DNA of 64,000 nucleotides from Dendrobates tinctorius (Eukaryota): assembly GCF_039654945.1 (NCBI RefSeq), contig NW_027361788.1, positions 28,520,001-28,584,000 on the forward strand, in the 5' to 3' direction. The translations under genes and the position numbers were made by a program. The notes below the pieces were generated by a model that was not told where the DNA came from, did no database searches, and worked only from the letters and a program-made list of their open reading frames with translations. The stretch's first letter is position 1. Every line of letters starts with the position of its first letter. Positions 1 to 64,000 of this stretch are shown piece after piece.

Positions 1-1210
1 TAATTTTTTCCATATTTTGACCCACCGAGTCATATGAGGTCTTATTTTTTGCGGGACAAGTTGACGTTTTTATTGGTACCATTTTCGGGCACGTGACATT
101 TTTTGATCGCTTTTTATTCCGATTTTTGGGACGCAGAATGAACAAAAACCAGCATTTCATGAATTTCTTTTGGGGGGGGGTGCGTTTACACCGTTCTGCG
201 TCCGGTAAAATTGATAAGGCGGTTTTATTCTTCGGGTCAGTACGGTTACAGCGATACCTCATTTGTGTCATTTTTTTATGCTTTGGCGCTTTTATGCAAT
301 GAAAACAATTTTTTTTTTTTTAAATATATTTTATTGGTTTCAATAACATACAGAATTGAAAAGAAGCGGCATTTCAAAACAAGTTCAAGGTATACAAGTT
401 CAAGGTATACAATTCGTTTGGTCATGCAAGACATTAGTATCTTATAAATTCCCCAAATACCCAACTTCTTCCCTCCGCCCTCCCTCCCCAATGAAAACAA
501 TTTTATATAAAAAATAATTATTTTTGCATCGCTTTATTCTGCGAGCTATAATTTTTTTATTTTTTCGCTGATGACGCTGTATGGTGGCTCATTTTTTGCG
601 GGACAAGATGATGTTTTCAGCGGTACCATGGTTATTTATATCCGTCTTTTTGATCGCGCGTTATTGCACTTTTTGTTCGGCGGTATGATAATGAAGCATT
701 ATTTTTTGCTTTGTTTTTTATTTTTTTAAGGGGTTCGCTAAAGGGGTTAACTAATGGGACAGTTTTATAGGGTGGGTCGTTACGGACTCGGTGATACTAA
801 ATATGTGTACTTTTAATGCTTTTTTCCAAAAAATGAATTTATTAGGGAATATTCTTTTTTTTTAAATTTCTTTAGCGATTTTTTATAAATAATGCACAGC
901 ACTCTGTCAGAACAGCAATGTGACAGGCGCTGCGCTGCTGCAGGCATTGAGAAAGATGCCTCCCTGCAGGCCTCCGAAGGTCCGCGCCACCATACTGGAT
1001 TCGGGGACATGCAGGGAAGAAGGCCCCCGCAACAGATCTGCACATCGCGCTGCTGCGGGGGTCTCAAGGAAGCACGGAGGGAGCCCCCTCCCTGCCGATG
1101 CTTCCCTAAACCCCCGGTACACTGCGATCGTGTATGATCACAGTGTGCCAGGGGTCAACGTGCCGGGGGGGCGGTCCGTGCCGGGTGTCAGCTGTGATAA
1201 TCATAGACAA
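1..1210. mobile_element. Remnant of a long non-autonomous DNA-transposon-like repeat (truncated by window edge)
   Basis: T-rich internal sequence with an AGGGGTTAA motif (~742) and a GC-rich subterminal block (900-1200) of a style common in frog genomes. No intact terminus is visible. Confidence 0.45.
309..488 (-). mobile_element. Short retroposed 3' fragment (L1/Tx1-like) with poly(A) tail
   Basis: T-run at 309-321, TTTATT (AATAAA on -) at 330-335, flanked by the direct repeat CAATGAAAACAA at 297-308 and 489-500 (TSD). Confidence 0.75.
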
Positions 1211-1551
1211 GGTAACATCCGATCTTCTGTTGGCACCACTATCACATATGGAAGAATATTCCCCCAATATAACATCCCTTATAATGTGTGCAAGACACTA
1301 TATGACATGAAGTCACTTACAGGTCTCAGGGGAACATACACGCATCGTCCACCGGCCATTAACGTCATCGGTTCATAGCTGTCAAAAAATGGCTCAATGA
1401 TAATGACCTGAAATAAGAAGATAATAGATATTCTTGCTTCTCAAATCTTGTGGGCTAAGACACAAGACATCAGAAAGTACGGTTTGTGCAGGATTGAAAA
1501 CATCTTTGAAGAGAAGAATCTACCATCAGAAAAGAATGTGACATCTCTTAT

Positions 1552-1839
1552 TGTGAATGGCTGATCCTGTGTTATTAGTCATTGTACAGAAGGTGGAGGA
1601 GATGAGCTGTGACATCACCTATTATGAATGGTGGGTCCTGTGTTATCTACTGTACATAGAGGTGTTATCAGTCATTGTACAGGAAGAAGAGGAGGTGAGC
1701 TGTGACATCTCCTATTGTGAATGGTGGATATTGTGTTATCTACTGTATATAGAGGTGTTATCAGTCATTGTACAGGAGGAAGAGGAGGTGAGCTGTGACA
1801 TCTCCTATTGTGAATGGTGGATAATGTGTTATCTACTGT
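1552..1839 (+). repeat. 93-bp tandem repeat (~3 copies; resumes at ~4331-4410 after the CR1 insertion)
   Basis: Unit GTGAATGGTGG..GTTATCTACTGTATATAGAGGTGTTATCAGTCATTGTACAGGAGG..GTGAGCTGTGACATC recurs at ~1624, 1717 and 1810. Confidence 0.85.
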
Positions 1840-2157
1840 GCATCTGTGTTCTCCAAGAAAGCAAATGCAATCTTCATGGTGCTATCGAAGTAATAATAGA
1901 ATACACACTATCTATAAACAGACAGATGGTGAGAAAACACTTAGCTAGTTTTAATGAATTTAAATCTCTTGGTCCAGATGAATTACATCCTAGGGTACTG
2001 AAAAAGTTAGAGAAAATTGCAGAACCACTAGCCAGAATCTTTGAAAAAATCCTGGAGAACAGAAGTCTCCCAGAAGACTGGAGAAGGGCAAATGTTGTCC
2101 CTATCTTCAAAGCAGGAAAGCGGATGGAGCCAGGAAATTACAGGCCAGTGAGCCTAA

Positions 2158-2595
2158 AGGCCCCATTAGCCTAAAGGCCCCGTTAAAAGCATCAATGTCC
2201 CAGCGATCCGACGTGGATGGGATCGCTGGGACATAGTTAGCTGATCGCTGGTGAGCTGTTACATAGACAGACCCACCAGCGATCAGGACCAGCGAGCAAG
2301 CTGGTATCCAAGGTAAACAGCGTGTATCTAAGAGCCGCGTGGTGCTTAGTTACCCGCTGTTTACCCTGGATACCAGCTCCAGCTCGCTGATCGCTGCTCT
2401 CCCGCTGCCACACGCAGCTATGCATGCTGGCCAGCGGGAGACCCATGATCAAAAAACGGCCCAGGACGTTGAAGTGCGATCAGCGATACCCGGCGGGGGG
2501 GGGCGGTCACTGATACATTTCACACACAGCGATATTGCTGGCGAGATCGCTGTGGCGCCACAAAATCAGCGATCTCGCTGTGTGTGACGGGGCCT
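2158..2595. mobile_element. Harbinger/Tourist-like MITE inserted in CR1
   Basis: TIR AGGCCCC..GGGGCCT, TAA/TTA target, CAGCGATC-rich internal palindromes. Its removal rejoins CR1 PVSL|TSIP. A 17-bp tandem duplication lies at the left junction (2151-2184). Confidence 0.85.
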
Positions 2596-2673
2596 TTACT
2601 TCTATACCACGAAAGATCTTTGAACAAATCATTAAACAGCATGTATGTAAGTACTTAGATAAGAATAAAGTAA

Positions 2674-3068
2674 AGGGGGCTTTATACATAGCGATATCGC
2701 TATCAATATCGCTAAAGCGTCACCGATTTTGTGATGCAGCAGCGATATTCCTAGCGATATTGCTACATGTGATACTTACCTCCGACCGGCTCCCCCGCTG
2801 GTTATCGCTGATCGCGCAAGATCAGCCTGGTCCATTTCTCGTCGTCGGCTTCCTGCTGGCACCGATGAGCGAGCCATGGACACAGGCGGAAGTCAGACAC
2901 CCTTGCCGCGTCTGAAAGGTAAGTATCGACCTCCGACCGCTGCTGCATCGCTAGTGAGATCTGCCTGTTTGGCAGCTCACTAGCGACCATTTAGTGATGC
3001 ACCAGCGATCCTGACCGGGTCGTTTCGTGGTCGGGATCGCTGGTGCATCGCTAAATGTAAAGGGGCCT
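2674..3068. mobile_element. Harbinger/Tourist-like MITE inserted in CR1 (same family as 12950-13342)
   Basis: TAA TSD at 2671-2673 and 3069-3071, terminal inverted repeats. Its removal rejoins CR1 KNKV|IIQSQH. Confidence 0.85.
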
Positions 3069-4708
3069 TAATTATCCAGAGCCAGCATGGGTTTGTAGCA
3101 ACAAGTCACGCCAGACTAATCTGATTACCTTCTATGTACCTTCTATGATGGAATCATTGACTGGGTGAATCAGGGAAAAGCGATAGATATAGTATATCCA
3201 TTTGATAAAGTATCTCATACTAACCATTTTTTTTTTTTTTTTTAAATGACCAAGTATGGGATTGACAAGGCTACTATTATGTGAATTCATAAATGGCTCA
3301 GTGATTGTACTCAAAGAGTAGTAATAAATAGTTGCACATCTAATTGGAAAAGTGTTTTAAGTCGAGTACCACAAGCCTCTGTCCTGGCCCCAGTGTTGTT
3401 CAAACTTTTTATAAATGATCTAGATAAGGAAACTGAAGGTAAACTGATCAAATTTGCAGACAATGAAAAGCTAGGAGAGATAGTTAACACTAGAGAAGAC
3501 AGAGAAAGGATTCATAAGGATCTAGATAATCTTGAACAATGGGCAGCTACTAAAAGAAAGGTATTTAACAGGGAAAAATGCAAGATTCTACATCTGGGCA
3601 AAAAAAATAAATTTACATCTACAAAATGGGAGGAATAGAACTAAGCAACAGCAAGTGTGTAAAAGACCTGGGTATACTAATAGATCACAGACTGCAAATG
3701 CGTCAATAGTATGATGCAGCAGCAAAAAGGGAAAACACAGTTCTGGGATGTATTAAGAGAGGCATAGAGTCTAGATCATGTCAAGTAATTATGCCCCTTT
3801 ACTCCTCCTTGGTCAGACCTCATCTGGAATACTGTATCCAGTTCTGGGCACCACATTTTTAAAATACATCAACAAACTGGAGCAAGTTGAGAGAAGATAT
3901 ACCAGGATGGTGAGCTGACTGCAAAGTATATTCTATGAGGAATGGTTAAAGGATCTGGGAATGTTTAGCTTGCAAAAAAAAAAAAAGGCTAGGAGGAGAC
4001 TTAATGGCTGTCTACAAATATCTGAAGGGATGTCACAGTGTAGAGGGAGTATCATTATTCTCATTTGCACATGGAAATACGAGAAGCGATAGAATTAAAT
4101 TGAAAGGGAGAAGATACAGATTAGATATTAGAGAAAAAACTTTTTGACATTAAGGGTAATCAATGAGTGGAACAGGCTGCCACGAGAGATTGTGAGTTCT
4201 CCTTCAATGAAAGTCTTCAAACAAAGGCTGGACAGACAGCTGTCTGAGATGGTTTAGTGAATCCTGCATTGAGCAGAGGGTTGGACACGTCTCTGGAGGT
4301 CCCTTCCAACTCTAACATTACATGATTCTACTGTATATAGGGGTGTTATCAGTCACTGTACAGGAGGAGAAGGTGAGTTGTGAATGGTGGATCTACTGTA
4401 TACAGAAGTATTGTCTTTCAATATAATCATGTCTGTGATGATGAGACACCTGAAGTGTTCTGTACAGATCAGGAATCTGAGTCTAGTATGAGGCCTATTG
4501 GCCACTGTGAAAGTTGCAACTGTTCAGATTTTTTTTTTTTATACAGATCGTGATATGGAAATGTGAAAAAAAAACAATATCAAACACGTTTAAAGAATAT
4601 ATTTACCGTAAAAATTTAAATTTAAACTCTGAAATGTAGACTATATAATATAGCCGAGGGAAACAATCCCTAATATATAATTTATCGGGTGATACTATAG
4701 TGTAATAC

Positions 4709-4858
4709 CTCATCTCCTTCATCCACCAAAGCCTGAAAAGCACAAAAAAGAGCGCCATAGGCACCGACAGACACCATCACGTTAGTGATAGGATTCAGTT
4801 CCTGTTCAAACAGAGGTCCAAACATCTGGGCGAGGGCCTTCACCAAAGGAGGGTGTCC
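4709..4858 (-). CDS. KYAT1: Kynurenine aminotransferase 1 / glutamine transaminase K, coding exon (150 bp)
   Basis: GHPPLVKALAQMFGPLFEQELNPITNVMVSVGAYGALFCAFQALVDEGDE, with ctgcag| acceptor and |gtatta donor. The gene continues beyond the left window edge. Confidence 0.95.
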
Positions 4859-5162
4859 CTGCAGAGAAGGAACATGGTTGAGGATGGGGGTCAAGTACAG
4901 GATAAGAGTTACACAGAAGTGTGCCGATACCGTGGAGTTGCCTGCCTATTACTATAAAATTACCCAGAAACATACAACTGCTGCCTAATCTGTACCAGAA
5001 AAATTTGGACTCCCTTATAAATATGTAGAACCTCATTTTTTATGGCACTTGAAGGCATGAATTATGTCATCGCTAGACATTGACTGCTGACATGATGATG
5101 TCATCTCTTAAGCAATGACTGAATAGATGATGTCATTTCTAGCTACAGATTGACATACTCAC

Positions 5163-5313
5163 AAAGGCTCTGGTGTACTGGTTCAGTAAAGTGCCCTCAT
5201 CTTTGATGGCTTTGGAAAACGCTTCTCTCACATAACTCGGAGGCGAAAAATCGGGGAAGCCTTGTCCCAGGTTCACGGTTTTATACTTATCTGCGAGGCT
5301 GACGAACTCCACC
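5163..5313 (-). CDS. KYAT1: KYAT1 coding exon (151 bp)
   Basis: (W)VEFVSLADKYKTVNLGQGFPDFSPPSYVREAFSKAIKDEGTLLNQYTRAF contains the NLGQGFPDF motif of class-I aminotransferases. ttgcag| and |gtgagt; phases match the neighbouring exons. Confidence 0.95.
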
Positions 5314-6289
5314 CTGCAAGAGACATATCAGGGTAAAGTCATGAGAAGCCATGGGCGCAGCTCAGATCTTTGACAATCACAAACCTCCCCTGGCATTCCC
5401 TTTCCCCGGCTATAGGGGTTATACAATGGCGGGACAGGCCTTTAGGCAACAATACATAGATTTCACACAGTGCCCCATCACATGTTTTTTTCATCTCCTG
5501 CCATTTCCCTCTGTTCTTCACTAAAGAGAAGTGTTCATCAAACACTGGCACCTTAGGTAACCACCTATATTGCCTGCACCTCATCCCAACCCTAGTTTTA
5601 CGAACATTTTCTTGTAATTGGCCAGGTTTAACTTCAAAGTCCAATCCTCCTGGTAATTAAGCATCTACCAGAGGTATCTGGCAGCGTATTCCCCTTCTCC
5701 ATTTAAACACAAGTACGCTCGGCTGGATCAAGTGTGCACGTGTGTGAAGTTGTTGGGAAAAATGACAGGTGCTGCTTAAAGGGGCTCTCCAGGAATTACT
5801 GTATATATTGATAATTTCATCATTGAATACAGCTGATTAGTGGGGGTGACAGATGGAGGACCCCTCACTGGTCTGATTTTGATTACCCAGCCAAAAGATC
5901 AATCACTGATCTACAAATCCTGGACAACTCCTATAAGTCTATTTTAACCAGTGTGAGGTCAGCAAAGTCAGACTATAATACTCTAACATTAATGGCAGAG
6001 CTATGAAGTGAAACTTGTCTACGACTGGACAACCCCTTATAAATGGCCCCAGAACGCTGCATAATTAAATAAAAAAACCCTTATAGTTACATCCTGGACC
6101 AGCGCTGCGCCTCTGCTTTCAGCCATGTGCCCCTTGTTAGTCTCCTGGCACAAACAATGTCACAAGACCGCTGCAGCCAATTAAGACACTGATCGTCTGC
6201 AGCCTTCAAAATTTTGGCAGAGTGGACAATCAGTGTTTTTTTCTTCTCGTGACGGATGCAGTGGTCACATGCCAATGTGTCCGACTCAC

Positions 6290-6342
6290 CAGATATTTTC
6301 ATCCACTCCCTCCAGTCTCCGGGCGTGGATCCGTTTTGCCAT
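6290..6342 (-). CDS. KYAT1: KYAT1 first canonical coding exon (exon 6290-6348, ATG at 6342)
   Basis: MAKRIHARRLEGVDENIW resembles the mammalian KYAT1 N-terminus. atacag|GACAAGATG acceptor and |gtgagt donor. Synteny with LRRC8A and PHYHD1 favours KYAT1 over KYAT3. Confidence 0.92.
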
Positions 6343-9300
6343 CTTGTCCTGTATTTGGGTGGTAAAAGCATAGAGTAGTGAGAAGCAGGTCTGGATCCCC
6401 CTACTTTGTAAAGTACAGTGATCAGATGATCGACCCCCCCACCCTTTCCATACAGAACCGGGCAGAAAAAGCAGACGCTGGACTTTGGACCTTGCGACAG
6501 CTAAAGAATGTGAGTGCATTCTAGCGGAGAGGATGAGTGTAAGATGTGTGCACCAGAGTGTGCAGCACTGTGCCTGCTTGAATGGAGCTGTACATTAACG
6601 GACACAGGAGATTATGAAATGATGAACTATGTGACCTCCAGCTCTGACCCGGAGGGCAAAGAATTCTGTAGAAGGGTTAATTAATAACATGGTAGATTAC
6701 AAAACAGCTGTTATACACGCTGCTAATCATTTCATACTAGATGGAAAGTCATTGTGTGGACCGATGTTTCTGGTGTGTAATGGCAATTCAGTGGCAAACT
6801 GCAGCATCCATGCATTGTTCACCAAAAGTTGGTAAAAAGTCTTAAAAAAAGGATTTTGGTACTCACCGTAAAATTTCTTTGCTTGGAGCCTTCATTGGGG
6901 GACACAGGTAACCATGTGTGTATGCTGATGACACTAGACAAAGTGATTTTACGGTCAGTGCCAAAAATCCTTTTTTATTCTTTCATTGGAGTACACAGTT
7001 AACAATGGTATGTCCTAAATCAGTCCCAAGGGAGAGAACAGACTGTAGTGTTCATATCAGATTGGACAAAGGGCAACCATCGCTTGCAACACTTTACTAC
7101 CTAGGTCGGTATCAGCCGAGGAGTAGGTATGTAGCCTAAATAAACTTGCTAAAGAATGAAGAGATGACAAGGAAGTGGCCTGGCAAACCCGGACTGGAGA
7201 GGCCTGGTGGCAAACAGCCCAGGAGGCCCCCACTGCATGGGAGAAATGAGCTTATGGTCTATACTTAACTCGATAAGCCTCCAGTATAGTCGAACTGATC
7301 CAGCAGGTGATAGACTTGGAGGCAGGTAGTCCCTTACAACAATCCACAGGAATGACAAACAAGGCATCCGAACGCCTGAAGGATGTGGTCCTTGAGAAGA
7401 AGAGCATCCAGCTTGTGGAGATAGTTTTCAAGAGGATGGGCAAAAGGAAGGAAGGACAATATCCTCATTGAGGTGAAAAAGGGAGACTACCTTAGGAAGG
7501 AATGAAGAAACTGGTCGCAAGACCACCTTGTTCTGTTGAAAGACAAGGAAAGGAGAAAAGCAAGAGAGCTGCTTATTCGGAGACCCATCTAATAGAAGTG
7601 ATTGCAACTAAAAAGGCTACCTTCCAGGGGAGAAGAAGCAATGTCCTGTATGGGGATTGAAGGGGGATCCCTGAAGAATGTTCAAGACTAAGCTAAGGTC
7701 AAACGGGTCCATAGGGGGACGATATGGTGGCGCTACGCGGTCAACATCCTGAATGAAGGTCTTGACCTGGGGACGAGAGGCCAAATTCCGCTGAAACAGG
7801 ATTGAGAACGTGGATACCTGACCCTTGAAAGTATTAAGGGACAAACTGGACTCCAGCCCTGATTGTAAGAACACCAGGATGAAAGGAATGGAAAAAGACA
7901 TGAGTGCTGTGTAACTATCCTCACACCAGTGAAAGAGAGCCTTCCAGGTCCAGTGATAAATGCTTGAGGATGAAGGTTTCATTGCCCTGATCATGGTCTG
8001 TATGACCTAGGATGAGAAACCTGTCTCCTTCAGGACTACGGCCTCATCGGCCATGCCAATAAATTGAGAGACCAAAAATTCTGGTTGAATAGGGGATGCT
8101 GAGAGAGTAGGTCTGGTCAGTCTGAAAGTTTTCAAGGTATATCCACGAGTAGGTTGATTAATTCTGTGTACCAGGCTCTTCTGTGCCAGTCTGGGGGCAA
8201 CTAGGATGACTGGAACTCCCTCCTCCTTGATTTTCTTGATAAGTCAGGGGATCAGAGGAAGAGGTGGAAAAAAGTATGGAAGTCAAAACGGAGACCAGGA
8301 ATTGAATGGGGCATCATGACTGACTGCCAGAGGGTTGCAAGACCTGGCCATGAAACAAGGGACCTTGTGATTCATCAGAGGCGACATCAGAATGACAGTG
8401 GGAGTGCCCCACCTTTGACAGATCTGATCGAACACAGATGGGTTGATGGACCACTCGTCCGATGGGAGACCCTGACGGCTTAGGAAGTGGACCGCCCAGT
8501 TGTCCATGCCTGGAATATGCACAGCTGATATTGCTGGCACGTGCCGCTTGTCCCAAGTTACAATCTGTGAGACGTCTGACATGGGGGACTTGTTGCGTGG
8601 CCCGCCCTGGTCGTTTATGTATGCACAGTTGTGGCATTGTCGGATTGAATGTGAACTGGTCGGTCCAGTAGAAGGTCCTGCCAGTGGAGAAGAGAGAGGT
8701 AGATAGCTCTGATCTCCAAATGGTTGATGGGAAGGGAGGATTCCTGAGCGTTCCAATGACCTTGGTCTGTGTGATGAAGGAAGACCAACTACCATCCAAG
8801 AGACTGGCATCCGTCGTGACAACTTGCCAGTGAACAGGAAGGAATAATCTCCCCTGCCAAACGGAGGGGAGAGATTCCACCATGCCAGAGACTACCTCAC
8901 TAGAAAAGGCAGAAGTAGGGGTGATCCAGAGAGGAGATCCTTTTGTCCCAAGCTAACAGGAGGTCCAGCTGTAGGGGCTGGGTATGGAATTGTGCGAAAG
9001 GGACAGCTTCCATTGCAGTAATCACCTTCCCTAGAACTCTCCTTTAGAGTGGAATAGAGCGTGAGGATGAGTGACTTAGAGCATGAAACCCCAGGCTGAG
9101 TGCAGAAATCTTTTCCTTTGGAAGAAGGACTTTTGCGTGAGCGGTATAGAACAGTATGCCAAAAAAAACTAGGCGCTGGGCAGGGACCAGAGACAATTTT
9201 GCTGTGTTGACGACCCATCCTAGATGGGAAGGAGTGTCGAGGGTGACCTGAAGACTTTCTGAACAGTCTCAGAAAAATGGACCCTTGATCAGGAGGTCGT

Positions 9301-10838
9301 CCAGATAGAGAATGAATGCAATCCCCTTGGAATGAAAAATGGCCATGACAGTCACAATAACCTTCGTGAACACTCTGGGAGCCGAGGCCATCTCGAAGGT
9401 GAGAGCTGTGAACTGGTAGTGCTCCCCATGGACCGTGAAGCAGAGAAACCTCTGATGTAACAAGCAGAGCGGGATGTGGAGGCTGAGCATAGGAACTCCT
9501 CAGGTTCAATAAAGGCAATTACAGTGCAGAGGAATCCCAATGAGAAATGACGAAGGCACACCAGCCAGTTTAGTAGCTTGAGATACAGCCCTTAGAAGCA
9601 CAAAAAGATTGGAATAGAAACATGAGAAGTGTTCCTGAGAGGGAACAGGTATGTCGATGGCTTGGAAGAAACCAGGGACCCCATATGTCATCCTGGGAGG
9701 GCAGACATGAAAAAACATCTGCATGGGAAAGAAGAGAATTCTATCTTGTAACCTGTGGGGATGATTTCCCTGACCCAGGCATCATCAACAATGGAGAGAT
9801 CCAGGAAAGTAGAAGATGGCCACCTACCCTGAGAGAATTATTTTCATGCATAAGAGAATCTATTGGATAGGGCACCAGAGTGTTTGGCAGAGCGTCTGTT
9901 AGAGCGCCATGATGGGGTGGGCTTGAACGACGACTTTATTCACTCTTCCCGGATCGGGGACTAATCTCGCTTGGAGGAGGTTCCAGAGGAAGAGAAATTA
10001 TGAAAGGGACGAAACTGAAGAGAATGTCTTCTGGTGAACAGAAGTTTAGGCTTAGGCTGGCGAAGAGAGGTACTCTTACCACCGTTGGCTTCCAAGATGA
10101 GCTGATCCAGTTTACACCCAAAGAGTCGTGATGCCGGAAAGGAAAGATTGGTAATGCCAGGTCTGCATTCCATGACTTCAGCAAGAAAATTCTGCATGTG
10201 GCAACAATATTGGTGGTAACAGTGGCGGAACAGCTGGTGGTGTCAAGAGATGCAACAAGTAGATATTTACCTACGTAGGCAATCTGGTCCCCAAGCTCAG
10301 CCAGTTCATCTGGTGAGGCCGCTGATAAAATGCCCTGCCCAGGCGGAAACCAACTTGGTTACTCATGTGGATGCGAAGGCGAGACAGAGAGAGGCACCAG
10401 AATCCTCAAAGGCGGATTTGGCAAGGGCCCCGATCTGTATGTCAGTGGAGTTCTTGAGAGAGGAGCCATCAGGAAGTGACAGAACAGTTTTAGCCAAAAA
10501 TCATGAGACGGTCGTCTGTCGGGTCGACGGCCAGGGATTTTGCCCATTTGCTGAGAAGATCAGTACCGAAAGGATATAAGATATACAACTGCCTTCAAAT
10601 TGGGAAGTGCTTTTCCGGGTGTTAGCCATGTAGAGTGATGAGCTGAGCCCTCCAATAGGCTGGAGAGTGTGCACGTGAGCCCTCGCGCGCTGATTGGCTG
10701 GCATGCACGAGGGAGGACATGTACGGAGGAAGTAGAGGCCTGAGAAGACGGGGAGTAAATTTTTCGCGCGATGAAAGGGGAAAGATGCTGGAGCATCCAT
10801 AATCACTGTAGATGCTCCCTTGCTGCCTTGAAGGGTAA

Positions 10839-11272
10839 GGCTGGCTTCACATTTGCGTTTGGAGGCGCAGCGGATACTCGCCGTGAAGCTCCGCTCCCTG
10901 CTGTGCCTCTTTCGGTCAGCTCCGCATATGGGAGCAAGCCGCTGCATGCGGCCTGCGTATCCTATCTTTAGCATTAGGTACGCAGGCTGTGCGCAGGTAT
11001 GCTTTTGCCGCCGCATGCGTCCTTTTGACGGTGCGGCGACATGCGCCAAATGCAACATGTTGCATTTTGGTGCGATCACCGCACCGTCAAAAGGATGCAT
11101 GCGGCGGCAAAAGCATACCTGTGCACGGCCTAGTACCCAATGCTAAAGATAGGGTACGCAGGCCGCATGCAGCGGCATGCGCCCATAGGCGGAGCTGACC
11201 GGAGGAGCGGCAGGGGGCGGAGCTTCACAGTGAGCGTCCGCTGCGCATCCAAAAGCAAATGTGAAACTAGCC
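10839..11272. mobile_element. Palindromic Harbinger/Tourist-like MITE inside the DIRS
   Basis: TIR GGCTGGCTTCACATTTGC / GCAAATGTGAAACTAGCC, TAA TSD. The whole 434 bp folds back around ~11055. Confidence 0.9.
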
Positions 11273-11667
11273 TAACTGTGGGGAAGAAAGGAGGGACTTT
11301 ACTTGTGTCGTCGAGGTCCCAGCTCCCTCTTCTCAATATAGGATGGCGTCAGGAGCCCCAAGGTATGGAGTGTGTGTGTGTGTGTGTGTGTGTGTGGGGG
11401 GGGAGTCACTGGCAAAGAATCAAATGTCCTTCTACCCGCACCGCCGTGGACCCAGACGGTGCAGAAGACGGTGGTGACTCGAAGGGGAGGGCCACTGAGG
11501 AGTGACCACCGTCTTCCTCCTGGTAACACTCTGAGGAGAGGGTTGGGGTATGGAAAAAGCAAGGGACCACCCAGAGACACGCTGGAAGTGTCAGGGCGTA
11601 AGGTCCTGCCTCGCAGACCAGAGAGGGTATGATGTAGACGGCACCATACTGTTCTCTCGGTCACATA

Positions 11668-13698
11668 AAGTGGGTACGGAAAGTATTCAGACCTCTTTAA
11701 ATTTTTCACTCTATGTTTCATTGCAGCCATTTGGTAAATTCAAAAAGTTCATTTTTCATCATTAATCTACACGCTGCACCCCATCTTAACTGAAAAAAAA
11801 GATTAGAAATTTTTGCTAATTTACTAAAAAGAAAAACTGAAATATCACATGGTCATCAGTATTCAGACCATTTGCTCAGTACTGAGTAGAAGCACCCTTT
11901 TGAGCTAGTACAGCCATGACTCTTCTTGGGAACGATGCAACAAGTTTTTCACACCTGGATTTGGGGATCTTCTGCCATTCTTCCTTGCAGATCCTCTCCA
12001 GTTCAGTCAGGTTGGATGGTGTACGTTGGTGGACAGCGATTTTCAGGTAGACCTCTCCAGAGATGCTCAATTGGGTTTAGGTAAGGGATCTGGCTGGGCC
12101 AGTCAAAAATAGTCACAGAGTTGTTCTGAATCCACGCCTTTGTTATTTTAGCTGTGTGCTTAGGGTCATTGTCTTGTTGGAATGTGAACCATCAGCCAAG
12201 TCTGAGGTCCAGAGCACTCAGGAAGAGGTTTTCATCCAGGATATCTCTGTACTTGGACGCATTCATGTTTCCTTTAATTGCAACCAATCGTCCTGTCCCT
12301 GCAGCTGAAAAACACCCCCAAAGCATGATGCTAGCATGATGCTGCCACCACCACGTTTCACTGTTGGTATTGTATTGGGCAAGTGATGAGTAGTGCCTGG
12401 TTTTCTCCACACAGACTGCTTAGAATTATCACCAAAAAGTTCTATCTTCGTCTCATCAGACCAGAGAATCTTATTTCTCATAGTCTGGGAGTCCTTCATG
12501 TGTTTTTCTTAGCAAACTCTATGCGAGCTTTCATATGTCTTGAACTGAGGAGAGGCTTCCATTGGGCCACTCTGCCATAAAGGCCTGACTGGTGGAGGGC
12601 TGCAGTGATAGTTCCACAAAGTAAACTTTCTCCCATTTCCCTACTGCATCTGTGGACTTCAGCCACAGTGATCTTGGGGTTCTTCTTTACCTCTCTCACC
12701 AAGGCTCTTCTCCCACGATTGTTTAGTTTGGCTGGACGGCCAGGTCTAGGAAGACTTCTGGTGGTCTCAAACTTCTTCCATTTAAGGGTTATGGAGGCCA
12801 CTGTGCTCTTAGGAACCTTGAGTACTGCAGAAATTCTTTTGTAACCTTGGCCAGATCTGTGCCTTGTCACGATTCTGTCTCTGAGCTCCTTGGCCAGTTC
12901 CTTTGACCTCATGATTCTCATTTGGTCTGACATGCACTGTGAGGTCTTAAGCCCCCTTCACACATAGCGAGATCACTAGCGATATCGCTAAAGCGTCACC
13001 GATTTTGTGACAACAGTGATAGCGATAGCGATCTCGCTACATGTGACACTTACCTCCGACCGGCCTCCCCGCTAGCTATCGTTGATCGCGCGAGATCGTC
13101 CTGGTCCATTTCTCGTCGTCGGCTTCCTGCTGGCGCCGACAAGCGACTCCATGGACATGGGAGGAAGTAGTCAGCAGAGCTGCCGTCTGACAGGTAAGTA
13201 AGACCGCCGACCGCTGCTGCATCGCTGGTGAGATCTGCCTGTTTGGCAGCTCACTAGCGACCATTTAGCGATGCACCAGCGATCCTGACCGGGTCGTATC
13301 GTTGTCGGGGTCGCTGGTGCATCGCTAAATGTAACGGGACCTTTATATAGACAGGTGTGTGTCTTTAAAAATCAAGTTCTATCAGTTTAAATAAACACAG
13401 CTGGACTCCAATGAAGGAGTAGAATCATCTCAAGAAGGATCACAAGGAAATGGACAGCATGTGACTTAAATATGATTGTCTGAGCAAAGGGTCTGAATTC
13501 TTACGACCATGTGATATTTCAGTTTTTCTTTTTTAATAAATTTGCAAAAATTTCTACATTTCTGTTTTTTTCAGTCAAGATGGGGTGCAGAGTGTACATT
13601 AATGAGAAGAAAATGAACTTTTTTGAATTTACCAAATGGATGCAATGAAACAAAGAGTGAAAAATTTAAAGGGGTCTGAATAATTTCCGTACCCACTG
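11668..13698 (-). mobile_element. Tc1-like transposon (long IR/DR-type TIRs), frameshifted transposase
   Basis: ~200-bp TIRs (C)AGTGGGTACGGAAAGTATTCAGACC, TA flanks. Fragments MRSKELAKELRDRIV..GYKRIS, WSDETKIE, GGGSIMLWGCF and ..AQKGASTQY*. Confidence 0.93.
12950..13342. mobile_element. Harbinger/Tourist-like MITE inserted in Tc1 5' region
   Basis: TTA TSD at 12947-12949 and 13343-13345. High similarity to 2674-3068. Confidence 0.88.
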
Positions 13699-15416
13699 TA
13701 TTTTGGGAACACGGTGAGAAGTTACACCCTGTTACCCTGAAGACAAGAATCTTAAAAACAAAGCAAAAAGATTCTTAACACACAAACAAGGTGACCTAAG
13801 AAAAAAAGATGGATCTGGTATCAGATCAAGGTCTGCCTCCTACTGACCCCAAACCAAAATTGACATGATTTATGTCAGCCGGTGGGTGTACCCTGCATAG
13901 GAGACGATAAATCTTTTTTTCACCAATTGTCAGCCTTCTAGAGACAGAAGCTAAACTAAATTAAATGAAGCCTCTATAATTATTGGCCATCAACACTATT
14001 AGTCCAATTTCCAAAAATTACAATCATTTTGGTTGGTTTTCACATGTGCTGCCATCTAGTGGCCATTAAAAGGTCTCATTTTACAGCTTGCTGTGAAACT
14101 GATTGTTTGTGCCCCACATAGATATCTATTTTTTCCCTTTTCCATAGAATAAGGGATAACGCTGTTCTTTCTAGGGGTTTTACCACTAGGATCCCAAAAA
14201 GATCCCGATTCCGAGAAGTAGGCTATCCAGAATCACAGAGCTTCTCGACTTATGCTTGGTTCATTTGGAGCATCTGCCAGAAATAGCAGAGCACTGTACT
14301 CTGCTTTCTCTGCCAGTTCCATAGACAATGAATGGAGCGGAGGTCCAGCATCTCAGAATTCAGAGCCTTGTTCTTAGGATCAATAGGAGTCCTAATGCTG
14401 AGCTATGAATAGGAGATAACTTTATAATCTAGAAACAACTCTTCAAGCTTGTCATACACACTAGATCGGCTAATTGTCCCTTGGGCCTTTATCTATTTTT
14501 TTCAAACCCTCCTATGCACGTTTATGTCTGATTAGGTTGAATTCAGAAGTCCGTATGGTTCATAAATAGACAACAAATGCCTAAGAGGCTGTTAGTTCAG
14601 GCAGGTCAGACCTATGGCTGGTTTGCGCTTTACGATGAAACACGGATGTCTGAATCCAGCCTTAAAGGGGTTTTCTGGTTCCTGGAAAACCCCTGACCAC
14701 AACTGCAGTTTTTTTTTTTACTCACCCTTTCAGGGTCCAGTGCTGAGTCGACAGCGCATCTCTCTGGGTCTGTTATTGCCTGCAGCCTTGACATCATGTT
14801 GACAACGTTGCAGCCAATGAATTACTGAACTGAGCAGCTCTGCCCAGGTTGATGCCACGAGCTGCTGAGCTCAATGATTTTCTGCAGTCGTTGATCTGAC
14901 ATCAATAATAGACACAGGGAGTAGCTGCAGAGATTCAGCATTGGACACCGGAAGGGTGATTTTATTTTTTTTTTAAACAAACTGCATCTGTGGGAGGGGT
15001 CTTCTGAAACCAGAAAACCCCTTTAAGAATAGAGGAGTAAGTGTCTGCTGGACCCATATGGGGCTAGTTTGTGTCCTTTGAGAAAAAAGAACAGGATCAG
15101 GCAAGTTGAAATCCAACATGTCTGACCCTTCTTTCTCTGGACCTTGAACAGACATGACAATTCAATACACATTAAATGGTCATCGGGACTAGGCATGACC
15201 ATCCTCATCTGCATAGGGCTGCTGATATCACTGCCTAAGGTTTAGATACCAGAAATCTGCTGTCATTGCGCATTATGGTATTCATTAATTATCTCCTTAA
15301 AGGGGTTGTCCAGACTTGGGATTCAAGTTGGAGTCACTCTCTGCACAGTCAGGATTCTTCGGTGCTAAGATCAAGCTGTCATATGACTACAAGTATGCGA
15401 TTTGCATACTTCCAGC

Positions 15417-16942
15417 CAGGCCCGGATTGGTAATATACCGAACCGGGCAGATTCCCGGTGGGCCGGTGGCTCTGAACTAGGAAATGGGCCGCCGGCCCTT
15501 TAAAACCTTTGACTAGGCTCTGTGTGCGCGCTCCCTCTCATCGCATGCGCTGACAAGGGCCGCATCTGCCGGCGTCAGTGCGTGAGCGTGCCCCACGTCC
15601 GTGACTGTGCGCCGCTGCTGCCCTCCTCAGTGCAGGCAAGCGGGAGAGCTCGCGCCGCACACTGGACCTTGTCAGAAGTTTGAAAAGGCCGCCGCAGCAG
15701 CACGCACAGGACTCCTGCCTCTCTGTCTGATGCTGGAAAGTACCAGCATCAGAGAACAGTGGAGAGAGCCAGCAGCACGCAGGATTAAAGGTAGTACCTG
15801 CCTGTGAGTGCTGTGCTTCCAGGGAGAGCTAGGGAAGCAGCTCAAGCCAGCAAGGTGACATCGTCTTCTGCTCTGATCTGCATCGGGGGAGGTGAGGGGA
15901 CAGAGCTGCTGTGAGCACTAGAACCTGAGGAGCTGCATATGGACATCAGCCTCCTCTGCACCACAGAAGAGAGAGTGTGTGTAAGTAATACTTGTGTGTG
16001 GTATCTGTAGTATGTAAGTGTGTAATGCTTGTCTGTGCGGTATCTGTAGTGTGTGTGTGTGTGCGGTATCTGGTGTGTGTGTGTGTGCGCGGTATCTGTA
16101 GTGTGTGTGTGTGCGCGGTATCTGTAGTGTGTGTGTGTGCGCGGTATCTGTAGAGTGTGTGTGTGTGCGCGGTATCTGTAGAGTGTGTGTGTGTGTGCGC
16201 GGTATCTGTAGAGTGTGTGTGTGCGCGGTATCTGTAGTGTGTGTGTGTGCGCGGTATCTGTAGTGTGTGTGTGTGCGCGGTATCTGTAGTGTGTGTGCGG
16301 TATCTGTAGTGTGTGTGTGTGTGTGTGGTATCTGTAGTGTGTGTGTGTGTGCGCGGTATCTGTAGTGTGTGTGTGTGCGCAGTATCTGTAGTGTGTGTGT
16401 GGTATCTGTAGTGTGTGTGTGTGTGTGTGGTATCTGTAGTGTGTGTGTGTGTGTGTGTGTGGTATCTGTAGTGTGTGTGTGTGCGCGGTATCTGTAGTGT
16501 GTGTGTGTGCGGTATCTAGTGTGTGTGTGTGTGCGGTATCTGTAGTGTGTGTGTGTGCGGTATCTGTAGTGTGTGTGGGGTATCTGTAGTGTGTGTGTGC
16601 GGTATCTGTAGTGTGTGTGTGCTGTAGCTGTAGTGTGTGTGTGTGCGGTATCTGTAGTGTGTGTGTGCTGTAGCTGTAGTGTGTGTGTGTGCGTGGTATC
16701 TGTAGTATGTAAGTGTGTAATGCTTGTCTGTGCGGTATCTGTAGTGTGTGTGTGTGTGCGCGGTATCTGTAGTGTGTGTGTGTGTGTGCGCGGTATCTGT
16801 AGTGTGTGTGTGTGTGTGTGCTGTAGCTGTAGTGTGTGTGTGCGCGGTATCTGTAGTGTGTGTGTAGTGAGGACATTCATTGTATGTGGGCTGGTGAATT
16901 TTTTTCGTGCCAGGGCTGCTTTTTGGTCCCAGTCCGGCCCTG
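15417..16942. mobile_element. Non-autonomous hAT element carrying a minisatellite
   Basis: TIR CAGGCCCGGATTGG / CCAGTCCGGCCCTG. Perfect 8-bp TSD CTTCCAGC at 15409-15416 and 16943-16950. Confidence 0.9.
15975..16866 (+). repeat. (GT)n-GCGGTATCTGTA compound mini/microsatellite
   Basis: Dozens of GGTATCTGTA cores separated by variable (GT)n tracts. This explains the HT-rich pseudo-ORFs. Confidence 0.95.
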
Positions 16943-18542
16943 CTTCCAGCCACATTTAGACTAGACGTGTCCGGCCTCGCTCAATTTGCTTGTAGTGAGC
17001 AAGACTGTGCACGTCTAGTTGGCAAGTGACAGCCAAAATATTTGAAGCCCTTTTAAACTCTGCCAAAAGATAAACATCTCTGAATTTGAGTCTATTTTTA
17101 ATGAATTTAGGGGAAAACGCACCACAAAAAAAATACAAAATTATACATTTGGGCCAATTTCTGTAAACTTTTTAATGAATTTGGTGAAAAAAAAATGAAG
17201 ACAAAGCAAAAAATTTAAAAAGCCGGAAACACAATGGTGCCTATATATCTGCTAAATTTTCGCCACACCACATTGCCTCATGTGAATATACCTTTATGTA
17301 TTCAATGAACCTGCAGTGATATAAATAGATGCCATCCAAAAGGAGAACTTTGTCTCTGCATTACCTCAAAATACCCCCCCCCCCAAAATAAAATGCATAA
17401 CATTCTAAAAAATGTACTAGGCCTCATTAATCAAAGTTGCCATCTTTGTTGCCTCTAGCAACCAATCATAGCTCAGCTTTCATTTTTCTAGAACAGGTTA
17501 AGAAATGAAAGCTGAACTCTGTTTGGTTGCTATGGGCAACAATGACCGATTTTCTTGTAGACGGTTTTGATAAATGAGACTTGGGGGTGGTAAATGTTCT
17601 CACAATTCACAACATCTGTCAATATCTGAAGCTGGGGTTACGATTACATGCGTGAGAATTTCCCATGTCACTGATAGGCATATTAATAACATGGCCGCTT
17701 GCAACACGTGTACAGGATGTGTCCTAAATTTCCTCAGGGCTTTGTCCCTCCAGAGACATTTATTCGGCATTATTTCCACAGAACTAAGTAAAAGGCTAAA
17801 AGTGGAATATTGTAAACAAAGTCCAACGTGACATAATGGAGAGGAGCTGCGCATGAGTTGTCGCCATTACTACAGGCACCATCCCCATGGCATTACATTA
17901 TTATTTTTTTTTTACTGGTGTACTAGAAAATTGCTCATAGGGCAATTCCCTAATATACTATATTTACTTAAAAATAAATAATCTAACCATTCTGCCCCAA
18001 TGTCATCAGTGGTTTCCATCTGTGGGTCCATTAATACCATCAGTGCTTTTCCAGTATGGATAAAGAAAGAAATTACAAAGCATCTCCTATACTTTTCAAT
18101 GTTAAACACAAGTTCGCTGTATGCATTTCTCATGGACCTATAGACTTGTATTGGCCCTTGTCATCCGTGCTACCAGAAAAAAAAACGACATGTCTCCATT
18201 TATTTTGCACGGACACGCGGTCCATATAGATAGCACCATAGGTTATAATAGGTATGTGTGGCATTCGTGAAAAAATTGAATACCACAAGTCCTGGAAACA
18301 CGGACATGTGAACGAGGCCTAAACAGGTACAGCAAATCCATAAAAAGTCCACATCACCAAGATATTTCTAGCATCAAGTTCCACTACACCAAGAGGAAGT
18401 GCACGTGACACCAGAAATGCGTTAGTGGTATGGATTTTTGATGAATTTTCTGTACCGGTTTTAAAAATTTTGAAATAAAGCATTAAAGAAATTTTAATAT
18501 ACATCGTCAAACCGGACTATTCTTCCTTTGGATAGTCTCATG

Positions 18543-18716
18543 CAGGGGCGGACACAGACGGAAGAGGGCCCCTGTGAAAGAACAATATATGGGTTCTTCT
18601 TTTGCAGTTCAAAAACATGTCTGCTGCAGTAGCTGCCTTATAGGTGGTAGTGGCCCCCTTCCTTCTTGGACCCCTGTGCAGATGCACAGATTGCAACAAG
18701 GGTATGTCCGCCCCTG
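18543..18716. mobile_element. Small hAT-like MITE
   Basis: TIR CAGGGGCGGACA / TGTCCGCCCCTG. No clean TSD. Confidence 0.6.
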
Positions 18717-19239
18717 TTCACACATCCATGATTCAAATGGATATCATGCAGATGCCATCTGTGTGTCGTCCATTCACCCCACGGATCAACTTATTGACAT
18801 ACGTCTGTCTGATTAAACCTGCACAGAATAATTTGGTCTAGAAGAATAAAAGAAAGCCATTGGGGTGCTCAGCTGCAAATCCACTAAGCAGAGAATGGAG
18901 CAATGCTGCCCCCCCGACTCTGCTGAACGCTTACATCTGACTGGTAACAGTGAACCGGTGGGGTGGTTACTGGGTGTCAGACCGACCCCTTATCTGATAT
19001 TTATGGGTTCTCAATGTAGCACACCTGGAACTTTAACTGTGGACTATAATTCCTGCAAAACAATGTGGACATGTGCTTTAAAGACTGCCATGATGAGCAC
19101 ATAATGACTATCTCCATGGAAGCATTTACATAAGCGCGCACACTCTCTATTATCCCACAGATGTGCTCATTACTGCCAGCTTACATGGAGATTAGCGGAG
19201 ATTTGCCCTATTAAACATTGCTTAGTAAGATATACTCAC

Positions 19240-19332
19240 ATGAATAGAGCTGGCAGCGGTGCCGCAGAGTCGCTTACACCATTGTGCAGTAGTCCCCATG
19301 TATCCAACCACTCTGCCTCTGAATGGGACCAT
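19240..19332 (-). CDS. KYAT1: Putative alternative KYAT1 upstream coding exon (exon 19240-19335) encoding an N-terminal leader
   Basis: Polypyrimidine-tag| acceptor and |gtgagt donor. ATG at 19332 opens 31 codons (MVPFRGRVVGYMGTTAQWCKRLCGTAASSIH), in frame with GAC AAG ATG of the next exon. Confidence 0.65.
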
Positions 19333-20198
19333 CACCTACAGCATGAGGTGGAGAGGCTGAAGATACATGATCATGTACAGTACATCTTTCTGCTAATGGG
19401 AATCTAGTAATCTACATGCGAAAACTAAACGCATGCCTCTGCCGCTCCCATCTGTCCCAGTCACCTGCATGGCCTACTACAGCAAGCCATCCGGAGGTGC
19501 CAGGTAGGGAACATACTGATGTGAACAGTTAATATGCGTTTATTATAGTATGAAACTCATTTCCAATCTACATAGAGCCATTACAGCTTCCTCTATGGAG
19601 GTCACCCTGCTGTCCTGATCTCCATAACAGATAATGGGCTTCACAAATCACAATGCAGCTGTATAGCACAGCTTGCACCTGATGTAGGACATACATACAC
19701 GTCCTTTTAGAAGGGGTTTAGACAGATCCTATATTAGTCTATAGATGATGGATATGACTGTTTTGTCTACGTCAGGAGCTTTTCTGGTCCATATGTTAAA
19801 TGGAAACAATAACTGGGCTTTACTACAGTCAGGCTATCCCCACTCGTTACGGATGGGCTTTAAAGGGTTATTTCAAGACTAGGATATTGATGACCTATCC
19901 TTAGGACAAGTCAGAAATATCAGATCGGTGGGAGTCGGACACCTGACTCCTTCACCGATCAGCTGTAGCAGTTTTCCGCAGCCTCTGCAAGTAAGCAGTA
20001 ACCGAAACACCACAGCGCCACACGCAGTGTAGTGACCGCTCTCATGAACTGCAGGTCAGCTCCAATGCCTAAGTAGCACTGTCACTATATGAATCACTCA
20101 ACTAGAGGAATGGTGAAATCACAAAGTAAAGATGGGAAACTATTTTTCCCTAAAATGAGAAAATTTGGATACCTGAATGACAGCACGTGGAGGCCTTA

Positions 20199-20519
20199 GG
20201 GTATGTGCACTGCACACGCTGCGGATCTGCAGCAGTTTCTGCTGCGGTGTACAGTAGCATTATAACCTATGAAAAATGAAAACCGCTGTGCAGACGGTGT
20301 GGATTTTTCCGCGTGGTTTTGCTGCGGTTTTCAATCCGCAGAAAGAAATGACATGTCAATTCTTTCTGCGGAATCCGCAGCGGTTTTCCATTTCCTCCAT
20401 TGTAGAGGTGATAAACCGCAGGGCAAAACCGCAGGCAAATCCGCAGGTCTTCTGACTTACGGATTTACCTGCGGATTTTACTAAATCCGCAGAGCATTCC
20501 GCAGCGTGTGCACACACCC
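20199..20519. mobile_element. Harbinger/Tourist-like MITE (GGGTATGTGCAC.. family; relatives at ~24778-25457, 25461-26600, 27836-28040, 31628-31980, 38370-38640, 60980-61290)
   Basis: TIR GGGTATGTGCAC / GTGCACACACCC, TTA TSD, internal CCGCAG/TGCGG repeats. Confidence 0.88.
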
Positions 20520-21149
20520 TTAGACCCTACACTATGCGGCCATGGACATACTGTACTGCCACATGGTGGAACACATGTACGTTTCATAGGGGCCTATGAT
20601 GTACTCAGCGCCTCTGTATAATGAGGCATAGGAGAACACATGGCACAATCTTTTGTTCTATATGGCTCTGTATGAAACTGGAGGTAGGCAGGGCTACAGG
20701 GTGACCCCCAAAGACACCTAAGGCCATTGCCCTACAACTCACAGGTAGTGCACCGCTATAATACGAGCATCCAGCACTAGTACCATGTTATACCCACGTG
20801 CCTCAATTTCCAGCACCACTGTCGGAGTCTAGCCTAGTATGATTTGCAGTGCATGATGGGATATTTGTGCAATTGAAGTCACATGACCCTGTTCTAGAGT
20901 AGAGGTCAATACTGCCTTGTTGTCACAGTAATAAAAAAAATGATTTCCATAAAAGTACAACTTTTATGCGATAGAAAAGCTGCAAGCTACTTTTGGTGAC
21001 CACAATGACACCCAATGCATTCCTATGGAAAAAAAAACATGTAGACATCCCAAAGTCACCATACAAGCCAGGCCTGTTCTAGCAGCCATGCCAAGTGTGC
21101 CCTGATCACCCCTAAGCACCACACAGAGGCTGGGAATACATACACATAC

Positions 21150-21445
21150 CCAGCAACCAACGTCAACTCAGCTCAGTCTCTGTCATGGAGTCCTCGTGCC
21201 CGCGACAAAGATGGCGGTTGCGCCCTCTCAGGCCCCGCCCCTCTGATCTGTTTGTCCCAGGAACATTGGATCCTCCCTCTCAGTGCAGGATACCGGTTCC
21301 CTGACCCAACCCTCGGGATACCGGCGGCCCCGAACCCCGGGACATAGCGTCACTTCCGGGGGTGGTGGAGATGTGGAGCACTGCGGAGGCGAGGGACAAA
21401 GCGGAAAGTAGGAGACGAGGGACCGGCCGCATCCCGGGGCGTCAG
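21150..21445. promoter_or_regulatory. Bidirectional GC-rich promoter shared by KYAT1 (-) and LRRC8A (+), including probable non-coding first exons
   Basis: CpG-rich segment with YY1-like AAGATGGCGG (21208-21217), GC box (21231-21240) and ETS-CRE composite GCGTCACTTCCGG (21347-21359). Divergent splice donors: GTATGT on - (21144-21149) and CAG|GTAGGA on + (21446). Confidence 0.75.
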
Positions 21446-21589
21446 GTAGGACTAGTAGGGAAAGAACCGGGTGTTACCGGTGGTGAGCAGCGTACCATGT
21501 GGGAATGTGGTGGGGGGGACGGAGAGAAAGGTGCGGGCTGCAAAGGCAGTAGGGACTCCTGTCCGATGTCACAGTCTGCAGGGCTGAGT

Positions 21590-23760
21590 GTGCGGTGTAT
21601 TATGTGTATATAGACTGGATCCGTCTGTGTATACTATATATACTGTATCCATCTGTATATACTGTATATTATATATACTGTATCCAGCTGTGTACTGTAT
21701 ATATGGTATATACTGTGTAATCTGTATCCACTATATACTATATCATATATACTGTATCCATCTGTGTATTGTGTATATACGGTATATAGTGTATCCATCT
21801 GTGTACTGTATACTCTGTTCTATATACTGTATCCATCTGTAATCAACTGTATATACTGTATCCAGCTGTAATCAACTGTATATACTGTATCCACTATATA
21901 CTATATTATATATACTGTATCCATCTGTGTATACTGTATAGTCTATATACACTCTATCCATCTGTGTATATAGACTGGATCTGTCTGTGTATACTGTATT
22001 TACTATATATACTGTATCCATCTGTATATACTGTATCCAGCTGTGTACTGTATATACAGTATATATGGTATATACTGTGTCATCTGTATCCATCTGTATA
22101 TACTGTATCCACTATATACTGTATTATATATATACTGTATCCATCTGTGTATATAGACTGGATCTGTCTGTGTATACTGTATTTACTATATATACTGTAT
22201 CCATCTGTATATACTGTATCCAGCTGTGTACTGTATATACAGTATATATGGTATATACTGTCATCTGTATATACTGTATCCACTATATACTGTATTATAT
22301 ATATACTGTATCCATCTGTGTATTGTGTATATACGGTATATAGTGTATCCATCTGTGTACTGTATACTCTGTTCTATATACTGTATCCATCTGTAATCAA
22401 CTGTATATACTGTATCCAGCTGTAATCAACTGTATATACTGTATCCACTATATACTATATTATATATACTGTATCCATCTGTGTATACTGTATAGTCTAT
22501 ATACACTCTATCCATCTGTGTATATAGACTGGATCTGTCTGTGTATACTGTATTTACTATATATACTGTATCCATCTGTATATACTGTATCCAGCTGTGT
22601 ACTGTATATACAGTATATATGGTATATACTGTGTCATCTGTATCCATCTGTATATACTGTATCCACTATATACTGTATCCATCTGTGTATATAGACTGGA
22701 TCTGTCTGTGTATACTGTATTTACTATATATACTGTATCCATCTGTATATACTGTATCCAGCTGTGTACTGTATATACAGTATATATGGTATATACTGTC
22801 ATCTGTATATACTGTATCCACTATATACTGTATTATATATATACTGTATCCATCTGTGTATTGTGTATATACGGTATATAGTGTATCCATCTGTGTACTG
22901 TATCCATCTGTAATCAACTGTATATACTGTATCCATCTGTGTATACTGTATAGTCTATATACACTATCCATCTGTGTATATAGACTGGATCTGTCTGTGT
23001 ATACTGTATTTACTATATATACTGTATCCATCTGTATATACTGTATCCAGCTGTGTACTGTATATATGGTATATACTGTATCCAGCTGTGTACTGTATAT
23101 ATGGTATATACTGTGTCATCTGTATCCATCTGTATATACTGTATCCACTATATACTGTATTATATATATACTGTATCCATCTGTGTATTGTGTATATACG
23201 GTATATAGTGTATCCATCTGTGTACTGTATCCATCTGTAATCAACTGTATATACTGTATCCATCTGTGTATACTCAATTATACTGTGTCCATCTGTATAT
23301 ACTGTATATTATATATACACTCTATCCATCTCTGTATACTGTATAGTCTATATACTGTATCCATCTCTGTATACTGTATAGTCTATATACTGTATCCCAT
23401 CAGTGTATACTGTATAGTCTATATACTGTATCCATCTGTGTATACTGTATACTCAATTATACTGTGTCCATCTGTATATACTGTATATTATATATACACT
23501 CTATCCATCTCTGTATACTGTATAGTCTATATACTGTATCCATCTCTGTATACTGTATAGTCTATATACTGTATCCATCTCTGTATACTGTATAGTCTAT
23601 ATACTGTATCCCATCTGTGTATACTGTATAGTCTATATACTGTATCCATCTGTGTATACTGTATAGTCTATATACTGTATCCATCTGTGTATACTGTATA
23701 GTCTATATACTGTATCCATCTGTGTATACTGTATAGTCTATATACTGTATCCATCTGTGT
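21590..23760 (+). repeat. AT-rich TATACTGTATCCATCTG satellite with higher-order units, decaying to ~24280
   Basis: Directly visible short units. Identical translations at 21872-22093 and 22426-22647 show a 554-bp higher-order duplication. Confidence 0.95.
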
Positions 23761-24410
23761 ATACATATATCTATTTTTCAATCTATTTACTTTCCACTCA
23801 TCTGCTGTATCTTACAATCTGTTTCTATTTTCTGTCCACAATATCTATTGTATATCTATGTGCAGTATCTTTCTATATACTCTACTGTATCTTGTTATCT
23901 ACTATATGGATCTCTGCTGTATCTTTCAATCTTCTGACTGTATATATCCTCCATATCTGCTGTATATCTCCTTTATGACTTTCTATATAGTTTCCAATAT
24001 CTGCTGTATCTTTTCGATCTGCAGTATCTAATGTTCAGTCCTCTGTATCGATCTCTACTGTATCTTTCTCTTCGTATGTACTCTACTCTTGTATCTCTTC
24101 CAGTCTCTTTCTATCCTTTGTATATCTACTGTATCTATCTACTATATATTGTATCTGTCCATTACATCAGTTGTAGATCTGATCTCTTTATCTTTAAATA
24201 TATTCTACTGTATCTTTCACTTTGTTCTATGTAATGTGTGTCTCTACTGTACCTATCATCTATATCCATCTTTCCCAGGTTAGTATATTATATCACACAC
24301 TGTCCGGTACCATCTGAATGCCGATGGCTTATTTATGCAACTTATCAGGGGATATCATGCCCACCACCAGATGCTATGCCCGCGCTCTATTTTTCAAATG
24401 TTTAGAGTAA

Positions 24411-24723
24411 GGCTGTGTGCCCACGATGCGTTTTGTTAAGCGTTTCCGCAGCGTTTGAGCCGGATCAGACGCTGCAGAAACGCTTAAAAGATGCATCAAA
24501 TTAATTAGCATGCATTTTTGGCTTTTTGTGCCAATGCATGCGTTTTTAACCGCTCAGGAATCGCTTAGCGGCTAAAAACGCAGCATGCTCATTAATTCCC
24601 GCATTGCTCAGCGTTTTTAGCCATCCCCAATGTTCCCAGAAATCGCGTGTCAAAAAACGCGCGTTTTCTGGGAAGGGGATCCTTTTCCTGAGCGTTTAAA
24701 AACGCTAGCGTGGGCACATAGCC
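24411..24723. mobile_element. Harbinger/Tourist-like MITE (inverted sister copy at 24823-25192)
   Basis: TIR GGCTGTGTGCCCAC / GTGGGCACATAGCC, TAA TSD. Confidence 0.88.
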
Positions 24724-24822
24724 TAAATCTGCCTTTTGTATGATAAATAAGTTGCACAGCCTTCATTATTATACTAAGGCTGTGTGCACACGCTGCAGAA
24801 TTTTCCGCGTGGATTTGTCTAA

Positions 24823-25192
24823 GGCTATGTGCCCACGTTAGCGTTTTTAAACGCTCAGGAAACTGATCCCCTTCCCAGAAAACAGTGTTTTATTTCCACA
24901 AGTTTCTTGCTCGTTTTTTGCACAAAAGACGCGCGTTTTTGACGCGTTTTTGACGCGTGTTTTCTGGGAGCATTGGGGAAGGCTAAAAACGCTCAGCAAT
25001 GCGGAAATTAATGAGCATGCTGCGTTTTTAGCCGCTAAGCAATTCCTGAGCATTTAAAAACGCATGCATTGGCACAAAAAGCCAAAAATGCATGCTAATT
25101 AATTTGAAGCTTCTTTTAAGCATTTCTGCAGCGTCTGATCCGGCACAAACGCTGCGGAAACACTTAAAAAAACGCAACATGGGCACACAGCC
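24823..25192. mobile_element. Harbinger/Tourist-like MITE nested in MITE 24778-25457
   Basis: TAA TSD at 24820-24822 and 25193-25195. Reverse complement of 24411-24723. Confidence 0.88.
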
Positions 25193-25474
25193 TAAATCCG
25201 CAGGTCAAAAGACCTGCGGTTTATCTGCGGATTAGCCTGCAGTTTTCTGCTGCGGATTGACACCTGGACAATGGAGCAGGTGCAGATTCCGCCCAAAGAA
25301 GTGACATGCTGCGGATTTAAAACTGCAGCAAATCCGCAGCAAGTGCACTGCGGTTTTCATTTTCCATTGAAAATAAAGGTACTTTACAACACAGCAGAAA
25401 CTGCTGCATATCCACAGCGCCAAATCCGCTGCAGATCCGCAGCATGTGCACACACCCTTAGGGTATGTGCACAC

Positions 25475-26345
25475 TAGGGTGACCGCAAAAAATCGATGTC
25501 GGAATCTTGTCCGTCTGGACCCCACAAAACGATTCCCCTTTCCAGATATTGAGATAGCCAAAATTTCAGCTCGATCAAACGACGTTAACCCGTGCCGCTC
25601 GTCGCTCAAAGTTTGAAAAAATCCAAATTGAGGTATTTTAAGATTTAGGTATTTTGCATAGTCTGTTAGACTATAAAGAATGTGACAACAACATTGCAGA
25701 AATAGCCCTGACCAAATTTTCCAACCATTTGTGGTATTTGAATGCAGAGTTGGTGGGATTATCGTTTTTTGATCCCACCATTACAGACAATGAAAAGTTG
25801 TTAATGGCTAATAAATTGCTCAGTAGCACAGATGAACCATCAGAGCACGCTAGGGTTGTAAATCCAAAAGTTAGGAAAGAAAAATTAAGAGGTAGGAAGT
25901 AACCGACTTTACCGACCTTCTGATAAAAGATGAAGAACAAAAGCAATATGTCCTGCAAGTTGTAAGCAAATGCCGAGCATTATATTCTGACGTTTCAAAA
26001 ACTACTTTAACAAAAGCTCTAGAATAGATTAGATAACTATGTAAAATTATCAACTCATGTAGGTTAGCGTGCTCTGATGGTTCATCTGTGCTACTGAGCA
26101 ATTTATTAGCCATTAACAACTTTTCATTGTCTGTAATGGTGGGATCAAAAAACGATAATCCCACCAACTCTGCATTCAAATACCACAAATGGTTCGAAAA
26201 TGTGGTCAGGGCTATTTCTGCAACGTCGTTTGATCGAGCTCAAATTTTGGCTATCTCAATATCTGGAAAGGGGAATCGTTTTGTGGGGTCCAGACGGACA
26301 AGATTCTGACATTTTTTCCCCCCCATATGAGATCCGGTCACCCTA
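25475..26345 (+). mobile_element. Non-autonomous hAT-superfamily (hATm-like) element with internal inverted duplication and transposase fragments
   Basis: TIR TAGGGTGACCG / CGGTCACCCTA, perfect 8-bp TSD GTGCACAC at 25467-25474 and 26346-26353. Peptides FSNHLWYLNAELVGLSFFD and DFTDLLIKDEEQKQYVLQVVSKCR..KTTLTKALE*. Confidence 0.8.
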
Positions 26346-27081
26346 GTGCACACGCTGCGGATTCGGCCCTGTGGATCTGCAGCAGTTCCACAGGCATTGT
26401 ACAGTACTATGTTAGCCAATGGGATTTCAAAACCACAGTGCACATGCTACAGATTTTTCCACGTGGATTTGCTGCGGTTTTAAATCCGCAGCATGTCACT
26501 TCTTTCTGCGGTTTTCACAGTGGTTTGCCACCTGTTCCATTGTCCAGGTGTCAATCTGCAGGGGAAAACCACAGGCAAATCTGCAGCGTGTGCACTCGTC
26601 TTTGTTTCAATTCCTCACCATTTTCAAGATCACTGCTTGCTGTGATTGCACAGAAGCATTTCTTTTCAGAGACTAAAAAAACCCATCGTGATCCCGTCCT
26701 GCTGACACAGGGGCAGGGCTCGTTACCCTACAGAGCTGTTATATGTGGTAACGAGTCTGCCCCTGTGTCAGCAGGAAGACTTGTGCGTTACCGAAGTCAG
26801 TAGGGGAAGCCACAATATTGCTGAAATCAGACAGGACCCCGGCAATGATCACTTACATCTGTGGGAAGCTGCCGGCGCCTCCATAGGGAGAGTTCGGTAT
26901 TACACGGTCCTCCAGAGGTTGCATTGCCTTAGGTTCTTCTTTTGATCACTGAGGGTCCAACCACTGCTCCATTCACAGGACCCTTGATCAGGTGATCGAT
27001 GGGACCCCCAGTGATCATACATTCGTCACTCCTGCTGCTTTTCGTTGGCCAATCCTTATTAGGATATTTTCCAATAGGGTG

Positions 27082-27130
27082 TTTTTTTTTAAACTTTGTT
27101 TATTGAAAATATACATAAGAACAAACACAT
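27082..27130 (-). mobile_element. Tiny retroposed poly(A) fragment
   Basis: T-run plus TTTATT, flanked by the direct repeat TAGGGTGTTTT at 27075 and 27131. Confidence 0.7.
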
Positions 27131-27249
27131 TAGGGTGTTTTGATGAACCTGCACCAGGGGAAATATACAGAGTGCCAGTAACATTTGATATGGAGGTCTC
27201 AGGGGGAGTCAAGAAATTCCTTTAATTTTTCCTCCATTTTCTTTTTCAG

Positions 27250-27359
27250 GTGTAGCTGCTCCCATGGAGTTGGGGACCTGCCGCTGTTGCTTTATCAGTC
27301 AGACATTGCACTTGTTTCACACTCCGTCAGAGCACAGATAGCATCGCTAATATCCCAGG
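27250..27359 (+). other. LRRC8A: Probable LRRC8A non-coding 5'UTR exon 2 (110 bp)
   Basis: Strong acceptor ttttctttttcag| and donor |gtgagt in unique sequence. Mammalian LRRC8A has a similar-sized non-coding exon before the large coding exon. Confidence 0.65.
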
Positions 27360-30300
27360 GTGAGTGCCTGCACCTGTAGTCACACAGCAACCAATCTCTA
27401 ACTAGCTCTTAATTTCCTCATGTAGGTTGCAATTTAAGAGAAGCGTCCTGATTGGTTGCTGAGAGCCGCTGTTCTACTTTTAGATCTGTGTATTTCTCCG
27501 TGTTTTCCGCTGACTCAGCCGTGCAGACACCACACCCGCCATGCCATTCTGTGCCAGTGCTGAGTTACTGCTGCCAGCTAACCTGTACACACCTTTGGTT
27601 CCTGCCCCCGCTCTGTACAATATTGCTGCACAGCACATTTAAAGCAGTTGTCCACGTTTTGGAATCGTTTTTTCTTAATGCAGGTACTTTGATCTAATGA
27701 TCATTCTTGCAATTGGAGTTATTAAAAATGTTGCACCGTTTTGCTTTTACAAGCTCTTTGTTTCCCTGTACATTCATCTTTGATGTGGTCTATGGTCAGA
27801 AATCAGCTGAGAGGAGCTCAGAAAAAGACAGCTAAGGGCATGTGCACACAGTGCGGATTCTGCTGCGGATTTTTCCACGCAAATTTGCAGGTAAATCCGC
27901 AGGTAAAGTGTAATGTGGATTTGCCAGCAGTTTGCCCCTGCGGTTTGCCACCTGTACAATGGAACAGGTGTCAAACCGCTGCGGAATCCGCAGAAAGAAG
28001 GGACGTAGTTGTGAATACCACCGTTCACAGTACAAGGTACTGGAAAACAGGGAAAAAAAATGTGTAAGAACGCAATTCCTAAACTCACTTTTTGGATTCT
28101 TTATTAGCTTGTGGATAAAAAAAAAAATTCAGAACTTTGTTAAAAAGAAAATCTTGATTTGTGCCGACTTTTTCTGAGATGTAATTGGCCGATTGAGCCA
28201 CTTCGATGCCGCTGGCGGCGTTTAGCCGCAGCGTTTAAATGGTTCATTATTCACCTCCTGTGTCCGCTGCTGGTTCAGCAGCTCCATACAAAGCTCATAA
28301 AAGGCGTTTACATGGTGCTGAATAGAGAGGTGATACATCTACAATATCCCTGTTTTTCTATATTTGTATTCATTTTATGATAGACCTGATCTTCTCCATA
28401 CACTGGGAGAAGCATCAGGCGTGTTGAATTTCAACATGCCCGATCCTTTGATCTCCAGGGAGTCACAGGTGGCTGGCCAGCAGCTTCCATTCTTCCCTAT
28501 GAGAATATGTGCACTCTAAACTGAGCGTGTATGAGAAGGATTGGAGGGTCCTCCAAGGGAAAGAAGCTGCTGGTCAATCCGCTATTGATCGTCTGTGGGC
28601 AACTTTAGACCGTTTCACGCTTCCATCATTCACGGTCCAAGTACACACCCCAATGTCCAGATCGGCCAGAGTCTTCTGATCCGATCTCAACAGCCACACA
28701 TCTGCGTATGAAGTGGAGTGTACATGAGCGAGCAGGTTGCTGCCGCCCTTCCCTCACCCAAAAATGTCACACTCAGTTAGGGCCTGCTGTTCTCTTCAAG
28801 GATTTTTACAAGGCTGCTTGTTTCAGGAGCTCAGAAAAGGTCCTGACAAGCAGGTGTTTTCTTTCACTTTTTTTTTTTTTTTTTTCCATTGCATCACTTT
28901 TAGGGATTGATTTATGTTTTGTTTTTTCCTTTTACTTTGCCATTTTTTTTTCTTTTGCTTCTTTTATTGTTTGCTAATTATTTTTTCTACTTTTTTGGGG
29001 AGGACGTTTTACGATAAAAAAAAGTTTTTGTTTTTATTTTTTTTTTCCTATTTTTGTTACTAAGGCCAGGATGACGACTTTCCCCACATGTACTTGGTAG
29101 AAGACTCTCAGGGCTCACATGTTATGGCGACATCCACTATTAGCCACCATTATAAGTCCCACATGGTTGTCAGCCAGCCTCCAAACACGAGCTACATGGG
29201 TAAGCTTTTTAGTCGTCGCCCTCCTTTGAGAGTCATCCAAACACTGAGCCATAGGGTTGTTTCGTGCGTAATGGGTAACCCTTTACTACACTGCCCCCTC
29301 CTCGGGCAGACACATTTGTGCCATGTTTGGTCACCTTGTGGAGGTGCTCAGGTTGGGGCACAGCCAGGGCTCGGGCTGCCAGTAATCATTTCTGAGAAGT
29401 GAATTCTTGGCCGCTCACCCAGCGCTGGAAGACGTCTCCTGTCTTATTGTGCGTGGACTTTGATTTCCTTTCTATTAATCTGCGTCACGTTGTTTTATGT
29501 GTTTTGTGACTGGTTCGGGCTGAATCCATCGTTCTGGCAGAGGAAGCTGAGCCATACGGTTCTTGCCAGTTCCCCGTACAGCGCCTTGCGACAAGCTCGT
29601 CATCACTGTGTGACTTTCTCATCTAAGCGTGCAGCCGTAAAAGTCAGTGCTTCCAAAAAAAAAAGAGCGTAAGAGAAGGCCCAAATTTCCAGATCCGGAT
29701 CTAGCACAGGTACAGATCACTTGTAATGGGGCTGGCTGTTGCAGACACGAAAAGATGCAATAGCTCAAAAGTGAGTTTTTATCATGGGAGACATTCTGGC
29801 AAAAAGTGAAATGAGTTGTATTGCAATTTTTTGGTTATTAGCAAGTATGGTACGATGGGCTGATTGTGAGCGATCATTTGCAAGTTTGCATAAAGGTAAA
29901 GCACATGTTCTATTACTCTGTCGCCTAATTGGGGGACACAGAACCGTGGGTGTTATGCTGCTGTCCACTAGGAGGCGACACTATGCATAATCTGAAAAAG
30001 ATTAACTTTGGCTCCTCCTCTGCAGTATACACCCCTGGACGGCGTCAGCCCTCTCCAGTTTTTGCTTAGTGTCGCAAGGAGGCACACCTAGGAGTTTTTA
30101 CGCCGTCTTTTTTTTTTTTTCCAATGGACTACAGATGAAGAAAAGCGGGTCTCCAGCGAGACTCCCAGCATGGCTCCCTCCTTGGTCCCCTATTAGGGGT
30201 ACCTGGTTGAGGTCGAGGTGGCTATTCCTCATGTCGCTCCTTCCCCAGTCCTTCGGGTACTGGTTCGAAGTTGAGAACCCCCCCCCCCCTCAGTTCCCTT

Positions 30301-31079
30301 TAGCTCTGAGTTGAGGTTGAGCCGCCGACGAAGCCCCCTGACGGTGATGGCAGCACCCTCCCTAATCCCCCTCTGGGGGTATTAGGTTGAGACACCGCAG
30401 GTGGGGCCTGAACCAGGCACCATTCGGACGCTTACAAGCCCAGGGACCCCAGTCCAGCTGCGGGCTCCGGTTGGGACCGGGGGAGATGCAGCAAGGCAGA
30501 GCACTTGTTAGAGACCGGATTCTCTGCTGCACAGCGCCTCAAAGGGACCCTCCACAGGGCCTAGTGCGCGTTCAGACCCCACCACTAGCCTTCTTTTTCA
30601 TTCCGGGGTGGGTGGGTGTCTGGGTTAAATCCAACCCCCCCACGGGCAACCGCACCGTCCTGGAGCCCTGCTAGGCATAGATCTCAAATTTAGGCCGTGG
30701 CTTCGGCCTAGCCGAAGCTGCCGCCCCCCGGATGACGAAAATGACACTCTGCAGTGTCATAGAAGGGGCGGATCGAGACAGGAAGGGCCCGCTTTTACAT
30801 AGCTCTGTGCGCCCTTTTCGGCTCTTCGCCCCTTCCCCCTCCACCTCAGAATTCCGGTGGCCATCTTGCTGCACCAGAAGACATAGCTGAAGGCAGCACA
30901 GCGGTCTCTGGGGGGCACAGGACTGGGATTTATCGCCGCTGGACCTAGGGGGCGCACCGGTGGGGTAAGATCACAGCTGGGTTCTCTGTACTCAGCTGTG
31001 AGTTCATATAACGCTCCCCTATTCTTCTCCTCTGCGCAGATACCTCTGTAGGGCCTCTGCTAATCAGCCTCTGGGCACT

Positions 31080-32982
31080 ATGTCGGGCTCAAGAAAGAGG
31101 ACCAGACAAGACTGCTTTTATGCAGTCTGCACAGCCTGCAAGGTTACTCTCCCCAGCGGCAGCACATACCCGCACTGCCGGGACTGTATCCAAAACACTG
31201 GATCAGAACCCCAAGAAGTCCTTACCAACGCTTCTGCGACCGCTACTGCGCCGGAATGGGCGACTCAGATGTCGCAGTCTATGACACAGTCTATAGATAA
31301 CCTGACCTCCACATTACTGCAGGGTCATGTCTCGGCTATGAACGTTACCCAGCAAAGGGACATCCGGTCTCAGGGACATGCCGCTTCCGACAGTTTGAGA
31401 TGTAAGCGGACCCACAGGTCGCGTTCATCTGCGTCTTCGCATAGCACTAGGTCGTCCCCCTCCAGGGAGAGAGACAGTGGCTCGAGGTCACCTAGACAGT
31501 CCCCTGATAGAGAAAGACAATGTGGATCTCCACAACGATCCCAGACCACAGAACACCTCCGCGCTAGTTCGCCCGCTAGGGAGCTCCTTAGCGATGCGCA
31601 AGACTCGGAGGGCATATGTGACTCTAAGGGTATGTGCACACTCTGCGGATTCCGCTGCGTTTCCGCAGCAGTTTTAGCTGCGGCGTACAGTACCATTCAA
31701 ATGAATGGTAAAAAAAAAACACTGTGTAGACGTTGCGGAAAAATCCACGCGGATTTGCTGCGGTTTTGAAACCGCAGAAAGAAGTGACATGTCAATTCTT
31801 TCTGCGGAATCCGCAGCGGGTTCCTATCTCCACCATTGTGGAGATGGTGAATCCGCAGGACCAAACCGCAGGCAAAACCGCAGATAATCCGCAGGTCTTT
31901 TGACCTGCGGTTTATCTGCGGTTTTTGCAAAATCCGTGCGGATTAATCCGCAGCGGATTCCGCAGCGTCTGCACACACCCTTACTCAGATAATGAAACAG
32001 AGAACGCTCTGCTCCCTTGTCCCCCTAGCAATACGGCGCTAGTTGAGGATATAATTTCCTCCATCCTTTGGGTGCTGGACATTTCTGATCCAACCCCGGA
32101 AGCACCAGATCACAAGATTTCCTTCGAGAATGTTCAGAAACCATCTAAGGTCTTCCCTAATCACCCGGAAATTCAAAAAATACTTTTCAAGCATTTTTCG
32201 CAGCCTGAGAAAAAATTCCGCAATTGCAAATACATAGAAGCAAAGTACCCTTTCCCACAGAAGGAAACTAAGGAATAGACAGATCCACCTGAAGTGGACC
32301 CCCCAGTCTCTAGGCTAGCAGCACAAACGCTTCTCTCACTGCCGGACAGCTCAACCCTCAAGGACGCAGCAGACAGACAGGTAGAACGCATGAAGAGGCT
32401 GGTGCCTCTTTGGCTCCCGCGTTTGCTTCAGTTTGGGCAGCCACGGCCATTATGGCCTGGGCTAAACTATTGCAACAGGGCCTCCAAGCTTCAAATCCTC
32501 AGCTGGCGGACCAGGCGGTGCAAATTTCAGTAGTGGCAGATTACATGGTCCAGGCAGCGTTGGATTCTGCAAGAGGGGTAGCGGGAATAGCATCAAACGC
32601 CATCACGATCCGACGTATTCGCTGGCTGAGAGAATGGAAGGCGGATGCGGCCTCAAAAAAGTCTCTAACAAATGTCCCATACTTCAGTGGGCGTCTTTTC
32701 GGTGAAAAGCTGGATACAATGATATCCATTGCTATCGGGGGTAAAAGTACTTCTCTCTCTCAACTAAAACCAAAACGCACGTTTAAAAGACGTAATCAAT
32801 CTCGTTTCCGATCCTTTCGGAATTCTTCAGGCTGGTCCGTCTCGCGCCCAGCACAAAATCGTAACCGCTCCCCCCGCAGAGACAACACACGGGCGGCACA
32901 GAGGCAGGACAGGAACTGGCAGTCAAAATCAAGCCAGACGAAATTCAAAGGAGGAAAAGCTCAGACTTTCCCCTCATCATGA
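31080..32982 (+). pseudogene. DIRS gag-like ORF (N-terminal Cys-rich motif), broken by MITE 31628-31980 and stops
   Basis: CTAC..HCRDC, Ser/Arg-rich linker, then P.VDPPVSRL and RRIRWLREW..GRLFGEKLD motifs. Confidence 0.8.
31628..31980. mobile_element. Harbinger/Tourist-like MITE inserted in DIRS gag
   Basis: TIR GGGTATGTGCACAC / GCACACACCC, TAA/TTA flanks. Same family as 20199-20519. Confidence 0.9.
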
Positions 32983-35683
32983 CTCATAGCCTCTGGAAAA
33001 CACCCCACTTGTAGGCGGACGACTGCTATTCTTTCATCAGGTCTGGCTGCCTATTACAGAAGACAGGTGGGTCAAGGAAATAGTGTCTTCAGGATACAAG
33101 ATCGAGTTTACTACCATCCCACCGAACAGGTTCTTTCTCTCCGTTCCTCCAAAACCTCCACTCAAGGCTCGAGCCTTCCATCAAGCGGTTTCTTCCCTCC
33201 TTCAAGCAGGAGTTATAGTACCAGTTCCAGCAGACGAGCGCTTCCAAGGGTTCTACTCCAATCTGTTCGTGGTGCCCAAGAAGGGAGGCAGCGTCCGACC
33301 CATACTAGACCTCAAGCAACTCAACAAGTATGTTCGAGTTCGTCACTTTCGCATGGTGTCCCTCCGGTCAATCATCGCGTCCATGGAGAAAGGAGAATAT
33401 CTCGCCTCCATAGACATACAGGACGCATACCTGCATATACCAATTGCTGCCGCCCATCAGAGATTCCTTAGATTCGCAATCAACCAAGACCATTACCAGT
33501 TTGTGGCCCTCCCGTTCGGACTCGCCACGGCTCCCAGAACATTTACAAAGGACATGGCAGCTACCATGGACGTTCTACACTCCAGAGGCATATTAGTCGT
33601 TCCATACCTGGACGACCTTCTCATCAAGGCCCCCACCTTCAAGGACTGCACTGCGAGGTCAACGTCTCAATCACAATCGACACTCTGAGTCGCCTGGGAT
33701 GGTTAGTCAATTTACAGAAGTCATCGACTACCCCGAGTCAGTCTCTGGCCTTCCTAGGGATGCTATTCGACACCTCCAGGGGTCTGGTGATCCTCCCCAG
33801 GGACAAGGCACTAGCCCTCCATTTGGGAGTTCGCACTCTCCTCCGCAAGTCCCCCCGATCTCTCCGGTATGCCATGAGAGTACTCGGCAGGATGGCAGCA
33901 GCAATGGAGGCGGTACCATTTGCCCAGTTTCACCTCAGACCCCTTCAACTGGCCATCTTCAAGTCCTGGAATCCGTTCTCCCTCGACAGGGAGTTCCGGT
34001 TATCATCGAAAACCAGGAGGTCCCTGCACTGGTGGCTCAAGCCAACCTCACTTGCAAGGAGAAAATCCTCTCTTAGGTCAATGGAAGGTTTTGACCACCG
34101 ACGCAAGCCTGACTGGTTGGGGCGCGGTGCACCTACATCACAGAGCGCAAGGCAAGTGGTCACCAACGGAAGCGAACATGCCCATCAACATCTTGGAAAT
34201 TCGGGCCATCTTCCTGGCATTGAAAGCCTTCCATCACTTGCTAGCAGACTCTCATATCAGAGTACAGTCGGACAATGCCATGGCGGTGGCGTATGTGAAC
34301 CATCAAGGCGGGACCCGCAGAATCCAGGCGATGAACGAAGTAACACGTATCCTACACTGGGCGGAGGATGCGAGGTCGGTACTCTCTGCGGTCCACATTC
34401 CGGGTGTGGACAGCTGGGAAGTCGACTATCTCAGCAGACAAGGAATGGACTCGGGGGAGTGGTCTCTCCATCCCGAAATTTTTCGTCGGATCTGCCATCG
34501 CTGGGGGACCCCGGATGTGGATCTAATGGCATCCCATCTCAATGCCAAGGTTCCCAATTTCATGGCCAGGACGCGCGATCCGTGGTCGCTCGGAGCAGAT
34601 GCCCTGGTTCAGGACTGGACCCAGTTCCAGCTTCTGTACATTTTTCCACCCCTCCCCCTGATCTCCAGAGTCCTGAGGAAGATCAAACAAGAGGGAGTTC
34701 TGTTGTGAGTTCATTTTCCCCTCCGTCACTGAGGCCTGGTGAACTCCCTATTCTAGTGAAGGAAGGTAGTGAGCCTGATTATCAGGCACCTGGGACTAAT
34801 GAAGACGATTGGCTGAGTGGAGTCTCTGACTGGATTTAAGGCAGCCTACGCCCTTTCTGCCCTGCGGGTGATTTCTCCGTGGACTCTTGGACACCAGTCT
34901 GATTCCTGCTCTCCTAAAGCTAAGTTTTCTGTTTTGCCTTTTTGCATCTAAGATTTGTTTTTGTTTTTCTTGCTTTTTGGATTCTGCCACTCCCTGCTGG
35001 AGTGTGCAGTGTTCCTTGAGCTCTGTCTTCTGAAAGTACCTGAGTGCTGATTTAGTTTTTGAAGCTTAGTTGCTTCAGGGCCATTTTTATATCAGCTTGC
35101 TGGCTTTTGGCTCTGATAGGGTTTTGGCAGATTGCAGACAGCAGCCTTCCTATCCGTTCCTATCTAGGTAGTTTTTGGGCCCCGTCTTTGCTCAGCCTGT
35201 CTTTCTGTCTGTGTAAGTGTTTTCATCTTGCTTCACCGTCATTATATGTGGGGGGCTGCCTATTGCTTTGGGGTCTGCTCTGGGGCAGTTAGATTCCCCC
35301 TTTCCTTCTTTAGGCCTATGTATCTCTCCGGCTGTGATCGAGGGGTCTAGGTCATCGTAGGAACCCCCCCCACGGCTACTGCTAGTTGTGTTGATAGGTT
35401 CAGGGGTCTGTAATCTGATAGTTGCCAACTTCTCTGGTTTTCAGGACTTAGCTAGCATTTCTGTTTTTGCCTCCTACGGTGACTCAATCATAACAGAGTT
35501 CCCACCGTCCTGATCGCGCCAGACAGGCCCAGGTGTACATGGTACGCCGACGTCGTGCAACTCACAGCAGACGCCCCCTGGCGTCACCCCACACGTCCCG
35601 AACTTCTGTCACAAGGCCCGTTCTTCCACCAGAACTCAGGGGCTCTCAATTTGACGGCGTGGCCATTGAGACCTGGGTTTTGA
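32980..35683 (+). pseudogene. DIRS RT-RNaseH-methyltransferase-like ORF (frameshifted, split by solo LTR)
   Basis: FYSNLFVVPKK..RPILDLK, LPFGLATAPRTFTK, YLDDLLI; TTDASLTGWG..HINILE-like..SDN; DLMAS..YIFPP..LIAP..W. Frameshifts near 33660 and 34070. Confidence 0.9.
34701..35495. mobile_element. Solo LTR (795 bp) inserted in DIRS
   Basis: TGTTGTGA...TCATAACA termini, 6-bp TSD GAGTTC at 34695-34700 and 35496-35501. Confidence 0.88.
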
Positions 35684-36699
35684 CCCAAGCAGGTTTTTCA
35701 CCGGACATCGTTAAAACCATGATCAGGGCTCGAAAGCCAGCTTCAGCCAGGATTTACTATCATACCTGGAAGGTTTTCTTTACATGGTGCGAATCTCACG
35801 GACTGATCCCACTTCCCTACTCTCTTCCAAAGGTCCTCGGTTTCCTTCAGTCAGGCTTGGACGCCAGGCTATCCCTGGGCTCGCTTAAGAGCCAGGAGTC
35901 AGCGCTTTCATTGCTCCTTCAGAGGCGTATTGCTAACAAGCCGCAAGAGAGGACTTTTCTCCAAGGGGTTTCCCAATTGGTTCCCCCCTACAAACATCCA
36001 TTGGAGACATGGGACCTCAACATGGTCCTGACAGCATTGCAGACACCTTTCGAACCCCTTAAGGAGGTCTCACTCTGCCTTCTATCACAGAAGGTGGTTT
36101 TTCTGGTGGCAATCACCTCGCTACGCAGGGTGTCCGAACTTTCAGCACTTTCCTGCAGACAACCCTTCCTAGTTTTCCATCAGGACAAAGTGGTTCTCCG
36201 TACAGTCCCATCATTCCTTCCGAAGGTTGTGTCCAGCTTCCACCTCAATGAGGAAATCTCACTACCATCTCTTTGCCCGGTTCCCGTTCATAGAGTGGAG
36301 AAGGCTCTGCATACGCTTGACCTTGTCAGGGCATTGCGTATTTACGTATCTAGGACTGCTTCCTTCCGGAAGTCTGATTCACTTTTCCTTCTTCCAGAAG
36401 GCGTTCGCAAGGGCCTACCGGCTTCCAAAGCCACCCTTGCTAGGTGGATCAAATCCACCATTCAAGAGGCTTACCGCCTTAACAATTCTCCTCTTCCGGC
36501 CAGTATCACGGCACACTCTACGCGGGCGGTAGGGGCCTCTTGGGCCATTCGGCATCAAGCCTCGGCACAACAAGTGTGTAAGGCAGCCACTTGGACTAGC
36601 CTCCACACATTTACAAAACACTACAGAGTGCATACCCAGTCCTCAGCGGATGCGAGCCTGGGTAGACGGGTCCTGCAGGCGGCAGTACCCCAAATCTAG
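35533..36699 (+). CDS. DIRS tyrosine recombinase domain ORF (open)
   Basis: 388-aa open frame with R-H-R-Y tetrad motifs LRRVSEL, HSTR and FTKHY. Confidence 0.9.
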   Translation: MYMVRRRRATHSRRPLASPHTSRTSVTRPVLPPELRGSQFDGVAIETWVLTQAGFSPDIVKTMIRARKPASARIYYHTWKVFFTWCESHGLIPLPYSLPKVLGFLQSGLDARLSLGSLKSQESALSLLLQRRIANKPQERTFLQGVSQLVPPYKHPLETWDLNMVLTALQTPFEPLKEVSLCLLSQKVVFLVAITSLRRVSELSALSCRQPFLVFHQDKVVLRTVPSFLPKVVSSFHLNEEISLPSLCPVPVHRVEKALHTLDLVRALRIYVSRTASFRKSDSLFLLPEGVRKGLPASKATLARWIKSTIQEAYRLNNSPLPASITAHSTRAVGASWAIRHQASAQQVCKAATWTSLHTFTKHYRVHTQSSADASLGRRVLQAAVPQI

Positions 36700-37449
36700 G
36701 GGACTGTCAGCACAATATTCGTCCACTGCTTCCCACCCAGGGACTGCTTTGGGACGTCCCACGGTTCTGTGTCCCCCAATTGGGCGACAGAGTAAAGGAG
36801 ATTTTTGTGTACTCACCGTAAAATCTCTTTCTCTTAGCCTTTAATTGGGGGACACAGCTCCCACCCTGTTGCCCTTATGGGCCGTTGTTACGGCTGAGTT
36901 CTCATATTGTTCTTTGAGCTCATACATAGTGGCCTTCTTACAGGCATGGTTATGTTATTCCTAATGCTTTTGCACAAAACTGGAGAAGGCTGACGCTGTC
37001 CAGGGGTGTATACTGCAGAGGAGGAGCAAAAGTTAATCTTTTTCAGATTATGCATAGTGTCGCCTCCTAGTGGACAGCAGCATAACACCCACGGTTCTGT
37101 GTCCCCCAATTAAAGGCTAAGAGAGAGATTTTACGGTGAGTACACAAAAATCTCCTTTTTTATTATTTATACAATTTACCTGACAATTCAGTCGGTTACG
37201 TTCTCGGTTGTATTATGTATCAGTTGGATTTTTACTAATCTTTTGTTTATGGCCATCTGAAAGAGAGTCTGTTGGCACAAAATAACTGTTCAAACCAAGC
37301 ACAAGGGCTTGATCTCTGCTTGGCGTGGCCAAGCAGTTCAACTACTTGTTTTCCATCTTTCTCTGGCTCCTGTAAAGCCAGAGCTGTCAATCAAGAAAGA
37401 GGAGGGTGGAGATAGAAACAGGTAGCCTGAAAGGCATACAAAACTGTTA

Positions 37450-37888
37450 GGGTCCTGTTTCACATAGCGATGCACCAGCGATCCCGACAACGATACGACC
37501 TGGTAGGGATCGCTGGTGCGTTGCTAAATGGTCGCTAGTAAGCTGCCAAACGGGCAGATCTCTTAAACGATGCGCCAGCGATCCCGACAACGATGCGACC
37601 TGGTAAGGATCGCTGGTGCGTTGTCACACATCAGCTATTCTGAACGATTCCAGCCTGAATTCTGCGTCGCCAACGAGGTCGCTCGTCGGCGTCAAACACA
37701 GCGATGCCCGCTGGCCAGTGGGACGCCGACAATGAAAAAATGGCCCAGGACATTCGAGCACGATCAGCGATATCCAGCGGGGGGGCTGGTTGCCGCTATG
37801 TGTCACATGTGGCGAGATCGCTTTTACGTCACAAAACTGGTGACCATCAGCGATCTCGCTAGCTGTCTCACTATGTGAGACAGGGCCT
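37450..37888. mobile_element. Harbinger/Tourist-like MITE (CAGCGAT family)
   Basis: TIR GGGTCCTGTTTCACATAG / CTATGTGAGACAGGGCCT, TTA flanks. Related to 2158-2595 and 2674-3068. Confidence 0.85.
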
Positions 37889-39663
37889 TTAGGCCACCTA
37901 GCGCCTTTGTTTGGTTTGAACAGTCTTTTTTTTTTCTTTTTTTTTTGTAACACTCTTTTTAAGACTCTCTTTATAACAAGGAGAAAACTAACAACAATTA
38001 ACTTTTAATGTTGGAAAAATACTTTTTATTATCAAAAGTCCAGAGAATAGATCGGTGGGAGTCTGATCACTGAGAATGGGGCTCGGAAATGCAGGATCAG
38101 AATGTCCAGTCACCACTCCATTTTTCTCTTTATGGAGAAAAAAGAAATGGGCTGGTCTAGGCTATCACCGGCAGAGAGAAAAATAGAACCGTGGCGTGTA
38201 TATCCGGTTGGGCTAGAGTGGTGGCCATACATGCACACCACCGTTTCATTCATTCATTCATTCATTCGATGTGGGACTGCAGAGACAAAGCAGAGCGTTA
38301 TCTCTTGCAGTTCCATAGAGAATAAATGGAGTGGCGTACTTGTGTAGCCACCGCTCTACTCCAACCAGCCATACACACGTTGCGGATTGCTGTGCGTAAT
38401 TTTCTGCGCGGAATTTGCATCTCTTTGCAGAATCCGCAGGTTTTTTATGCAGATTTCTTGCGGATTTATTATGCGTTTTTACACCTGTGGGTTCCTGTAT
38501 TGGAATGGGTGTAAAAACGCTGTGTTTCCGTGCGGATTTTTCCGCAGCATGTGCACAGCGGTTTTTTTACCCGATAGAATAACATTGTACTGTAAATCAC
38601 TTGCGGATCTGCAGCAAATACGCAACATGTGCACATACCCTTATTGTCTTCTTCCCATAGAAAATTAACAAAGTGATGGCGGCTCATTTCATTCTGGCAT
38701 TTCAGAACCTGTTCTCAGGATTGGGGAGAATTCCAGCTGTCAGACCCCAATAGGTGATACATTTTAATCTTGGGAATAACCCTTCAATGAATAATAGTTT
38801 CTTAAAGGGGAAATTGACCAAGAACCGATGATTTGGTAGCACTGACGATGTCCATATACGTCAGTGCTACCAAGTTCTAACTGTACATTGGTAGATGCTG
38901 TGGTGGGTGATGCTTGTAAATGTATTCTGAGGATGCTCACGCTATTTTTGTTGTTGGCGGCTTCTTGTGAAAGGTGACCTTGTGCTGGAATGAATCAGCG
39001 TGCGTGCCCCGAGTGTGTAGGAAATGCATCTTATTAACCCAGCCCTGCACGTCACTTCGACATCTGGAGCAGCAGAGAATCCTCGGAGGGTTAATGAGTG
39101 TCTGTAAAAACCCTTGGTTGTCTATTACCTTGTTAATATATTGCCTATAGTGGGTGAAGAACTATGGATCCAAGAGTTTTGCTAGTAAAGATCAAGCACA
39201 AACATGGATCCATCCCATTTCAAAAGGCTGTCCAGGGTCAGAAAATGTGTACTGTAATTTTTTTCCATTATTATTGCATTTTAGGGCTATAGACTGCAAT
39301 AGAAAGGTTCTGCAATACCAGACACAGCCTGTGGACAGATGTGGCGCTGTCTTTAAGCTTAGTGTTTTTCATTTTTTTTTTTTTTTTTAAAGCTGGCCAT
39401 ACACTTGAGATAGAAACCAGGTGGCTTGGCTCCCTTATTTTTACATGCTAGCCGGTCCGGCTGAGTTGTTTGTAAGTCGAATGAGTAGCTGCATCCATGT
39501 TACTGGCTTTTTGAGAATAAAGCTTTAGTAATGTAGGGTTTAAGAGAAGATGATCCTTCCTTGACAGTAGGTTTTAATTTTCAGCCCCAGTTTGTGGTTT
39601 CCTGTCCGTTATCTCCTGGCATCTGTTGTTTTTATTTCTTTGTGGATTAAAATTGATGTTTAA

Positions 39664-40022
39664 AGGGGACCTGTCACTTTTTATAAATACCCCTAGTGTA
39701 AATGCCGCTGTTCTACTGAATTCGGCATTCTTTTCCTTTTGTCCATGCTCCTTTCTGTTCCTGAGATATGACCCCTTCTTCCTTGCATATGAATCTAGTA
39801 TTTTCATTAAATGGGTGTGGTCCTCAAGAAGACTCCCACAGAGAAGAGTTGGGGACCACTCCCACTTGGCTAAAAGGAGTAGATTTTTGTACAGTGAAGA
39901 AGAGGTCATATCTTAGGTATGGAGAGGCGCAGTAACAAAAGAAAACAACGCCGGATTCAGGAGATCAGCGGCAGTTACACCAGGTTAAAAAAATACATAT
40001 TAATGGCAAGTTACAGGCCCCT
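39664..40022. mobile_element. Palindromic TTAA MITE (Kolobok/T2-like; relatives at ~48485-48790, 54118-54425, 59780-60140)
   Basis: TTAA|AGGGGACCTGT ... ACAGGCCCCT|TTAA, with internal inverted GTGTAAATGCCGCTG..CTGAAT repeats. Confidence 0.85.
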
Positions 40023-40294
40023 TTAATCCAACCCTCTTACTATTTAGAGGGGCTGTATGAGATCAGTGGTCTGAGACGCTTGTTGTATGTAGATTAGCTG
40101 ACTAAACTGCAACGACGATTCCCAAAAGTGTGAGAAGTGTTGGTTTTATGATCCCTTTAATATCCTTTGTATCATGTCTAATCCATTCCCCTTGTGTAAT
40201 CTGTCCTCACCTGTTCCTTGCTGGTATATTTAGATGTCAGGTTTCTCAGGGATTTTACTGAAAGCTGTTCTGTCTGCTTGTTTCCAGGTGAGCC

Positions 40295-42445
40295 ATGATC
40301 CCTGTAACAGAGCTGCGGTATTTTGCTGACACGCAACCGGCTTATCGCATCTTGAAACCATGGTGGGATGTCTTCACGGACTACATCTCAATCGTCATGC
40401 TGATGATAGCGGTGTTTGGGGGAACCCTGCAGGTCACACAGGATAAGATGATCTGCCTGCCTTGTAAATGGGTCACCCATGACAGCTGTAATGATTCATA
40501 CCGTGCCTGGACAACTCCAGAACCAGAGTACACCAATAGTAGTCTGGTGCCACCTCCTGATCTCGGCCCGACTGGCATCAAATACGACTTGGATAGACAT
40601 CAGTATAACTACGTTGATGCCGTTTGCTATGAAAATCGTCTGCACTGGTTCGCCAAGTACTTTCCTTACCTCGTATTACTGCACACGTTGATCTTCTTAG
40701 CCTGTAGTAATTTCTGGTTTAAGTTTCCCCGCACCAGCTCCAAGTTGGAGCATTTTGTATCCATCCTTCTCAAATGCTTTGATTCACCATGGACAACTCG
40801 AGCTTTGTCTGAAACCGTGGTGGAAGAAAGCGATACTAAGCCGGCCGGAGGCAAGATGAACGGCTCGGTGGACAAGAAGTCTTCTACAGCAAGCGAAGAT
40901 GTGGAAGCCACCGTGCCCATGCTTCAAAGGAGTAAATCCAGGGTGGAACAGGGGATTGTTGACAGAACTGAAACCGGCGTCTTGGATAAAAAGGAGGGTG
41001 AGCAGGCCAAAGCCTTATTCGAAAAGGTGAAGAAGTTCAGAACTCATGTAGAAGAAGGTGATATAGTATACAGGCTTTATATGCGGCAGACAATCATCAA
41101 AGTCATCAAGTTTATTCTGATCCTTTGCTACACTGTGTATTACGTTAGCAGCATTACTTTCGATGTGGACTGCAAGGTGGACATTGAAAGCCTAACCGGC
41201 TATCGAATGTATCGTTGTGCTCATCCACTGGCAACCCTGTTCAAAATCTTAGCCTCTTTCTACATCAGTCTGGTGGGCTTTTATGGACTGGTCTGCGTCT
41301 ACACACTCTGGTGGATGCTGAGGCGGTCCTTAAAAAAATATTCCTTCGAGTCCATCCGAGAAGAGAGCAGCTACAGCGATATCCCGGATGTGAAGAATGA
41401 CTTTGCGTTCATGCTGCATCTCATCGACCAGTACGATCCACTCTACTCGAAGCGCTTTGCCGTCTTTTTGTCGGAAGTCAGCGAGAATAAGCTGAGACAG
41501 CTGAACCTCAATCATGAGTGGACATTGGATAAACTACGGCAAAGGATCACCAAGAACTCCCAAGACAAGCTGGAGCTGCACCTTTTCATGTTGAGCGGTA
41601 TCCCCGACACAGTGTTTGACCTTGTTGAGTTGGAAGTTTTGAAACTAGAACTTATACCAGATGTCACCATCCCTCCTAGCATCGCCCAGCTACTGGGGTT
41701 AAAGGAGCTCTGGCTGTATCACACAGCTGCTAAAATTGAGGCGCCAGCTTTAGCCTTCCTCCGAGAGAACCTAAAGTCACTGCATATCAAATTTACTGAC
41801 ATCAAGGAGATTCCTTTATGGATCTATAGCTTGAAAAACTTGGAGGAGCTGCACCTGACTGGTAACCTGAGCTCCGAGAACAACCGATATATCGTCATCG
41901 ATGGTCTACGAGAGTTGAAGAGGTTGAAAGTGTTGAGGCTGAAGAGTAACCTGACTAAATTACCCCAAGTCGTGACCGATGTGGGCGTCCACCTGCAGAA
42001 GCTCTCTGTCAACAATGAGGGCACCAAGCTGATGGTCCTCAACAGTCTCAAAAAGATGGTGAACCTTGCAGAACTGGAGTTGGTGCGTTGTGATTTGGAG
42101 AGAATTCCTCACTCCATTTTTAGTCTTCACAACCTTCAGGAAATCGATCTGAAGGATAATAATTTGAAGACCATCGAGGAGATTATCAGCTTCCAGCACC
42201 TGCACAGACTGACCTGCCTTAAGCTCTGGTATAACCATATCGCCTACATCCCCATTCAGATTGGCAATCTGGCATGCCTCGAGCGCTTGTACCTCAACCG
42301 CAACAAGATAGACAAAATACCAATTCAGCTGTGCTTGTGCAGAAAGCTTCGTCATCTTGACCTGAGCCACAACTCCCTAACAAGTATCCCATCGGAGATT
42401 GGGCAACTTCAGAACTTGCAGTATTTTGCCGTAACTGCCAACCAT
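40295..42445 (+). CDS. LRRC8A: Volume-regulated anion channel subunit LRRC8A (SWELL1), large coding exon (717 codons; exon starts 40288)
   Basis: MIPVTELRYFADTQPAYRILKPWWDVFTDY N-terminus, four TM segments, LRR array. tttccag| acceptor and CAT|gtgagt donor. Confidence 0.99.
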
Positions 42446-43518
42446 GTGAGTATCTATTCTTTCAAAATTCACAAGTATTAGCACCCCTGATTTTTTAAGG
42501 CAAACTGTTACTCTGTGCCAGGCAGTGAATGCGATTATATCCCATAAGTGGGCATCTGCATAGCGTAGCTCTAGGGAAGGGGTTCCACTATGTTACAAAA
42601 CTACCACCCCACCATCACACTGCAGCTGAGCAGTCATAGATTGGAGACAACTATTTAGTATTATACTAATTAAAGATCTGTGTATATAGGGATTTCTTAA
42701 TTAAAGAGGGTTTGTCTATTTAAAAAAAATAATGGTATATTTCTAGGATATTCTATCAATTTATGACCAGTCTTGGTCCCACACACTTTGACCTCCTTTG
42801 CTAGTTTTCCCCTACACTGTGGCCCGGTCACCCGCTGTGCATAGAGCTGCACCACTGCATAATGTAACATGGAAAATGCTGACCCGGTTCTAGTTGTATT
42901 TCTTTCAGGGTCCATAGGTGTCCGCGAGGTAAAATTTTGGCCACCCATAGAGTTGGTGTTTTCCTAACTATGCCATCCATTTACATAATACAAAGGCCAC
43001 TCTTTGAAGAAAATATAGAACAACTAGTTTTCTCAAAAGCTCCACCAACCCATGCATAGTCAAAACCACAGTACCCCACGCTCTCCTCTCCCAGCCGATT
43101 AATATAGACATTAACACAACTGTTGCAAAGTAACCATCGCAGTATTTGCCTATTTTCATCAGCTGGTGCATATTCTGTAAAAGGGATTTTAATAATTAAA
43201 GCCGTTCAATATTTTGTTACTTGGCAAGTGGATAACCCAACTTGTCCTCCCTTCCTGGAAATAGTTTTCTTGTAACAAGAGTAAATTCTGCTTGTTGCAA
43301 ATCTACACCTGCCAGCAAGCCCCGTCAATTTTACGACTTATGACTTCATAAAATGGGAATACCCTTTTAATAGATTACATAGTCAATGTGACCTTGCCTG
43401 ACAGAGGGTGCAAATATTCTGGACATTTTAAAGGGGTCTCCAGTGGTCTTTGACCACTTTCTATGTGACCAGCATCAGAACGTTCCCTGTAAAATTAACC
43501 CATTTCTCTTCTCCTTAG

Positions 43519-43794
43519 ATTGAGAACCTGCCGCCGGAGCTTTTCCAGTGCAAGAAACTTCGTACCCTGAATTTAGGGAACAACGGCCTGCAGTCTCTGC
43601 CCTCTCGGGTGGGCGAGCTCACCAATCTGGGCCAGATGGAGCTGAGGGGTAACAGACTGGAGTGTCTTCCCGTGGAGCTCGGGGAATGTCACCTCCTAAA
43701 ACGCAGCGGACTCGTGGTGGAGGAGGATTTGTTCAACACTTTGCCTCTGGAGGTGAAGGAGAAGTTAACCAGAGCAGACAAGGAACCTGTGTGA
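43519..43794 (+). CDS. LRRC8A: LRRC8A last coding exon (91 aa + stop; total 808 aa)
   Basis: ccttag|ATT GAG AAC: IENLPPELFQCKKLRTLNLGNN..LKRSGLVVEEDLFNTLPLEVKEKLTRADKEPV*. Confidence 0.98.
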   Translation: MENLPPELFQCKKLRTLNLGNNGLQSLPSRVGELTNLGQMELRGNRLECLPVELGECHLLKRSGLVVEEDLFNTLPLEVKEKLTRADKEPV

Positions 43795-44966
43795 GAAAGG
43801 ACCCAAGTCAAGGGAAATCCTTATGAGACCTTGGCACTGGGGGTGATCGGGGGCTTCTGCTTATTCTCAATACAGAGTGATGAGCACTGAACACAGCGAT
43901 CTGGCATCTGTCGTATGAGGCCTCACATACTGGATGACCCTGGAAGGGAAGGAAGGTTGCCACCCATTCCTGTCCTGCACAGACGTCCTATCTCCAGGCA
44001 GACAGCTTTAACTTAGTAGTCATTACCGCCATCCCATGCTTCTTCCTCTACTGCTATTCATAGGAAGGGCTCTTGGTGCTTTTATTTCATGTGCGTTTAT
44101 CGCCTCCATTTTTGTTTTCCTTGAATTTTCATTATTTATAGGTTTGTTTTTTTTCCCTGACCCAATCCCTATAGAGCCTTAATGTAAATGTTCCCATCGC
44201 TCCAGCTAAGCTGCTTGTTACTAACTTACGTAACAGACCACTGTGCCAAAGCGGGGAATCCGATACTAACCTAGGGCCCCCTGCTCTGACTATACATGGG
44301 TGACGGCAAGGATGGGCAGCACCACGCACATCGCCTTTCAGCTGTGCAATGCAGAGGACTGCTGGAAATCACTTACACTGTGTGTATACATAGACACATA
44401 CACACCACACATGTAGATTTCTCCATTACTGTTAGAATATTTACAGGAATACTCTGAGGAAAAATGATAGTATCTTATGTCTGGCGCATGAAACCTGGCT
44501 CTTTTCTGCATGCTTGTGTCCTGTACCACCCCTGAGTCCCAGCATAGGGCACAACTCTGCATATCCACTTGGTCCAGAGGTTTCTCCATGGCATCACATA
44601 ACCGGCACATTCAAAGGGAACCCATTGAGAGAGCACGGCTGATGAACATTGGGCAGAAAGAAATACAGACAAATCACCGCTTTAACTGCAGCATCAGAGG
44701 GAAAACAAGAGTTTGATGATGGGGCTGGGTCCACCCTGCGTTTCCCCTCTCGCTTCTCCCGACCCTTCTGAGGTGGTCTACCTGCTGTCTCCCTATGTGT
44801 GAATAGGGAGAGGTCTTTCAACTGAATTGGGGCAAGAAGGAGACACCAAGCAGACTTTCTGTCTCCGGCTTGGACTCATTCCTTCACCCCCTCTAGTGCT
44901 TTTCTTCCCCTACTCCACCCCCCATACTACCACTGGGCGGACTATCTCCCTCCCCCCCCCCCCCCC

Positions 44967-45530
44967 CCCATACTCCCACCGGGCAGACTGTCCTCCAAAA
45001 CCCATACTCTCACCGGGCAGACTGTCCTCCAAAACCCATACTCTCACCGGGCAGACTGTCCTCCAAAACCCATACTCTCACCGGGCAGACTGTCCTCCAA
45101 AACCCATACTCTCACCGGGCAGACTGTCCTCCAAAACCCATACTCTCACCGGGCAGACTGTCCTCCAAAACCCATACTCTCACCGGGCAGACTGTCCTCC
45201 AAAACCCATACTCTCACCGGGCAGACTGTCCTCCAAAACCCATACTCTCACCGGGCAGACTGTCCTCCAAAACCCATACTCTCACCGGGCAGACTGTTTC
45301 CCCTCCCCCTATACTCCCACCGGGCTGACTATCCCCCATACTCCCACCGGGCGGAATGTTCCCCCCCCCAACCCCATATTCCCACTTGGCGGACTGTCCC
45401 CCTTCCCCCATACTCCCACTGGGCGGACTGTCCCCCTTCCCCCATACTCCCACCGGGCCGACTGTTTGCCCCCCACCACCACCGTACTCCCATCGGTCAG
45501 CCTCTTTGCCCGCACCACCACCATACTCCT
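44967..45530 (+). repeat. 34-bp minisatellite (~10 near-perfect copies, then degenerate) downstream of the LRRC8A stop
   Basis: CCCATACTCTCACCGGGCAGACTGTCCTCCAAAA repeats at 45001, 45035, 45069 and onward. Confidence 0.95.
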
Positions 45531-45702
45531 ACAGGTCACTGACTGCCAATGCGTCCACAAAACCGAGCAAGCGGTTGTGAACACCGCTGGGTACAGGAGA
45601 GGACTCTCACTGGAGTGCCAGGTTTTTGTGCTATACTTGTTAATGGATTTGGACCCTAATTGAGTACCGTATACCAGCAGTGCCGTGGCTTTCCTGTTAA
45701 TT

Positions 45703-45835
45703 CTGCATCCTGCCCCATTGTGCCGGTCAGAGAGCGTGCAGTGCATCCTGCCCCATTGTGCTGGAGAGAGAGCGTGCAGTGCATCCTGCCCCACTGTGCC
45801 GGAGAGAGCGCAGTGCATCCTGCCCCATTGTGCCG
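45703..45835 (+). repeat. Short tandem repeat TGCATCCTGCCCCATTGTGC..GAGAGCG (~4 copies)
   Basis: Directly visible. Confidence 0.85.
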
Positions 45836-48800
45836 AAGAGGCGCCTCCATACAGCCCAGTGTTATCTCTACCAGGCCCCTCTGCTTTACACTAGATAGGA
45901 GGATTTTAGCTGAGGTATTGACCGTGTTAACCCCTCGGCCGCCCTCTGTACAGCAGATAATGCAGCCCTAATACGGGGGCTGTGTCATCCTATGCTTTTC
46001 CAAACTTCTGTGTGTCTGCACTCGGGGCAGGCATCCCATCTCTATCACGACCGTTCAACTGTGTTTTCTGCATTTTTTAAATTTTATCACCAAGAACATT
46101 TTTTTTTTTTTTGTGGTGGGTGATTTTTAAAGGGGCGGTGCGATTAAAATGTTTCGTTATATCTATTTAATGAGGTCATTGCGCACATTTTACTGTTACC
46201 GCAATTTAAGGCTGTTTTGTTGCTTTCCCCCATATTTGCATTGTATTTATTAGTTTAGTTATCCGCTTTGACGCCTTAGTTTTGTTTTCCACCATCAGCG
46301 ATGTGCCTGTTGCATGAGATTCTGCAGTCCAAAGACTTGATCTTTCCGCCGGGCGCTGCATTAATGTCTTCCATACCTTGCAGAGAGATCAAGAGAATAG
46401 CGCCATCCACTGTGTTATATGTTTGTACATCACCCCCAGGAGCTTTTTAGCTCGTTACGTTTGTCCGCCTGCATCAGGCGGCCGGTTTTTGTCTTAACGG
46501 GCCTTTTGTTTGTTCTGGCTTTTAGAAAAAAAAAAATGTACATGCAAATCACTTGTCCTTCATGTTCGCATAGATCTCAAGTAAAATTATACTTTAGTCC
46601 AAAAGATTTTTCGGCTTGAGTTTTACTTTCCACCGACTTTGGGGAAAGAGAGACAAATGCAGATTTATGGCTCAATTTGCATAAAAAAACTGATTTATGT
46701 TTTGGGCACTTTTTAAAAGGGTTCCCTTCCATGTTCGTAAATGGGTATTGTTGGTTAGCTTGTAAATACGAGCAATTTTGCAATTTACTGCTTGTTAAAG
46801 TTTTCAGCCGTTCTTGAGGTATTAACACTTTTTGTTTACAGTTCATTGCCTTGGAGACCGTCCTCCACTGCTAGACAGAACATACGCAGGTGCTTACAAG
46901 CTCTTTTCGGTTGAGCTTGTAGGCACTGATTTGAAGCTAGAGCACGCAATGTTGCCTCCTAATCCCAGTCAATTTCAGCGCAGTGCTTACAAGCTTGAAC
47001 GTAGCGGTGGTCAGTCTCCTAGGCAACGAGCTGTAAACAAACAAAAGTGTTTATCTCAAGAACCGCTGCAAGTTTTAATAAGCAGCAAATTGCAAAAGTG
47101 CTTGTTTATACATGAACTATCTGACAATATCCATCTATGAAGATGGGAATTACACTTTTAAAATTTCTTAGAATGAGGTGGAAATGGGTTGAAAATTAGC
47201 AGATATGAGCCAATAGATGATATAACGATTTGGGAATAGTAAACCTGACCCCAATGTTTGTAAAGGGGTTACACAGCGTTGTGCTATTGATTCCGCACTC
47301 ATGAAACACATGTCAAGACCTCAGGCGCCACAAATATGCTGCTGTTCAGCTCCCACCCAGAGCGTAAATTACAGGTGCGGAATGTACTGATTCTGACGAC
47401 CATCTATACTTTGTGACCTTTAAATGTCGGGGCGTGAAGCATTCAGTTTTAGAAAGTGGCCATTGCCTTTACACAGGACCAGTCGGCTGCCTCGATCTGT
47501 TGGTTTCAATACATCAATGTATGTCCCATAATATCACAATCCTGGAACATGTTTTATACCTCTCCCTTGTGCCGCTCCTCTCTTGTCCCTCCTAAATTGA
47601 CAAATGGGTGTTATCAGTTGGGGGGCCTGTCTCTACACATGATTACTGTCCAGTCAACTGCCAGTAGAAGACTCTGTAGGGACACACCCTTTTTAACAAG
47701 CATAGCAACACCCAGTTGTCAATGTATTCATACATTTCTCAGAGGGATGTCAAAATAAAAGAAAGTTGAGGCAAAATTTGCTCCAGAATTATTTAGTGAA
47801 AAAAACAAGAATTTAAGATTTTTTTTTTTTTTTTTAAAAAAAAAAAAGGAATTCTCCCAATGCTATCCCCAGTGCACGTCCTCAGTGGGCGGAGCATGAC
47901 ACAGGATATATCTCCTTTGATGGTTTGTGAATACTTGTGTCATGCAGACTTTGAACTAGGCGTAATGTTTTGCTTGGATTTAAGATCTTTTATAGTGATG
48001 TACTGAGGATTCTCATCCTGTGGCTCCAGCGTTTGCCAAACAGACTGCCAGCATGGCCAGCAACATCCAGCTAAGGGATAATTTTTTTTTCCCCGCAACA
48101 GCTGGTGAGTCAAAGGTTGGAGATCACTAGCCTAAGGCCTCTTTCACACTTCCGTTTTTGACCATCAGTCAAAATCCGCCAGGTTTTGAAAAAAACGGAT
48201 CCGCCATTTTTTTGCGGATCCGTTTTTTTCCCCATTGAGTTGCATTACTGGCGGATCTTGCTGGATGGTCATCCGTTTTTGTGAGGATCCGCAAAATGTT
48301 TTGCATCCGCCGACATGCCTGGACGGACCTTGCAACGTTTTTGTTGTTGTTGGATCCGCAATTTCCAGTGCGCATGTCTGGAGAAAGGAAGTCAGGGACA
48401 AAATTAACCCTGAAATCCTTTCGGCGGACGATAAATCTCTCTCTCTCTCTCTTTTTGTTCACTTTTTTTTTTTTTTGTTTTTCAACCTGGTGTAAATGCC
48501 GCTGTTCTCCTGAATCCGGCGCTGTTTTTCTTTTGTGTTTGCGCCTCTCAGTTCCTGAGATATGACTTCTTCTTACTTGTATATAAATCTAGTTTTGTTA
48601 ACAAGGGGGTGTGGTCCTTGAAGTGTTCACGCCCACATGGCTACAAAAGACTTGATTTATATAAAGGGAAGAAGAGGCCATATCTCAAGAACGGAAAGGC
48701 GCAGGAACAAAAGAGAAACATCGCCGGATTCAGGAGAACAGCGGCATTTACACCAGGTAAAATATACATATCTATGGGAAGTGACAGGTCTCTTCTCTCC

Positions 48801-50234
48801 ACACAGATCTTTAGGGATCTAATAATACATGCTGCATGGAGGCATATGTACGAGAATGCACTGACTGTATTGCATGTGGTGTCTCTATGCTCCTCCATGA
48901 TGGACACTGGGGCCAATACTAGGGAAGAATTTCACCAAAATACATCTATACCGTATCTGCCATAGAACTCTATGGGAGCCGTACGGTCATTGAGGCCTTG
49001 GATACTATCAAACCTAGATCAAGTAGTGCAAATGTACTGAAAAATCCTAATTGACAGGATATTTGTACAAAGCCAACACTCAGTACTAGTGCCAGGAAAC
49101 CGGAGGCCCTGCCTTGTACAAGTGTCCTTGAATGTCCAGGTCAGGACAGTAATCAGTCCCTGAATAGTGTCTGGGTGACCTGTTCTCCAGATTGGATCTT
49201 GAGACCAGTATAGACACCATAAGTTTAAAGTTAAGGGGTTTTGCTCTTTGTAACGGAAATAGTGCCCCTCTTGTCCATAGTCTACGTTAGGTATTGCAGT
49301 ACTGCTCAGAGACCTCCACCGCTGCAAATCCCAATCCAAGGTTGGATATTGCCTGACAAAGTTAAAGGGGATCAAAGTGACCCTTTTTGTCTTGGGATTT
49401 AGGCATTCTTGTTCATCATGACCCCCAGTAAATAGCATATATGGTGTTCCCTTTTAAGTCACTTTCTACTATGCAGTCATCTGGCAGCGATCTGGGCTCC
49501 CTGCAGATGATACGGTTCTGTGGCGATACATAGATTGGGACTTGCGGCCGTAATACCACAGACAGAGGAGCAGTAGACTTCATGACCAATGGTAACCTAT
49601 TACTAGGGTGACATACACATACCCAGCATGCTCTAGGGTTCCTGAATCGGAGGTCCAGCAGAACACACTGTGCTGCCCTTATAATGAGCCCTTCTCATCC
49701 CTCCAACTTTTTTGCCTTTTTTTTTTCTTTACACTTTTATTTTATGCCATTAAAAGCTATTTTCAGATAATGTTATTTTCTGAGAAAACCTTTACAAAAA
49801 AAATTATATGCTGATTATAGACATAAGACCAAGTTACTGCTATGTAACAGAAAAGGGGGAGACAGGAGGCTTATCTCTGGAAAGAAAAGCAATGGGATCA
49901 GGTAAATTGAAATTCAACCTGCTTGATCATTTTATTTTTCCACAATGTCACACTTGGCAAATGTCCCAGGATTTCCGGGACTCCTGGACTGATTGGGAGG
50001 TTGTTTCCAAGATGGGTAGGTGGGCTCCTGGGAAGGAGGGGTTAGAGACTGTACTTAAAGGTGTTGTCCACTATGGAGACAATTATGTATGTACTTTTAT
50101 TTAAATGCATGTATTTGGGGCTTAAAAATATTTTTGCAATAGGGTTTCACTAAAACGTTTGCACCGTTCGGCTTTTACAGGCTCTTTGTTTATCTGCACA
50201 TTCAACTTTGATGTGGTCTGTGGTTATATATCTG

Positions 50235-52002
50235 CAGGGACATACAAAGAAATCATGGGGCCCCCAAAGCATAAGTCTACACTCCCCCAAAAAAACTTAA
50301 TATCCGGTGGGGTAACAGAAGAGCATATCTCGCAACTTTATAGTCGTTATAAGTTAATTTTCCTCCTATTGAAGGCCCATGGTGTTCCCACACATTGACA
50401 CCCCATCATGGCCCCCATAAAGTATGATGTCAACACAATGATACCCCCCCCACAGTGAATTCCTACACATCACCCTTCAGCTGCACAGTATGATGACCAT
50501 ACATTACCCCCCCCCACCGTGATCCCAACAAAGTATGATGGCCCTCCATACAGTATATTGCCCCTTACAACCCTCCACACAGTATAATGGTCCCTACACA
50601 TCCCTTCATATTGCATAATTGCCCACACACAGTATAATGGACCCCACTAGCCCTCCAAGCATACTGGTTTCCACATAGCTGTCCAAATAGTATAATGGCC
50701 CCCATATAGCCCTGAAAATTGTATAATGGCACCCATATAGCCCTCCAAATAGTATAATAGCCCCCACATAGCCCTGAAAATTGTATAATGGCACCCATAT
50801 AGCCCTCCAAATAGTATAATGGCCCCCACATAGCCCTGAAAATTGTATAATGGCACCCATATAGCCCTCCAAATAGTATAATAGCCCCCACATAGCCCTG
50901 AAAATTGTATAATGCCCACCAAATAATATAATGGCTATAGCCCTCCAAATAGTATAATGGCCCACACATAGGCCTCCAAATTATATAATGACCCTCAAAT
51001 AGACCTGCAAACCGTATAATGGGCCACAAATATTTCTGCAAACTGTATAACAGTGTATATAGCCCTCCTAATAGCATAATGGCCCCCATAGTCCTCCACA
51101 TAGTACAATGGCCCCCACATAGCTCTGTAAACTTTTTACAGGGCCCCTATTGATTTATAAAAAGAAAAAATACTCTCTCTTTGCTTCCCCGCTGCTCTGT
51201 TCTCCTCAGCAGGTGTTCTGAAGTTCTGCACTGCTTGGTGGATGCATTGCATACATATTAGTCCTTAAAGCACATCATGGGTCACACTCCGCAATATTTG
51301 AATTTCACTGAATGCCACAAAAATAAATTAAATAGTAAAGGAATGTATATCACAAAATATTTGCAAATTTATTCACAATGAAAACATGTTACATAAAAGA
51401 TCAACATACATGTAGATGCCTCAAAATACCAGAGGTCGCCTGCAGCTTGAACAAAATCACTGCTGAACCAACTGAAGTAACCGCTCACTAAGGCATTCAA
51501 CAGCCAAAATACCCATTCCATTACAAAGGCAATTGCTGCTTAAAATCTATATTATATACAATGCCAATGTGACATCAATTTATATCTAGACACAGTGCCC
51601 GGATTTCTAGCTGCATTGCAATCAACATACTTTCTATAAAGAGGATGATAGACCATCAAAAAACGCTACTAAACGAGCATATAGGTCAGCAATACCTGAG
51701 TGTACGTCCAAGCTGTCACTGCGACCCACCCCAACGCGCGTTTGGCCTGTTCCGAAGTTCTGCACTGCTTGGCGGGTGCGATGTAATGACGTCATCATAC
51801 CTGCTATGCTGACGTCAAACGCAGAGGGAGAATGATGGAGGAGAGAGCTGACTGCTTCCTTTTCCATCATTGCTTTCAGCTATATCATCATCTAGAATGC
51901 TGATTCAGTTGAAAGTGTGATGCTAGGCAGGGTACCCTGATGCTGGCTTTAGGCCCCTCCATAGCGTCCACATGGTCTGCCACTATTGGCGGTATGCCCT
52001 TG
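50235..52002. mobile_element. Non-autonomous hAT element carrying a 31/62-bp minisatellite (~50570-51120)
   Basis: TIR CAGGGACATAC / GTATGCCCTTG, 8-bp TSD TATATCTG / TACATCTG at 50227-50234 and 52003-52010. Confidence 0.8.
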
Positions 52003-53200
52003 TACATCTGCTGAGAGGAATGCAATAAAAAACAGATAAGAGTTACAAACTCTCCTGTCATTTACTATGAAAGAGCTCACTGACTGATTCTTAGATGACT
52101 CATTCTGCCAGCAGCATTAGACAGTGCAGTAGAAAAGCTATAGAAAGTAAATGGTGCAAAAACATTTTTAGCCTCAAAATACACCTTTAACCCTCACAAT
52201 TGCCTCCGAAATGTTGGCAACCATGCATAGTCTAATGACTGTCAGTAAGCTAAGAATCCCAGCAAATGGTGACAATGTGTTTGGGCCTGCCCTAATACAT
52301 TGTTAGGATCTTCTGTATGAAATGACACTTGTTATTATAGCCTCATGGAAAATATCGGTGTGGCAACAAATCCCCATTGGAGTGGAAAAACCAGACGAAC
52401 GACCAGAGATGTTCTGCGGGACTCCGGTCAGACTGGTCCTGGAGGGGTACAGGATTTTTATCTGTTTATATAGCGGTCTGTAATTGCTTATTTTATTTAT
52501 GTTGGAGCAGTGGGTACAGATGGTGCCAGTCTGAGGACTGCTGGCAAGTAAATGTGCATGTGCTGCTCCTGTAATAAAAAAAAAAATAAACTTTCAGTGA
52601 ATATGTGTCACGTGGAACACTTCTGTGTTAGACCAATACCTGGTAAGGGCTTTTTTTTTGCCCACAGTTTGCATTTCGGGGGGTTCCATTTAGTTGATTT
52701 CTACAACTTTAAGAGATGCCTTAAGTAAAAAAAATTATCCTAGAAGAGTTCTGGGTTACTCGCCTCTCGGCCATGGTACCTTTCTGTTCTGCATTACACA
52801 CAGATATGAATGGACAGAGTGTAATGCATCACTTCTCCTGTAGGGGCACTGCAGTGAAACTGAACACTTGCAACCAGATCACCCTGCAACTGATCTCAGG
52901 GGGACCCTTTTTAACACACCAGACACCCCCTAGGCCAATATCAGACATCCATGTTTCACAGTCTGAGTGTTGACCGCCATGTACGGACTGTCCGTGAGTC
53001 TCCTGCCTGAATCTGACAATCTCCTACATAACTATGAGGCTGTTGTGTAAAGGTCAGGAGGCCTGCGGATAGTTCGTTTTCGAACCGCAAAACTATCTAG
53101 TTGGGTTTTTTTTAATTAGTATTTTAAGTCATAAAGGCTTTTAATGCGAAGTTCAATTAAACAACAATTTCTTCATTTATGTCCTAGTTAAAGACCAATC

Positions 53201-54087
53201 TGTTATGATTAGGTAACCGAGGAGGGATAGCTGGGGAAAGCTAGGCAACCAGATAACCAGAAAGGTTGGCAACTTAGCGGATTGCAGACCCCTAAAACTA
53301 ACAACACAACTAGAATTAGCCGTGGGACGTACCTACGATGCCCTAGACGCCTCAGCACAGCCAAAGAATTAACTAAGCCTAAAGCAAGAAAGGGGAAAAC
53401 TAAACTGCCCCGGAGAAGAACCCCAAATGAATAGATAGCCCCCAAACATATATTGCCGGTGAGACAAGATGAGGCACAAACACAGGCAGAAAATAGAGTA
53501 AGCAAATGATGGGGCCCAAACTGTCTAGATAGGACAGGAAAGATACTGTCTGCAATCAAGCAAAAAACCCTAAGAAAAATCCAACATGCCTGATATGCAA
53601 AAATACTGAGGCAACACTACCTTTCCCCCACTAGATCAGAATTCTGGTGTGAACTGAAAGCAAAACAAAAGATACTGATATAACGGGATTAGCAATACTG
53701 AACAGACTGACATAAGCTGTGGCATATGGAACGGGGTCCAGCACCGGTCCAAGCAGGGAACAATGCTGAACCCATACAGCAAAGCAAAAAGCAGATAAAA
53801 GCAAAAACTGGATCAAATGCAAAAAGATTCCAGCAAACAAATAACTTATCTGAATGATGCAGGACCAAGCTGGGGGCAAGCTGACTTCAAAATGCACAGG
53901 AAGAAAACCAAATCACCAGCAACAACTGAGGGAAACTTGTTCACTTAAATCCTCCCAGTCTGTAACACCTGACCTCCAATCATCCTCTTCAGGTGATTGA
54001 CTTCTGTCAACCCGACCAGCTCCATTACCAGCAGCAACCACCAGAGGGAGCCCAAACTCAGAAGTCAGGTCCAAAGTGTTCACAACA
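53201..54087. mobile_element. Solo LTR (887 bp), related to 34701-35495 and in the opposite orientation
   Basis: TGTTATGA...TCACAACA termini, 6-bp TSD CCAATC at 53195-53200 and 54088-54093. Confidence 0.88.
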
Positions 54088-55092
54088 CCAATCACTTGCT
54101 ATAAATTCATAATTTTTTTTACCTGGTGTAAATGCCGCTGTTCTCCGGAATCCGGTGTTGTATTTCTTTTATTCCTGCGTCTCTCCATTCCTGAGATATG
54201 ACCTCCTTTTCTTTGTATATAAAACTAGTCTTTTTAGCCAAGTGGGTGTCTTCAAGAACCACATGCAGTTGGCTAACAAGACAAGATTTACATACAGGGA
54301 AGAAGAGGCCATATCTCAGGAACGGAGAGGCGCAGGAACAAAAGAAATACAACGCCGGATTAAGACCAGCGGCATTTACACCAGGTAAAAAAGAAAAACA
54401 TTTTCGGCAAGTGAGTAGGTCCCCTTGTGACAATCCCCTTGGGATTGTGCAGGATAAGAAAAAAAAATATGGCTTCTCCAAGAAACAGTACCTACAGGCT
54501 AGCCAACTTGATTTTTTTTTTTTTTTGACACCTTATCTAAAATTTTCAGACAGCCAATATATTTTTACAGACACATTGGAAAAGCATGATCATAAAGATT
54601 ACGGTAAGTGTGCTGTGACTACAGCCCATGAATCTGGAATAAACACATTAGCAGCATTCACTGTAAATGGATAATTACATTCACAATCTATATGACTTTC
54701 CAGTTTTATAATAAAATCATGGACACGTACATTTTTTTTCTTAAAGGACAGGGCAAAATAAGTTCTTTATTTTCACGAACTTTCCATGAATTTCTGGATG
54801 ATTGGCAACCCCGAGTGCCACTCCTGTTCACAGGTTGTGAGTGGTATGGTAGATTAGATTTAAATTGTTTCTGAAGTAGGGGAACTTTTTTTTTTTTTTC
54901 TAAATTGTAAAATTGCAAACTTTTCTTTTTCCATAGCCAAATCCTTGTTCCAGCTGATGGTGATCACATGACCGATGCTGGTATGCGGGGCCTCTGTCTC
55001 TCCCTTTCCTTTATCTGGCAGCTTCATCTGGCAGTTGTGTCCTCTCATCCTCCACCGATCCAAGGGTTACAGGAAGCTTTGTCCTCCTCAAT

Positions 55093-55125
55093 ATGGTTCT
55101 GATGACAGACGAACAGGTCCAGAAG
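55093..55125 (+). CDS. PHYHD1: Phytanoyl-CoA dioxygenase domain-containing protein 1, coding exon 1
   Basis: MVLMTDEQVQK|gtgagc, 33 bp, in phase with the next exon. Confidence 0.85.
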
Positions 55126-56178
55126 GTGAGCTATAAATGTGCTCCACCTGTACAGGTGCAGCAGACCTCACACAAATGTGCTATAGGTAGGATATAGGGG
55201 AGCGGAATAGTAAGGGCAGATGGAGCAGGATTAGTGCAGCACGGTGTTCGTGTGCAGCACATGGCTGTCATTATGTAACCAGATGGATTAACCTTTGCAA
55301 TCACTGCTTTGAAGCTGGCGGGATCAGTGCCCTCCGTGCTCCTTCAAAGGTGGCACTACTTAAACGGGAAAGCAAAACGCTATGCCGCTGGCCGAACTAT
55401 CAATCTTCAGGAGCGCACCGCCCCCTGGGAGTCAGTAAACCAGGAGGCAGATGAGTGGTGTGACCCTGAAGATAGGAACTTGAGAACACCCCTTTAATGT
55501 GGGAAAGATGTGGCATAACTGGGGGGGGGGGGCATTTTCCCTGGCTGCAAAATTTCAAAAGAACTGGTGCAGCAAAAAACGTGAGCAGTGCTCAAGCCAC
55601 TCACCTTTGGCTAGGTGCCCCGGAAACACGCCATTTTCAACATGACATCAATGCAGTGGGATCATATAGACCCGGAGGTTGCCACTAGTCTTCTCTGGGT
55701 GCAGGTGGCACAATGATGTCATTGCACGGTGCCACCTGTGCCAAGGAGAGGTGGACTTGATTGCTCGCATTAAAGGAGCATAAACTGTTGGGTTCGGGTA
55801 GCACAAAGGTATTATTATTTTGAAGTCATTATTTGTTTTAATGGAGCACTCAGGTGGCATTATTTCAAGGGGGCAATTTATCTGGTTTGGGGGTGCATTA
55901 ATTGCTTGCCCCAGGGGCTGACAATCCATTCTAAGACATTGCTTAAAGGGGAGTACCATTTAAGACACCACAAAAGGTAAAAATGGTGGGGAGTAATGAA
56001 CTGTAAAGCACCAGAGTTGCTGACTTGTCATCTTGTATGCATAGTGTAAACCGCCATGTACTGGAATATAATACAGCAATAATGAACTAATGTATTTCTT
56101 ATACTGTGACTCAATGGTGCCACCTGCTGCTGGTGGTGGTCAAAAACACTGCCTGAACAATCTGCCTCCATTTTGCAG

Positions 56179-56337
56179 TTCCATGAAGATGGTTATTTGG
56201 TTCTGGACGGACTTTTCAGCCATGAAGAATGCGAGACCATGAAGGAGGAAATTGGAAGGATTATACAAGACATGGACGTCCCTCCTCACTGCCGTACAGA
56301 GTTTTCTACACAGCAGGAAGAACAACTAAAAGCTCAG
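56179..56337 (+). CDS. PHYHD1: PHYHD1 coding exon 2 (159 bp)
   Basis: FHEDGYLVLDGLFS..DVPPHCRTEFSTQQEEQLKAQ, canonical AG/GT. Confidence 0.95.
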
Positions 56338-56860
56338 GTTTTAGGCACCATTTTATATGATCCAATATTCAATGGTATTTTAAAAAAGGGATTAAAAAAC
56401 ATGCAGGCACCGCAGCCATCCACAGGTTGGGTGTGGTACTGCAGCTGAGCTCCATTCACAGAGGTGTAATACCAGACACAACCATTGGACAGGGGTGGCA
56501 CTAGATTATCAGTATAGCAGCCATGTTTTCTACTTCTTGTAGTTCATAGTCTGGCCAGAACAGGCCTTGCTGTGTTGTATTGTGATAGATGGAAGGGTGA
56601 GAGCACGCAGTACAGCTGGTGGCACATGGACAAAATGTCCAACTCCATGATGGCCAATGACTGCACCATCTTGAGGCAAAATTATGCATCCTTTGACCAC
56701 GGAGATTGGGTAGTGTCTCGGCTGCATGGTCTGCCACACCATGTGGACTCAAACTAAGGTCTATTTTAGATATCTGTGAAACACAGTCCATGAACAGACC
56801 ACGATGTATGGACTGGCCGCGGGTCTCCCAGCTCCAAGCCAATTGCCTCTTATATGCCTA

Positions 56861-59138
56861 CTAGCTGCTGGCCCGATTCTAAAGCATCGGGTACTCTAGA
56901 ATATGGCCAGTGGGAGATTAAAATAAAAAATGTGATCTATTCACCATCCGACGGCCCCTGGACTGTGTCCCTCCTCTCCACGATCCCGGCATCTTCCGTT
57001 CCCAGTAATGCTTTGCGCCAAAGACCGCTGCTGACGTCACTCTCGCGAGAGTGCAACGTCATCAGCGGTCTTTGGCGCAAAGCCTTACTGGGAACGGAAG
57101 ATGCCGGGAGCGTGGAGAGGAGAGAAAAAGTCCGGAGGCCGTCGGAAGGTGAGTATATCACTCTTATTTTAATTCTAATTTTTACACGTTCATGGTACCC
57201 AGGGTCCGGAGGAGTTTCCTCTCTTTTAGACCCTGGGTACCGCTAGCCGGTAATCTCCTGGCTGCGTCGCCGCTGACGCCCAGAGATGACCCGCGGCAAC
57301 CGTCGGGAGATCAGCGGCTAGCGCCGCTGATCTCCCGACGGTAGCAGTGGCGTGCGTCTTGAGGACTGTGTCTGCGCACTGCGCCTGTCGCTGATTGGTC
57401 GAGGCCTGGCGGCCACGACCGGTCAGCAACGCTGGATTTCGGTTACAGACAGACACCATAAGACGAATATATATACACAGTCATATGTTAAAGTTTGGGC
57501 ACCCCTATTAATGTTAACCTTTTTTCTTTATAACAATTTTGTTTTTTGCAACAGCTATTTCAGTTTCATATATCTAATAACTGATGGACTCAGTTATATT
57601 TTTGGATTCAAATGAGGTTTATTGTACTAACAGAAAATGTGCAATCTGCATTTAAACAAAATTTGACCGGTGCAAAAGTATGGGCACCCTTATTTTCTTG
57701 ATTTGAACACTCCTAACTACTTTTTACTGACTTCCTGAAGCACTAAATTGGTTTTGTAACCTCATTGAGCTTTGAACTTCATAGCCAGGTGTATCAAATC
57801 ATGAGAAAAGGTATTTAAGGTGGTCACTTGCAAGTAGTTCTCCTATTTGATTCTCCTATGAAGAGTGGCATCATGGGCTCCTCAAAAGAACTCTCAAATG
57901 ATCTGAAAACAAAGATTATTCAACATAGCTTTTCAGGGGAAGGATACAAAAAGTTGTCTCAGAGATTTAACCTGTCACTTTCCACTGTGAGGAACATAGT
58001 AAGGAAATGGAAGAACACAGGTACAGTTCTTGTTAAGCCCAGAAGTGGCAGGCCAAGAAAAATATCAGAAAGGCAGAGAAGAAGAATGGTGAGAACAGTC
58101 AAGGACAATCCACAGACCACCTCCAAAGACCTGCAGCATCATCTTGCTGCAGATGGTGTCACTGTGCATCGGTCAACAATACAGCGCACTTTGCACAAGG
58201 AGAAGCTGTATGGGAGAGTGATGCGAAAGAAGCGGTTTCTGCAAGCACGCCAAAAACAGAGTCGCCTGAGGTATGCAAAAGCACATTTGGACAAGCCAGT
58301 TACATTTTGGAAGAAGGTCCTGTGGACTGATGAAACAAAGATTGAGTTGTTTGGTCATACAAAAAGGCGTTATGCATGGAGGCCAAAAAACCCAGCATTC
58401 CAAGAAAAACACTTGCTACCCACATTAAAATTTGGTGGAGGTTCCATCATGCTTTGGGGCTGTGTGGCCAATGCCGGCACCGGGAATCTTGTTAAAGTTG
58501 AGGGTCGCATGGATTCAACTCAGTATCAGCAGATTCTTGACAATAATGTGCAAGAATCAGTGACGAAGTTGAAGTTACGCAGGGGATGGATATTTCAGCA
58601 AGACAATGATCCAAAACACCGCTCCAAATCTACTCAGGCATTCATGCAGAGGAACAATTACAATGTTCTGGAATGGCCATCCCAGTCCCCACACCTGAAT
58701 ATCATTGAACATCTGTGGGATGATTTGAAGCGGGCTGTCCATGCTCGGCGACCATCAAACTTAACTGAACTGGAATTGTTTTGTAAACAGGAATGGTCAC
58801 AAATACCTTCATCCAGGATCTCATTAATAGCTACAGGAAGCGACTAGAGGCTGTTATTTTTGCAAAAGGAGGATCTACGAAATATTAATGTCACTTTTAT
58901 GTTGAGGTGCCAATACTTTTGCACCGGTCAAATTTTGTTTAAATGCAGATTGCACATTTTCTGTTAGTACAATAAACCTCATTTGAATCCAGAAATATAA
59001 CGGAGTCCATCAGTTATTAGATATATGAAACAGAAATAGCTGTTGCAAAAACCAAAATTGTTATAAAGAAAAAAGGTTAACATTAATAGGGGTGCCCAAA
59101 CTTTAACATATGACTGTAGATATATATATATATATAGA
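56861..59138 (-). mobile_element. Non-autonomous Helitron (with Tc1 nested in its 5' TA tract)
   Basis: Minus strand reads A|TC...CTAG|T. Subterminal hairpin CCCGATTCTAAAGCATCGGG at 56872-56891. No TSD. Confidence 0.75.
57478..59116 (+). mobile_element. Near-intact Tc1 transposon (DD34E), ~205-bp TIRs
   Basis: TIR CAGTCATATGTTAAAGTTTGGGCACCCC. Transposase from ATG 57873 with WTDETK, QQDNDPKH and NIIE (34 residues between D and E). A small deletion near 58820 shifts off the C-terminal ..AKGGSTKY* (stop 58888). Confidence 0.96.
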
Positions 59139-59219
59139 TGTGACTGCTGAGTTTGTGTCAGGAGATCTATGGTTACTCCGTTCATGGACTGTGTTTTATG
59201 GATCCTGAATTTGGCCTAA

Positions 59220-59406
59220 GGCCGGGCTCATACATGCGAGAAACTCGGATGAGTCTCGCATCTTAATACTCGGCACTGCCGTCGGCACTCGGGAGCGGAG
59301 CATGCGGCTCCATGTATTTCTATTCGGCCGCACGCTCCGAGTGCCGGCTGTGCCTGGTATTAAGATGCGAGACTCGTCCGAGTTTCTCGCATGTGTGATC
59401 CTGGCC
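59220..59406. mobile_element. Short palindromic Harbinger/Tourist-like MITE
   Basis: GGCCGGG..CATGCGAGAAACTCGG / CCGAGTTTCTCGCATG..CTGGCC, TAA/TTA flanks. Confidence 0.8.
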
Positions 59407-59684
59407 TTAGAGCAATAATCCTGTGTTCTGGAGGTTTATGAATCCAGACCCGCGACCATCAAATAATTACAAGGCTGACTTCAGTATAGAAAGGGCTGTT
59501 TCTTTGTGTAGGTGCTATGACAGTGGCCATATTGGTAGTCACCCAGCTATCCATGTGTGAATAAGAAACAGCCGAATAAAATTAAGTATACAGTATACTG
59601 CAGATACGATTTATGGCGATTAGTTGTGAAACTTGGGACATGACATATTAGAGGCTTAATCTCTCTTCATTATGTCACCGATAG

Positions 59685-59798
<114 letters not shown>

Positions 59799-60394
59799 TA
59801 AATGACTTTTTTTTTTACCTGGCATAAATGACACTGTTCTCCTGAATCCAGCTTTGTTTTCCTTTTGTTTCTGAGTCTCTCTGTTCCTGAGATATGGCCT
59901 TATGTTCACTGTAAGTTTAGTCCTTTAAGCAAAGTGGGTGTGGTCCTCACTCTTCTCTGGAGGCGTGTTCTCTATGGCCACTCCAAGATGGCTTCAAAAG
60001 GACACAATTTATATACAGGGAAGAAGGTGCCATATCTCAGAATCGGAGATGCGCAGGAACAAAAGCAAAACAACACCGGATTCAGGAGAACAGTAGCATT
60101 TACACGAGGTAAAAACAAATTACTTAATTATGACAAATGGCAGTCTTAGAAAGCTGTACCGGATTACTAAAGAGATTTTTGTTTACCAGACTCCCGTCTA
60201 TAAGATGTCTTTGGTATTGCAACTCATCATTTCTCACTTCAATGGAGAGAGAGTGATGAACTGCAGTACCAGACACAACCTGAGGACAAAAGTGGCACTT
60301 TTTCCGATCTCAGGACTGATGGGGGGGGGGGGGGGGGGAGAGACTTCTATGACGTGTTATTGACAAGCGCAATACCATTTTAACCGTTTTCCAG

Positions 60395-60442
60395 GTGAAT
60401 TTCTGGTGGCAAGAGAAAGATCTGTGAATAAAATAGGACACG
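60395..60442 (+). CDS. PHYHD1: PHYHD1 coding exon 4 (48 bp)
   Basis: EFLVARERSVNKIGH(A), ccag| and |gtaaga. Confidence 0.93.
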
Positions 60443-61887
60443 GTAAGAAGAATACTTTTACTTTCCACTATCCATTTACTAGGATGTGGGTTCTGTAGTG
60501 TGAGGCGTGCATAGTTCTGGCTACATTAGGTCTGGTTCAGACAGCTGTATTTCAATCAAGGTCCATATATAGACCGCAAAGTCCAGAAAGGCCCCGGGTC
60601 TGGAGATCTGGAGATCCACGGTCACGTCAGCCATTGTGCCCCTAACACCAACTGTACAATACTGTCCTGTGAATATGCTCTAAGAATAATTGCACGTAGA
60701 TAATTTTTTTAGGAGGTTTATTACTTAGGAGCCAGTTTCCCTAACAGAAATTCCCATGAGGCCTCATGTATCAAAACATTCTAAAAGAAAATCTTTGTAT
60801 TCTGTATCAACCAATCAGAGCTCAGCTTTCATTGTTTAAACTGCTCTGGTAACATGAAAGCTGCGCTGTAATTGGTTGTTAAGGGCAACAAGGAAAGTCT
60901 TTCTTTTCAGACAGTCTTGGTAAATCTGCCCCAGTATTGCTTTCTGCCCAAAAATAGCACCAAAGGATGTGTCTTCTAAGGCTGAGTGCAGATGTACTTT
61001 TTGGCCCTGTGGATTTTTCCTCGCAGAATGGAAGAAATCCGCTGGTCAAATGGCCTGCATTTTTCATGCGGTTTTTGTGCGGTTTTCCCCCTGCGGATTT
61101 GGTTACAGGGGAGATGGAAAACCGCACACAAGTAGTAACATGCTGCAGATTTTGTACCGCGGAAAAATCCGCAGCGTCTGCACAGCGGTTTTTTTTCATT
61201 GACTTTAAGGCTACTGTACATCACAATGCGGATATGCAACGTTTCTGCGTGGTAAAATCCGCTGCAAATCTGCATCGTGTGCACACAGCCTTACATTACA
61301 GAAAGTGTTTTTCGGTATGGTCTTTTATCTAGGAACTGTCTAATATCTCAGATTAGTCACTTTTACATAAATTTTACATTACCAGACACAACTTATAGAC
61401 ATGGGTGCCGCTGTTTCCTTAAAAAAATAACCTGAATAAAAAAAAAAAAAAATTGTTACTACTTAAAATTGTTACCAAACAGAATTGTTTGTGGCCACCA
61501 TCTTATGAGATATCTGAGAGTAAATACTTCTCCCCATGGGTCACAGAAGAGTTACAGGATACATCAGGCTTGTTCGAGCTCTACCACTAAAGGGGATGTG
61601 CAGAATTATAAGATAACATGGGCGTTTCCATCTAGAAACAGCGCCACCCCTATCCATAGGTTGTGTCTGATATTGCAGCTCAGTTTGTTTGAAGTGAATG
61701 GGGTGTGTGCTGCAATACCACAAACAACCTATGGACAGCCGTGGTGCTGTTTTTACAGGAAAGCTGGAATGTTTTGTTTTTTTTTAACCCCTAATTGTGC
61801 ATGCTAGTTAAATCCACAACATGGCAGCATGCGATTATATGTGAAATCTTTCTTTCTTGCATTTACTTCTGTCTCTGGTTTTTGCAG

Positions 61888-61943
61888 CTTTACATGCACA
61901 TAATCCGATATATAAAAGGGTCACGCACTCCCCCAAAATACAG
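61888..61943 (+). CDS. PHYHD1: PHYHD1 coding exon 5 (56 bp)
   Basis: LHAHNPIYKRVTHSPKIQ, ttgcag| and |gtgagc. Confidence 0.93.
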
Positions 61944-62954
61944 GTGAGCAGCCAAGACAATCCTAATTGTAGCTAGAGAAATATTAGTCATTGCTTTTCA
62001 TATAGGGATATTCTGGCTGCATCAAGTTGCTGAAACCCCTACAATCGGCAGAACGAAGGGCCAACAATTGTGGCCTCATCCCAATTGATGAGATGGCTCA
62101 GTACAGTTCTTGGCTTTTTCTGGCACTCCTTTAGACATTGAATGGTGATTGGTGAGGACCCCAGTGAATAGACCCCCAAAATCAAACAGTTATCTCTCAC
62201 CCTAAAATGATAGAAATCACCAGCTTCGTTTCATTTCATGACCTGTGACCTTTTATATAGCTATCATTGGGGGTCTCACTGGTCAGACCTCCATGATCAA
62301 GCCGTCGCCAGCAGTTTCATAGACTCGGAATGGAAATTCCATGTGCATGCGTGATCCCTGATTCGTTCCAGTCGAGGACATGGGACCCTTCTCTTGTGAT
62401 CGGTGGACGTCCTGTTAGCCACAACTCCACAATCAAGCAGTTATCGCACATCTATCAGTGCCAGCAATCCCGTAGACTCTGATTGGATCAGCCTTGTGCA
62501 TGGGTGATCCGTGCTTCGTTCCAAAGGAGGACATGGGACACTATATTGGAGATCGGTAGGGATCACATTGGTCGGACCCCCCATTCATGTACCAGGCGCC
62601 ACAGGATAAGTAGAGATTGGTGGGGTCCCAGTGGTCGGACCTCCATGATCAAGCAGTGATCACCCATCCTGCAGTACTTCGCTATTTCCAGTAGTCACAC
62701 AGACTCTGAAAGGAGTGCAAGTACACAGGTATGAACACTTCTCCAACCCAGGACTGGGTCTCCCCAGTTAGATCCTCACTGTTCTAGCAACTATCGCCTA
62801 TCCTGGGGATAAGTGATAACCTCCTTTAACTGTAATTGGTAACAATTTCACCCTTATTCCACAACTGGGTGGCAGCAAAATCCCATAAACTTTCAGCTCT
62901 GAACAAAAATATACCCTGTGGCTTTGTTCTGTACATTTATATTTCTGTATACAG

Positions 62955-63017
62955 GAAGTGGGTCAACGGCTGGGCCTTGTGGAGCCGGTGATCGTGCAGA
63001 GCATGTATATATTTAAG
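62955..63017 (+). CDS. PHYHD1: PHYHD1 coding exon 6 (63 bp)
   Basis: EVGQRLGLVEPVIVQSMYIFK. Confidence 0.95.
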
Positions 63018-63107
63018 GTACAGCAAGGTATATAGCACCAGAGATCATTCTATGTAGATTTCCCATTGGCATGCACATTAATGTAGAATTATTCTTTTTA
63101 TTTCCAG

Positions 63108-63129
63108 CAACCTAACATTGGAGGGGAAG
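63108..63129 (+). CDS. PHYHD1: PHYHD1 coding micro-exon 7 (22 bp)
   Basis: QPNIGGE(V), ttccag| and |gtaaga. Required to keep the frame. Confidence 0.92.
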
Positions 63130-63145
63130 GTAAGACAAGGAATAG

Positions 63146-63397
<252 letters not shown>

Positions 63398-64000
63398 TAA
63401 GCCGCTGACACTTCATCACACATATTTATCATCTGGATTGGGGATCAGACTGAAAACATCCATCCCATCCTATCCCAGATACATTCCAACAGATTCATGT
63501 TGGATAGATTTTAACCTATCCAAATCTTTCTTTGGCGCTCAGTGGCGCCAACATTCTGTTATCCAAAATAAATGCCTAAGCATGAATGTTTGTGGGTAAA
63601 TTTGGCCAAACGAGCATTTCGTCTTTTGTGCTTCCTAATGACCGTTTCACAAATTTGTCTCCTTAAGCTGGAATATCGCGCCGTATGGTGCGCACACCGC
63701 CAGGCTCCATACCCTGCACATCCTTCATTGGAGAAGAGCGGAGCTACCATGATGACCAGTTTGTGCCAGCCCCGGTGTCCAAAGGTGCATTACCCTAACC
63801 ACTATATCAATACATGGGGTTATGATTAAAGGGGATCTCCGGCTGTATGCATTATTTATCATAGGACCCTTGCCCTGAAACCTTCACTTACTAATGTACA
63901 AACAGGAGCACGAGGATATTTGATCCAGACTACCAGCCTTTAGGTTCCTCTTTGCTCTGTACATTATGACACCGACTTGTTTCACATATTCCATGACTAT

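What the first reader, a model, noticed from the sequence alone, without database searches (positions are those of the whole stretch)
19240..19335. Hidden KYAT1 exon encoding a candidate mitochondrial presequence
Seen: a 96-bp minus-strand exon with a good acceptor (cttcagcctctccacctcatgctgtag) and donor (gtgagt), 13 kb upstream of the canonical ATG. Its ATG opens 31 codons that join in frame, via GAC AAG, to MAKRIH... The peptide MVPFRGRVVGYMGTTAQWCKRLCGTAASSIH has 4 Arg/Lys, many Ser/Thr/Gly and no Asp/Glu. Known: rodent KAT1/glutamine transaminase K has cytosolic and mitochondrial forms made by alternative 5' exons. Inference: inclusion or skipping of this exon switches frog KYAT1 between mitochondrion and cytosol. 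It is too short to appear in the ORF track.
Basis: partly seen in the sequence, partly recalled or inferred. Interest (0 to 1): 0.72.

Follow-up and report, generated by a model that had tools for sequence, protein, structure and literature searches.

The report
Frog KYAT1 mitochondrial-leader cassette exon
The 96-base stretch is a real, conserved alternative exon of the poison-frog KYAT1 gene that adds a 33-residue, presequence-like N-terminus, but it is the frog counterpart of a leader exon known from rat since 1995 and already annotated in other frogs, so it is ordinary.

Summary
Window 19335..19240 (minus strand) is a 96-nt exon-like unit with an AG acceptor, a GTGAGT donor and an ATG that opens 31 codons. 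These join in frame, through GAC AAG, to the canonical KYAT1 start. The window is Dendrobates tinctorius. Assembled RNA contigs of a related dendrobatid show this exon spliced to exon 2 and preceded by exon-1 sequence. Contigs of a closer relative skip it. RefSeq models of Ranitomeya variabilis, Hyla sarda, Dendropsophus, Rana, Lithobates, Aquarana, Mantella and Hyperolius carry the homologous leader. In five frog genomes the frame is open in this phase only, exon indels are 3 or 6 nt, and the splice flanks are conserved. Cuckoo and puma KYAT1 have the same layout: a separate leader exon ending in phase 0, six bases before the canonical ATG. Papers citing Malherbe 1995 report that the rat 32-residue leader targets mitochondria. 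Import itself stays inferred, because dN/dS is about 1 and no predictor or experiment was available. Novelty is low. In passing: a third, frog-specific, conserved N-terminal form is read from the sequence directly upstream of exon 2.

The parts
19240..19335 (-). Cassette exon of KYAT1 (96 nt) encoding the 31-residue leader peptide quoted in the finding (MVPFRGRVVGYM...AASSIH).
   Evidence: Sequence. RNA contig of a related dendrobatid lies on 19251..19335 and continues into exon 2. Orthologous exons in four other frog genomes.
19330..19332 (-). Start codon of the extended form, in context gtgATGg (G at -3, G at +4).
   Evidence: Conserved in Ranitomeya and Hyla. Dendropsophus and Rana instead use an in-frame ATG 9 nt further upstream.
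19234..19239 (-). Donor site GTGAGT of the cassette exon.
   Evidence: GTGAGT or GTAAGT in all five frogs. Junction ...CAT|GACAAGATGGCAAAACGGA seen in an RNA contig of run X3.
19336..19362 (-). Acceptor region. It holds the AG at 19337-19336 that gives exon start 19335, and an upstream CAG at 19359-19357 that would give exon start 19356.
   Evidence: The RefSeq model of Ranitomeya variabilis X1 (MTESD-V-MVPF) requires the AG|GTG acceptor. Rana and Dendropsophus start translation upstream of it, so they must use an earlier acceptor.
19170..19239 (-). Conserved intronic flank downstream of the exon.
   Evidence: 55 of 69 bases identical to Hyla and 52 of 69 to Dendropsophus. Identity falls to about 45% further out.
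21144..21241 (-). KYAT1 non-coding exon 1. The 5' end is approximate. The donor is most likely 21144|21143. It contains a 7-codon uORF at 21186..21163.
   Evidence: contigs of 1672 nt (X1) and 677 nt (X2) lie on 21143..21200 and 21143..21241 and then leave the stretch. Sequence.
6290..6348 (-). KYAT1 exon 2, reading GAC AAG then the canonical ATG (MAKRIHARRLEGVDENIW).
   Evidence: Identical to D. tinctorius RefSeq KYAT1.
6349..6519 (-). ORF contiguous with exon 2 (57 codons beginning MHSHSLAVARSKVQRLLFLPGS). This is a third N-terminal form, RefSeq isoform X1.
5163..5313 (-). KYAT1 exon 3.
   Evidence: Human KAT1 chain 3fvs_A matches with E 1.4e-11.
4709..4858 (-). KYAT1 exon 4.
   Evidence: Pfam Aminotran_1_2.
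21293..21445 (+). First exon of the divergently transcribed LRRC8-type neighbour gene.
   Evidence: a 3876-nt contig of run X5 with no mismatches ends on 21293..21447, and a G|GT donor sits at 21445/21446. The LRRC8 coding exon lies at 40295-42481.

Best explanation
Window 19335..19240 (minus strand) is a genuine alternatively used cassette exon of Dendrobates tinctorius KYAT1 (kynurenine aminotransferase 1 / glutamine transaminase K). It lies between non-coding exon 1 and the exon that carries the canonical ATG.

When the exon is included, scanning ribosomes meet its ATG first, in a strong context. Translation then runs 31 codons, crosses the junction in phase 0, reads GAC AAG and continues into MAKRIH. 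The enzyme gains 33 extra N-terminal residues. When the exon is skipped, translation starts at the canonical ATG.

The exon is the positional orthologue of the amniote KYAT1 leader exon. In rat that exon encodes a 32-residue mitochondrial targeting sequence. The frog extension is net positive, carries no acidic residue in the exon-encoded part, and is rich in Ser, Thr, Ala and Gly. It most likely acts as a mitochondrial presequence, so exon choice divides the enzyme between cytosol and mitochondria.

Shown: the exon, its splicing in relatives, its conservation, its open frame and its shared architecture. Inferred: translation from this ATG in vivo, import, and cleavage.
For: - Sequence anatomy.
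- Inclusion (run X3, a dendrobatid about 8% diverged): a 124-nt contig lies on 19251..19335. Its loose end, reverse-complemented, reads ACTGCAATCAT|GACAAGATGGCAAAACGGA. That is an exon end of the same length and frame, followed by the start of exon 2. A second loose end places exon-1 sequence directly before the exon.
- Skipping (runs X1 and X2, about 3% diverged): long contigs leave exon 1 and have no piece on the exon.
- Species: window exons are 100% identical to D. tinctorius RefSeq KYAT1.
- Annotated homologous leaders: Ranitomeya variabilis X1 (identical over the first 13 residues), Hyla sarda X2 (first 9 residues identical), Dendropsophus X2, Rana temporaria X1, Lithobates, Aquarana, Mantella and Hyperolius. 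Transcript-derived Logan ORFs (P0292 on 38 contigs, P0295) carry the ranid leader.
- Five-genome DNA alignment. The frame is open in the claimed phase in all five, and the other two phases have stops in all five. Exon indels are 3 and 6 nt, against 1, 3, 5, 12 and 17 nt in the flanks. The window exon is 77% identical to Hyla, against about 42% in the distant flank. About 40 nt upstream and 70 nt downstream of the exon are conserved among the four hyloid frogs (Dendrobates, Ranitomeya, Hyla, Dendropsophus); against Rana the upstream 40 nt are 26 of 40 identical and the downstream flank is no better than background (24 of 68). Every lineage keeps one in-frame ATG, although its position shifts.
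- Architecture: cuckoo and puma KYAT1 have a separate leader exon (28 and 32 codons). It ends in phase 0 at a GT donor, and the next exon starts two codons before the canonical ATG, exactly as here.
- Literature: rat GTK/KAT1 has a 32-residue mitochondrial targeting sequence whose presence is set by alternative splicing (PMC10452834, PMC9671947). Human KAT III exon 2 encodes a 33-residue, alternatively spliced leader (PMC11354673).
- Composition: the frog leader has net charge +4 and no acidic residue in the first 20 residues. The puma leader has net charge +5.
Against: - No spliced RNA evidence comes from D. tinctorius itself. The only same-species contig at the exon (run X5, 19319..19500, depth 2.8) is unspliced.
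- The run types are guesses, and contig depth cannot quantify inclusion.
- In the X3 relative, three differences in the first 30 nt of the exon were not displayed, so its ATG is unverified.
- Pairwise dN/dS in the exon is about 1 (range 0.6-2.6). The peptide sequence as such is not under clear purifying selection. Conservation is at nucleotide level and extends into the introns, which would also fit a splicing or UTR-regulatory role.
- The hydrophobic moment is no better than in shuffles. The composition 'no Asp/Glu and at least 4 Lys/Arg' occurs in 6% of random stop-free 31-codon windows of this DNA.
- Similarity to mammalian leaders is not significant (p 0.4-0.5). Among frogs it is significant only for Mantella (p 0.005) and Hyperolius (p 0.002) in shuffle tests.
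- Pelobates and Hymenochirus models have leaders that are not positively charged.
- A second presequence-like N-terminal form exists and could be the main mitochondrial form.
Confidence: 0.75

Rival explanations
1. The exon is real and conserved, but it acts at RNA level. Its inclusion changes the 5' leader of the mRNA (uORF content, translation efficiency, stability). The peptide it can encode has no targeting role.
For: dN/dS is about 1 in the exon, so synonymous and non-synonymous sites are equally conserved. Conservation extends into both intron flanks. The amphipathic moment is not above shuffles. The start codon position is not fixed across frogs.
Against: The frame is open only in the claimed phase in five genomes. 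Exon indels are all multiples of three. Each lineage retains an in-frame ATG. The exon architecture is identical to the amniote leader exon, whose rat version is reported as a targeting sequence (PMC10452834). Net positive charge is kept in all neobatrachian leaders.
Confidence: 0.15
2. In frogs the mitochondrial form is made mainly from the other extension. This is the 59-residue N-terminus read from the sequence directly upstream of exon 2 (6519..6349, from an internal start site or a retained intron end). The cassette-exon form would then be minor or have another destination.
For: That ORF is open in five frogs. Its indels are 3, 6 and 9 nt, against 1, 2, 5 and 19 nt upstream. Its dN/dS is 0.5-0.7, lower than for the cassette exon, and the other frames are closed. 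Its first 20 residues have 3 Lys/Arg, no acidic residue and a hydrophobic LLFL stretch. It is RefSeq isoform X1 in D. tinctorius, Dendropsophus, Pseudophryne and Hyperolius, and is also modelled in Engystomops and Pelobates. One Logan transcript ORF, P0293, carries it.
Against: It is absent in cuckoo and lacks an ATG in puma, so it is not the form known from rat. The two explanations do not exclude each other.
Confidence: 0.3
3. The unit is a chance pseudo-exon in a long intron.
For: With thresholds set after the fact, 8.5% of simulated introns contain such a unit. A second one exists at 15020..14726.
Against: Spliced contigs exist in a relative. Orthologous annotated exons occur in eight or more frog species. 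Conservation is exon-centred over distances at which the intron is unalignable.
Confidence: 0.01

Closest known systems
Rat KAT I / glutamine transaminase K mitochondrial leader (Malherbe et al. 1995, as cited in PMC10452834 and PMC9671947)
   Same: It is the same gene (KYAT1 orthologue). The N-terminal extension is 32-33 residues and is present or absent through alternative splicing. It is positively charged and poor in acidic residues. The exon layout seen in puma, a mammal, matches the frog: a separate exon ending in phase 0, two codons before the canonical ATG.
   Different: There is no significant sequence similarity between frog and mammalian leaders. Import has been tested only in rat. 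The rat genomic layout itself was not examined here; puma stood in for mammals.
RefSeq-modelled KYAT1 long isoforms of other frogs (Ranitomeya variabilis X1, Hyla sarda X2, Dendropsophus ebraccatus X2, Rana temporaria X1 and others)
   Same: The exon is orthologous. Ranitomeya matches over the first 13 residues and Hyla over the first 9. All share the GT[GA]AGT donor, and the four hyloid frogs share conserved flanks (against Rana only the upstream flank is weakly similar).
   Different: The start codon and the 5' exon edge differ between lineages. Ranitomeya's model starts in exon 1 (MTESD) because of a different exon-1 donor. Whether the D. tinctorius annotation carries this isoform could not be determined.
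Human KAT III (KYAT3) exon 2 leader (PMC11354673)
   Same: The paralogous enzyme has a 33-residue leader on an alternatively spliced exon 2, giving cytosolic and mitochondrial forms.
   Different: It is a different gene. The window gene is KYAT1, judged by its best match to KAT1 structures, identity to RefSeq KYAT1 and its LRRC8 neighbour.

Membership tests
KYAT1 (KAT I / GTK) mitochondrial-leader cassette exon | The host gene is the KYAT1 orthologue. | tested here: met
   Exon 3 matches human KAT1 chain 3fvs_A with E 1.4e-11. Exon 4 hits Pfam Aminotran_1_2. Three window pieces are 100% identical to D. tinctorius RefSeq KYAT1 X1. An LRRC8 gene lies head-to-head with it.
KYAT1 (KAT I / GTK) mitochondrial-leader cassette exon | A separate exon lies between non-coding exon 1 and the canonical-ATG exon. 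It has its own ATG and joins in phase 0 two codons before the canonical ATG. | tested here: met
   Window. The same layout is present in cuckoo (28 codons, then GCA AAA ATG) and puma (32 codons, then CTC ACC ATG).
KYAT1 (KAT I / GTK) mitochondrial-leader cassette exon | Both inclusion and skipping transcripts occur. | tested here: inconclusive
   Inclusion is seen in contigs of run X3 and skipping in contigs of runs X1 and X2, all from related dendrobatids. RefSeq gives X1 versus X3 in Ranitomeya variabilis. No spliced evidence comes from D. tinctorius itself.
KYAT1 (KAT I / GTK) mitochondrial-leader cassette exon | The extension is about 30-35 residues with presequence composition: net positive, few acidic residues, hydroxylated residues. 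| tested here: met
   The extension is 33 residues with 5 Lys/Arg and 1 Asp, which is encoded by exon 2. Net charge is +4, with no acidic residue in the first 20. Puma has net charge +5. This composition has a 6% background frequency.
KYAT1 (KAT I / GTK) mitochondrial-leader cassette exon | Sequence homology to the validated mammalian leader. | tested here: not met
   Local alignment against shuffles gives p 0.46 for Panthera and 0.39 for Lemmus. Orthology therefore rests on position and architecture only.
KYAT1 (KAT I / GTK) mitochondrial-leader cassette exon | The leader directs import into mitochondria and is cleaved. | not testable with these tools
   No targeting predictor was available offline and no experiment was possible. 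The claim is inferred from rat (PMC10452834).

The most novel reading that the evidence does not exclude
Frog KYAT1 makes three N-terminal forms rather than two: the cytosolic form, the 33-residue cassette-exon form shared with amniotes, and a frog-specific 59-residue form read from the conserved sequence directly upstream of exon 2. In this reading the two presequence-like leaders are used from different promoters or in different tissues, or send the enzyme to different destinations.
Probability: 0.3. Interest if true: 0.4.

Novelty: already known. Interest (0 to 1): 0.15.

Why it matters
It shows that the alternative leader exon of KYAT1 is conserved in layout from frogs to birds and mammals. 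This is the arrangement that, in rat, divides glutamine transaminase K / kynurenine aminotransferase I between cytosol and mitochondria. It also gives the exon's coordinates in the D. tinctorius genome. Beyond improving this species' annotation it changes little, because the mechanism is in the literature and the orthologous isoforms are already modelled in other frogs. The only mildly new point is the second, frog-specific conserved N-terminal extension next to exon 2.

Tried and rejected
- A word search with the typed 51-residue leader-plus-exon-2 peptide gave nothing. This is uninformative, because only proteins of 28-89 residues were eligible.
- The cluster listing was repeated to see whether D. 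tinctorius has an annotated isoform with this exon. It returned the same 15 of 38 members, so the question stays open.
- The coelacanth KYAT1 X1 locus was not on record.
- The hydrophobic-moment test of the leader was no better than shuffles, so I did not use amphipathicity as support.
- Pairwise similarity to bird, marsupial, eutherian and coelacanth leaders was not significant. I therefore dropped a claim of sequence homology with amniote leaders and rely on exon architecture instead.
- dN/dS gave no sign of peptide-level purifying selection. It is reported as evidence against, not explained away.
- The bacterial-type promoter and terminator scan of the promoter region was irrelevant.
- Han et al. 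2010 (PMC2867614) is not held.
- The chance pseudo-exon reading was considered and rejected.

Full report
**The observation.** On the minus strand, window 19335..19240 reads ctgtag|GTG ATG GTC ... TCT ATT CAT|gtgagt. A TAG lies in frame just upstream. Exon 2 of the gene begins cag|GAC AAG ATG GCA AAA CGG ATC CAC at 6348, so the two join in frame. The downstream exons at 5313..5163 and 4858..4709 match human kynurenine aminotransferase 1 structures (E 1.4e-11) and Pfam Aminotran_1_2.

**Could it be chance?** I scored all AG and GT sites of the 14.8-kb intron with rough splice-site weight matrices written from memory. The donor is among the best 4 of 759 GT sites, and the acceptor among the best 47 of 924 AG sites. 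Exon-like units of this quality that hold an ATG open to the donor in the right phase number 2 in the real intron. The other is at 15020..14726. First-order Markov simulations give 0.1 per intron, and 8.5% have at least one. 'No Asp/Glu and at least four Lys/Arg' occurs in 6% of stop-free 31-codon windows of this DNA, and the hydrophobic moment is not above shuffles. Sequence alone is thus only suggestive.

**RNA evidence.** The run search found five holders in four coded organisms. I laid four contig sets on 18400..21590.
- Run X3 (about 8% diverged) has a 124-nt contig on 19251..19335. Its loose end, reverse-complemented, reads ACTGCAATCAT|GACAAGATGGCAAAACGGA. This is an exon end of the same length and frame as here (AAC TGC AAT CAT instead of AGC TCT ATT CAT), joined directly to the start of exon 2.
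- Another X3 loose end puts exon-1-like sequence (TGTCGTTGGCTGCTG...) just before the exon. About 14 extra bases there suggest a slightly different acceptor in that species.
- In X1 and X2 (about 3% diverged), contigs of 1672 and 677 nt leave exon 1 at 21144/21143 and have no piece on the exon. That is the skipped form.
- X2 also has a low-depth unspliced contig across the exon. Its three exon differences are all non-synonymous (G14A, L23R, S29N).
- X5 has no differences from the window, so it is likely the same species. It holds only an unspliced contig, 19319..19500.

Inclusion and skipping are therefore both seen, but in relatives, not in the window's own species. Contig depth cannot measure the ratio. 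The run kinds are guesses, though the splice junctions show that the contigs derive from RNA.

**Species and gene.** The 77-residue ORF at 6519..6286 and exons 3 and 4 are 100% identical to RefSeq KYAT1 isoform X1 of Dendrobates tinctorius, and not to Phyllobates or Ranitomeya. An LRRC8 coding exon lies at 40295-42481 on the plus strand (Pannexin_like, E 5e-148). A first exon of that gene, at about 21293-21445, faces KYAT1 exon 1.

**Relatives.** A search with exon 3 as bait returned many N-terminal fragments. A profile search plus a cluster listing then gave full-length frog proteins. Their N-termini show the same leader:
- Ranitomeya variabilis X1: MTESDV-MVPFRGRVVGYMANTAQRCKRCCGTTASCNH-DK-MAKRIH
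- Hyla sarda X2: MVPFRGRVAGSLVTAHRQWPKGHSSTPANCAH-NR-MAKRIQ
- Dendropsophus X2: MLAVTGLFRSRVAGYMVTAHRQWCKGHCSTSAYCAH-EK-
- Rana, Lithobates, Aquarana: MLPLMARMRSRGAEYMVIAHRQLSDTSATASCIH-DR-
- Mantella and Hyperolius carry it as well.

Transcript-derived Logan ORFs carry the ranid leader (P0292 on 38 contigs, P0295). The exon is therefore already modelled in public annotation of other frogs.

**DNA-level comparison.** I fetched the loci of Hyla sarda, Rana temporaria, Dendropsophus ebraccatus and Ranitomeya variabilis and aligned the exon with its flanks.
- The claimed frame is open in all five species. The other two frames carry stops in all five.
- Exon indels are 3 and 6 nt, while flank indels are 1, 3, 5, 12 and 17 nt.
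- Identity of the window to Hyla is 77% in the exon, 78% in the 40 nt upstream and 80% in the 70 nt downstream. It is about 42-52% further out. This exon-centred island with conserved flanks holds among the four hyloid frogs and is typical of regulated cassette exons. Against Rana the exon is 66% identical, but the upstream 40 nt are 26 of 40 identical and the downstream 70 nt only 24 of 68, no better than the distant flank.
- The donor is GTGAGT or GTAAGT everywhere.
- The start codon moves. Dendrobatids and Hyla use the ATG at exon position 4. Dendropsophus and Rana use an ATG 9 nt upstream, which in dendrobatids is followed by TAG and lies before the AG used there.
A CAG 21 nt further upstream is invariant in five frogs and must be the acceptor in Rana and Dendropsophus. 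The 5' edge in D. tinctorius (19335 or 19356) is not settled. The coding result is the same either way.

**Against peptide-level constraint.** Pairwise dN/dS in the exon is about 1 (0.6 to 2.6). This fits a presequence, which is selected for composition rather than sequence, inside an alternative exon whose synonymous sites carry splicing signals. It would also fit an RNA-level role. The open frame, the frame-preserving indels and the retention of an in-frame ATG in every lineage argue for coding.

**Comparison with the known system.** In cuckoo and puma KYAT1 loci the leader is a separate exon of 28 and 32 codons ending at a GT donor in phase 0. The next exon starts two codons before the canonical ATG (GCA AAA ATG and CTC ACC ATG). 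The frog layout is identical (GAC AAG ATG). Reviews state that rat GTK/KAT I has a 32-residue N-terminal mitochondrial targeting sequence and that cytosolic and mitochondrial forms arise by alternative splicing (PMC10452834 and PMC9671947, citing Malherbe et al. 1995). They also state that human KAT III exon 2 encodes a 33-residue, alternatively spliced leader (PMC11354673). Sequence similarity of the frog leader to amniote leaders is not significant, so orthology rests on position, phase and length. Charge is comparable: frog +4, puma +5, with no acidic residue in the first 20 residues.

**Mechanism.** When the exon is included, its ATG (gtgATGg) precedes the canonical one in frame, giving a 33-residue extension that most likely serves as a mitochondrial presequence. 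When the exon is skipped, the cytosolic enzyme is made. I rate 'real coding cassette exon' at about 0.95 and 'functions as a mitochondrial presequence' at about 0.7. Import and cleavage are inferred only.

**Something beside the finding.** The 171 nt directly upstream of exon 2 (6519..6349) form an ORF that reads through the acceptor into exon 2. This is RefSeq isoform X1 in D. tinctorius and several other frogs.
- It is open in five frog genomes.
- Its indels are 3, 6 and 9 nt, against 1, 2, 5 and 19 nt upstream.
- Its dN/dS is 0.5-0.7, and the other frames are closed.
- It is missing in cuckoo and lacks an ATG in puma.
- Its N-terminus is also presequence-like.

**Verdict.** Novelty and interest are low.

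**Limits.** The read tools were used once each, as allowed.

Noticed in passing
window 6349-6519 (-): An ORF contiguous with KYAT1 exon 2 reads through its acceptor and adds 59 residues (beginning MHSHSLAVARSKVQRLLFLPGS). It is RefSeq isoform X1 of D. tinctorius. It is open in five frogs, has frame-preserving indels and dN/dS of 0.5-0.7, and is absent in cuckoo and puma. This is a third, presequence-like N-terminal form.
   Followed up: partly
window 21293-21445 (+) and 40295-42481 (+): The first exon of an LRRC8-type gene (donor G|GT at 21445/21446) faces KYAT1 exon 1, so the two genes share a promoter region. In run X3 a single contig runs through both first exons (21151..21447), which suggests overlapping divergent transcripts in that species.
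   Followed up: partly
window 21163-21186 (-): KYAT1 exon 1 holds a seven-codon uORF (ATG ACA GAG ... TGA). In Ranitomeya variabilis the same ATG is followed at once by a GTGAGC donor, and RefSeq uses it as the start codon of isoforms X1 and X3 (MTESD).
   Followed up: partly
window 20219-20539: A short inverted-repeat (MITE-like) element in the intron. It is covered at summed k-mer depths of hundreds to thousands by many diverged contigs in all three dendrobatid contig sets, so it is a high-copy transcribed repeat.
   Followed up: no
window 16030-16865 and 21603-22978: Two tandem arrays. The first has a 26-nt GT-rich unit of about 33 copies in KYAT1 intron 1. The second is a complex AT-rich array just beyond the shared promoter.
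   Followed up: no
window 57828-58847 (+): An intact 339-residue Tc1/mariner-type transposase ORF (Pfam HTH_Tnp_Tc3_2 at 1e-20, DDE_3 at 5e-17, Sleeping Beauty HTH).
   Followed up: no
window 35533-36699 (+): A 388-residue ORF with a weak Phage_integrase hit below the Pfam cut-off (E 8e-4). It may be a tyrosine-recombinase retroelement or Crypton remnant in a GC-rich block.
   Followed up: no
window 14726-15020 (-): The only other unit in KYAT1 intron 1 that passes the same splice-site and in-frame ATG thresholds (295 nt, 24 open codons). There is no evidence that it is used.
   Followed up: no
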